This document shows, piece after piece, positions 1-64,000 of a stretch of DNA of 64,000 nucleotides. The notes under the pieces were generated by a model. It worked only from the letters and a program-made list of their open reading frames with translations. It did no database searches and was not told the origin of the DNA. The first letter of the stretch is position 1. Every line of letters begins with the position of its first letter. Where the stretch lies: assembly GCA_036172245.1 (NCBI GenBank), contig JAYWIR010000003.1, forward strand, positions 4,836,001-4,900,000. The letters are read 5' to 3'. Made by a program: the position numbers and the translations under genes. This stretch comes from Raillietiella orientalis. Lineage: Eukaryota.

Positions 1-1808
1 GGTTGCTTCTAATAATCTCCTTCTAAAAGCATCGTAAAACATAGCGCAAGGGTTTATATCATTTCTGGTGTGAGACTGAATCCCATTCTGTTGTTTCGGT
101 GCATATTAAGAGTTTTCATTTCTGATTCACGGGAGGGTGCAACGTGCATCCTTTTGAAATCAGTGGCGCAGCTTTCCACAGATGCTGTTTTTTAATGGGA
201 GTAGAGTTGGCAGTGAAATTCGAAAGGACATTCACTAACTCAGCCGGTGAAATTCCCAAGGCTCACGAAAACCGTGTCGCTCGTTTCCTTGAGCACACTG
301 TAATGATGATGATGATTCGATTACAATGGTGTGGATTGACTTCCTCGAGAGGTTGGAATTTTATAGTCAGGGGCGATTCATTTTTCAGACAGAGATCTGA
401 CGTGCAAAAGCTTCATGAGCTCAGCATCTTCATAAGATGAGGGCATTGTTGGAGCATTTTGAAACAAATAGGGGTAGATGCTAGGATGGCGATGAGATCC
501 GAGGGGGGGGGGACTCTTCTTTTTTTTTTTATAGCCCTAGTCATTGAAGTAAATCTTTTTGTTTTCCAACAGAAAGAGAGTGGTCCACATGAAGGTCACG
601 TGAAAAGAACTTTCTCGGGCATTCTTCCAGCTGTCCCAGACGCAGGTTTGGCGCATCGCGAGCCGCGAATCCGAGATGCTCCGGCTGCGGTCTCATTCCG
701 AGAAGCCTTGGCGTCGCGCACGGATCTCCTCCGCCAGACGCACGGATGTCTGCAGCATCGGCGGCCGGGACGCTCCTGCTCTGCCGTGTCCGGCAGCGAG
801 GGAGGGAGGAAAAGGAGTTATCATCCCGGCACGAGCCGGTCCCCTTCTGCATTTCGGGCCGGAAGTCCCCCCGGAACGGGGTGAATTCCGGCCCCCGCCT
901 TGCCGGGAGGAAACGGGAAGCAGCTGACGAGTCGCCGTGATGACGAAGAACGCAGGGGTACCTGCGGGAGGGCCGCCGTTCGTCCGCGGAAGAATGGGCT
1001 CCAGCAGCTCAGGACACTCAAAGCAGGAGCAGGAGCAAACCGCAAGAGGAAAGGGAGCAGGCGACCCCTCTTGGGGTGGCACGAGCGCGAGAGTCCACAC
1101 TCTTCGGGAAGACAGAAAGGACACTGGAACGAGGAGACGGGGTCGCGGAGGAGCTCTTCGTGTCCTCCTCTGAAACGTGTTCCTGGACGCTGGAAGACCC
1201 TCTGGGAGTATCCGCGTTCTTCTTCGGAGGGACCCGGACTCTGCCAGAGGCGCTCCTCCCCATCGCACCCTAGAAGGGCGCTGTCCGAAAAGGCCAGAGG
1301 AGAGTCCTTCCCCCCCTTCTGGTCCCTGAGCGACGGGGAACGGGCATCCCTTGGAGAAAGGGAGGACGACAGGAGTCCTGGGGCAATGCGTGGGTGGCGC
1401 GGCTCCCTCGGAGAAAGGGATCGGAGGAGAGTCCGCTCCGAGTCGGCCCTCGTCCGTCTCTCCGTTGGTCCTCGGGCAGCGCCATGCAGCGTTCGCAGCA
1501 GACCAGGCGGCGATACTCCTCTCCAGGGTTTGCCCAGCGGTCCAGGAGTCCCAGGGGCGCTCGACTGCTACCTCCTCTCCTCGAGGCGGCCGCGAGGGGA
1601 GGGAGGGAGGCAGAGCACGGGGACTCGGAAAGGAAATCCGGGGCTGCAGGCGGGCCGTGGAGGTGGCGCCCCGGTCCAGGGGAGAGCCGCCACGACACGT
1701 CGTCGTTCGAGGACCAGGATGGCGCTCGCGGCGGCGAGGACGAAAGGAGGGAAAAGGGTGGAGGGACTGCTGGCAACCAGTCCCGTGCCTTCCCTCCCTC
1801 CCTCCCTC

Positions 1809-1926
1809 TCTCTCGCTTCCGGCGCACATCCTCCTCTGGGACGCTCCAGGCGCAGCCACCCGTTCCCTAGGATCGGAAGCAGGGGTCCTCGCCTGGGCAG
1901 AGGGAGGAAGGAGGGAGCTTCACGGG
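1809..1926 (+). repeat. 118-bp dispersed direct repeat, copy 1
   Basis: TCTCTCGCTTCCGGCGCACATCC...GAGCTTCACGGG recurs at 3802-3919 with 2 substitutions. Confidence 0.95.
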
Positions 1927-2345
1927 AGGAGGGGCAGCAGAGGGGATAGGCAAAGGTCGGAGCCCCCCATCCCTGCCCTCCCTCTGGCGGAGACGCCCGC
2001 TTGCCTCCTTGACAGAGCGATTCCCCTGGGAAAGGCGGAGGGCGCGCGCGCACCGCACCTGTTCCCGAGCAGCCGAAAATAATCCGGGAGCCTCTCGCGC
2101 GAAGGACGCGTTCCCGCGCTCCTGGCAGGAACTTCCTCTCCGCTCGCGGCCGAGCGTGCGTCTTCCGGGCTCGCATCCGACTCCCCTTAGGACGACTGGC
2201 GCGCTGGGCGCGCGCCTCCCCTCCAGGAAACAGCAGCAGCAGCCCGCCGTCCCCGGTCTTCGGCCTGTCCCGGTGCCGTCGCTCCTTCCCTTCTACGAAA
2301 ACACTTCCCTTCCCCTCCCCCTCCCACCCCCCTGTCTCCCTGGAG

Positions 2346-2846
2346 ATGCCCCTCCTGTGGAGGAAGCCCTCGCCGGGGAGCGCCTACCGCCTTCTGAAGG
2401 TCCTCTCTTGCGCCGTCTGGGTCGTCGCACTGTCCGTCGTTCTGAGCATCCTGGGAGTTGGGTGCTACACCCTGGTAAGCAGCCGCCGCCCTCTCCTGCG
2501 CTTGTCGCGACCTCTTCTCGCCGCCCCAGGGGCATCTTTCTGTCTCCGTTTTATCGTCCCCTCCGCGCAGCTCCGACCGACGGGAAAGGCAGGCAGCAGC
2601 AGTATTCCATACCCTTCTCCGGCTCTCTCTCTCCACCCTCCGATCCCCGCTCTCTGCAAACACACACACACACACACGCAGGGAGCTTTCCGGGAAGTCT
2701 GCCCTCCTCCTCCTCCTCCTCCTCCTCCTGATTCCACGACCTCCCCTTTTCCGAGGGAGTTGCCGCCTCCCTTCCTCCAGATGAGGCGCATCGAAAGAAA
2801 GTCCACTTGCCGTGCTGCAGGGGCACTCGTCGTCGTCTCGCCCTGA
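2346..2846 (+). CDS. Candidate 2-exon single-pass membrane microprotein (~64 aa; exons 2346-2474, 2781-2846)
   Basis: ATG, then the hydrophobic run LLKVLSCAVWVVALSVVLSILGVGCYTL ending exactly at CTG|GTAAGC. A pyrimidine-rich acceptor CCTTCCTCCAG| at 2780 is in phase. No homology recognised. Confidence 0.3.
   Translation: MPLLWRKPSPGSAYRLLKVLSCAVWVVALSVVLSILGVGCYTLVSSRRPLLRLSRPLLAAPGASFCLRFIVPSAQLRPTGKAGSSSIPYPSPALSLHPPIPALCKHTHTHTQGAFREVCPPPPPPPPPDSTTSPFPRELPPPFLQMRRIERKSTCRAAGALVVVSP
2660..2729. repeat. (CA)n and (CCT)9 microsatellites
   Basis: Visible at 2660-2677 and 2703-2729. Confidence 0.9.
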
Positions 2847-3801
2847 GTACCAGTGAAGGACCTTCGTACGCCCACAGGAGTGCTTTTCCGTGCATTGGAA
2901 AAAGAAAAGGGAATGGGGTGGGGGAGTGAGCGCGCCGCCTGCTGGTTAAGGACGAACGAACGAACGCGCGCGATTCGCTTCTGCGCACTGCTCTTCATCC
3001 TCGCACGCTCTCGCGCCCTCGGAACGCAGCAGCAGAAAAACGGACGGGCGAAACCCCGCAGCCCATGCAGCCCGGACGTGGCCCGCCGGCAGAGCGCCAC
3101 CAAAACTCCTACGCCGCCGCCGGCACGGACCCGAGACGCGTACAGCCTTCCTTGAGCATCCAATGGCTCGATGAGCCGAGGCAGCCCGATTCCGGCGCCG
3201 CCCTTCAATGACGCAACAATCCGTAACGTGAAGGATTACCAACTGCCAGATTCAGGCCTTAAAAGGCGACGCCGGCGTCGGAAAAGCAGGCGACTCAGAC
3301 CGAGGAAATCTGCGTGTGCGCGTGTCAGGGAGAGAGAAGAGGAAGAGATGCGACGCGTTGCTCTGGTGATCCTTGTACTTTCGGGGATCTGAGCAAAAAG
3401 CCTTTTCAAGGAGGAAGAATGCCTTGGAATTTTAATGATTCATTCGTTTCACGTTGAAGAGGGGATGCGCAACGGTCGGGTTGCACAAGACAACCGCAAC
3501 CGTCGCTCTGAAGCGAGGAAGCACCGGTAAGCTCTTGCTCGCTGGAAACCACACGGAGGTTTGCGCCGTTGCCACGACGAACCTGGCTGCAAGATGCGTG
3601 CTTGAGGCATACGCCTGTATCTTCAGACCGAAACGGTTGGGAAATGTTTGCGACCTTCTGGAACACTTTGTGCAAACATTGATTCCGATATAGCCCCCCT
3701 CCCCTTTCCCGAGCAACGAATATAAAGATTTCTCAGGGAATTAGGTGAACAGGAATACGTTGTCTTCCCTTCAGCTCGGAACGCATTATACGCTTGCGGC
3801 A

Positions 3802-3919
3802 TCTCTCGCTTCCGGCGCACATCCTCCTCTGGGACGTTCCAGGCGCAGCCACCCGTTCCCTAGGATCGGAAGCAGGGGTCCTCGCCTGGGCAGAGGGAGG
3901 AGGGAGGGAGCTTCACGGG
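3802..3919 (+). repeat. 118-bp dispersed direct repeat, copy 2
   Basis: Near-identical to 1809-1926. GGCAT occurs at both junctions (3798-3802, 3918-3922). Confidence 0.95.
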
Positions 3920-4333
3920 CATGTACATGTCGCCAAAGATAGGGACGTTAGCTTTCCACATTTCCCGAATGCTGCTGACGACTTTTCCCCCGGTACGGAA
4001 TCGTAGGCTGTGTGGACGTCATGTCATTTCCTGAGGCGTGGCTGGGTGTGCGGTGAGCGGAATTCGGTGGGCGCCTGCGCTCTTTTCGAAATCCGAGTGA
4101 CTGGTGGACTTTGGGGGGGTCGCGTGTACCACCACACTGCCTTCTCCCCATCGTACAAACCCCATTTACCTACTGTATGCGTTTGACCATGTTTCAGATC
4201 AAGAGATTCCAGATCCCTATTATGACAGCTAAATATTTCCTGAATGCCACGTCAGGGCCGCGAAACTACAGCGAGGTAAGTGGGAAACGCTCGTGCAATC
4301 AACCCACAGCCTTTAATGTCCTTCTGTCAGCAT

Positions 4334-4725
4334 CCCCTTGAATCCACGTAGCGCCATGTAGTAGTAACTGCATCCGGGGCTAGCCGAGTACCCCCCATTG
4401 AATCCACGTAGCGACATGTAGCAGTAACTGCATCCGGGGCTAGCCGAGTACCCCCCATTGAATCCACGTAGCGACATGTAGCAGTAACTGCATCCGGGGC
4501 TAGCCGAGTACCCCCCATTGAATCCACGTAGCGACATGTAGCAGTAACTGCATCCGGGGCTAGCCGAGTACCCCCCATTGAATCCACGTAGCGACATGTA
4601 GCAGTAACTGCATCCGGGGCTAGCCGAGTACCCCCCATTGAATCCACGTAGCGACATGTAGCAGTAACTGCATCCGGGGCTAGCCGAGTACCCCCCATTG
4701 AATCCACGTAGCGACATGTAGCAGT
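4334..4725. repeat. Minisatellite: 60-bp unit, ~6.5 copies
   Basis: Unit CCCCATTGAATCCACGTAGCGACATGTAGCAGTAACTGCATCCGGGGCTAGCCGAGTACC. Lines 4381-4680 are identical and only the first copy has a few differences. No spacers. Confidence 0.98.
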
Positions 4726-7700
4726 GTGCGCACGCCGCTCTCGGACCTTTTTTTTTTTTTTTGCAATCTGATTTAGTTGGGAATAGCTGGTTACTAAGGA
4801 TTTATTGAAAGCTTATCCTTCATAATTGCTTTGCTTCGTGTCGTGCGAATGCAATGGTTGTTTTACAAACTCTTTTATTCATTTTCTTCAGAGTACCAAT
4901 AACCCTGAGGTAGTAAGGTAGCTGACCTCTAACGTCACAGTCAAAGTCGAGGGCATTCGTGCCAAGTGGAGACATTGGCTATTCCCATTAATAAAGAAAT
5001 CAGTAGACTGTCACGTGCTGATTTCTTGAAGTTTTCGATTCGCCGGGCGCAGGAGGCTCTCCGGAACGGACTCGCGGCCCACAGCAATAAAAAAAAAAAA
5101 AAAAAATGGTTCCCTGCGCCTCGAAAATGTCCCCGCGCGACGCCGCCGATGCTTCCGTCCAAACTGCGGAAGGCGAGGGCGTACCGCGCGTGAGACTGCT
5201 CCTCCCCGGAAGGCAGGCGGGAATGGGACGCGCCTCGTGGATGCGATCCCGAGTGTTTCCGGTCTCCCGTAGGCAGCTTCCGCGTTTTTGCTGGAGCGTT
5301 TCTCTGGGAGCCCTCTTGCATATCCGCATCTTTTGCCTCGCTGTTCTTACCTGCCGGTCGATCCCGAAGAGAGAAACCTGACGCTGCGAACCCAGGACCA
5401 CGCAAAACACGCTATCGTGGCGACGCTCCGCCGAATCGATTCCGCCGCGCCAACACGGAGGAATCCCCCACGCTGTCGCATCCAACTCGGCAGCATTCCA
5501 TCTCGCGAGGAGCGATTCCACGTTTCGGGAAGGGGACCTACGAGGCGACGGAAGACGCTGCGTGCCCGAGGGTTCCCTGTTCAGCTCGTTGCCGCGGGCC
5601 GGAGGATGTTGCACGCGGAGAGGTAGGATTTCGTCTTTCGCCTGCCGCCGAGTGCCAGGACACTACCGGAAGGAGTTTGTACTGATCACCCCTGCACCCT
5701 CTGCCTCAGCAAGTAGCCCGGAAGAGAGAGAGAGAGAGAGAGGCTCGTGGGCCTTCAGGAAAGGAAACACGTTCCGGCATGCTTTCTGGAACCGTCTGGA
5801 CCCATGGTTACCGTGGAGATCTGGAGCAGAAACATCACACTCTAGTCTCATGTGTCCCCTCTCCCCGTACAGTACATTAGGGGAGCGTGAGTAAGTAGCC
5901 TATGCCATCAGCGAGCCCCACGCAGAGCATAAAGAAGCGCAAGTTGTTGCGTGGGGTCGATCCAAAGACGCAGCTCGAGGACCGGGGGTCTCTGCCCGCG
6001 CCTAGACCGCTCGTTGGATTCTTGCGATGTCTTGTACGGAAGTGATTCCAGGAGCAAGCGGAGAGCACTCTTGGTTTTTACGAACCCGAGCGGATGATCC
6101 TAAGGGAACTTTTGCTTCGGGATCCCATGTGTCCGCTTGGCAAGATTTTTCGTTCGCCTCCCTCCCCCCCCTCCTCACAGTACGAAAATTTGGGATTAGG
6201 ACGATTCAGGTGCCCGCGTGACCCTTCTTTGTTCCTCGAGAAAAGGAAGAAAAAACAAATACAGCTGCGAGGTTGCATCCACGTCTCCAGAGCAGACCTC
6301 CCAACGGAAGAGGCCTTCCACCACGGCGGCGCCCCCCACCGCGTTTCCATGGTTGCTTGCCAACCCGGCCAGTGCGTTTCCGCGGTGCGCTCCGTTTCGT
6401 CGAGCCGACGCTCGCGGTCCAAAGATTGCACGCACGCGCAGAACACATCCCGAGAGAAGCTTTCGTTTCGTCGCGTGTGAGCGTGCGGATGCACTCGCGT
6501 TTTCCGGATGTCCTGTACCAGTGGAACCAGGTCTTATACATTTCATATAAGGGATTCGTAAGAAGTAACCAGGGATCTCAGCAGAAGGTGCATCATTCGA
6601 AGAAAAGAAACGGCAAAATAGAAGGACATCCTTTTCTGCGTGTTTTGTGTATGCTGCAAATGATCGCTCGTCCTCAGCTGACCGAAAATCATTAGCCATT
6701 AATTTATGAAGAAACGAAGTATCACGAGAAAGGAATACTCCGACGTGTGCCTCGGCCCCAGTTCCGGAACTGGGCGGCAGGGAGATGTTTCGGCAACGGG
6801 AAGGCACGCTGTGGAGCACCCACCCTCAAGGAACGCCGCCGCTTCGACCCCCCCAGTTCGTTCGCTCCCTTGCGCATCAGTTTGAGGTGAATCAGCACGG
6901 GGCGGGAAGAGGTCGACTCACCTCTACGCCCACGTCGTCGGGAGTGTGCAGCAAAAAAAGAGGCACCCAGCTGTTGCGCTCGTTCCGTACGCGCAGTAGA
7001 CGTCGCCCACTTTGCGTCCTCTTCCTGGTATTTCGAAACGCCCCCTCGGGTTGAAAGCAAGAAAGTGGGATGAACTGGAGTCCTCCCAGAGGAAAAGCAA
7101 ACTGTAGGGCAAGTAGCTGCCTCTTTCCTGGCGACCGTCCTCTTGGAAGAAGGAGGAGCGTCTGCAACACGGATTTTCGATCCTCGGTCTCGGTGAAGAA
7201 GGGTTGCGGCCTGTCGACGTGGCTCGCACTCGGAGGTCGAACGCGCCGTCCAACCACACCGCCCTCGCGAAAGAGCACGGGACCGAGCGGGAGCGGAACA
7301 GATTCCGGCTTGCAAGGGAACTCTCAAAGGCCAGCTGCCGAAGAGGAGGAAGCTCGGTTGCAGGCGGACGTGTTGGAGACGGGAGAGAAGGAGCGCGGCA
7401 TGCGAATGGACCGCCGGACGCGCCAACAGCGGAGTAACGGGAAAGGAAAAAACACGGTTAACGGAATGGCGCCGCCTGCTGTGCCGTCTACAAGAGACGC
7501 CTGAAATCCAGCATGCCGAAACGCGGTCCTGAGCTCACTTCTGTTGTGGAAAACACTGAAAGACCGGGACGTGTGGACTGGGACGACCACAGACGAATGG
7601 GCCCGATGCGAACCGTGGATTTCTTGCCCGTCCTGCTTAGGCACGAGAAGCTGACGTTCGTCCAGGAAGGAAGAAGAACAGCAGCAGCTTCTTGTGCGCA

Positions 7701-10522
7701 GACGTCTTCGAGCGTCCTTTTCGTTCGCAACCGCTCCAAACAGCGGTGCCAAATCGGGTGCAAGGAAGGGTGCAGTAGGCCTTCTTTAGATAAGCGCGCG
7801 TGACCTTGAGGAATGGGTCTCGGGGAGGCAAAGCCAAAAAGAGATTGCTTAGCATGACAGCACAAACAAAGTTTTTTGAAAGGATGATGCAGAAGAACCA
7901 CAGGACCATGGTGGCAGGCGTCCTTGACTGTGCTCCACGGAGCGTTTCCAAGTAGAACGTCATGACTCTCTCGTGAACACGCAATTTGCCTTAAATTGAT
8001 CCCCAAAACAAGATAAATACGAAGGAGTGGCAGGAGAAACACGGAATTCGTTCCACCGACATCCATTGAATTTCACCTTAACAGACCTCCGAAGAATAAA
8101 ACGGAAGTTTGAAACCGAAATTTAGAAGCTGAAGTGTGAACGAAGGTGGGTGATTTTCGTATCGTTGGTTTCGCTTGTCGCAGCGGTGTTGCGTTTACCG
8201 GTGGGGGGACCTGGATGCCCCACGAGCTCCTCAGGCAAGCGATCGAGCACATTTTCCAGTGCCACACATCATGAAGGGAATCACGGAGTGCCACAGACGG
8301 TTTTTTTTTCCTTTTTTTTTTTTTTTTCTTCTTCTTCTGCTGCTGCTGCTGTTCCCTTTTTCGTTCAGCAGTCGAGGATTCGATCGTTCGTTTTTGATTT
8401 CGGCCCCACCGCAAGGCGCTCCTCGCTGACCTGTCCCAGCTCCGAGGTGCCTCTGCGCCTTTATCTAGCGACGTGGGATGCCTGTGAACAGGACGCACTT
8501 CCGGGACGTACGCGACGGTGCAGGGCGAAACGTGACCCGCCCGCCTCTGTCGAAGGCCGAAAAGACTCGGTGCAGAGCAGCAGCGAGGGAAAAGGTCGCC
8601 GTTTTGGAAGCAAAATCCAGAGAGTCAGCAACGCAGCTGGACAGGGATTTCAGGCATTCTTACTTGCTTAAGGGGTGCTGACCTCTGGGGACATCCAAGG
8701 AAGCCTGGTCTTCCCTGGCGGGGCTAGCTTGCTGCCCTCTGGCAATCCTGAGTCATCTCGAGCCCAGTTAGCACTTCGACTCCCCTTTACAGAAGTTGCT
8801 GAAATATCTGTTGAAGAGGCGGGTCGGGGCTGGTCCCTTTTTTTTTTTTGGCTAAGGAAGGAAACTGAAAATCATACTTTTAATCTAGGGTAACAGCTGA
8901 ACGCGCACATAACGAGCTGCTCGACCTAGTATTTCTGATTCAGTATCGACGTCACTTTCAAAAAAAAAAAAAAAAAAAGATTATAATCTCTCCTGTAATT
9001 GCTCATCGTTCCGTCCGAAAGTTATCTGCAATTTTGGGCAGGCCAGGTGAGGACTTTGACAAACAAAATTACATTTTCCTTTTCCACTTCTGGATTTAAG
9101 AACTTTCATCCACCGACGCCATTTTTGTTTCCGTCAGCCTTTCCGTCTTCTGCTTTATCCAATGTCTTCATTGGCGTCTTTAAAAACTGTTGGTCACACC
9201 AAGACAAATTGTTTTGTGTGTGCGTGAAAACCGCGAGAGAATTTACGTTTTTAAGTATGGTAATTTCTATTCATTTAATATATATATATATATATATACT
9301 TTTTTTTCTTTTACGTGATCTAGTTTTACACAACTCTTGCTTTTTCCCGTATCCAGAATTAAAGCATGTTATGTTCAAGCATCATTGTGAAATCAGTCGG
9401 AGAGGGATGGAACCTTCCAGATCGACCGGGAAGTCATTTTCGGAAGTCCGAATGACACGATTTTCACCCCAATCCTCGAAAAGCCAAATTCGGTCTTCGC
9501 CATTAGCCCACGATCGCTTCAGAGACGAGCTGCAGGAAGAGTTCGGAAAGATGCCAAACACAGATTTGGAGCTTCGACGTCATGCCCTGAGGGTTTTCAA
9601 TAGGCTTCATGCCCCCCTACTGCCTCTCTCTACCATTTCCCCCCTCCGCCCCCCCCCCCTTTCCTGCAAAACTTTATCAGTTGCGGAACAACCGATCGAG
9701 CATACTCTCCCGCAGGGTGTCGGGTCCCGCCCAGAGCTCCGCAACGCGATCGAAACGGATGAGAGTGTTCCCCTGGGCGACGGATCTCACGCAGATCTCA
9801 TCTTTTCCAGAACTTCACTTTGCCCGACTGCCTGGAACCACATTGCCAGTACGCGCCCTGCGACCTGCCCAACTGCACCGACCCCTGCGCGGGAAACTGC
9901 TCGGCTGCATTTTTCGGGTACCCCGGTGGAGACTAGCGCTCCGTGTTTCAAGATGGCGTGCCTGGACTTTTGTTTACGTGTGCGGGACCCACGCATTCCG
10001 AGCTCGGCGGTTCCCGGCTTCTGGAGAGGCAGCGTCCTTGGCAGTCCGGAAGAGGTAGGGTTCCTCCTCCTTGGCATGTGGTGGTGGCGGCGGCATTCCA
10101 CCCTCGTGTGGGTGGGCGTGAGCAAGTTTCGGTTCGTGGCTCTGCGTGAGTGAGGACGTTTCCTCGGGTGGTGCCGGGGACGACTTGGGAGTGGTAAAAC
10201 AGCACTTCTCCTCGATTCGTTGCGGTTAATGAATGGGATCGGCAAATGCAGTGTTCTTTGATTCTGTGTACGTGGAGGAAGAGGAGGATAAAGTGTTCTT
10301 TTTTTTTTTTTTTTTTTTTGCGTTGAAAAAAAAAATACGGTGTTTGCAAAAATATGGTTCCGAGAGTTCATCCGCTTGAAATCGTGGGGGTTTTTGTTTT
10401 TGTTTTTTTTCTTTCTTTCTTTCGTATTTTGAAAGCCATGGTAATCACATCCAGAAGTGTTTGCTCGTTTGATCTTTCCGGATTCTGTCAGTGGCTCATA
10501 ATGTTGTTTCCTCAGCGTCGTG

Positions 10523-10804
10523 ATGCCTCTCTTGGGAGCAGCTTCAGAAATTGATGCGTCATCGCCCGAGATCGACGAGATCGTCAAGTTCGCCATAGAG
10601 ACTGTGAACGTGGAGAGGTTCTCTCACAAACCCCTTCAGCTCGTTAGTGTGAAGCATGTCGAAAAGCAGCTGGTGGCTGGCCACAATTACAAAATACGTG
10701 CCTTAGTTAAAAACGAAGCGGAAGAGTTCCACTGTAAATTCGTAGTGTATCACAAGCCTTGGGCAGGACACAAAGAGTTAACCAGCTTCGAAGTCGAGAA
10801 GTGA
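10523..10804 (+). CDS. Cystatin-family cysteine protease inhibitor (single domain, 93 aa from this ATG; an upstream exon is possible)
   Basis: N-terminal LLGA, central QLVAG (QxVxG) followed by NYK, and a C-terminal PW motif (KPW). An acceptor TTTCCTCAG at 10515 precedes the ATG. ATTAAA at ~10832. Confidence 0.9.
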   Translation: MPLLGAASEIDASSPEIDEIVKFAIETVNVERFSHKPLQLVSVKHVEKQLVAGHNYKIRALVKNEAEEFHCKFVVYHKPWAGHKELTSFEVEK

Positions 10805-11657
10805 TTGCAAAAAGTATGTTTGTACGATTTTATTAAAAGAGTTGTACCAGGAAGTGGTGTGCGTTTTACTGTGTGCGTGTGTTACTCCGGAAACGAATTG
10901 GACGTTGGGCGAAACACGACTGCGTGGTTGGTGCGACTCCCCGTGCCGCCGCAGCAGTTTTCACAGCAGCCTCCTGTGGTGGGGTCACCCTGCTCGCCTC
11001 GGATTCGGGAAAGTGCACAAACTGTTCTCACGGGGCGCTTACATGGCTTGCGGGTTCTTTTTCTTTCAGCCAGTGCGAACCTGACGTCCACCTCTATGCA
11101 AAGTCGCAATCCGTGTGGAAGCCCCACCGTCTGTGTAGGGTTTCGAAAAGGTTTACCCTTCTCTCTATAGCTCGTCCCCACATGCCGTAAGGATTCGCAT
11201 TGCTACGCAAAGTCGAGAAGCGCCGATGGAGCAGAAGGGCCGACTCGGAAAGAGCACCTGACCATGCCGCCCTCAGCAGGGAGCATCGCGAGGCCATCCG
11301 CGCACCATCTTACCTCGGAGGCAAAAGCCTGAAGTGGAGCAGCACGTTGGCGTTCTCCGTGGTCTCCACCGGCGATACAAACCGAGACCTCGGTTTCATC
11401 GCTCCTTATATGCGGAGCGCTCGTTAGGTGTCCGTGGTGATTGGTGCAGGTTGACTTGACCACGCGTACGGACGTTCCTTTTGCCGCCAGCGTGCGCCGG
11501 GGACTCGTCGCTGTAGGGTGTGGCTGTGTGCCAGCCGTCACGTATTTACGTTATCGACAATCAAATAATTCAAATTACGAAAGTTTACGTTCCGAAGTTC
11601 CATTCAGTGTTTACGGCGTGTTGGTTCGTTCTCGGAAGGCCGAAATGCTAATTGCAC

Positions 11658-11702
11658 GTGTGTGTGTGTGTGTGTGTGTGTGTTTGTCGTCGTCGTCGTC
11701 GT
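11658..11702. repeat. (GT)n plus (GTC)n microsatellite
   Basis: Visible directly. Confidence 0.9.
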
Positions 11703-12123
11703 TTCGCGCGTCTTTGTTGTCAGCCAACTTTTTGCTCGTCATGCACAGAATCCAGAGACTGGCGCGCCATCGGTTCCGTGCAAGAAGGATGTGTGGGTTG
11801 ACCCCCTAGAAGCATGCGTTCGTTGCCCACGACTGCTGCGTCACCTGAGGTCTTGCAGATCGAGTTCGCCGTTGACCTCCGCTCTCGATGCGTTCTCGAG
11901 CCTTCTTCGTACGCCGAGCTCGTTTGGAGTGGCAACCAGAAGAAGAAGTGGGGATGCCCCAGGTTTTGTGCGCGATAACCCCTAGCAGAGGGAAAAGGCG
12001 AGCTGGCGGTTAATTACAAGAACGTAGAACTCGTGTTCGAAAAGTTGTGCCACTTGCTTCATGAGAACACACCTATTCGTACGTATATCAATAGTCGCTT
12101 GAGGCTGTGCAAAACGGATGCAA

Positions 12124-12789
12124 ACAGGTCACAGCAGCTTTGTTAGTCCTCCAGTTTTCCGAGCTGCCCACATGCGTGCCTCCTTGCCTTCACCGCCCTG
12201 TACCCCACACGTACCCACACGCCCTGTGTTAAGAATCACATAATTATGCAATGATTCTTTCGAACCACCCATAGTCAGAGCGGACTTATTTTCCTCAAAA
12301 AAAAAAGAGGCATCGTCATCTGCTGTGGGTGTACCTCATCGCAAAGACGTACTGCAGCAATTTCAAACCTTCGTTATCACTTACACTTGTGATAGCCAAC
12401 CAGGGGAAGGGAAGGAGACGGGAAAGTGCATTTTATCTTTTTTCGAGCAAAGATAAAGTTTCGCTGTCTGCCTTTTCTGAATAAAGTGCGATGCGCGCAG
12501 CGTGCAGGTTTTGCGCAGAGCACTGCAAGCTGCCACGCCCGTTTCTTGCGTGCTTCCGGTACGTAGCGCTTAGGTTTCGAATCTGTCGAATCTCACTTGT
12601 GCCTACTTCGCAAGCATCGCCTACCGTGACCATGGCAGCGATTCGTACAGGTCACAGCAGCAATTCGTTGGCTTCCAGGGCTGCCCACGTGCGTGCCTCC
12701 TTGACTTCACCGCTGTGCCCCACCGTTGCCCACACGGCCTGTGTTAAGGATGACGGAATTATGCAACTGCTGTTCTTGCGAACCACCCA
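12124..12789. repeat. Diverged ~150-bp direct duplication (copies ~12124-12271 and ~12647-12789)
   Basis: Shared collinear blocks ACAGGTCACAGCAGC, GCTGCCCAC.TGCGTGCCTCCTTG.CTTCACCGC, CCCACACG.CCTGTGTTAAG, AATTATGCAA and CGAACCACCCA, with indels. Confidence 0.85.
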
Positions 12790-15700
12790 GTTTCTGAAAC
12801 ACCTTGATGGAAAAAGAATACCGAGATGAGGGCTGTGGGGTTTGCAACAAGGGCCGAGCGTGCTGCGCCGTAGGAATGTGAAGAAATCATCAGCATTGGC
12901 ACACAATCACGGCCGGCAAATGGCAGTCGCGACTTCTGCTTTTACCGCAGAAAGTTTACGAGCATCACTGAGAGGTGCTCGTAAACTTCCAGTTTTTAGA
13001 TCCAGCCTCCGTTTCCGAAGTGCCTCTCAGGAATGGCGGTGTCAGAGGCTTCTTCACATTTTCGCAAGTGTACGGAACTCGGGGACTGTCCAAATGCCGG
13101 TCTTCATTTCAAGGAACACTGGCTGAGAGACACTGGTTCAAATAAAGAAAAAAAAACATTGCTTGCAATTGAATATTCCGGCAGATTGCAACTCTGAGCG
13201 TTTAGCGTTTCGGGAACAGTCTACGCGACCTTCAAGGAAGAAAAAGAACTGCGTGGAAGAGCAGCCGAGCTTTCCTTCACCTCGGCATAAGTCGTCGCAT
13301 GACTTTGGAGAATGGCGTGAGATTTCCAAGTCTTCATATTGGTCTTCATATGGTAGATCTTAGCCTTTGGAATCTCTAAATTCGCCATGTAACCCACACG
13401 TTTTCCTGTTTGGGAAGCTGGAAATTTCTGTGCATGGATGTCCAGTATCAATGCTGCATCTGTAGTGACTTCTTTCGTTTGAACGTACCGTGCGGATTTC
13501 ACAAGAAGCAGACGTATTCAGCATCTCAGCAGGAGAGCGTGTGCACAAGAACCGCGCTCTTGAAAGGTAATTACTCGAACTGGAGCTCCTGATGGTCTCC
13601 GATCCATATGTGGACACGAGGCTTCAACCGATTACGTTAGCAGAAATGGACTCAAGTATCTGTGAGCGGGTCTAAAAGGAGAAAAAGAATGAAATACAAT
13701 GAGCACACTAACAACGAAGCATGACGCAATGTGTACCTATGGGGGGATCCCTTCATGAACTATGAGGCTTTTTGCTGATAAAGAATGGAATCATTTCTAA
13801 AGTTTCAAACAGAAGGAGGGGGGGGGGGAGAGAAATCAGCATGAATTCACGTGATGACGGTGCATACATGCGATCGTACACTTAGTCGTCTGGAACGGTG
13901 TGAGCTGACATGTTGGCGCAGGGTGCCCCTTTCTGGAACTCTACCTAATGCCATCTCACAGACTTTTCATGACACAAAGTCGCTTATATACTTTTCGATT
14001 GGAACTCATTTTGGTATCACGTACCCTGTGGGCTTTGCGGTTTGACGCTTCGGTGTATTGTATTCTACGATCCAAAGCTGCATTGTGCTCGTTTGAAATC
14101 CGCCATTATGGGTCACAACGTTAACCCAAAATGAATGCAGTGTGCTCTGATACGAAATGTGTGAAGATGCAAGTCGCCACCGAAAATTATAGAACCGTGC
14201 CTTAAAAAAAGAAAAGGAAAAAGAGATTCGCTCATACCTTGGGCATACCAACCACGGGCGTCTTTGTAAATGGTGACGAAGCACACGAAGCATGAAACGC
14301 TTGTGACTCTCGAAAAAAAAAAAAAAGGTTTCTTTCACCGTGTCAAAGGGAAGTCTGAATTTGAATTCGGAAATTTGAATCGAATTTGGCATTGAATTGC
14401 ATTTTGAAAATCAGCGAAGTGCTTCTTTAGCGCTGGCTTTGTAGTCTTCATAAGAGACCGTTTCTTGCTGCTTCCCGTTTACGGTTTTCAACGATAACCT
14501 GTTTGGAGCTTAATTTTTTATTCTCACTTTAAAAACTGAGTATATATTTCACTGAAAAAAATTGCCTTAGGGTTCATTTAGTTTCAGAACCTGGATTCCC
14601 ATGACCATCCGATGGACTATTTGTGGGCATGTAAAAACAAATATCTGTATTCCAACGAACTGTTAATAATGTGCATGTTTCGTTCCGAAACCCGATAATA
14701 TGTTAAAAGGAAATTTTGTAAATGGTAAGAAACTTCATAAAAAGAAAAGAAAGAAGAATTGTCCACAGGACACCTTAGAAACAATATTCAAAAGGAAATC
14801 CACTTTGATCTTAGCCAAAAGGCCGAGAAGCGATTCAAAAGGAAATCCAATACGAATTGCCTTTTTATTTATTTGTCGATTTTGTGAGCCCTGATTATTG
14901 AAAATTGAATACTGAGCTGAGTTATGGCTTCACATTTCAGTGTTTTCTAATCGTTCTCACACTTGCAACTCGCTTCTGGAATCAGTAAGGACTGCCAGTA
15001 GGAACACCATGGATTCGAATCATAGTAGTAATTTATTTCATGTTTTGTTGGACACAGATTGACTCTCCATAGAAACACGTGAACAATATGGAATTCAATC
15101 CTGTGATAGAAGATAGATAAAACTTGTTGTCTTAGTGTTATCTTAGAAGCAATGGGAGAACTTCAACCAAGAACTATCGAAGCGAAAATGCATACTAAAG
15201 TGGAAGACTCTTGGCTTGGAAAAGCTGCATTATAAAGACCTTGAACTGCCAATTAGAAAAATCTCAAAGATTTGTGAATTTGCAATGTTTCGACTCCCTT
15301 TTTTGAAACTAAGTTATAGGTGATAAATGAGGCTACAAATGTAGGCTTTAATCTTATAGCAACAGCATGGTTTTTTTATGTTTTAAGAAGGGTTGCGCCT
15401 TACATTGAAAATGAATAGCTATCGTACTTCAGCTGTAGCCAAAGCCTTTTAGTTTAAAAATAAGAACGCCGAATTTTTGCAAAGTTATGTATACCTTCAA
15501 ATGCATTTTTGCATCCATCATTCCACCATCTTCATCCATTTTTCCAGTGTTTGAAAAGGAATGAAAATATTCGTATTGGTAGCTCTATAGTGAATCAAAC
15601 GGAATTGATCTATAATCGATCTATTTATTCATCGTACTTCCCATGGTACAAGGAAAGCGGTCACGTCAGAAAATGTGGGTTTATGATATGTGTGTACACT

Positions 15701-16191
15701 GATTATTAGATTCCATTTCTTAATATGACACTGGCAAATATTTAAAAGGAAAAAAAAAAAATCACCCGCTAGCATCAAGGAGAGCAAGTACGTAAAGAGT
15801 GAAAAATAGCAACTTTGTATGCTGACGGAAAGAATTCAAAATATGCTGTATTCGGTGATAATTGGTAGCTATCTTGAGATGCCACTTTGGGCATCTGACT
15901 GTGCTCTCACAAATGTGCATCTCAACCACATTCATCACCTGGGACGCTTCCGGACCGAGAAGCACGCGGTAGAATTCTAAGAAAGTATCGCTCACTGAAC
16001 ACCGGGCAGCCCTGCAAAGGCGCCATCAGTAATTCGAAACTGCATGTTTAATGAAACACACACAGTGGTGGATGAGTCATAGAGAGCCAAACTTATCACA
16101 TTTATGAGCGAACTTTGTGTGGATTCGGCACTTCTCCAGTATATGTAGACGTTTTTTCTTTGGTTTGGTAAATCTTGGCGAGTAGTGTGAA

Positions 16192-16227
16192 TCGACGGTA
16201 GTGCCATTCGACTTGCACTACCGTCGA
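16192..16227. other. Perfect 13-bp inverted repeat with a 10-nt loop
   Basis: TCGACGGTAGTGC-CATTCGACTT-GCACTACCGTCGA, ~415 bp upstream of the DDX11 ATG. Confidence 0.85.
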
Positions 16228-16642
16228 GAAGATGTCTTCACCGCACAGTTTTCCCCTTCGCAGCTTTTAATTACCAATATAAACGCGTACACGTAAACGG
16301 TTATGAAAGCACTTATGCTGTTAAAATCCTATTGAATTCTATTTCCTTGAGAACCCGTTCCGCCTTTTCTCTGTGCCAGATTTTCGATTTACTATGAGGC
16401 TTAGCGGATCGTAGTATCGGTTTCGACAAGGTATTACAAGTCGCACAGTAATAGGTGCTTACTTATAATTGCACCACTTGAACTGTTAACGATTTTGCCC
16501 CCCCCCCCCCCTTTTTTTTTTCCATATGGGGTACAGATGATATGTTGGCTTTGTATTTATGATTATTTTTTATATTAGAACGTTCAGCAGGAACTTTTTG
16601 CACGGAGCACTTATGTGGTTGCCAAAATGTGAGTGAATAGTC

Positions 16643-19554
16643 ATGGAAAATGCATTTAATTTCCCCTTCAAACCGTATGCTATTCAAAACGAGTTTATGA
16701 CCCACTTATATGAAGTGCTTCAAGATGGAAAAATAGGCATTTTTGAAAGTCCTACAGGCACTGTATGTTTAATCATAGGTAGTCATCAGAAAGAATTATT
16801 TTTTCAGGGTAAATCCTTAAGTCTTATTTGTGGGTCTTTAACATGGTTAGGAGATCATGTCAAATCATACAAGGCAGGTTTAGAAGGATTTTTGGATCAG
16901 TACGAGAAATCAACTGAAGAACTTGATGCTGAAGGTGAAGACTGGTTAGATAAACAGATTGTGAATAGAGAAGCTCAAGAGAAATACTTTCTTAAAAAAA
17001 AGGAGTACAAGTTTCTACTTAATCGTGAAGAATACTTTAGGAGTTTGCACAGTACCAGGATTGCTGTTGGTGATTGTTGGAAGATTCTGTGATCACTTGT
17101 ATTTTGATAGATGGACAGAAAGAAGGGATTATCCAATGTCAGTCACCCACATGAATTAGAGGCTGAATCAGCAGTTGCTGATACTGATGATGATGATTTA
17201 TTACTGGATGATTATGATGCCAAGCAGGGTACAGATAATGCAGACATCCCTGCTCCTGATGATGATGATCAGCTTTCTTGTCAAGAAATTTCTCATCAGG
17301 TTGGTGGGATGATTTGCCAAAATAACAATAGGATAAGTAGCCACAAATCATCTACTGTAGCCGGACTCACTCTCAGCTCTCCCAATTCATTGAAGAATTG
17401 CAGCAGACATCCTTTGTGTCTCATCTTCGCTTGGTAGTACTTGCTTCTCGCCAGACTTTATGTATTCATCCAAAAGTCAGCAAGTTATCTCATGTTTCCC
17501 TGATAAATGAACAGTAAGTGATGGTGTTATGGTTGTAGCCATGCTGGCAGGTGTTTGGATTTGCAACGAGGATCACAACGAACAAGTATGGGCAGTCCAG
17601 CAAAAAAAAAGAAACGAGCAGCCGGATGTTTATTTTTGAATTTCAGCACTTTACAACAGCTGCAAACTGAGCTGCTGATCAAACCTTCAAGTGCTGAGAG
17701 TGCTCGTTCTCTTGGCCTTCGTCTTAATGCTTGTCCATATTATGCTGAACGAGCAATTGTGAAAGATGCCCAGGTTAGATATGAATACAGGTGATAATTA
17801 GTGGCTATTCTAAATACCATGTCTCCTACTTAATAGTTGGTAATTTGCCCATATCACGTGCTCTTCCATGCTCCTACACGGGCTACCTGTGGTTTACACA
17901 TTCGCAACAATGTGATAATTTTGGATGAAGCTCATAATTTGCTGGAGAGCGTAGCTGCCATGCACAGCCCCTTCTTGATGGGTCGTCATCTTTCTAATGG
18001 TTGTATTCAAGTACAGCACTATCTGCAGAAGTATGCTGCACGTTTGTCACCTCTCAATCTGCTGCGTACCAAACAGTTGCTCCATGTGCTGGATGGATTA
18101 GCGAAATACCTTGTCGCTTCAGATACTTCAAGCACAGCTGTATCACTGACTGATTTTCTATATAGCTCTGGCATTGATCAGTTCAACTTATTTCAGCTTC
18201 TGCATCATTGTGAGGCTAGTAAGATCTCTCACAAGGTTTGTATGGGTTCTGGTTTATGTGCATCCCTCTGCTTGATTGTAGCTTCGAGGATTTGTGGATC
18301 GTTATCATGGGAGCATTCAGTGGGGTTCTGATAGGTGCACTGCTCATGGTAGGCAGGTCATTTCATTCTTTCATCATCACATTTGGTTTTCCAGAAGATG
18401 AAATGCAAGAATCAGGGGAAGGATTTTCTCTTTCTTGCCCATTACTTCCTATATTAGAATTTCTACGAGCTCTCACAACTGCAGAAAAAGACTGCTGTGT
18501 TCTAATTACACATCACAGCAGACTGGCTAATTGTTCAGCTCAATTGCTACTTCTCAACTGTGCTCCCCATTTTGAAACCATCTTAAAGGAGGCTCGTGCC
18601 GTAGTGCTTGCTGGTGGCACTATGCAGCCCTTGGATGAACTTCTGGCCCGTCTTTTCCATCCTGCTGGTATAACTGACGACCAAGTCCGAATCTTCTCAT
18701 TTGGACATGTCATACCGGATCACCATCTGTATGCATCAGTACTCACCCAGGGTCCTACGGGTTTCATGCTTGATTTTTCCTTTGGCAAACGTCAAGACAA
18801 ACAGCTGGTAGGCCATCCCTACTCACCAAAGAAAAGTTTGCAAAACCTTATTAGCTGGATGAGCTGGGACGCGTACTTACAAATTTGTGTAATTTGGTGC
18901 CAGGTGGCATTGTGTGCTTCTTTCCTTCCTATGAATTTGAGAAGGAAACTGCGGAATACTTGCAGCCACTGCTGAAAAAGCTGGAAAGCAGAAAGAAAGT
19001 GAGTGAATTAGGTTGCTCTGGGAATCGAGTTTTGCTGGTAGTTCTTCAGGGAACCACGTCATTCGGGTCATACAGCTCAAGTACTCCATGCATATGCACA
19101 GGCAGCCCGACAACAAGGAGCACTGCTTTTCAGTGTGATGGGAGGGAAGCTTAGCGAGGGAATAAACTTCAGTGACGAGCTTGGTCGCTGCGTGGTGGTG
19201 GTGGGAGTGCCATATCCAAACCCGAACGCAGTTGACATCAAGGAACACATGAAATACTTGGGTAGCACCCGTGGTCGCCTCTACTATGAAGGACTTTGTC
19301 AGCAGTCCGTGAACCAAGCTGTTGGTAGAGTCATCCGCCACGCCTCGGATTATGCCTCCATGCTGCTACTGGATTGTCGTTTTACCCGAAAAAAGCTTTT
19401 GTCAGGCCTTCCCCACTGGATCCGTAAGCAGGTCCAAGTGCATGAGAAATTTGGACCACTCGTCTCAGCATTAAAGAAAGTAGGTCGCATTGGGAAGAAT
19501 TGATCCTGTACCTTGTTGTTTTCCCCCCAGTTCTTCGGTAGCCGCCAGCGCTGA
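16643..19554 (+). CDS. DDX11: ATP-dependent Fe-S DNA helicase DDX11/ChlR1 (XPD family), 815 aa. Exons 16643-16762, 16808-17065, 17111-17299, 17341-17513, 17551-17773, 17837-18235, 18282-18348, 18395-18807, 18855-18998, 19042-19479, 19531-19554
   Basis: [10 protein letters not shown]-motif, ESPTGT|GKS Walker [13 protein letters not shown], four Fe-S cysteines (TLCI, EQCL, AGCL, ACPYY), [28 protein letters not shown] and [11 protein letters not shown]. All introns are GT-AG and the exons sum to 2448 nt in frame. Confidence 0.95.
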
Positions 19555-22500
19555 CTTGTAATGCTCAGTTTAATTACGGGAGTGCGATTCCGAATCTGCG
19601 TGCAAGATGGAAACGCGTTGCCGCCGTAGGGGTTTATCCCTACGCATTTGCTCTGCGCGACCTATGCCAAAGATCGGTCAATGCTCCAGTTGAACTTTGC
19701 GGTCACAGAAATACTCTCAACGTGCAAACATTCGCAAAGCATACTATATTTTTGACAGTCATGTTACACGTGTGGTGTTGCTGCGTGCCCCTTGCTTTCG
19801 GCTGCATGGCACATTTCTTTTTGGAGCAACGAGTTCGACCCACTGACTTGCCTAAAGGCTGCAAGCATGTTGATCCTCCGGGATCCGTTTCTCATCCTCG
19901 GCCCATCGATTTTTTCCTCGCATCGGATTGAATACGCGTTTTTTTCTTGCGTTTCGCCGTCAGCGGTGGGTTGCGCGAGCCGTTGCAGTGGCGCCGAAGC
20001 CTCACTGATCGCCACGAGGTCGTGACTCGCACCATGCAGAAGACCAACGGGTCTGCATCAAGTGGACGAGAGAATGATTCCTTGATGAGAAGATTGCGGA
20101 TATCCGCTTTCAGTAAATGATTTCGACGGTGGAGCAATCGGTAAACAAGGTGGGCGTCACGGGGGCTTCCCGGCGGGAAGCGGACCCACAACCAGTCGTA
20201 CTTCGCACCGAAGTCGCGCAGGGACTTCGGTCGGTTGCACCCCGCAGGGAGGCAGGGGTCGTCTGCGGCATTTGCTTGGAATCCACAAAACACTTTCCGA
20301 TCCCCTGCAGCGTCTCTGTCTTTCGTCTGCCGCCTTTTTTGTCATTTGCGGTCGCAACACCAAGGCCGAAACTCCCCAATCTGGTGATTCCAGACGCTTT
20401 CTGCGTTTCAGCAGTGTCTCGCCGGCTCGTAGGGATCACATTCAAAGGCTGGCTTTTTTTTTGCATTCTGTTCAACAAAAGAGATCCTTTTCAAGATTTG
20501 GTCTTCAGACGGGACACGCCGTGCTAAAGTTTAGGTGGCGTCTGAATGTCCCGTGGGAAGATTCGCGGTTGCGGGAAGACCTGACAGACTTTCTCGCTTG
20601 CGCACCGAACCTCAGTCTCTCTCCCTTTGGCAGAATTTCTTCGACGTTTTCCTCCTTTGGTGTAATCGTCTTTCAATCCACAATCCTTTTCAGCACCGTA
20701 GCTCTTTCATATTCGACTAGTTTTGCTTACGTTGAGGAACATGGCGCGCTTCCTTTTTTTTCTTCTTTTGCAGAGGAACTTTCCTAAATTATCAGGCTGA
20801 AGGTATATCAGCCTGTCTACTACAAGCAAGGCTCCCTTTCCCATTCAAGGGTGCCTAGCGGGTCGTTGTCGTTCAAGAATCTCTTCGTTCTACGAAATTC
20901 AGGACTTTTTGCTAGTCTTCATAAGCCTAAGTGCTGTTGCTTGCTGTTTATGACGGGAGATTGATATGGAAATATTTCGTGGCCCTGGGAAACTAACGGG
21001 GAGTTCCGCAACTGGCTCCAACGGGAAATTTGCAATACATACATAAAATCGTAGTAACAATAATTTTTTTGTATTTACTACAAATGTTGATGGAAGCAAC
21101 GAGCCCTGAAAATGGATGGCGCTCAAGCGTCGAACCTACACCCAAGAGTCGGGGCCATTCCCCACCAGAAGACAAGGAATTTCTGGAACTTCTGCTGCAG
21201 GAGGACGGCGGATTCCTCAGGTTCCGGCCGGCGAAAGGTCGTGACGGTGTGCCCAAAAGGCTTTCAGCGCGAGGTCTCCTGGAACCACCGTCGTCGCAGA
21301 TGTGGCTGGCAGGAGAACGTACTCCTGTGAGATCCTGGAGATCCGACGTGAAGGAGGTCTCCAAGGAGAAAGGTGAGCATGGTTCAGTCGGTCCTATGTC
21401 CCTGGGGAAATAATGTGAGTCCCTGTTTCTGCATCAGCTCCGAGGTCCTCTCCCCTATCGGGCCGTTGGCCCCTATTCGGGGTTAACGGTTCTTGAGTAC
21501 TTAGCAAACCAAAGAAGAAAAGAAAACGAAAAAAAACAAAAACAAAAGGAAGGCGAACAGCAAATAGAAGAACCCATAGGATTTTATGCATCTACTGCGT
21601 TCTTTTTGCTGGTTACTGTCAAGAAGTGGATCCCGTTATCTAGGACCATATTCCAAGGAAAGTTAGGGCATCATTCAGTCCAAAGTGCTATTTGAACAGG
21701 AGACAAACAATAAGGACTCGTCCTTCCAAAGTGCGTAGTTCTCTGCCTTTAGGAGGGCCATGTGCGCTGGTTTTGCATTTTCACACAGTCTTTAATCTTT
21801 GAAGATGAATAGCATCGATTCCTGCACCTGCCAGCTTTCACGCTCACATAAAGTATTTTGTTTTTCGCACACTCCCTTTGTACAACAAACGTTTTTACAA
21901 TTGGATATGCGGACCTTTAACTGTATTGAATAGGTGGACGAGGCCGTTTCAATTGAAGTAAGCATATTCTCTTGTGATTACTCCATTTGTGCGGATTATC
22001 TTGGCAACGCTTTTGTTCCACAATTTCATTTTCATACTTGGCACCTTGGATTCGTGTATTCCGTTACTGCACAGAACGAACAACGCATTTTTCAAATCCT
22101 TGTGAGCAGCATATCTCGAAAAACACGAGTTAGAGTTAGAAAGCACGAAACACGCCAGAAACGGGAACACTACGGTTGTGTTCGTTTCCACGGATGCGGT
22201 TCAGCGCCCCGTTTGCTCCCGTCCCGAACGGGCTGATCTCTGCAACTGACGCTGCAGGAGAGGCAAAAGGATTCGGAGCGACCTTACTGGCACTGTTGGT
22301 CCATCGTAATGGATACAGAAGGGGAGAACATGACGCGTTTCCTTTTTTGCTAACCACCAGAGTTTTCCTCCCTCCCCCGTTCGTAACAGCGGCTACCGTC
22401 GACGTTTTGCGTGCTGGCGTGAATGTGCTACCCCGAGTGGAATTCTTCTGGGGCTGGGATCATGTGCTCTGAGGTGCGCTTCCTCTGGTTATTCTCTCGG

Positions 22501-23354
22501 AAGGACACTTGAGGAATCAAAAATCACGCGCATGCCGGAATGGATTTCACGTTCTCTAGAATATCACATTTCGGAACTCAGTGGACATAAATCAGCCACT
22601 TGCATTCTTCCTTTTTTTCCCTTTTTTCTGTTTTTTTTTTTTTTTTTTCATTATTATTTTTTTCATTATTTCATTATTATAATTGCTGTCGAATCGGAAG
22701 ATGACCTCGGCCAGGAAGACGTGGTCGTTCCAGCGGGGGTGAGGGTGCTGATCGGCTGGGGTGTCAGCGTCCTCGATTCGTGTGCTTCGCATTTTCCTTT
22801 CTCTTTTCCTTCAGGGCGCTTTCCTACCCACCGCAGGCAGCCTTCAACGGATGCAGAACTGTTCCAGGATGCTTCACCGCTTGCGAGACCTCGTGCACGG
22901 TGCCCGCTTTCCCATCCTGGACGACAGGGGAACACGTTGCTGTACACGTTGCGTGCCAGACGTGCCAGTCGCGCGGGGCCGAACCAGAGATTGTGCCATC
23001 GTCCGTTCGGCACGCAAGAGGAGCCGTGCTTTGCGACGTAGGGGGCCGACGGGCGTTTTGAATGCTGATTACGTGCGGGGGTGGGTCCTGTGTCTGCCGG
23101 TAGGGCTAGCTTGGCGGAGGCCGCGGATCGGGGAAATGGGGCAACGCGCGGCACGTGTTGCCGCACCGCTCGCGACGCTCCGAGCGGCCTTGCGTGGAAC
23201 GCGCGCGAATATCAACTCGGAGCATTTAAAAGCAAGTGGACGTCCGAGCTCGCAGCAGCCTCGGAGGATTGCTTCTCGCCCAGCTCGTGCCCCATCTTCA
23301 TGCAAAAGTGAAGTTGTTCCCTGAAGAGCCGACGACACGCAAGGAATTGTACAC

Positions 23355-24312
<958 letters not shown>

Positions 24313-24317
<5 letters not shown>

Positions 24318-24329
24318 ATATTTTTTATT
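24313..24329. terminator. Back-to-back poly(A) signals: AATAAA on + (24313-24318, contains the SRM stop) and AATAAA on - (24329-24324)
   Basis: CAATAAATATTTTTTATTG lies between the convergent SRM and TDP-43 units. Confidence 0.7.
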
Positions 24330-24394
24330 GAGGGATGCCTATTGGAGTTCAGATGTGGGGATAGCAGCAACACTGGTAGGAGGGGGTTGGGCAT

Positions 24395-24618
24395 TCAAGT
24401 CCAGCCATGGTAACCATAGCTGCTATATGTGCCATCTGTGGCTGTGCCACCAGTTCCTGCACCAGCACCTGCCACTTGTGAGCCACCATCTTCATAGTGG
24501 TGCCCCGCATAGCCACTGTAGCTAGCTGCTCCATATCCAGGTGGCCAATAGCTGCTGCCATTGTTATAGCCGTACCAGCTGGAGTAGTTGGTGCTGGCTG
24601 CACGATACGTAGGCACAG
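24395..24618 (-). CDS. TARDBP: Candidate alternative terminal exon of TDP-43 encoding a 74-aa Tyr/Gly/Ser-rich low-complexity tail
   Basis: Acceptor TGTGTTTTAG| (phase 1). Reads (A)VPTYRAASTNYSSWYGYNNGSSYWPPGYGAASYSGYAGHHYEDGG...YSSYGYHGWT*. In frame with the donor at 25725 and followed by AATAAA at 24329-24324. Confidence 0.65.
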
Positions 24619-24899
24619 CTAAAACACAGGCAGCGCTGTTAACCTCCTGCAGGGTAGCCTAGTGAATTTCCCAGCCCAAATTTTTTTTATTCGGATTTAA
24701 ATCTGTGCAAATGTCAAGGAACTACTGGGTTGAATGTTGACTGGTAGATCATAAGCATAGTTCACTGTATCCCCAATGCACTTACCTGGGGCTGGCCCGC
24801 CCTCCCCCTGATGCCCTCCATAAAAAACACAACAGTGGGGAGGCTGCATAGCAGTGCTTTATTGGTGGGCCCGTAGACACCTTGTACAAACAAGCCCTC

Positions 24900-25186
24900 A
24901 CGCACTGAATTCCAGCAAACATCAGGCAGGGGGAGGGGAGCATATATAGCATACACTCAAAATATTCTGTACTCATCCTACCCTTCCCTCACAGCATTCA
25001 GCATTCTTAACAACATGCACACTGCACTGCATACAGCATATGGCATACAAAACCCAGACACTGCTACCCTGGGCACAAAACTACATACAACAAAATGGAC
25101 ATGGCATACAGGAGCCTCACAAAAATCAGTCAATAGCCCAGGGAGCGGAACACCCACACATAAGGGGGCATGATCAAGGCAGCCCT
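24900..25186 (-). promoter_or_regulatory. UG-rich TDP-43 3'UTR segment (putative autoregulatory binding region); proximal AATAAA at 24863-24858
   Basis: The minus strand is dense in TGTATG/TGTG/TGAATG words, e.g. TGTATGCAGTGCAGTGTGCATGTTG and GAATGCTGAATGCTGTG. It is established that TDP-43 binds UG-rich RNA in its own 3'UTR. Confidence 0.5.
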
Positions 25187-28100
25187 TCACATATAATGCT
25201 TAAAGCCACTTTTGTCTCTCTTCAACCAAGCCTCATCCTGTGCAACAGCCCGAGCAGCATCTCCAGTCCCACCCTGTGCTGTCATCCAGGGAAGATAACC
25301 ACCCTGGGCAGCCCCTTGAGGAGCAGGTGCTGCAGGAGGTGCTCCCTGATAACCCGATGGGTAGCTATGACCAAAAGAATGGCCTTCAGGAGGACCTTGT
25401 GGAGGTGGTTGCTGCTGAGGATGTTGCAAGTTATTCAACAACCCCCAGCTGGCTTGATTAAGCGCAGCAGCCACTAGGGCAGAACTCATGGGATTCAATG
25501 GTCCCAAATTGAAAGGACCTAAATGATTAGGTGGACCTTGCCCTGGAGTCTGAGCTCCCTGAGAAGGACCCAAATTTGTATTAATACCAAGAGAACTGCC
25601 CAAAGCAGCTAAGTTAGGAAGCTCCCCTCCTCGCTGACCCCAACCCTGACTGGTGGAATGAAATGTTGAATGTCCCTCACGAGAAGGATCCAGGCGGCCT
25701 GGTCCACGACCCCAAGGGCTCCTACCTGCAGGGTCTGATTTAGGAGCCGCACTGCTGACGTGCACTGAGATGCCATTGATGATATGATCCTCCCCACAGA
25801 GAGTCTGAGCTATCTCGGGATCCAAAAATGTAACAAATGCGAAGGCTCGAAATGGTTTGGGAATAAAAACATCCGTGACTTCTCCAAATCTAGAAAAATA
25901 ATCTCGCAGATCTTCAGCAGTCATATCTTCAGTGCACCGGCCAACAAAAACTTTGCAAGGAACATGTGGCAAATGATGCTCACTGTAATAATTTTCCTAA
26001 AAAAAGGCCAATAAATCCAAAACGACTCATGCACTCATAAATTACTTACACAGTTAACTTTAGAATTGGGTATCTTCACATCACACCAACGCCCTTCTAT
26101 CATATGGCGTTGCGACAAAACACGCATCTGGGATTCGAAAGAACCAAAACGTATAAATCCAAATCCTTTGGATTGACCAGATTTTGGATCCTTCTTTACT
26201 TGCGCCATCAGCACTTCACCGAACTGCTCAAAATACTGCCTGAGTTCGGATTCATTTGTTTTCCATGGCAGACCAAGTACAATTAGATCCGAGCACTTCT
26301 GTTTATCGATACGTTTCGTTTTAGCTATGGAATTCTCCAGCAATTCATCCGATTTGCGTTTATTCTCTGCGGCTTTTATAAAACATGGATCAATATTTAC
26401 ATCACTTAACACATTTCATACATTCTTTTCCCATAATAATCAAATTTTTTTTTCTGATAGAAAACAGTGTTATAATAAACAAAACAAATTTCGAACCAGA
26501 AAATGAAAAACGAAAAATAACAATTTTTTTTCCCAAAATGTTTGAAATGCTACGATCAAATTAGGTTTTTTTTTTTTGACTGCTAATTTGACAAAATGAC
26601 CTTAATGAGGAGAACCATCATTAAGGTTTTTAAAATCTAAGCGGTGTAATTATTCTCATCCCATTTGCAAACTTCACTTTCATTTCTGATGCTTATTTCT
26701 CTAGTTCAGTTCTTTTGAATTCAACTCACATAAATGAAAAGCTGTGGGGAGTGGATTTCACTTGTTCAAAAACTTAATCTGTTTCATCAATCATAATCTC
26801 AATCTTAGTGTTCAGTTTTCTGGCAACTGCTTCTAATTAAATGTTGTCAGGCCAATGCAACCTTCTTCCAAATACATGGTTTCTATTGAAATGCTACATA
26901 ATTTTGAAGTTTTAATAAAAAAATTGACTTGTTACGCATTGAGTTATATTTATTACTCCTAAATCACACAATTCTTTCATCCCTAACAGTTTAAGTACAT
27001 AATCAAATTTCAACATAACTAGCTTGGCTGCGATCAATTGATCAATAATCTTTCTCTTAATAAAAACACATACAATACTAAATTTAAGTTTGATAATTAA
27101 CATATATAGTATTGGACAAACCAAAACCAAAGCTCTTTCACAGCATCAACTACATAAACACACAAGAACCGAACACTCATTTTGAATAACACTTTTGGAA
27201 AACGTCAAATATGATGTGACCTTTACTTTCTTTTCATTTACACCTACATGCAGAATAACAATGCAGATGTTTACTTTAATTAGATAAAATACTCGAGTAA
27301 TTAAGCAGAAAATGCCTAAATAAAGCACAAAACACATGGAAAATTTTGAAACGATAAGAGATTCGAACAGAAAACTACATATGTTGACAAATCTTTTTTA
27401 CAACACACAAGCACCAAAGACTTTCTTTTTCTTTTATAGTTCAAAATACCCCTTTCCTTAAATTTTCGATGATCAAATATCAAAGTTCACACTAATAATC
27501 ACACCTTAAATCCAGCAGATAATGCTTTACATAAACGTACTAACATGCATGAGATATACATTATCACATATAAAATGCATAGATATGTCACACAAAATGT
27601 TTTTACTCCTACATTTCTATCTGTACATATTATTTATGTCAGCTCATGTTCCTGAGTAATATACAGTTAATGAAATGGTCTCAGAATATTTTTGAATTTA
27701 CTTTTCAATCTCCCAAAAAGCAGAAAACTATCTTGTGGAATTATTGTTATTTTGAGCAGAAATCAAAAAAGTTGCTACAGATTCAAGATCGTGTCACTAT
27801 GGTTACCTAAAATGTGATTTTAATGCTTATTTATCATTGTCAAACTAAATCTTTTAACTAGTTAATTAAAGCATCCGAACCTTAATTTACTAAACATTCA
27901 CCCAGGAACCAACTATCTGAGATATCAGAGATAGCAGTAGCTATCAGAGATAAAGTAGCAGCAACATGAGCATCAGTTCGAAACTTGATTTATTCAGCTT
28001 GTGTGTATTCACTAACATTTTACAACCATGAAAAAATAGTTCAAATAACGCTATTTGACAAATCGAATCCCTACAGCCTTTTTATTTTCAATTCAGTCCC

Positions 28101-31044
28101 ATCAATAAGATGTACAAATTTGTAGCTAGCAATATCAGGAAGAACTTCTCTTTCCCAGAAAGTAAATGCATTTGAAATATATCTTTGGTTAAAAATAACC
28201 ACATCCAGCTCAAGATTTGCCTTCTAAGTCAGCTGCATTCACATTAACCACCACATTTTTTGGTATGGGGAGTCACCTATCCAATATCTTTTTCATATGG
28301 TTGAACAGATACTAACATGGCTAATAACTTCTAGAAAAAACATCAGTATATTTGTACATCTTGAGATTACATCCAAGCAATGTATTCTGCAAGTTCCAGG
28401 AGCTTTTTTTTTTTTTTTTTTTTTTTAACAATTCAAAAAAGATCTGCACTTACTTAGCATTCTTTAATATTTGCATACCTATGCATGTTAGATGCAATAA
28501 CCTAAAACACTAGTTATGATTTTACATATATGATTACTTGAAATTAAAATTTAGATATTAATGAAACACAAATCATAAATAGCATATAAATGAAAATTGT
28601 CTGGATGACAAAACAAAACTTGTCGATGCCATAAAACTATAAAATAGTATTGTTAGCAACAAATAGAATCAATGGATTTCTGTTTAATAAAGCATTACAA
28701 ATTCCTAGATATTGAACTGTGATAGGTTACTTTTGAATTCACCACAGCTTGTGAAACCTCAGAGCATTATCTACACTATTCACTTGTGAAAATACAATTG
28801 CTGTTAGTTTTACAGACAAATAATGTCTACAAAGCAAAATAAGCAATCAAACAAATAAACCAATGAACTGCATAAAATGTATGCTTATTCATCTTATAGA
28901 CTGTGCTTATACATATTTGAACAATATTTGGATGTATGTTCATGTTACTTTCAACAATGCATTAACAACATAATCATATCATCAATGTATATTTTTCAAA
29001 ATATACTACACTTGGTAGCAAAACTCTCATTCTGAAATTGATGGTTACTTACAGTACATATTCCACAATCAAAATACCAATATCTGTGGGCAATTTTATT
29101 TCCAAAATTCAGTATTCATGGAGGGTCTCAAACTACTTTATTTGGATGTTTCAATCATTTAGTACTTTATTGAAACCACTGAGTCAACACATATGAAATT
29201 TATAGATAGAAAAAGTTGCACACATCTGCATAATCACAATGAACACTTATTACAGAAAGGTACACAGCAATGAAATTAGTGACACTACATATGATAAAAA
29301 GTTTCAACAAAGTAGCTGAATGTACTAAGACTATGAAAACCACAAGACTAGTAGTAACCCAAACTGAAGGCTATTCAGCATATGACACTAGTAAAAAAAA
29401 AATCCCTGCTAACTGGAAACCCGAAAAAATACTTCTCGACATAAATCAGAAGACTAAGCTTATATCACTCTATAGTCTAATTCAATAATTCTGCTAATGT
29501 TAGCTCTGAGAAAGGAAAAGCAGTTGTGGACTAATGTTTTGGCACATTTGCTTTAAAATCTTAATAAGCATTTCCTCAAATAGAGCACTCCAGATTCTGC
29601 ATACTGCTGCTGAGCCTGGCCATTTAATTTATGTTCTACTGTGCTTTCTACATAAAGACTGAATTAACTATTAGCAGCCTTGCAAATAAGCATGTACTTC
29701 ATGTTTATAATTTCCGAGGAAAATTTTAATTCACCTAGACTTAGAAAAACAGTTTAGTCTTAGATCACTTTACAACTCAACTGTACATAATTTTGATACA
29801 GAACTAATACATGAAGGTCCTATAAAGGTAGCAACTATAAAAAATAAAGTTTTCAGGCTTCCTCTGGAATGGAATCAAAGTTGGAATTCTTTGGAATGTT
29901 CTTTTGAACTTACAGAAAAACTTCAAAAATTTCAAACTGTATGCTAAACTTTCTTCCAAAAAATTAACAACTTTTTTCCTTTGTATTCATACTCTGAGTA
30001 TTGCTAGAAAAAAGCACATTACATTTTATTAATACTCTGCATATACTTGAAGGAATGATAATCATAAATTGTTAAGCTTTATGCAGCAAGCATGTCTGAA
30101 CCTTTTTTTCCAAAATTTGTCATAAATAACTGCACTGTTTCATGATTTCACTAAAAATTTCATAAGAAACAGTAGTATTTGTCAACACAATGTCAGATTT
30201 CCTATTTTAAGATCATACTATAAAGAAATCTAAAATAAATTCAAGAGACTTGACTTTCTATGAATTCAACTTAATTAAACTAAATATGATCTCAATGAAT
30301 AATTGAGATCTACACTAATTACTGCATTTCTATTGTTATTTTTTTCGGATAAGCATCAAAGTTTTACAAATCATTTTCAATCAAGTTTTCTAAAGCAATT
30401 TTCGTATTATTATGGAAGATTCTCATGGCATGGAGACTACTTTATAGTAACAATCATCTATCAATAATAAGAATTAAAAAAATTCCATGCTGCTCTCGTA
30501 TCATCCCTTGCCCCTTTATTCGTGTTTTCGTAGCTACAAACAAAACGATTTATAAACACTTGAAATTTACTGGGGCTGACGGCAATCCTTGCATACTCTT
30601 CATTTACGAAGTCAAACTTATGAAAGCATGAAAAATCAAAAGATAAATACACGAACAGAAATCCGAGAATCACATGAAATAGTTGCCTTAAGAAAACAAG
30701 CATAACATGTTCTCAATCAAGACACATTTATTGTAAAACATCAGTTACATGAAATGAAAACCACATCTTAAAAATTCAACAATTTAAAGCAATTTTAAAC
30801 ATATACCTTTGGGAAACACGCATATGTATACCAGATTTCCCCATCCATCTTCTGGAGGATGTAATCGACCATCTACAAGCCTGACTCCTCTAAGGGAACG
30901 TGTTTCTGGGTGACGAAACTTCAAACCACAGCATCCGGGGAACTGAGCCGCAACAGTCGATAAAAGTAAAGTATTATCTTCTTCTGTAGGTAACTCAATA
31001 TATTCCTCATTTTCATCCTCAGCTACTTGTATATACGAACACAT
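25187..31044 (-). CDS. TARDBP: TAR DNA-binding protein 43 (TDP-43/TBPH), 451-454 aa. Exons 31044-30807, 26366-26059 (or -26050), 25996-25187
   Basis: [51 protein letters not shown]1 [21 protein letters not shown]2 [15 protein letters not shown], and a G/Q/N-rich tail with the conserved helix [15 protein letters not shown]. Confidence 0.96.
28454..28501 (-). other. Candidate 48-nt poison (PTC-containing) cassette exon in the long TDP-43 intron
   Basis: GTGTTTTAG|GTTATTGCATCTAA...GAATGCTAA|GTAAGTG. In the TDP-43 phase it reads G-Y-C-I-stop. Confidence 0.45.
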
Positions 31045-31066
31045 CTTTCCAATCAGCATTAAAACT

Positions 31067-31117
31067 CTAACATACAACACAATCACACCATTCAACAAAC
31101 AGACTTAAGTACTTTAC
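31067..31117 (-). other. Probable 51-nt 5'UTR intron of TDP-43 (UG-rich)
   Basis: GTAAAGT...TGTTTGTTGAATGGTGTGATTGTGTTGTATGTTAG, ending 22 nt before the ATG. Confidence 0.5.
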
Positions 31118-34058
31118 ATGCTCCGCTCGAATCCGCTCAACACGCTATTTGGGAAGGTGCATTCCTATATGCAATGCACTATGGGTAATAACAATGTCCG
31201 TAAATAACATTGCCAAGTGATTTTCACAGTATGCATTTTTTCAATAAATTCCTCAAAATTGTGATTTCATTACAAGTACAGACAACTGAAAATACAAGAA
31301 ATCTAAATTACCTTAAATTCTAATCTTAGAATTAAATCACTCTTTCCGAAATGCATCTAATTACTTCAAATAAGTAGAAAGTGAATACCTTGAAATTTCT
31401 TTCAAATTACTCTTCATTGCGAATCAATAGGATGAACAATGGAGATTCTACATCTAAAAAAGAGTTGAAATGGTTTTCTCTCTTAATGCTAATGCTACTA
31501 ACATGCATTTGTTCTTTGAGATGCTTAAATATAAATGGTATAGTGAACTTTATATGCATTACAGACCCTGATAATTAAAATAGGATTTGTGAAATTTCAT
31601 ACTTATTGCTCATCAGAATGTAAATCTCCTCACTTTGTTTGAAGTTACCTGCTTGAACGCAGGTGTTCATGGATGGTGTTTACGTGAATACTCTAGAAAA
31701 AATTGATTTCTCCCAAAATAACATAGAACAATACTAACTGAAGTAATGGAAATAAGAGAAAATTTATCATTTTATTTGATATTAAAATTAATTGAGCATC
31801 GTTTCTGGAAAATTTCGTTAATTTTTCTCCAAAACTAAGATAAACTCGACTGCACAGCTCTTCAAACTTTCTATCCAATTTAGGACATACTGTTTCTTTT
31901 ATTGATTTGATGTTATTTAGTAAACTTGGGAAATTTACTACAACAGCTACAGCAAATTAAGAACAGGACTTATGTTGTTTTGTAAACAAATAAAACAAGT
32001 ATACAAAGCATGATTCAAATAGAAATAATTTTAAAAATTCTCTCAAAATGATGGCGAAGAAATATTTAGTGATTCACTAAGACTTTCGGGATCCCATTCA
32101 TAAGAGAACAAGGTGTTCTGAATCTTAATTATGAAAACCGAGCAATTCGTTCTCTTCAAAACTGAAGATTGCCTGATAAAGCATAAGAAAAAGAATTTAC
32201 GCATGCCAGAAGCTCATGCTAACAAGTTTTTCATTTAGTCAGAATATATGTAGACTACCAGATTTTATGAAAACCCCAGTTAGTAAAACATCGTGAGACT
32301 GAGTTGAAGAAACACAGGAAACGTAAGACCCTCGTTCATGAATGAGATAAATTCTAACTGTTGCAGATTCGATTGAAGTCAACTAAAATATGGTTAACAT
32401 TAACACTTCAAGAGAAGCAATCGGGGGAATATTAGCAACGAAAAGTTTGGAAACGCTCTAACGTGAACTCCGGGTAATCAGATTCAAGCATTTTTGTGAC
32501 TAGACTTTCGTGACTTTTTTACCTGATGCTTGAAATACATTTAAAGAACTTCGAAACGTAAATTAAGTGAGACAAGTAGACGTATCAAGTTTTGAATTTC
32601 CAAACTCTTAAAATTGGAAAATTCCTGCAATGTTCCCCAAAACTGATCATAACATCCATTCCATGTACTATGGCGCTAAAAAGTCCATCACACACTGTAG
32701 GATAAAAGATAGGCTTTTAGAAATAAAGTCTTTAAAAAGATGACAGTAATTCTTTGCTCAATAACTTGCATTGAAGGGTTAAGGCCATTCATTTCCTCAT
32801 GGCCAAATCTTAATGAATGACAGTACATTACCGTCCTGAGATAACTGTTGAAGGTACTGTAAACTTCTTTACCTCTTAAGATAACTCGGTAAAGAACTGG
32901 AAAGGTGCTCAGTTTTCCAAAAAAGATATTTTGTCAAGCTTGTTTCATAGAAAACTCTTTGAGACAACTTCGTCTTTCGTGAATATTCGACTCATCATAT
33001 ATATTGTATTTTTGTGAGAAAATTTAGAATTTCCTCACAAATTTGCGAGATTATGAGACTGCCATTCTTTTTGATGCATGAACTTCAAGGACGTAATTTG
33101 ATGGGCTGAAACCTTTGATATCATGATCCAAAGAAATTTGGTACCCATTCATTACTTTTGTAACACATAGCTGTCGAAAAATTTTTTTATTAAAAACGAG
33201 ATGCCAAATGCATCATGGAAATTTACTAAGCACTATTGTGCTTTTTCCAAGTTTGCGGAGGTAAGTAGTGTGGCAAGTCTGAAAGTATGTGGATTTTTTC
33301 TCTGGCTGCAAAAATTCCGAAGTACCGTTTTGCCATATAAATCCAGTCTTTCGTTTCATGAATGGGAAAGTCTTTTCCTCACACAGAATGCTCGTAAATT
33401 GATGACTATGTAGTGGCTGTAGAATTTCCACGTTGCACTCCAAGTCTGCTTAGATGACTTGGCAAACAAACAGAAAGAGACCGAAAATACAGTTGTATGA
33501 TGATACACTAAAAGTAACATACTATACATTACCTCTGTCTACTAGTATTTTAAAAGAATGGCAATCACATTATATGTAATGTGAAAAAACAAAAAAAACA
33601 AAAGGAACGCAACAAATTTTGCGAAAACCTTCGACATGCCAACAAATTATGGTTTCTAACTTTCAACAAGGTTTCTATCCTTTCAATTTAAAATAGTAAA
33701 GCGGTAATAACATGCTCCTTTCAGGGGAGCATTCTGCTTGAAGCTCTGTAATGTTTTGTTTTGTACAAAAACACCCTAAGGACTTATGAAATTCACACTG
33801 TGATACAACATAAGTTTGACAACAGAAACTCATCTCCATGAATGAAGAACAGGTTGCCTGCTGTTTTACAAAGTAAAATTTGTTAACTGAATTGGAAAAC
33901 GAATTAAAATATGTGCTGAACATTTACAAGTGAGCTGGGATTCTAGGTTAGCCTGGGACCACTACATTTAGGAAATCCAAAAGCCTAAGTCGAAATAAGT
34001 AAGAGTCATATTGGTAAATGTGTGGCAAATTTGTCCAAACATATATTCACATGACTCT

Positions 34059-36985
34059 CTAGGTTCTCATCCTTGGATAACCAAGCCATGCAAACAGGAC
34101 ACTGTAAAAAAGCATTACAAAAATATTGCCATTTGATAATTTACTTGCCTGATGTTCAGAAGTAGTGGAAGGTTTTGGGGGAGACCAAAATAAAAACGAC
34201 TTCATCCTTTCCCTTTGGTCTCCAAGCCATGATGATGTCTGTGCCAGAGTGGCATTCAAGAAAGATGATTTTTGATGTTTTCCTTGTTCTTCTAACTCTT
34301 CTTCCATTTGTTGAATGTATTCTTGTTGGTAACCAAACAAAAATTCTGTTTCTTTCAATTGTTGTGACAACCACAAGAAACGTGACCGTTGTTTTTCAAG
34401 TAATGCCTCCTTTTCTCTAATCTCATCCCAAGCATAACGTAGTAGATGCCGCCAGTACTCTGCTTTATCTGCATTACTCTGATTACAGGTATGACTGGCA
34501 GAATTGCTGTCCAGTTTATGTTCTTCTTCAATACTGCTCGTTTTTTTTTTCCTAACTTCTAATTCCTCAATACCATTCTTTAATTTTTTCCTTGCTTCTA
34601 GTTCCTCCATAATGTTTGCAAGTTCCCTGCTTTTGGCTTCAAGCTCTAAATCACGTGACTGAATTCTCATGTTCAACAGTTTCTGCTTTTCATAGCAATC
34701 ATCCAATAACTTCTTTTCATGCAAAAATTGTGATTCTACTTCCCTAATTAGCTGTTCTTTCTTTTGCAATTCTCTTGTTTGCTCCTGCAACAATTTCCTC
34801 TGTACTTGCAATTCTTTCACTTGTTCTTCATATAGCTGTCTCATAATACTGCACCGTTTCCAAAGTCTACTTTCTTCATCAGGTAAGTATTCATAAGATA
34901 TTCTATTGTCCTGAAGCTCCCAATCGAAATTTCGACCTTGTTTTTCTCCAAGTTTTCCTAACTTCCTCAGTTGGTTGTTCTCTTCTTCGAGACGCAAGAT
35001 CTCTCTTCTCATGGAACCCAACTGCCATTGAACTGTTTGTAATTGAAAGTCACTATCTTTGTTCTCAGTGAATTGTTCTGATGTTTCATCCTCTTCTCTC
35101 ATGTAGGACTGTGATGCATGTGATAGCCTCTTGGAACATGATTCATCCTCATAATATACAGAATGAACAGAAGCACTGCTTTCTGAATGATCTACCTTAC
35201 TTAATGTTTCATATGTTTGTGTTTGGGAAGATATGCATTCTTTGGAATTTTTTTCTTTCTGAACACCTGCATTAACATTCAAAAGAAGGCTCATAAATTG
35301 CAGCTCTTGAATTTCTTCATCAGAGAGTGATATTCCATTGTTCACTTCCGATCTCATTTCAAAAACACTTTTTTCTGTGACCAATTTCTCAGTTTGGGAT
35401 TCCTCAATACTCCCATGTGTCTCAGAACAGTTTATGTCTGATGGTTTCCTTTCCTGGTATTCATCTAAAACTTTGGATTGCTCATCTTGGCTAGCTCCTG
35501 TTTCTGGGACTAATTTTGAATTGCTTATTCCTTCATGGAAGTGTGGGATCTCAGTATCCTTAGTAACCAGAGGGTCATCTTCATATAAAGGTGGTGACTT
35601 AATCACAGCACTTGAATCCCACTCAAACTCTGTATTAACAGTGGGCTCTTTCAGATCTAACAGCAAAGAATCCATAAGGTCTGTAGATAAGCAGTTGCAT
35701 TGGTTTGATGAAAACAAGGAGTCTTCCGCTGATGGCCGAACTGTTTTTAATGAAAAACATGCATCTGAATCCATTTCTAACTTCTGGTCAGATCCAGATT
35801 GCTGCATGACTTCAGTGAAACCAACAGGAATTTCATGATCTTGTTTATTTGCTGTTTTCTTTTCAGGAAAACGTTTACATATTGTAGCTTTTTCCATGTG
35901 CGATAACACTGCTTCCCCTTTTCTTGCATCAGTGCTGCTCAAAACATCTTCATGTTTTAAAAGTGGAACTAAGCATGGAAAGGAGGAATAACTGCCAGAT
36001 GACTCCAATGAAGTTCTGTATCCATAAAAATGTTCCTTTTTGCAATGGTGTAATGACTGTATCCTCAAAATGCTACTAACCTTTTTTTGATGGAAATGCT
36101 GATCTACTTTTATCAGCAATTTTTCGACATATTCCAAAATTGATTTTGACTTGGAATGTGATACTCTGGAACTCTCTTCTGGGGCAAGACATTCAAGACT
36201 AGGCACATAGTCTAGACTTGCAGAATCAGTATCACTTGACTGGTTCTGTAACAGCAATGTATCTAGAAGATCAGATGTGCTTACTGTAATAGCTACCTGT
36301 TTGCAGAGAGATTGACTCAGACCAAGTAGCATGCTTCGTACACAAAAGAGACTGACTGACTTGTTTAGTTCATCTGATGACTTGATACTCTGATTACAGA
36401 TATGGGAAGCACTTTCTTCCATACTGCTATATTCACTGTTCACGTCATACTAAGATAACTCTGATGAATGAAACAGTGCAAAACATTCACCTGGGAAACA
36501 GGGCCAGAAATCTCCAAAAACGAACAAGATTTACATCTTGAACCTTGATGTTGTTTATGTGGCGAATGATTCAACTGGTTCTCTATGTCTCTTAGAATTT
36601 CCAACAAGGCTTCTTCCATTTCATCTATTTTAAAATAATGACAATCAACACATTCACCTACAGTACACATACGGGATTGGGGTTCAGACTATTTGTGCTT
36701 ATTTAATAAACTTTTGGATTCCCGGTAAACTGTAAACGCTTGAATGAACAAATTCACATTTCAAATCAAGGAATGCTTAAAAAGAACCTTTCGAACATTG
36801 GAAACTGCAATCAAAATGCAAATTTTTTTTTAATAGAATCATATACGTGACTACAATTCATGGGAAGCATTCAAACGATACTTATGCAAATGACTAATAC
36901 GGCTGTTACCTGATGGTTCCTCATTTTCAAAGTATTCCAGCACAATAAATGATGACTCGGAACTGTTTTCTGGATCATCATCCAT
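34059..36985 (-). CDS. Uncharacterised acidic/Ser-rich coiled-coil protein with a C-terminal hydrophobic (tail-anchor-like) segment. Large exon 36449-34059, exon 36624-36491; further 5' exons uncertain (possibly from ATG 36985, MDDDPENSSESSFIVL)
   Basis: A 2.4-kb stop-free frame in AT-rich DNA, with E/K/Q/L heptad-like stretches in the C-terminal third, ending GNIFVMLFYSVLFAWLGYPRMRT*. GT-AG introns at 36490-36450 (41 nt) and 36657-36625 (33 nt) join upstream frames. Confidence 0.75.
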
Positions 36986-39900
36986 CTGCAAGTCACTTGT
37001 TTTCCCCCTCAAACTAATACCGCACTTTCAAATTGCCAGACATTTTATGCAATCTCTACTGATAAGATCATTAATCGATGAGTGATTGAAAATTCACAAC
37101 GCCACCCAACAAGTCCAGTTTTGAAATGAGGCATTCAAACACCAAAGAAAATTACAGTGCACCGCAAATGTTGGAAGACCCTTTCCAGTGGGATGCTGTC
37201 AACGAATAAACCCACACATTGGTTTCTCCCGTCATGAGAATGGACTGAGGCACGAAGTCAACGAACTAATCAACAAATTCTTTACGAAAGCCTTCATTCT
37301 AATCAGAAGCTGCAAGTTCATCGTCCTTGGATCGGACCACGTGGACTGCTCCCAAGCACTTTGGCATTAAGGAGAAGCCCAACACCTCCTGGCTCGTCTG
37401 GGAGGCGTTCGTTCTTCACCGGCGGGGACGCCAAGACCATCTCTCGGCATGACACCTGTAGCTTCTCCCCCTCACCCTCACCCCCCGCGGATTCCTTTAT
37501 GCTCCTAACCACTTTCCAAAGTGTGATTCCGAGCTGTTTTAAGACCGCAGAGGAATAAAACTCCAAGAGTTGGGTTCAAATGCGGAACTCCGTTCAACGC
37601 AATCACTCCTCCAAAGTTCGTGTGAACGGCGAAGGGATCGACTTTGGTGCGTTCTACCAAAGCCTCTCGCAGCAACTCTTCCATTTGGTTGTTTACAATT
37701 TTTGACGTACAACGTATACGGATTTCAGGAGTCTGCGTGCGTATTTGGTCAAGATTTGATTCCGAAATTCTATTCGGCTAGATGCCAGCAAGTGTAGCTG
37801 AGTGGATGGGATCATTTTTGTTTATTGTGGAGTATTCTGACCTTCCGAATCTCAGGCATTCGAGAGAACCCTGCGTTGGCAGCTGGAAAAAAGAGATGCC
37901 ATAAAGTAGAATTTGGCATTCCACTGTAGACAAGAAATAAACGAAGAGATGGGAAAAACATCTAAATGACCTGGAGGCGTGGAGTGGTAATGAAGTTGGG
38001 ATCCATCTCCATGTGGAGATCCCCTTTTCTCAGTAAATCGGTGTTTCGATTGCTAGGGCTAAACACTTTTGTAATTGGTGAGTCTTTCTAATCGGGATAT
38101 ACAGAGAACTAAAATGCATGTTGATACAGAATTCTATTGGGAATTTATTTTAGAAATACATGTCAAATAATCACTGAATAAAATAGCCCTTATCTAATCA
38201 GTACATACGAGATCAGATAATTCGTCCAATAGTGGATGTACCCGAAATTTATACAGACAACAAGGAGGATATCACCTTAAAGCAAGCAGTTTAATCTGAT
38301 GTGTGCAAAATGAGCAACTCCACGAGACCTACTGAAAATGTTTCCCAAAGAAACTTTCTTCTGTTCAGTAAAGGTCCCAATTCATTCCGTGATAGAGAAA
38401 CGCCTAAAAGATTGAAAATCTGAAAGGTCGAGTCCAGAAATTACTCGAAAACTTCAAACTGAGATTCCGATGTGAAAATGTTGAATCGGCCCTAAATCTT
38501 CCTGTCGCCGGTCGTACGGCAAATAAAATTATGGTCAAGACACAAGCAGTGATATGATGTGGTTCGTCGCTACTAATGAGAGATCTACTAGTAGACTGAT
38601 AGAACTGAAAAAGATCCCCCAAAATGCAGCTACTCAGTCTGGAGACGAATGGTGTACAGTGAGTCCATGATTGGCGACGGTGGTCACCGTTTCAGGGAGT
38701 CATTCTCAAGACTTTGCGTTTCTCGACTTGAAGTCTGTTGGTTCAACTCAAAATCCAATACATGGTAGTGTAAACTGCACGTTAAATTGCACTCAAGAGT
38801 ATGAACTAAGTAGATTTATTCATATTTTACTAAAACTAGTTATTTAGGAGCGGGAGATGGTGATTCGGTTTTTTAATGGATACTACTGGATGTTGTATAT
38901 GCGTGATAGGTAAAGGAATCGCAAACCCTCAAAATAAGTCTTTGAACTACAGCTGTTAGTGAAGGAAGCAAGTTAGGGGGTTAGTAGAAATATTCCAAAG
39001 GGAGAGAAGGAAAATGGTGCCGCGAGAGGAGAGATTGAAATGTAGGAAGTAGTGATAGTTCAGAAGGGGAAAACTTAGTGGTGGCAGTCTGTTGCTCATA
39101 CAGATGAATACGACGATACAGTGCCATACAATCAGAGCGATTGCTTAGAGGTACTGAGGAGTTTCATAGTTATTTATTTGTGGCAACCTAGGTAGTATCT
39201 AATTACTGGCAAAAGGACAGGGCTGTGGACGTGATTCCGGAAGCACTGGAATGAATCCTTGTTTTCCCGAATGAGATCCTATTGAGTTTACTTGGTCAAT
39301 TAGTATGCTAGTGAGGTGAATTTTTCTCAAGTTTGCATTTGAATTATTTATGCTTAGTGAGATATTGAAGAGCAATTTACAATTTATAGGTTTCGATGAT
39401 ATTGGGAAAGCGACTGTTATGGGAAAGAGACTCCGAGCAGTGTAGAATGAAAATAGTTGAAAGACGAGTGTTGGAAAATGAAAATAAGGACGCTTTTTGT
39501 CATGCTCTGTCTTTTTACTATTATTATTATTATTATTAAGTATCAATGTAATATCAAAGGGTGGGTTTGAATGATGCTCTTACAACGTCACAAAATGTAA
39601 GTTATGAATAATTAACTAAATAAATATTTGAAAATTATTAATTACTAATGTTTAATTTATGTTTAAGGTTGTGCCTTATTGCAAAATGAGATGTCACTTA
39701 CAATCTTGTAGTGTGCTATGAAAATGGATTATTAATTGTTTTTTATTACTCTACAGCTATGGGATTCTCCTCAGTACTATAATTGCTCGAAAAATAAAAA
39801 ATGAAAATGTTCTTCTATGGTATTTAGAGATTGTTCTAAATTAATGTTATGTGATTTATCCTAGAAACCCACATATTGTATATAATATGCATTATATACT

Positions 39901-42900
39901 AGAGAAAAAGGAGAGAACTAGAATATGATTTTATAGATATATTTAGTATATGAAAGTATAATTTAAAGAGTGCTGATTTCATAATGGGAACCGTGTGGCA
40001 ATTTTTTATCAGGGAAATACTACTGAATGAAAAAATATTTATAAAACACTTGGCATTTTTGTAATAATAAACGGAATTCATTCGAATCGAGAAACACGTA
40101 AAAATTTGGATGAATGATCGGATATACGTATATTGATTCAAAAACTGTTTCTTGATTTGAATGATTCAATTTCGGTAATGCATTTCCGGATGAGTTACCA
40201 ATATTTTGGCATCAAAGGAAAAATATTTCAGCTGTGTTTCTTTCTGAATTCGTACAAAAATGCCAAGTTATCGTGATTAAGTTAGTGAAAATTCACCCAA
40301 TGAGCCGTGTTTTTGTTCTCTTTCCTGCTGTCAGTTTTTCCGGCGAAAAGTCATTTAACGACTTTCAAATGATAGTTGGAATTGCTGTTCCGTTTACCAT
40401 TCCACACGGCAGCGCTGAAAGATGAAAGGTGCTGGTTCTTCTCTCTCACAAGTAACATTATATGAAACAAACGTCACGGTAGAGGCAGATATGTTGCACG
40501 TAGGAAGTTTCTTTCCACTCTTTCCGCACAGATGTGATGAGTTCGGCCATGAATGGCCCATCTGTGGTTCGTGCACTCATTCTAAAGTTCCAAAGCAGCA
40601 GTGAAGAAAAGCACAAAAAGCTTTTCACACGACAGTTGTCGTTCTAAAACCACAAATTTGTTACTTGAATCACAGAAATGCTCCATTACGTCCATTCATT
40701 CATTAATGTGCGCGCCACCACGTGACGATTTCATGCTTTTGTTTCTTTGCTTTTAGCACCGAGTCGTTTCCAGCAAACCATCCACTAATAAATTGTGCAT
40801 TCCACGTTTCAAAAACCATTATGCCTTTGTTTCTTTGATTCTTAGATTTCCTATCGTAGGAGCATACATCTAGACAAACCCATACAAAGGCTATATGCAC
40901 ATTTCCAAGAGTGTCACGGAATTTTTTTTCCCACTTCGTAGAAATCCTGGAATGGGTGGACGTAGTGCTACAGGGTTTGGAGGTACCTCCGAGCCATAGG
41001 AACTGCATGTTCCCCAAGATATGCTTACAAAGGGGGCATTCTAGAAGCATCTTTTCGCAAATTCATCAACTGCCTTGGATCCAGAATCAACTGAGCATTC
41101 TTCTATACTTTGATGGCAGTTTTTGCAATCGTGGCATCGAGGTTCCCCTGGAATTCAGAAGACTTATCAAAGGACATGGAGCTTCCGAAGAGAGCACTTA
41201 GTGTATTCTTCGGAACGAAAAAAGTGGCTCTCAGACTAGCGAATCTCACTTGAGATTCTAGCGGGTACACGTGCTTTATAGGTGAATAACAAGTCAATGG
41301 ACGAGCCACTGTCCTCTCATTCTTTAGTGACCCCCGATCTGGTCTAATTATTCTAAATTCAATCATGATTGACTCCCCACTGTACTGTTTTCTGCCAACC
41401 TGGTCGAAACTGTGATTTTAAGAGGCTCTACCTGAATCTGAGCGCTTTCCCAGGAATTGGGAGGGGGTCGTCATCCATCCCCATTCAGAACGACAGTACT
41501 GTCGTTCCCACAGGAACGGACGGCAGGAGCGGTGCTCTCAAGCAACCACGTCACTGGCGCCATGAAAAAGCTGCACAAACAACCGCAGCGCAAAGAAGCG
41601 AAGAAAAACAGGCTCGTAGAGCCAACAAGTGAAAAGTACTCTAAAAATGGGCACAACATTACGAGTGGCCGCTGAACTCCGGATATGGAACAGGCAATCA
41701 CACAGATCCTGGATCCAGTAAAAATGGTAAAGTTTATTAATCAATTTGCATTGTTCAAAGAATCACTGCAAGGACGACCGCGCGCAGAAGCTCCTTTGAA
41801 GTTCAGACCAACTCCCATTTACTTGATGGTGGAGCCCTCGCTACCTGCAACCGAGGTCAACTACCCGGACTGGTTATATGGCAATCAGTAGATGCCGAGA
41901 GAAGCCCGCATAATCCCCGACCGAAGCACGCGAGCTCTCTTAGAGATGGGGCGAGGTTACCCTTAGGCGTTTCCAGACGCGAGAGACATACACTCAGTGA
42001 CCCTTGAAAGTTACCAGGAAATGGAGGGGTATAGTGTGGTTGGAAATCAACCCAGAGAGCGGCAGACCTAGATCTTCAGGAAGAAGAAGGAAAAAACACG
42101 GTCGTTAGGACGGGAGCTGTGTGCGCAGCAGCAGGCAGCGATGAGAAAGAGGGGGAGATGTACGGAATGTGACGCCTCCTACATCCAGTATTCGTCTGGA
42201 AGGGATCGGCGAAGATTCTTACAAGGATCCCAGTGTATCCCAACGAACCACGCCCGCTTCCGGCGTAAGGACTCCCGATGCGTCCCTCAGTAGACGTGCG
42301 CAAAGATCGTGCAGGATGCGATACGAAACCTGCCCTCAAGCTTTGAAACTTCACGTATTCAGAACTCAGCTCGGGTGGCCAACCCAAGGTTTCATTTTTG
42401 TTTTTTATGCACACGTTGTATGGAGCACGCGAAGGCAGAATCTTTGCAGAAGGCTGTGTTCACGGGAGCAGCAGCCTCTCCATTAGGGAGAACCGACCGA
42501 CCTAGCTTGTCCTCGTAGCTGGAAACGTGGGAAGGAGAGAACGATCGACCTAAGCTGGGTGCTAAACTGGGGAGGGGGTGCGGAAGATTAGGAACAGGTG
42601 TGGTCTTCATGCGGCATGGGCATACTGCACCGATCTCTGGCAGCCTCAGCTCCATCCCGCTTACCAGAATTCGTCTGGAACGTCTTCAAACTGGTCTCTT
42701 GCTCCGCACGGATCTTCGAAACGCACTTCCTGGGTGACTCTGAGTTCACCTCGACGGGCAGGAAACCTGGTCCACTGGTTCATCTGGCTGGTATTTTTTC
42801 TTGGACGTGAAACAACAGCTGTGCACACACACACAACCCAGGCATAGCTATCGTTGTTCAGGCTCTGCATTGGATCAGCCAGACCTATCTCCAACAGGAT

Positions 42901-45900
42901 CGTACCCGTTGCAACTGGAAGCACTGAAACAGAATTTGATCATCTCTTCGGTATCCCTTGAGCAGCAAAGGGTACGCACGAGATCATGCGAAACCCTCCG
43001 TAAATCTACAGGATCCTTAGGATATGAGTATGTCCAGGATATGTATGTGTGTAGATGGAAATGGACACCTATAGAATGATAGATGGAAAATTGAGTGTAT
43101 GATTCTTTCGCTCAAGCTATTGTTTCTGTTTCAGTGACTGCTGCGCAAATTCATTCCCCCTTCTAAACAACTGCATCCTCTGTAAGTGAGAAGGACGGAA
43201 TAGAACAAGAGCTCCATCTTGTATGCGAGATTCTCACGCTTCACCTCAATGAGCTGAAGATATCTGAAGTGCTGCTGGTCATCGATCCATACAAATTTCT
43301 CTCTACACAAATTCAGAGGCATTTCAAGTCTTCTCATTCTTCATTGCTGGAGCACTTGATTTTGGACTTGCCCTGTTTTGAGTCAGAACTGCTAAAAGCC
43401 CGAGAGAAATGGGGAAAAGCAGACGACCATCCTCCATTTTTAAAACAAATGATTTACTTAGTAGTCACCATGGTAGCATTCTCTGGAGAATCCTAGGAGT
43501 GCTAAAAGGTCACTTTCCGCCATATGAACAGAAGAAAAATCTTGCATCCCCAAATCAGCTTGGGAGTCTGAAGGATGCGAGCAGAAGGTTTATGGGATCG
43601 TGGTCACGAAATCAGAATCAGAGAACTTACATAATGGTGCCAGGAAGGCCTGCTCCGATTGAAGGGATGGTTATCGCTCACCTGGCGAGCATCCCTTCAG
43701 GAAAAAGCTCTTGGCAGATACCAGCAAAGTCAAATTAAGTTCTGAAATAGTGATGTGAGGGGGCCAAGAAATGGGAATCAGCTCATTAAGTGTACAAGAA
43801 TGCCGGAAATGTTACTAGTGTATTAAAATGTACAAGTGATGTTGGGAATCATGGGAAGCACGTGTGATCGTTAGTACTGTGTTCCCAAGACCCTGTGGAA
43901 TCTGAGAGTTTAAGAAAAAAAATCTGATCCGCTACCAAATCGCAGAAATACAATGTGCAATGAAATGCTATGGACAGGCAGTAATGTGGAAGAATGAGAA
44001 TGCACAAAGCGGGGTACATCTATTTATTGATCGGTTGAACCGAAGTGGCATTCACGTTTCTTGAGATTTCTTAGAGGCGGTTCAATGAGAAGAAGAGCTT
44101 TAGAGTTGAGTAATGGATTGTGTTTGACATTGTGTGTGATTTCTATGAAATTCGATGAAACAAAGGGGAAAGAAGAGAACAAACCATCAAATACTAAAAT
44201 ATGGCATTAGACATGAAACCGGAAACAGTTCTATACCGTGAGTTGAGGATTGCATGCTACCTCAGATGAGAACAAGTGATTTTTCCTTCGCTTTCGATGA
44301 TTAAAGTAAACTCTTAAACGGAACGGATTTTGAGAATTGGATTGCGAGAAAATAGCACGAGACAAAGGAAGTACAGAAATCAAATCACTGGAACTTTTAA
44401 GGTTCCGATATGTGCATAGTGAGCTGATTAACAAAAATACAAATTCTGTTCAAGGAGATAAAAATCTCAAACTGTGCATAATTGTTGGAAACTTCCATTT
44501 CCTTGCCTCCATGTTTAAAAATGAGTAATTAGAACAGAAATTGAAAAGGTTGGTGTGTTTCCTAAGCGAAGAAAGTTGAAGAAATCCAGCAGAGATTTTC
44601 GAAACAACTTTGTATAGCGGTAATAACAAAATGTGGCAATTAACAAAAGCAGCGTGTGACCTCTGGATTACTGCATAATTGGAAATTCCGTATCGATTCA
44701 TACAATGGAGGGTGTTTGACATTGAACAAAACGAAAAAAATAAACAATAACGTATTGAAAGGTCTCATAATTTATCCAAGCTAATGACAATTAAGACGCA
44801 AAGCGAATACTTTGGTTATGAAGGGAGAGGAAGCTGACGAATAATGTTATAGACGAAATTTTATTGCCTGAGCACGTATGCAGGCAATTTCTTATAAGTT
44901 TGGTTTGGGGAATGAGGATATGAAAACAGATAAGCACTGCAGGCTAACAGAATTACGAAACGTTAATTAGTTCATCACTGACGAGTGTTGGCGAAGCTGA
45001 ATTTTAGGATCCGCATAAGTGATCTGTTACAAATGCATAGTATTATTCAGCGCAATTAAGAAGCAACGAAGAAATGACAAAGCTGTAAACGAGAAAATTT
45101 CGCCAATCGAAAACTGTGAATGCATACAGATATACAGTGCTAAAATACGTGACGAAATTGTTAGCACAAAGGTTCCTGAAAATCATTTGAGCATAGCAGT
45201 TTCTTTCCAACTTTGCGAATTCAGATTTAAATTAAGATGCGCAGTTCATTGTAGTCTGATTGTTTTCAGTTATTTTTGTTGAAGAGTGTCTATTTCTTGG
45301 TATTTTGTATAAAGAGATTAGCAACCTTGTTTATTTATTAATGAATTGTTTTAGGCGTTCAGTTTTGTGTTACTGCAAATCTGAAGCGTTTCTGATAAAA
45401 GCAAAGTAAAAAATTAAAAATAACATTCAGCCCTGATACCCATTTGCCAGCATTGTATTTTGCTCAATGTAGGCATCGTTTTTTATTTTTTGTTTGCTTC
45501 ATGGTCTGCAGTGCTTTGCTGAATCTTAGACTTTGGAGCGTTGAAGACGCTGCGTAACTTGGTACCTCACAAAATCAAAAACATGGCCACGTCATTTGTC
45601 TAGCATGTTTTTTGACTGGATGATGTACTAATGCTCCCAGACATCAACATTTATGCCATTATAGTCATTCTTAAACTCTCTAAGTGGATTTTGAAGAATT
45701 GGAATTCCTTCCTTCTGGTAACCACAATGCCACCACGTTTTTCCTTGCCATTTCCTGTGTATATGTATAATAAAGCATTCACATGTGTTGGCATTTTGTG
45801 TTGTCTTGAATGTCATTACAAGCGAGTATTACACCAAGTTCTGAAGATCCTGACCTGCAGCCTCTGTTTCGAAACAAGTATATTGATGCACCATTTTCTG

Positions 45901-46854
45901 TATGTATGCACTATAGCATTAATTTGGATGTGTTTCATGTTTGTAAGCTGGGAAACCATGAAATTTTTATGCAAAAGTTTCTTGTTAAGTTTTTAACACA
46001 TTTATTCACGTGAACAAAATGAATCACCAAATTAAAATCATATCACGGGTAATGATACTGTGGTAGCATGCAAGCAATGAAAATTCAGATGTTTGTTTCT
46101 AGCAATTGTGCATTATTTAAACGTGCAATAATACACATTCACAGTGAGAAGCAGCCATGGTTTGGATTGGATTGCAATTATCTGCAGATCCTTAAACGTT
46201 CTACAAGATTTGCATATCAGTTTAATTACGGAAAGCATACTCAGTGATGAACTTAATTGCACAAAACAAATGTTAATGACATATGTAGTGAAAAGTTTCC
46301 AAAGCAAACCTATTTCTCTTTGTCGCCAGATCACTTATGTAGCTGGCTGTATAAATTCTGTATTTAAAGGATGTTTCCTTTAAACACATTTCAAAGTATT
46401 TCTATAGTATTTTATTTTGTATACTTTGCAAAACTGTATGTTTGATCATTATCTACTTCACTTCCGATTTTACAGTTTGCTATTCAAATGCTCAACTTAT
46501 CAAAAAATGAGGAATGATACACAGAAAGGGTACATTGCAAGATGAAACCAATTAAGCAAATAATGTTACACTGGATGAGGCAATTTGACGTTCACTAAAC
46601 TTTGCATTTCATAAGGAAGAAACTGTTAAATTCCTGCAAACAGATTGCAGCACAGCAAAATTCTGATAACAAACCCTACCCAGCTGTGCTTGCTTTCACT
46701 GAGCACCAATGCTAACACTAGCATGTAGTCATCACCAAAATTTTATATTTGATGCAAAACATATAAATGATAAAGCTGTTCCCTATCTTTGCCTCATGGC
46801 TCCCTTTTTCCTGATATGATGTCAAGCACTTTATTAGCATTATTGGTTGCAGTT

Positions 46855-47629
<775 letters not shown>

Positions 47630-50600
47630 TCAGGCTTATTATAATTTCTTCATTGAAACTCTTAAATTCTTCAATCAGCTAATGTCAGTGCTTTCTTAAA
47701 CATAATGCTAACCTAGCAAGACAAAACTTTTAACATGTGGCAACATGGTCATTAATAATGCTGAATCTACACAATGTACCAGCAACACTTTCAGATCACA
47801 CTGGGATTAGTAGAAGCCCTCCTGGAGTTGAACAAAATAAAAATCACTAAACACTGGAACAGAAGGCATATTCAACCATGGAACAGAAACTGACAATTTA
47901 TTGTGCAACATGAATACATTGAAAACTCAATTTAACCAATTCTGCGGGCCACAATATGCAATGCTTCAGCGTTTCACACTGCTGATTACAATTTTCAGAA
48001 TAATGTTTTCAACATTATCAGTTATTGCACATAGAAATTGAATATCCTCCCATATTATAAACATGCTTAGTTCTTGGTACTCGCACCTTCGGAGCACTCC
48101 TAAATTATGAGCATATAAGAATGTCCAATTGCTTTTATTACTAGCACAAATGAAAAAGTGCTGCGATTGGCAAAATCACGTTCGTGAATACGAGTCATTT
48201 AACAGACGGGCCGAAAATATTTTTAAAATCACCGAAAGTCGGCCGTGTATGCACAAATTTTTTTTTTTTTTCCCGTGGAATGAGAATCCGGCACACCGAC
48301 AAAAATTGCTCATCTAACGGTGACTGCAACGAATTCCAACTTCTAAATATCAACACTGAAACGCCGTCATCAAATCGTCATTGCTCGTAAATCACGAAAC
48401 CGAAACACCAAACACGACGATACAAACCGAACAGGGAAAAGGGAGGGAAAAAACACACACAAACACACACACACTGAACACGGAGGCCCAGTAAAAAGGA
48501 AAAAAAAAAAGAAAGGAACGTGCACACCCGACTGGATGCTCGGTTTCCCCTTGCAGAAGAGCAGAAGCCCCACAACTCGGGAGCCACTGCGGGTTCAAGC
48601 CAAAGCGTGTCCTACACTCAAACCGGGCCCATTTGGGGGACTGCAAGCACAAACAATCAATGGGGAAAAACACGAGGGACGGTGTGTGGGAGAGGGAAGG
48701 GGAGAGAAAAAAAAAAAAAAAAAAAAAAAAAACAGAAGAAGAAGAAGAAGAGAAAGAAAAAAAAAAATCATTCCAAACACGAACGAGCGCACAAAAGTGG
48801 GGGTACCATTCACAGCAACCTTTGCAATCCCCCCACATGTGTGTGTATGCCCACCGAAATTTCTTCAATTGGAACAGCAGCTGCCAAATAGCTAAAACCG
48901 GATCGGCGGCTGATTTATGGTTATTTGGTCAGCAGAGGATTGGGTTTTCCTTCCGAGACGTTCGTTCTTGAAAAGAGGCCGCCACCACCTTGGGGTGGGC
49001 TTGCGATAACCTGCGTCAAAATCCGTTGTCCTTCTGGTATCCCTTCCGCCTCTCCCCAAAACGGAGGAGCCGATGCAGCACTTGGCACCAGCATATGTAT
49101 ACGTGCAGGGGCAATGGGCACACTTCGGCTGGGGCATCCCGGAAGATTCCCCGCGATCTCCTGTTCCATTTCAAATCGAACTTCACCATGCAATGGCATG
49201 GAAGTTTGACAGTACAGCTCGTGTTCCTCCCCCTTCGAAAAGCCACGGCTGCCGACTTGTTGTCCCCCACTCGAACGGGATCACAGGAACGCTGCGCTTG
49301 TATTCCTGGGCGCCAGGGGAAGAGGGATTCATTTGGATGCTGCTGCTTTCGGGAATGCATGCACCGTCATCCCATAACCTGTGCTCCCAATTTCGCAAAC
49401 GGCTTTATTCGTTATTTCGCCACTTTTTGTACATTGGAAAACAGTTCTTGACCAAGTTGTACAACAAGTTACGGGTTTCCTTTGAGAAGCACCCACTTAG
49501 TGATACCAGATTTTTCAACTCGAATGAAATCAATACTTCAAAAGGGAAGATGGTTTCTCCCTTGGCACCATAAACCTGATTCATAGGAATGAGGGGCTTC
49601 GTGATTTCATCTATAAATGCCATTTCGATTTATTCATTGAGAAGTAAGTTATTAGCATTCGGTGACTGCATCTGTTTCATTTCACTTTTGTTCGAATTCT
49701 TAAAACATGAGATTACGACAAAAGCCACGTGTGCACCTTTTCTGGGTCGGAACATCACGAAAATATGTGCTGGAGAGACCCAAAGAGTTTCCATTTTTTA
49801 TAGTGATGACCCAACTGTCATACATACAGACTAAGAAAGGAACAAGGCTTGAATGCTCGTATTCAGGAATCTCCAAGGCTTTCCTAATTTGGGGCTTTTT
49901 CTCCATAAAATGCTTTCCTGAACTTCGTAGTCTTTTACTATTTGATGTACACCTGATTTAGGTGAGAGGTAACTAAATTCTGTGGACAGTGGTCGTTCTC
50001 GGAACGGTAAAAAAAAAAGAAAGAGCAAGGAATGATTCAGCTCAAACCCCATCGAACGTTCAGCGTCATCAAAACCATAACAGTAGGCTCTTGAGTCCAA
50101 CTTCATAGAAAAATTAGTAGAGCTGTAAACGAACATAAGTCGGTGTCAATCGTGAAGCCAAAATTAGGAAAGATAAATTCAAAGGAAAGGGGTGGAGAAT
50201 CCGAGTTTTGTTCGGTTAGACCTCCGCGCTTCCTCAGTTACTTCGGCAGCTCGGTTTCTGTTCCCACTTCGTTCGCCCTGACTCTCTCGTTCCTGCGAAA
50301 AATTCTTTTGATTTGTCCCTTATCCCCTTTTTCTCTCACGTTCTCCTATCAGTCTCATTTTGCTCATTTGGCTGCTGCGGGTTTTTCACATGCGGATGGT
50401 CTGTGATCTCTCTGAATCTTAATGGTTAACCTTCAGAGCGACAGACTGACTTTCCTCCTGCCCACGGCAGCCAGGAAGCGACCCTTCCTCTGCTTTCAGA
50501 GCACGTACGACGCCATCAATAGAACAGGCTTCCGAAGTTCCCCCCTTGGAAACCACACTGACCGCACGCTCTGGTGCAAAAAGAGGCTTCCAAAAATCAC

Positions 50601-53600
50601 ACATGAGCCAGTTGAAAGCGAAAGTGAGGTCGCGTTTAGGGAGCGCCATCGGCCACCGAAGGGAAAGGAGGATCCCGATTCCGCACCGATGCTTCGCTTT
50701 CCCAAGTTGGCGTTCAAAGACCGTGGGACTGCAGGCTCCCAGGAGTCGAAAGAGGAGAGTTGCTTCCTGGCGAAGTTAAAGAAAAAGGATTGCTTCCACA
50801 ACCAGCTCTAACAGCCGCCCGGGAAGGCCAGGCCCATCGCCTGGTTTTCTCAGGGGCGAGTAGCGGGCTGCTGTTCTTCCCTGGAGTGCATCGTGGCTTC
50901 CTGCGGAGGAAGGGGAGGAAGGACGACCTTTCTGCTGGGATCTGCGTTGCAGGCAGCAGCCGCCACCGCGCCCGCAAGATCGAGTCCCGTCCAGCACTTC
51001 CCCCTCCCGGTCCAAGATGAGATTTTGTGCGCTCTCTCGCCCCCCACCTCCGATGGTCGTCGAGGACTCGGGAAAAGCGGAGAGGGGCTACTCCCGAAAA
51101 AGTGCCACGGACGAAAGCGAGTTCCCTCCTTCTCTCTGCCCCCTCCGTCTCCTGGATCAACCGCGGTTCCGCCCGTTCCCTCTCCTCACACAGGAGCTCG
51201 ATCCCACAATGCTCGGGCCCTCCGCGCACTTCCGGACAGCTTCTGGAGGGCTCTCCTTCGTCAAGAGGGGTCGAAGGGGCAAGGGGGTTGGGACAGATTC
51301 CACCTTGTCAGACAGATTCCACCGCGGGATTGTGACCATCGGCCGGAGCGTACTGCGGCGCTAGGAGGAGCCTTGCAGTCCTGGAGACCCCGCTATCGGA
51401 TCCCCCTCGCGCGGGTGCCTTCGTTCAGCTGACCTCCGACGGTATCCGCCCCACCGCTGCCTGCAGACTTCCGTAGCCCGTGGCGTATTCTCCAGCTGCG
51501 GCAATTAGCGGGTGCGCAGCTGGAGAAGCCCTCGAGCTGCTGCTTCCAGCTTTCCGAGTTGGTCGAGAAGCGGCCCGAGAACTAGAAGGGAGAGGAGGAA
51601 TCAGAATCGCAACCACCAGAATGCTCGTTCGGACGCGTACAAGGGACCCTCGGTGCAGTAGCGGCCGCGGTCCCTCTGCCGGTAGCCAAGGAGACGTGGG
51701 AGGAGGGTGTGTCCGCACGGACGCCCTCTCGTGTCACGAGCACCAGACCCTCGGAGACCTCTGGAGAACAGAAGGAAGGCGCGGGAAGTGGGAGGGTCAG
51801 AGGAGGACGGTAAGGTCAAGGGGCACGCTGGCGTTTCGCGCAGCATTGAGGAGGAAGGGAGGAGGAAGAGGAGGAGGAGGGAGAAGGGCACCATCCAAAA
51901 GAACTTGACGCATGGCAAATGGCTGACCGGGCGGGAGAGACCTAAGAAGAACTGGGCGTGCCTTCGGGCACGGCGTAGGTGCAGGAGGAAATGTGAGGGA
52001 GGCGGACGCACTCGCACGCTGGAGGGTCAACTCCTTGAGGCGCAAATACCCTTCTGTTCAGGTGGTCCGGGATCAAGGTTCTCTCTCCCTTGGTTCGGCT
52101 GGGACGCCATTTCTTTCCTTCCGGGGACAAACGCCGGCTTTCGAAGGGGAAGCTCTCCCTCCCCGCTGCCATATCCCGATGCCTCCGGCCGCTGGGAAAG
52201 GAAGACTGCTAGGACGAGGTGCGGTCCTCGGGGGTCACGCAGGCTTTCCTGGGAGGCCTCCTGAGCTGCGACCTGCCACCGCCTTTCCCGCCAAGACCAC
52301 GCCGTCGCCAACGCCTTCACTTCCTCTTCCGCCTCGCCGCTGCATTGAGATGCCTCGGGTTGAAAGCGGCGACGACCCCGACGCCGTCCCTCCACCTCCT
52401 CGTGACGAGGTGGCGTGGCTGCTGCTGCCGTCTCACAAATGCCAAGGAGGCGGCGGGAGAACCGAGCCGTCGCCATCGGGCGCTGAGAGGGCAGGCGGCA
52501 TCTAGCGACGTTCCTGCGAACCTCCGACGCTTGGGGAGCTTCCGCATCCTCCGAACCCTTCCCCTCTCGGGTCGACGGAAGCGCTCTTCCTCCGGAGGCG
52601 AGCCATGGCGCGTCGGTGGATCCATCCGCGGGTGTCGCGGATGGACCCAGCCGCCTCCCGCCAGCCGGACCGGCCGCCCTGTGGGGAGGAACTGCGCTCG
52701 AGGGTAGGGAGAGAACACGGGAACTGTTCTCCTGCATCTAGTGGTCCGGAGCAGGCGCTTCCGTCTCCCGGAATGACCACGACTTTCCGAACGATCGAGG
52801 TCTGTACACAGGGAGGATACGTGCTCCTCCCTCGCGCGAACGCTTCCTCCAGACTGAGAGCGAGTCAGAGGAAGGGAGAGGCGGGAAGCACAGGCGAGGC
52901 GTTGGCTGCTGAGTGTGCCACTGGCTTCTCAGTGCGCGCATGGCGTCGCGAGCGACAGCCGCGGGGAACGCCCTGTTCCTCCACTCTAAACGCCTCCTGA
53001 CGAGAACGCGCGGAGCACTGCGAGCCAGCGGCTGCTGTGCTCGGTACTCTGCCTCCTCAGCAGGGAGATTCCCTCCTCCTGCAAAAAACGGGAACCGAAC
53101 CCAACGCATGAACGGAGGACTGGCGTCCACCTATGAGCTTATCGATGGGACTAAGGAAGAAGCGAGTTTTCCTTGGTGGAATGGCAGCAAATAGCCGGTC
53201 CATCTTCTAATTGGCGATCGGGCACACACCAGCAAGAGGGACACACTGCTGTCCCCCCTGGATGCTTTCCCCGAATCGGAGTCGTCATTCCTTCAGACCG
53301 GTTTCGTTGTCCTCAAGATTGAACAGAGTGCGCTTGGCAACCGGTAGTCGTTTCTAGGACGTTCCTTCTGTCTTCTGCCTCATGGTGGATCTTTTTGCAC
53401 TGTTCCTCCTCAACCTTCCAGAAAGCTTTCTTCCCCTTCCCTTAATCACCACGCTTCAATTTGCGTCTCCGACTCTTTTATGGAGTTCATTTGAATTCCG
53501 TGTTGGTCTCGATGCAACGAATAACGGTGAGGAGCATCTTTGCCGAACCCAGGTGCAGAGGAGCCGTGCATATTATCGGAAACGAAAGGCATGGGTGAAA

Positions 53601-55036
53601 CATCTTGGGAAGAAATCAAACCGGAGATTCGGGGCAAACCTTGGAAGCGGAACTCGAGATCACTTTTTCAATTCTTCGCTTCTCGGAAAAACGAACGAAT
53701 CTGAGGAGGAGGGATGGCAGAAGCGAAGTCGGGTGGCAAATGAGCTCGTAAACGTGCAACTCCGGCCGAACCGAAAGAAAACCGGAAACTCTTGTGTACC
53801 TGGGGAAGGGGGGGAGGGGACACCGGTGACAAGAAGAACCGGAAGTAGGTTTTTCGCGAAAATCTAATCAAGAGCCGAACACTACTTATACACGATTGTA
53901 AGCAGCTGACTTTGAAGATGGCACGGAGTGAGAATTTGGATTTCAGCTGCAATTCGTTCGTCTCTTCTTCGCCGCATGCAACACCACGCATCAGCACATG
54001 AAATGATGAGCCGAGCTAATCCATAAATTAATAACAAATTGGATTCAGAATGACGCATAACTGACAAACAATTACTGATAAACTAGATTCAACAGAAACG
54101 AGATCCTGAGCGGAAGAATTCTTGTCTGTGCACGCCTGTTGGGTTGGGTTCCTCCCACGCTGCTGCTGCGCACAATTTCGTGGATAGGCTCACGGCATAG
54201 CTCGCGTGGACCTATTGGAACCTATTTAGGAGGTGTGGGGGGGAGGGGACCCACAGGATGCCACAGGCCCATCGCACAATCGCGTGCTCGTTGGAGGAAA
54301 TGCGTGAATGCATATCGGTCTTTCCGTCGCACCGATTTCCGACGTGATGTCACTTCCGGCTGCACCAACGCCGGGGCGGAAAGGGCCTGCCATGCGTTTC
54401 TGGTGGCTTTTGTCGAAAGAGTTTCGGGAAATGGGGATCAAGCCGAACGAAGCCAACCGCGGGGATGGACCGAAAGAGTCCTGGCGCTCCTTCGCTGCCA
54501 GCTGCTGCGACATCAGCCCCCCCGATTCGCTTCTTCTTTAGCAAGAGATCTGAAGGCTGCGCCGACACGTTTCCAGGCAAGTACTGGGAAAGTATTCCTA
54601 TGGGTATCCCCTGCCACCATGTGCACGCTACGTGCGTACGGTAAAAGCAGGAATCAGGCCGGGAGCCGAACGGTAACATGCTGAAAATCTAGTTAAAGGC
54701 TTCATCCAGAAGTCCACCGCTGCAAGCATCAAAACTGCCTGGGTGGAAAACAATCAAACGAAAAGGGGAGAGAAAAAAAAAAAAAAAAAAAAAAACTCGG
54801 GCACTTCGGGCACTGATTTGCATGGCTCATCGATTTTTTTTGACCTGATTGAAAATGAGGAAAGAAAGAAATCAAACCCTGAGATTTTTCACACCGTTTA
54901 TCACCATTGCTTTTAGCTCTCTAGTTTCCTTTTCACCTACTTCTTTCAACTGCGACTACCCATGCATTGAAAAACAATTTGCTATTCTAACAGCTGCCAA
55001 GTGTCAGACACATTGGTTGGTCATCTGGAGTGATTG

Positions 55037-56110
55037 TTACTGGGAGACAGCGCATTTGATCTGATTTTCTGCAACTTCCAAAGCTAACAGGAATGGCTGG
55101 TCAGCAAGAATTTCCCTCAATGTAGCTAACTCATGGCGTAGCATGTCTGCAGTGACAGCTAGACCCTGAGCTATCTGGCAGACCAACTCTTCATGGACTA
55201 CATCTAAGATGTTTTCCAATGGTACTTTCACAAAGACTCCTGGAGCAAACAAAGTGAGCTGACATGTGGCCAAATGACTGATGGCCAAAATGACACCAGC
55301 CACAAGACTGCCATCACTGCTTCTTCGAATCCATGCTTTTTGTTCCGGCCACAAAAGGTTACGGCGTTCCGTGTGCTGCCAGAGTCCAAGGAATTCATGA
55401 CCTGCATACAGCAACGATAATGGTTTTGAGCCTATCTGCCATTCTATGATCTGAGAATGGTCAGAATGGAACTTGTACGCTGCACGCTTTCCACCAGGTT
55501 GCAGACTAGGAAAGATGACCTCAGGCTTGTGAGGTGGCATGCCATCTCTCATCAGTGTAACAACATCCGACAAATGATAGCCTGGATCTAACAGCATCAC
55601 TCCTTGACGTCCGGCTAGATCTATATGCAAGGCTAATAGAATGTGTTCCTTCTCTCTGGCATCATAAGGTGGACTGTTGTGTGCATTCTTCCAGTATGTG
55701 CAAGAAATAGGTACTTCCTAAAAAGAAAATGCTGGGGTCAACTTCAAATCGATTTGAGCCTCTTGTCTCACCTCATCACAACATACAGGTTGCAAGCACT
55801 CCTTCAGCAAAGGAAAGTCGCATCCCGCTGATGCTACCAGATTCTTTAGAACTATGCTCAGGCCTACACACGTCAGATGTTTGAAAGACAAAGATGGATT
55901 ATAATGGCGCCACATTTGTTCAAAACTCAAACAAAAGGACTGCTTTTTATAATGCCTGTAAAACCTGAACCCAGGTCAAATTACTTTTTCCAATCTTCCC
56001 TGCGCTTATCCTTACTTGGTGAAAATGCCAATGCTGTTATAGCAATAGGTTTCCAAGCATTTGCTCAGGGCCTGATGAAAACCTCTAATCAGCTGGTTGT
56101 ATTCTTCCAT
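55037..56110 (-). CDS. Uncharacterised protein (at least 322 aa) with a putative Cys-His-Asp triad (arylamine N-acetyltransferase/transglutaminase-like). Exons (56110 or further 5')-56016, 55964-55772, 55717-55037; true start uncertain
   Basis: Three ORFs join in frame through GT-AG introns of 51 and 54 nt. Motifs HLTCVGLS and KEHILLALHIDLAGRQGVMLLDPGYH. The segment is CpG-poor like the other genes. Confidence 0.75.
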
Positions 56111-58401
56111 GGAGGCCAAGGGTAATGGCTGCAGCTTTCTTCCCCACAAGGGTCGTGGAATGGGGCACGCATCTTCGGTTCTCAAGAACCATTCAGAGTT
56201 GAAAGCAGATGTCCAGGATAGACATGCAGCAACGGAGCGTAATGCAAGAAAGCAAGCCTGCAACCATTTCTCGGAGTTATCTGCCTGTGCATTTTCCTGT
56301 TGGCAGGTTTTCTGTAGACGTTTCACGAGTCAACTTGGCCACTCGGAACTGCAGAACCACATATTATATATCATGCTGTGCTCTGCATTAAATAGGTCCT
56401 TTTCTAAGTTATAGGGGCTGAAGCAGCCAACATTACGATCAACGTTACTGGTGATCGTAACCATGGTTTCCATATCTGAAAATAAGGAAGCATGCATCTT
56501 TCTCTCGTTATCGGATGCACATGTAACAGATTGTAACGGGCAAAACGCGACGGCTGGCAGATCATAATGTTCACACATTACGGGACATTTCCGCATGTCC
56601 TTATAATCACATAAGGGTGCCGACATACGTATTCGTATTCCTCATGCAACGCACTGAATGGAACACCGGCCTCTCCGACAAGCTGCCGGAGGCACGCGTG
56701 TGTGCCCGTTCGGCACGCAAGGCGTGCACTAAGCAAAATGGGCATCCGTTCATTCCCGGGAAACTCGGGAGAGCCGCGGCACAACCGCGGTGCTCCCAGC
56801 AAACGATTCCCGTGTCCCGAGTGGGGCACGGGATGCAACGCGGCCAAGGCGTGAAAGGAAAACGATTCGTGCCTACCTGGCCTGAAAGCACACCCACTCG
56901 GGAGAGCTTAATTCATGCTGTGGCTCGCAGCGGACACGCCACGACTCGAAGGAGGGGAGGGGAGGAGGGGGTGGGTGGGAAGAATGGGAGAGAAAGGGAG
57001 AGGGGGGGGAAAAAAAAAAACGGCACCAGCTTCCGTGCGCTCGGCCGAAGCACGCGCGCCTCGTGACCCGATGCGCACCCTCGCCCTGCAGGGACACGAC
57101 CGCGTCCCACATGCGACCCCGACCACGCCGCTGCCGCGACTGGGTCGGGAGACCCGAGAGAGGTTCCCTTTGCGAGGGCGGATGTTACGCACACGCTCCC
57201 GACGTCATCGGCCCCTGGGGCGATCGACGTAATGCTAACGGCACGCGCGACCGAACGACCGACGCCGAGTCCCCGGGGGGAAGGGGGGGCGGCGGAGCGC
57301 GTTGCACCACCCCCTGGGCGGACACGTTCGACGTCGTGGGCATCTGAGGATCGCAGGCACACAATCGGCATAGCGGAAGGAAAGACACCCTTGTCAGGAC
57401 TTTAAGTAATGACCCAAGGCGTAGGACATAATGGGGTGCCCGATGCGGCCCAGAGCGGATTTCGGGCGAACTGATTTCCGAGGGAAACCATGCAAGCATG
57501 CGCGACTGGAGGGGGGGGGGAGGGGAAGAGGGAAAAGAACACGCCTCACGGTTCAAACGACCACCTTTTGCATTTGTACAGTTTTCAGTAAAGGTACATT
57601 CCGTACTAAGCCGCTCGGAGCATCGTCGCGAGCGGTACCCCTGCCATGGCGAACCACGAGACTTCTGTTCCCTTGGCTCTCCTTTTGGGGGAGACCATCG
57701 TGGTTTTTACAAGAAGAAAAAAAAAAAAAAAAAAAATGGGAGTGACTGGGGGGGGGGGGGAACAGATGGCAGTTGCGTGATTTTTTGCACCGCAGGGTGC
57801 ATCCGATTTTGCGAGAGATGGGCCCAGAGAAGCACGGAAGCTTTCGGAACCCTCATGAAATTGGGTGCCTATCTGAGGGTAAACTGGGGCGGCCTGCTAA
57901 GGATGTGCGCATGCTGGAAATATCTGCATCCTGCTCTAAGGATGTTTCGACTTTACGTCCGCCGCCGCGTACCGGGAGTGCACCGCCGTCCGAATAAGCG
58001 CGCACCGAACTTTAGCGCCCTCGGGGGGGGGGCACGTGCCGTTTCACCGGGAGGCAAGGAAGGCAAAAGTGACCCTGCGCCCTACGACATGCGTTTCGAA
58101 GCAGCTGCTGCGCGTTGCAAAAACGCGCGGGACCGGGTGCCCGAGGGCGCCACGAACAGGTGCACCGCCCAGCACTGCGTTATCTCGGCCGGGGGTCGTT
58201 TCCAAGTAGAGGGGGGGGGGGAGGGGGCCTCCCTCGGAGATGCTTGCAGAAACGAGGGAACGGGAAACTTGTCCAGCGTCGCGCACCGTTTGCGGAAGAG
58301 CCCGCCGGACGGTTTTCCGAACGGCGGCGGCGGCGGCGCCGCCGGCGATGACCGTCGGCGACAGGTGGGAAGGAAGGGGGGCAGAGAGAAGACACACTCA
58401 C

Positions 58402-58800
58402 CTGCATCCATCGTGCGTTGGAGACGTTCCGGCACGCAGCCCTCTCCCGTCGCGATAGATCACAGCGCGAGCGAACGGATCTCCTTTTTATCGTACCGCC
58501 GGCGAGTGCAGATAACCTTTTCAACGCATCAGCATGCCGAGCAGCGATACCACAAATTCTGAGGGAGATCACGCGAGTTACATCATCCGGCGTGCACGAG
58601 TTACCAAGGCAAACAAACGGACGAGAAGGAGCACGCGGGGGCATGCGCACATCCGGCCGCGCCGCCCCGACGCCGGATGCGGCCCCCGCGCGCGCTGACG
58701 TCAGCGGGGAATACCGCAGGGGCGGCGGCGGCGAGCGGGGGGCGGGGGAGAGGCGCGCGCCCGGGAAGCGGCGGGGGCGGGGTGGGTGGGGAAGGCCGGG
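58402..58800 (-). promoter_or_regulatory. CpG-island-like promoter and candidate first exon (CRE palindrome, GC boxes, consensus donor), possibly for the NAT-like gene
   Basis: 14-bp palindrome CGCTGACGTCAGCG (58693-58706) containing TGACGTCA. GGGGCGGGG boxes at ~58739 and 58774. On the minus strand, ATGGATGCAG|GTGAGT at 58411-58396. Confidence 0.45.
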
Positions 58801-61800
58801 CACGCCCGCCGCAGCGGCAGTCAGCGACGGACCGTGGGCGTCCCTCGGGCGGAACAGGAACCGCGGCGGCCGCGGGCGAAGGCCGCAATCGGCCTATCAC
58901 CACCACCACCCCCCTCCCCCGAGCGACCGGAGCTTCCCGGCGCCCCATCCACGAGCGTGGAGCGTACCACCGCCGTCTCTCGCCCGTCGCTGGTGCGGCG
59001 CTCACGGGCGAGGAACAATGCGTGCCATCATGAACCCGGGAACGGAATCCTTGAGAACTTGCCAAGCAAATGAAATTTGGCATCCCCCTCCCCTTTCCTC
59101 CCCCCCCCCCCCCTGATGATAAGGGGCCTTCGTTCCGAGCGACAGCCAGGCACGCCTCGTGAAGCAGTGCGCGGATAAGCAAGTGGTGAAAGTGTGTGAG
59201 AGGATCATATGGCAGCCACCGCACACGGACGCTCCCTTTTTTATCGTCGGAGGAGGAAAACGCTGGTCGAAAGTAAGGTGACGCGGTCGAGAAAGGACAC
59301 GAGGAAAGGGAGCAGCTGCCCGGTCCAGTCGGGATGCGGGCCCTTGCATCAGGACGTCGGCTCTGCGAGGCTTTCCGACTCCGTGCGTGCCGAGCATCCT
59401 CCGCTGGCAGCTGCTCCGACGAGTCGTGAGGGTCGAAAGAATCTCCAGCAACAGCTCAAGCCGTTTAACCCTTCCAAGCGCCGTGGACGCAGCATCTATG
59501 CATCCGACGAAAATCATCGGCGGTGCACTGTGGACTCGTGCATGCCCGTGGGCAAATGCTTTTTTACCTCATACACGCGACAAAACTCGACGCTATCGGT
59601 GTTTGAGATGGACGCATACACTTAACGTTCTTATCGTTAGTTGCCTTAGCGACGGCGGTAAACGCCGCCCTTCTGTGTGCACCGGCTGACTCTCCTCGGG
59701 TGTTTTCAGTCGTTTCTCCGTGCCAATGAAACAAGTGAGCAATAAACGAAGCAAACAACAAATGGAGGTGTAAATGAACAACAGCAACTTCGTCGGTGCG
59801 TGGGTGGAGCGCGCGGAGATGGAGCAGCTGCGGCGCGCGTGCCGTCATCACGGAACGTTCTCATCTGATGAGCTCCGCACCCAAAGGGTTAATAAAGCGG
59901 AGGTTAAGCATCTTCCCTGCGTTTCTGACATCGCTGCCGCGTGCCGTGGGAGCGAGGGAGGCGCTCGGAGAGTTTCGGAGAGGCTGCGAGGGTTCAGGAA
60001 GCGGAGCAAGAGCTCCTCCTCCTCCTTTCATCTGCCGAACGTGCTCCTTCCAGGATGAAACGGACGGTTCCCACGGAGCGGCGGGCGAGTTCCTCCGTCG
60101 CGCAGCAACGAGCGCAAGTCTTCCCATGCATGGACTTTGAAAGGGAAACCAAGGCGATGCGGAATTCAGTTCTTGCATGCCTTTGAAAGGATCGCTGCTT
60201 TCTGCACGCACCATCACTGGGTAAAGCACGCGAAAGCCAGTGTTCCATCTTGTCACGCATTTGGAACACGTTGAATGTCCGGTAAATGCTGTGAGCGTAC
60301 ATACATGTACACATATACACCTTTCGCTCAACCCATATCGATAAATTAGGCCGTTACTTTCTCTTCCGGTTGTTTTTCGCGATCACTTTGGAGTTGCTTT
60401 CAAAATTACTGGCGCACGTCGATGGGGCTGCTTGCCCCACGCCCCACGACGAGGCGAGAGTCTCCGGCGGTTTGGGCGTCTTCGCTGGAGGACTCGTAGG
60501 AGTGACCGCGCCCCTCGCGGGATACAGTACAACGGGGGAGAGGTGAGCCTAGCAGCACGCACACGCACGCGCCCACTCACGCAGGCACAAACAAGCCGCC
60601 CCACGCACCCACGTCCTACGGCTGCCTTCCACTGCACCGCTCTGCGTCTCAACCATCGCCTACGCAAACATACGTTTTCACACGTCATGCACCGCAGTGC
60701 CGCAAGCGATCGCATCCGCGCACGCGGGCACGGGGGCGCACCGAGGTCGGGCGGCGACGGTGCCATGCGGGAACGGTCCTCGCTCGTCGTAGGTCCCTGC
60801 GTCCACTTTGGCAGTTCTCCCCCCCTCCCCCTCTCCGGGCTCCGACCAATCCAAACTCTGACCCCGGGGCACCCCCGTGAGCGCTTTCCGAAAAGTGACG
60901 GCGGTTGGTGAGCGTTCTTCGCGGGCGGTGCGGATGGGGAAGACGAGGCATTCTCTTTTCCCACGCACTTTTGTTCTTGTCGCACCTCAGGCGCGCGGGC
61001 GTGGTGGTGGTGTGGGGGGAGATGGTGGACAAGTTCCTAGCTTTCTCGGGTTCCGAGACTGGGAGAAGCGAAACCGAAAGCTCCCAGGAGGAAGCCCTCG
61101 TGCACAGGAACACTAGGGCTTGCTGTGACAGCCCACCATCCCCCAGGTCCGTCCGCCCTCTGCTTCGCTGTGACGGAGGACCCTTTTGCAGCAGCGACGC
61201 CTCGGACCTGCGGTTTTTTCTTTTTTTTCATCCCGAAAAGAACGCGTCGGAGGATGGGGAGGTGGAGGGGATGGGGTGGGGAAATCAAGCAACCTCCTCC
61301 GAATGGACCGGCTGCCCGGACTGCTTCGAAGAGGACATTCTTCGGTGTGTATTTTGAGACGCGCACAAGCGGCTGCGGATGGCTGCGCGAGTTCCGCTGT
61401 TGGCCTGCAGGTGGCAGCAGGTCTTCGGAGCAACGAGAGTGGACGGAAGTAGCGCACGGCTTCCCCACCTACCCACGATTACCCATCCCTTTCCCCCCCT
61501 CCTAGCTGCGCGTGGGCCGTTGCCGTGACTGCAATCTGCAGAAGCGGGCTCGGAAGGTGGCACCAGCAGCGTCGGCGGTGACTCCGTAGCGCGCGGCGAG
61601 CCCCGATCGAGGCGTCAGCTTCCCTCGCTCCTGTGGCTCCACCCACCTTCCAGGGTCTCAGCGGCATCAGGGACGCACGGCACCCCGCGCTGCCGCCCGG
61701 ATGGCCAGAGGGTGAAAGCTACCCTGGGTTAAGCACAAGGTACGGATAAGCGCGCGGATGCGGAAGAGCGGGTGACGTAGGAGTGCAACCTGAGGCTGCT

Positions 61801-64000
61801 GCCGATATTGTCGCTGCCCTCGAAATGGAAGGTGGTGGTGGTGGAGGCGATGGAAGAAGAAGAGTCCACACTCCCGGACTTCCCCGGCAGGCGACGACGG
61901 TGGCCGCTCTTCCCTCGGGGAGGAGAAAGGGAAGGCGCGCAGCACCGCAGGCGGATGGCGCTGTGAGCGATGATGGCGGCGCATTTACAAAGCTCCTCTC
62001 CTACGAGCGTCTCCTTTCCTCTCCCCAGGGCCAGGATGGAAAGCCCGAGGGCATTTCCTCGCCTCTCCTCGAAGGCGTCCCATGCGCCCGACGCCGAATC
62101 GGGAGGATGCGTGGAAGTCGGTTCTATGGCGGATGCGGGTCAGGGGTCCACGAAGTGGGGGAAAGCAGGGTGAGAAATACCTTGCCTTAGAGCGCGCCGG
62201 GACTCCCGCCCTAGGAACTCGACTCGGCACCTGGGCTCGTAGGGCTCGCGACTTCATGATTCCTCCGATGCATCTCTTAGCAGCTTCCTCGCCTCCCTGT
62301 CCCACCCGACCGGCCGAATTACGGGCATCGCTGGAAGACCACGCAGAAAATCTTCCGTTTGGGAAGGTCATGAAAGGTCGGCCGGCCTTGACAGGAACGC
62401 GCTGAGAGGAAAGGGTTCCGAACTTCGCAACCCATCCGGAGCTTCACGGAGAGGAAGCTCGCGGAGGAACCCTGTGGAGGGAAGGAGCAGCAGCAGCATC
62501 CAGAGCGGCCCCTTGTTCGTCCGCAAATGAAATGCAAAAGGGTTGCGGAGGAACAATGAAACCTCCCGTTTTTTGCAATCGGAGGAGACGCGGCTTCTGT
62601 CGATCCCACGCGGATTAGGAGTCCTCTTGGCGCACGGGTCACGTGAAAGTTTGCAGTTCCCGGCCGCCGCTGCGACGCCAGTAAACGCGCAGAAAGCTTC
62701 GACTGCGGCGGTGCGCCCCCGCGCGAGAACCTTCCCGAAGCGCGCGGCCAGCGAAGCGACACTTTGAATGGTGGCCTGTTTATTCGCTCCCTGCTGACCC
62801 GGAGAACATCTTCCTCCCTGAGGCGGGGGCGCGTCCTCCCTTCGCATGCTCCCGCGTGGCTTCCGCGGAACTCTGCTCGCGCGGAGGCACGGCGGGGCTG
62901 GTTGCTCGTCGAGCAATGAGCACTGGTGGTCAGGGTGCGGAGAGAGCGGTCGATCGACGGCGCTCTGCCAGTGTTCTTCAGTCTCGGTGTGAGCTTCCGG
63001 TGCGCGCGCCGACGGAGGACTCTCCCTGTCTCCCATCTTCCACCCCTTCTCCCCTCCCCGTCTACCCCTCCATCGGCTAGCTCAAGCACGCGAGGGTGCT
63101 GCTGCAGAGCCGCATAGGGTTCCAGCGAACTGGACGGCACAGCGCAAGCTGCGACGTTTCGGCGCGGCTCCGCCGGATGTCGCGAACGCGGGACGTCGGC
63201 AGCGCTGACACTCTGGCTCGTGATGCAAGCGTTGGGGATGGAGCAAGCGCCATCGTGGTGCACACCTGCACGTACGGCCACTCCCCCCTCGCCCCTGAAT
63301 CTCAGCGGCTCGTCGCGCCCGTTTGGGAACGTGTGGTGAGTCCCACCCACAGGTCCAACATGGACGTAATGGAGAAGGAAGGCCCGCGTCTGCGCCGTCC
63401 CGCGCGGCGGCTCCGTGCATTGGGAACCTCCCCTTCCCCAACGTCGGTGGACCAGCGGATTCCGACCTCACCCTGCCGTCGGACTGGACGCCAGGGCACG
63501 CTCAAGCAGGGGCACGGAAGACGACGTCCTGCCGGAGATTAGGGCTCTCGAAGGAATCTCTCGCTGAAGAAAGGAGCGGTCCTTCTGCTGGATGTCCAAC
63601 TTTGTAGCCCAGCAGGTCGGATCGGCCGCTTTGCGAGCGCACAGAAGTCCCTGTGGCGACGTCCCTGGTCAAACGGCTTTCCGAAGGATGTGAAGCCCCA
63701 TTTCCCCCATTCCTGTCTGTGGAATTCACTGGATTTTTGGCAACGTATCGTTCAGCAAAGAACAGCAGCCGCAGCGAAGAAAGGAAGGGGGGAGGGGGAA
63801 ATAGCTTTCATATCAACGAGCAGATGATCCCCGACGACTTTGCGAGGAGCTTCCCCTCGGAGGATCAACTCCAGGGCCCCCTAATGAGCCGTGTGGGAGG
63901 AATTCGATTTCGTCTATTCCGGACGCGCGTTCTGGCAGGAGCCCCTCCGCCTTCTTTTCTGCTCGACATGGCAAAAGCAAGAATGAGAAGAATGCTTCCC

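Follow-up and report, generated by a model that had tools for sequence, protein, structure and literature searches.

Beyond the stop codon of a TDP-43 gene, the minus strand carries a stretch (24618 to 24395) whose phase-specific composition exceeds chance, and several measures supported the view that it behaves like a genuine coding exon in a frame for a Tyr/Gly/Ser-rich tail. Exchange of the canonical TDP-43 tail for this one by splicing is a good, unproven candidate. The tail of TDP-43 drives both its normal self-association and its aggregation in disease, and to our knowledge the known alternative isoforms simply lose it.

If the exchange is true, two tails, one of them FUS-like and Tyr/Gly/Ser-rich, would occur naturally on a single RNA-binding core and offer a ready-made experiment on tail chemistry versus condensate behaviour. 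Self-regulation of TDP-43 would alter the kind of condensate-forming protein and not the amount alone, and splicing-out of tail-coding sequence would have evolved more than once. All positions refer to the window, which is the whole stretch of 64,000 nt that was analysed.

The TDP-43 gene and its canonical product

The gene on the minus strand is an arthropod TDP-43/TBPH. Its coding exons are as follows.

30807..31044, minus strand: coding exon 1, N-terminal domain (tblastn, RNA joint 26372/30807, translation)
26050..26372, minus strand: coding exon 2, RRM1 (Pfam RRM_1, RNA joints)
25187..25996, minus strand: coding part of exon 3, RRM2 and canonical tail (Pfam, relatives, RNA contig over 25616-25995)

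Exon 1 starts with the ATG at 31044 and ends in phase 1 at the donor AAG/GTATAT (the slash marks the splice point). In tblastn it was 66-76% identical to residues 1-79/82 of arthropod TDP-43 proteins. Pfam RRM_1 matched in both exons 2 and 3, and the relatives of the encoded protein carry PF18694 and PF00076. An N-terminal domain followed by two RRMs is the architecture of TDP-43/TBPH. The closest named relatives were ostracods, and the nearest TDP-43 in the databases was only 68% identical.

The canonical protein is 456 aa long. Its tail is G/P/A/Q-rich, contains the conserved helix motif and ends in ..KHYM before the stop at 25189-25187. Comparison with the tails of the relatives placed this low-complexity C-terminus, with its helix motif and ending, in the arthropod type.

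The three coding exons were confirmed by one spliced RNA contig of run X1, which reached 31123, into the 5'UTR. All seven coding differences between this contig and the genome (7/7) were synonymous. The RNA joint, read with the cut at +1, gave intron 2 a length of 53 nt. This intron lies in phase 0, with exon 2 ending at TGT/GTAAGT, and not in phase 1.

A candidate distal exon of coding type

24395..24618, minus strand: candidate distal exon, coding part (periodicity, sliding profile, segment fit, depletion run)

The minus-strand sequence bore out what had been claimed for this stretch. An acceptor, TGTGTTTTAG/CT, sets the exon start at 24618 in phase 1. The tail frame continues from there to the TGA at 24397-24395, giving 74 residues (a split codon and 73 more), with 12 Tyr and 3 Trp among the 73 and strict GYG, SYS and SYG motifs, three in total. 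Gly accounted for 22% of the tail, Tyr for 16% and Ser for 14%; aliphatic residues numbered 2/73 and charged residues 4.

FUS-type low-complexity domains have many [G/S]Y[G/S] motifs, are rich in Ser, Tyr, Gly and Gln and are poor in aliphatic and charged residues. The tail resembles these and hnRNP domains in its Gly, Tyr and Ser and its lack of aliphatics, with 3 of its 12 Tyr in strict [G/S]Y[G/S] motifs. It differs in having a single Gln (1/73), and no sequence match to such domains was found. Judging by composition only, the exchange would be one between tails of different phase-separation chemistry.

The periodicity of the tail frame gave a chi2 of 42.0 over 219 nt. For the chance ORFs of the window (n = 354), chi2 averaged 7.3 (95th percentile, 14.5), and 0.6% of them reached 42. 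Elsewhere the maxima were 19.8 in windows of the large intron and 7.5 in those of the adjacent 3'UTR, and windows of the canonical tail averaged 29.9. The sliding profile showed an island at about 24380-24620. A search for a tandem or dispersed repeat that would account for the periodicity found none.

A depletion of T at codon position 2 was used to place the boundaries. The best two-boundary segment by maximum likelihood was 24613-24395, in which 1 of 73 codons had T at this position as against 28 of 118 outside. This segment begins 5 nt past the predicted acceptor, and its end coincides with the stop codon of the tail frame. With both strands and all phases of the window considered, the run in the distal exon was among the two longest phase-specific ones, and of these two it had the higher overall frequency of the depleted base (0.20). 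An open frame with codon-phase composition is here bounded by splice and stop signals, as is general for coding exons. The frame is also intact despite its 12 TAY and 3 TGG codons, each of which is one step from a stop.

The open frame alone was not beyond chance, because the window holds 376 stop-to-stop ORFs of at least 70 aa. Among the longer ones (at least 112 aa), 141 of 147 had no Pfam match at E <= 1e-5. A second minus-strand frame was open as well (24618-24349, 89 codons). It scored equal to or better than the tail frame on codon-usage measures, and codon shuffles favoured the tail frame only by about 2:1. Codon log-likelihood, position-specific composition and synonymous-codon scores, trained on only 823 codons, did not separate the two frames and put both in the top 5-13% of chance ORFs.

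The plus strand was considered as the source of the periodicity. Its ORF at 24292-24522 (77 aa) was rejected, as it overlaps the periodic island in part only, and none of the plus-strand frames passes through the island without a stop.

These observations bear on the reading in which there is no exon, the frame being open by chance from local composition and the RNA coming from synthase read-through, antisense transcription or DNA in the library. The frequency of chance ORFs, the two open minus-strand frames and the partly overlapping plus-strand ORF would fit it. On the other hand, it does not account for the periodicity and its boundaries, and only 0.19% of 20,000 mononucleotide shuffles left two frames open. 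We consider this reading improbable.

The sequence-only reading had proposed frame-preserving conservation in relatives as a check, and the searches of proteins and metagenomes returned no relatives of the tail. No candidate emerged as a close protein homologue, and the broader search scored none of its 535 candidates (0/535). In phmmer against 1.84 billion representatives, the single match was an EGF-repeat protein and was judged spurious. The PDB search gave only E > 1, Pfam matched neither of the two open minus-strand frames nor the plus-strand ORF, and the ESM Atlas gave no usable match to the tail.

Against 120 listed arthropod TDP-43 proteins, BLASTP without composition correction matched the tail only to low-complexity sequence of canonical tails. 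Fifty of these proteins were inspected, and the sequence after RRM2 was of canonical type in all of them (50/50). A metagenome scan with the tail produced 595 pattern matches, of which 0 were confirmed. The scan with exon 3 produced one locus, L001, a distant (59%), intron-less TDP-43 without useful downstream sequence. The missing relatives say little, because even the nearest TDP-43 in the databases is so far removed. They would fit the absence of an exon, and also a non-coding exon; they count against a separate small ORF, as they do against the tail switch (both discussed below).

Splice and poly(A) signals around the candidate distal exon

25720..25728, minus strand: candidate CDS-internal donor CAG/GTAGGA, directly after RRM2 (sequence signal, donor score)
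24864..25186, minus strand: UG-rich proximal 3'UTR, putative TDP-43 self-binding region (TG+GT density)
24858..24863, minus strand: proximal poly(A) signal AATAAA, with a GU/U-rich stretch after it (sequence)
24780..24788, minus strand: perfect consensus donor CAG/GTAAGT, exon end 24786 (top of 85 GT sites by a rough PWM)
24619..24785, minus strand: putative 167-nt intron from the perfect donor to the tail acceptor (inferred from sequence; no RNA joint seen)
24324..24329, minus strand: distal poly(A) signal AATAAA, 66 nt past the tail-frame stop (sequence)
23673..24318, plus strand: last coding exon of a convergent spermidine/spermine synthase (Pfam Spermine_synth 1.5e-57)

The minus-strand sequence contained the predicted donor after ..PKSDPA (CTGCAG/GTAGGA, exon end 25726, phase 1). 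By a rough PWM, it scored 4.76; no other GT site in the exon-3 coding sequence scored higher, and only one of the 85 between 25994 and 24626 did. The RNA-confirmed TDP-43 donors scored 2.66 and 1.6 by the same matrix. In 5000 synonymous shuffles of the exon-3 coding sequence, a phase-1 donor this strong arose within the 90-nt zone after RRM2 in 1.3%, and one as strong anywhere in that sequence in 21%. A donor inside the CDS after RRM2, with an acceptor (TTTTAG/ at 24618) beyond the reference stop, would form a splice pair of exitron type. GTAGG donors had been said to be used in DDX11. The plus strand of the DDX11 region has five GTAGG sites, and Pfam on the neighbouring ORFs left the exon ends unplaced.

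The interval that would be removed is 1107 nt, as had been claimed, and it holds the canonical tail with the helix motif, the UG-rich 3'UTR and the proximal AATAAA. Joining 25726 to 24618 gives an isoform of 351 aa, and not of about 346 aa.

Over its 323 nt, the UG-rich 3'UTR has 0.269 TG+GT per nt, whereas the window averages 0.119; among windows of equal size on both strands, only 0.08% were as dense. The 3'UTR contains five TGTATG, two GAATG, one TGCATG and one TGTGTG. Minus-strand AATAAA signals begin at 24863, 24691 and 24329, and the last is the tail frame's own signal that had been described (24329-24324). It abuts, and is palindromic with, the plus-strand poly(A) signal of the synthase gene, whose stop codon at 24315-24317 sits within that signal (24313-24318). 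A putative UG-rich TDP-43-binding region accompanied by proximal and distal poly(A) signals is what would be expected of an autoregulatory module.

We propose the following scheme. The proximal site (signal at 24863) would end most transcripts and give the 456-aa canonical protein. When this site is bypassed, the acceptor at 24618 would be used, and joining from 25726 would excise the 1107-nt intron, taking with it the canonical tail, the UG-rich 3'UTR and the proximal poly(A) signal. The 351-aa product would consist of the N-terminal domain, RRM1, RRM2 and a 74-residue tail rich in Tyr, Gly, Ser, Ala and Thr and nearly without aliphatics. Control may be exerted by TDP-43 binding to the UG-rich element. 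We infer the strand of the tail RNA, the junction, translation of the tail, control by TDP-43 and the behaviour in condensates. It seems to us possible, at somewhat less than an even chance, that TDP-43 has a real distal terminal exon extending from 24618 to about 24305 and that splicing to it from 25726 swaps the tail; the specific junction from 25726 to 24618 is a little more doubtful.

The distal exon has at least four further routes into it, in frame or through the UTR (from 24786 with the ATG at 24849, from 25273, from the exon 1 donor, and non-coding from 24786). The donor with exon end at 24786 is the strongest by the rough PWM, and its 9-mer, CAG/GTAAGT, occurs only twice in the window on both strands. 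The putative 167-nt intron that starts there includes the AATAAA at 24691-24686. The perfect donor follows the proximal poly(A) signal, so the 167-nt intron would leave the proximal site in place. A 30-nt micro-exon at 24815-24786, in phase 1 at both ends and frame-keeping, was set aside because of its acceptor, GAG/.

This donor suggested an alternative in which the distal exon is real and non-coding. Read-through transcripts would lose 24785-24619, or would be spliced from a donor in the UTR at 24982, and would end distally; the resulting long 3'UTR form would serve dosage control, as do the 3'UTR introns of mammals. The perfect donor, the good acceptor at 24618, the presence of both poly(A) signals and the UG-rich 3'UTR are in keeping with this, as is an unspliced RNA contig across 25726 (see below). 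It leaves unexplained the phase-specific composition, the exactness with which this composition fits between acceptor and stop, and the survival of the frame with so many codons one step from a stop. We regard the non-coding exon as unlikely. Should the exon prove to be of the 3'UTR only, the locus would still suggest that an arthropod TDP-43 gene is laid out much as in vertebrates, with a UG-rich element and two poly(A) sites, and it would be useful for dating TDP-43 self-regulation.

The same donor would allow the exon to belong to a separate small ORF, in a transcript starting within the TDP-43 3'UTR. From the ATG at 24849, 21 codons ending in ..YGGHQGEGGPAP lead to the donor at 24786 (phase 1), and the route is in frame, with a 95-aa Tyr/Gly-rich product. 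The 12 codons preceding the donor are themselves Tyr/Gly-rich and without T at position 2. Against this, the ATG is only 9 nt past the proximal AATAAA, no convincing promoter element was found by eye, and the window 24740-24859 showed only a small bump in periodicity (chi2 9.2). Such an ORF appears rather unlikely, well below the non-coding exon.

The tail exon might also be joined to TDP-43 from another phase-1 donor. The one at 25273 (AGG/GTGGGA) would give 502 aa and keep nearly all of the canonical tail, and the exon 1 donor would give 153 aa; both joins are in frame. By the rough PWM the former scored 1.62, near the confirmed exon 2 donor at 1.6, and the latter is RNA-confirmed. On the other hand, 25726 clearly outscores 25273, and neither joint was seen in the contigs of run X1. 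We hold these two routes to be the least probable of the alternatives.

RNA cover and comparison with known systems

24382..24537, strand not given by the contig: stretch covered by a 156-nt contig of run X1 (alignment, 1 difference at 24506)

The RNA data consisted of one run, X1, a metatranscriptome in the form of contigs, from which rare forms are dropped. Contig cover was absent at 24538-25615 and at 24219-24381, and this absence carries no weight either way. Over the tail, the contig matched at 155 of 156 positions. The difference at 24506 (GCG>GCA) is Ala>Ala in the tail frame and Arg>Gln in the second open frame.

The strand of this RNA is more likely minus, because the plus-strand AATAAA overlaps the synthase stop at 24313 and the next AATAAA/ATTAAA on that strand is at 25862, with a minus-strand AATAAA at 24329. 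If there were no exon, a contig without strand and with a depth of 2.8, near the 2.6 of the synthase contig, would be in order. However, the tail and synthase contigs are unlikely to be one transcript of one organism, because their differences were 1/156 versus 11/232, and read-through would have to pass the synthase AATAAA already at the stop codon.

No junction from 25726 to 24618 was seen in the X1 contigs; the two joints found were both constitutive introns. The sole contig across 25726 was unspliced and continued to 25616. Of the tail switch as first proposed, the identity of the gene, the vertebrate-like 3' layout, the coding type of the distal exon and a partial RNA cover stood; its junction did not appear.

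In jawed vertebrates, CDS-internal donors of TARDBP after RRM2 join acceptors beyond the stop codon, and the resulting short forms (sTDP-43, TDP43C-spl) lose the low-complexity tail and gain a new C-terminus, according to the available text of two sources (PMC9253772; bioRxiv 10.64898/2026.10.06.756961). The replacement in human sTDP-43 is given there as an 18-aa unique sequence (PMC9253772). The second source, in its available part, describes IDR-removing splicing as not found in eight non-gnathostome homologues, including four drosophilid TBPH (bioRxiv 10.64898/2026.10.06.756961). The donor here is at the equivalent place after RRM2, with the acceptor 569 nt beyond the stop. It is plausible that the locus is a variant of this vertebrate-type, tail-removing splicing. 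The vertebrate replacements are short, whereas the candidate tail here has 74 residues and would form a low-complexity domain with a different chemistry. Junction reads back the vertebrate events; for the candidate splice here, no joint was seen among the X1 contigs.

In zebrafish, alternative splicing sets the TDP-43 C-terminus (tardbpl/tardbpl-FL) and responds to TDP-43 loss, as far as the available text goes (PMC3658164). As described in that text, the choice there is between a truncated form and the full glycine-rich domain, and not between two different low-complexity domains. The accessible portions of the literature on TDP-43/TBPH isoforms and autoregulation mentioned neither a Tyr-rich alternative tail nor tail-switching in arthropod TDP-43. 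The locus may thus hold a crustacean-type TDP-43 with two alternative low-complexity tails (Gly/Pro/Ala/Gln with the helix versus Tyr/Gly/Ser), in which the splice would also delete the UG-rich element and the proximal poly(A) site, as an independent origin of exitron-type splicing outside jawed vertebrates. This is a tentative proposal, and we think it slightly more doubtful than the junction itself.

Autoregulation through the 3'UTR of mammalian TARDBP involves a TDP-43 binding region, a proximal poly(A) site in a removable intron, and distal poly(A) sites. Here, likewise, a strongly UG-rich element lies between the stop and the proximal AATAAA, with a distal AATAAA beyond, and excision of either candidate intron, 25725-24619 or 24981-24619, would take out the proximal site. 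These signals support a resemblance of the predicted 3' architecture to the vertebrate autoregulatory layout. It differs in that the strongest donor, 24786, is downstream of the proximal site.

The TDP-43 gene and its convergent neighbour

The minus strand from 31123 to about 24305 is an arthropod TDP-43 (TBPH) gene. A protein homology search with the RRM2 plus tail ORF returned 875 proteins at E <= 0.001, and the named ones among the best 120 of these were all arthropod TDP-43 proteins. Closest among the matches listed were P0001, an unnamed relative (272 aa, 68% identity), and then the ostracod Darwinula stevensoni (64%). Searching by tblastn with five arthropod TDP-43 relatives as queries gave three coding blocks in the window.

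The sole RNA run examined, X1, is a public metatranscriptome represented by contigs only, in which minor forms are lost. One X1 contig of 1021 nt linked 25616-25995, 26049-26372 and 30807-31123, giving two introns:

TDP-43 introns
25997-26049, minus strand: intron of 53 nt, phase 0; joint in the X1 contig read with 'cut +1'
26373-30806, minus strand: intron of 4434 nt, phase 1; joint in the X1 contig read with 'cut +1'

The coding differences between this contig and the window were all third-position synonymous (7/7). The canonical protein is 456 aa long and has the C-terminal end ..KHYM, as in its relatives.

A spermidine/spermine synthase gene on the plus strand is convergent with TDP-43, and its stop codon (24315-24317) sits within its own AATAAA. 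At 24313-24329 the poly(A) signal of each gene abuts that of the other, forming a short palindrome that reads TCAATAAA on either strand. At the 3' end, the overlap between the two transcripts would be a few tens of bases.

Probable coding character of the tail stretch

The sequence-only reading had proposed a hidden exon that replaces the canonical TDP-43 tail. Its donor, acceptor, frame, two AATAAA signals and 1107-nt donor-to-acceptor interval were all found where it had put them. The joined isoform, estimated there at about 346 aa, was computed to be 351 aa.

Features of the candidate tail
25726 (exon end), minus strand: donor-like CAG/GTAGGA, phase 1, directly after ..PKSDPA
24863-24858, minus strand: proximal AATAAA
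24618 (exon start), minus strand: acceptor-like TGTGTTTTAG
24618 to TGA 24397-24395, minus strand: tail frame, 74 residues, 12 Tyr, 3 Trp
24329-24324, minus strand: distal AATAAA, 66 nt past the tail-frame stop

Open-frame length was by itself no evidence in this window. There were 376 stop-to-stop ORFs of at least 70 aa, and 141 of the 147 that reached at least 112 aa had no Pfam match at E <= 1e-5. A second minus-strand frame over the same exon was also open (24618-24349, 89 codons).

The association of nucleotide with codon position gave a chi2 of 42.0 for the tail frame (219 nt). Chance ORFs in the window (n=354) had a mean of 7.3 and a 95th percentile of 14.5, and 0.6% of them reached 42. 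The maxima were 19.8 for windows of the 4.4-kb intron and 7.5 for adjacent 3'UTR windows, and the canonical low-complexity tail had a mean of 29.9. In a sliding profile the periodicity formed an island spanning roughly 24380-24620, the rest of the 3' region being flat. Tandem or dispersed repeats were considered as its origin and did not account for it.

The clearest signal was the near absence of T at codon position 2, that is, of aliphatic residues. The maximum-likelihood T-poor segment (24613-24395) had T at this position in 1 of 73 codons, vs 28 of 118 outside. It started 5 nt past the predicted acceptor and ended at the tail-frame stop codon, short of the second frame's stop at 24349. In a window-wide scan that covered both strands, every phase and each of the four bases, this was one of the two longest depletion runs, and of the two it is the one whose depleted base is otherwise commoner. 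The phase-specific composition and its bounds are good evidence that the tail stretch is, or very recently was, a coding exon in the tail frame. That the second frame is open too is largely due to this composition: it stayed open in 56% of tail-frame codon shuffles, and the reverse shuffle kept the tail frame open in 26%. Codon-usage scores did not separate the two frames.

A 156-nt X1 contig at 24382-24537, within the tail frame, carried one difference, GCG>GCA, which as a single data point is synonymous in the tail frame and non-synonymous in the second. The X1 contigs are strandless. On the plus strand, no AATAAA or ATTAAA followed the AATAAA at the synthase stop before 25862. The contig of a synthase exon (23987-24218) had 11 differences from the window over 232 positions (three of the seven listed being non-synonymous), vs about 99% identity for the TDP-43 and tail contigs. 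X1 seems to include a further, related organism or gene copy, and the synthase contig probably comes from another organism or gene copy than the other two. The poly(A) signal layout and the divergent synthase contig suggested that the tail RNA is more likely minus-strand. Overall, the tail stretch is likely to be a genuine coding exon that is transcribed and read in the tail frame.

No relative of the tail was found in word-indexed protein searches, in PDB, Pfam or ESM Atlas, or encoded in metagenome contigs. The sole match among 1.84 billion representatives, an EGF-repeat protein, was judged spurious. The one related TDP-43 locus retrieved from metagenome contigs was distant and uninformative on the tail. 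This absence is weak evidence, because the nearest database TDP-43 is only 68% identical.

Possible routes into the candidate tail exon

Joining 25726 to 24618 would replace the canonical tail with a second low-complexity domain of 74 residues. On a rough donor matrix, 25726 scored 4.76, the top GT site of the exon-3 CDS, and the confirmed TDP-43 donors scored 2.66 and 1.6; by the same matrix the 64-kb window has 31 sites as strong on both strands. Synonymous shuffles of the exon-3 CDS produced a donor of this strength anywhere in 21% of trials, and a phase-1 one no more than 90 nt after RRM2 in 1.3%.

The X1 contigs, from one run and with minor forms lost, contained no joint into 24618, and the sole contig over 25726 was unspliced down to 25616. 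The junction is the weakest part of the proposed tail switch, which on the whole is partly supported.

Other donors could serve the same acceptor. The highest-scoring donor overall was the perfect CAG/GTAAGT at 24786, which lies past the proximal poly(A) signal at a distance of 167 nt from the acceptor. Its splice to 24618 is possible as a plain 3'UTR intron, or with ATG 24849 as an independent 95-aa ORF in the tail frame, or with ATG 24821 as a second-frame ORF of 101 aa. Two further possible routes are in frame with TDP-43, from a donor at 25273 (502 aa) and from the exon 1 donor (153 aa). Whether by one route or another, the chance that the tail exon is joined to TDP-43 coding sequence seems close to evenly balanced, if slightly short of it; use of the specific 25726 junction is a more doubtful proposal.

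The 3'UTR, called UG-rich in the sequence-only reading, is strikingly so. From the stop to the proximal signal TG+GT reached 0.269 per nt, vs a window mean of 0.119, a density that just 0.08% of windows of that size, counted on both strands, attain. It contained TGTATG five times, GAATG twice and, once, TGCATG, the Rbfox-type hexamer. From these motifs, regulators besides TDP-43 may bind at 24999-25110. The GGTAGGA heptamer of the 25726 donor (25720-25728) was repeated at 24976-24984, as a donor-like AGG/GTAGGA with exon end 24982, in the part of the 3'UTR that separates the UG-rich element from the proximal poly(A) signal. A splice from 24982 to 24618 would delete the proximal poly(A) site and leave the coding sequence untouched.

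PMC9253772 describes human exon 6 donors just after RRM2 joined to 3'UTR acceptors, with the tail replaced by an 18-aa unique C-terminal sequence. A 2026 preprint, bioRxiv 10.64898/2026.10.06.756961, reports a CDS-internal donor joined to a post-stop acceptor in seven of the eight TARDBP loci from jawed vertebrates, and no such splicing in eight non-gnathostome homologues, including four drosophilid TBPH. In zebrafish tardbpl, according to PMC3658164, splicing decides whether the tail is truncated or full-length. The candidate has the geometry of the vertebrate events; it would differ from them in putting a second low-complexity domain, of 74 residues, in place of the tail. This tail (Gly 22%, Tyr 16%, Ser 14%, two aliphatic residues, three strict [G/S]Y[G/S] motifs) resembles FUS-type domains in composition only. 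The search listings showed no report of such a TDP-43 isoform, and we regard it as a candidate for a new variation on a known type of TDP-43 splicing.

Other features of the window

The flanks (1-8000 and 50000-64000) have 55-63% G+C and the TDP-43 intron region 30-35%, so that base composition is strongly mosaic. Many overlapping ORFs of 100-400 aa lie on both strands of the flanks, with only a weak WW_USP8 match in Pfam at E <= 1e-5 (4330-4812), which lacked a significant stretch. The only other depletion run of this length, at 61762-61981, covers 74 codon positions, of which no more than one is T on the plus strand (A on the minus). It may mark another low-complexity coding segment, in the GC-rich right flank of the window. 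By far the longest ORF of the window (796 aa, 34062-36449, minus strand) lies in an AT-rich stretch and matched nothing in Pfam at E <= 1e-5. It may represent a gene not yet recognised or an ORF from a mobile element.
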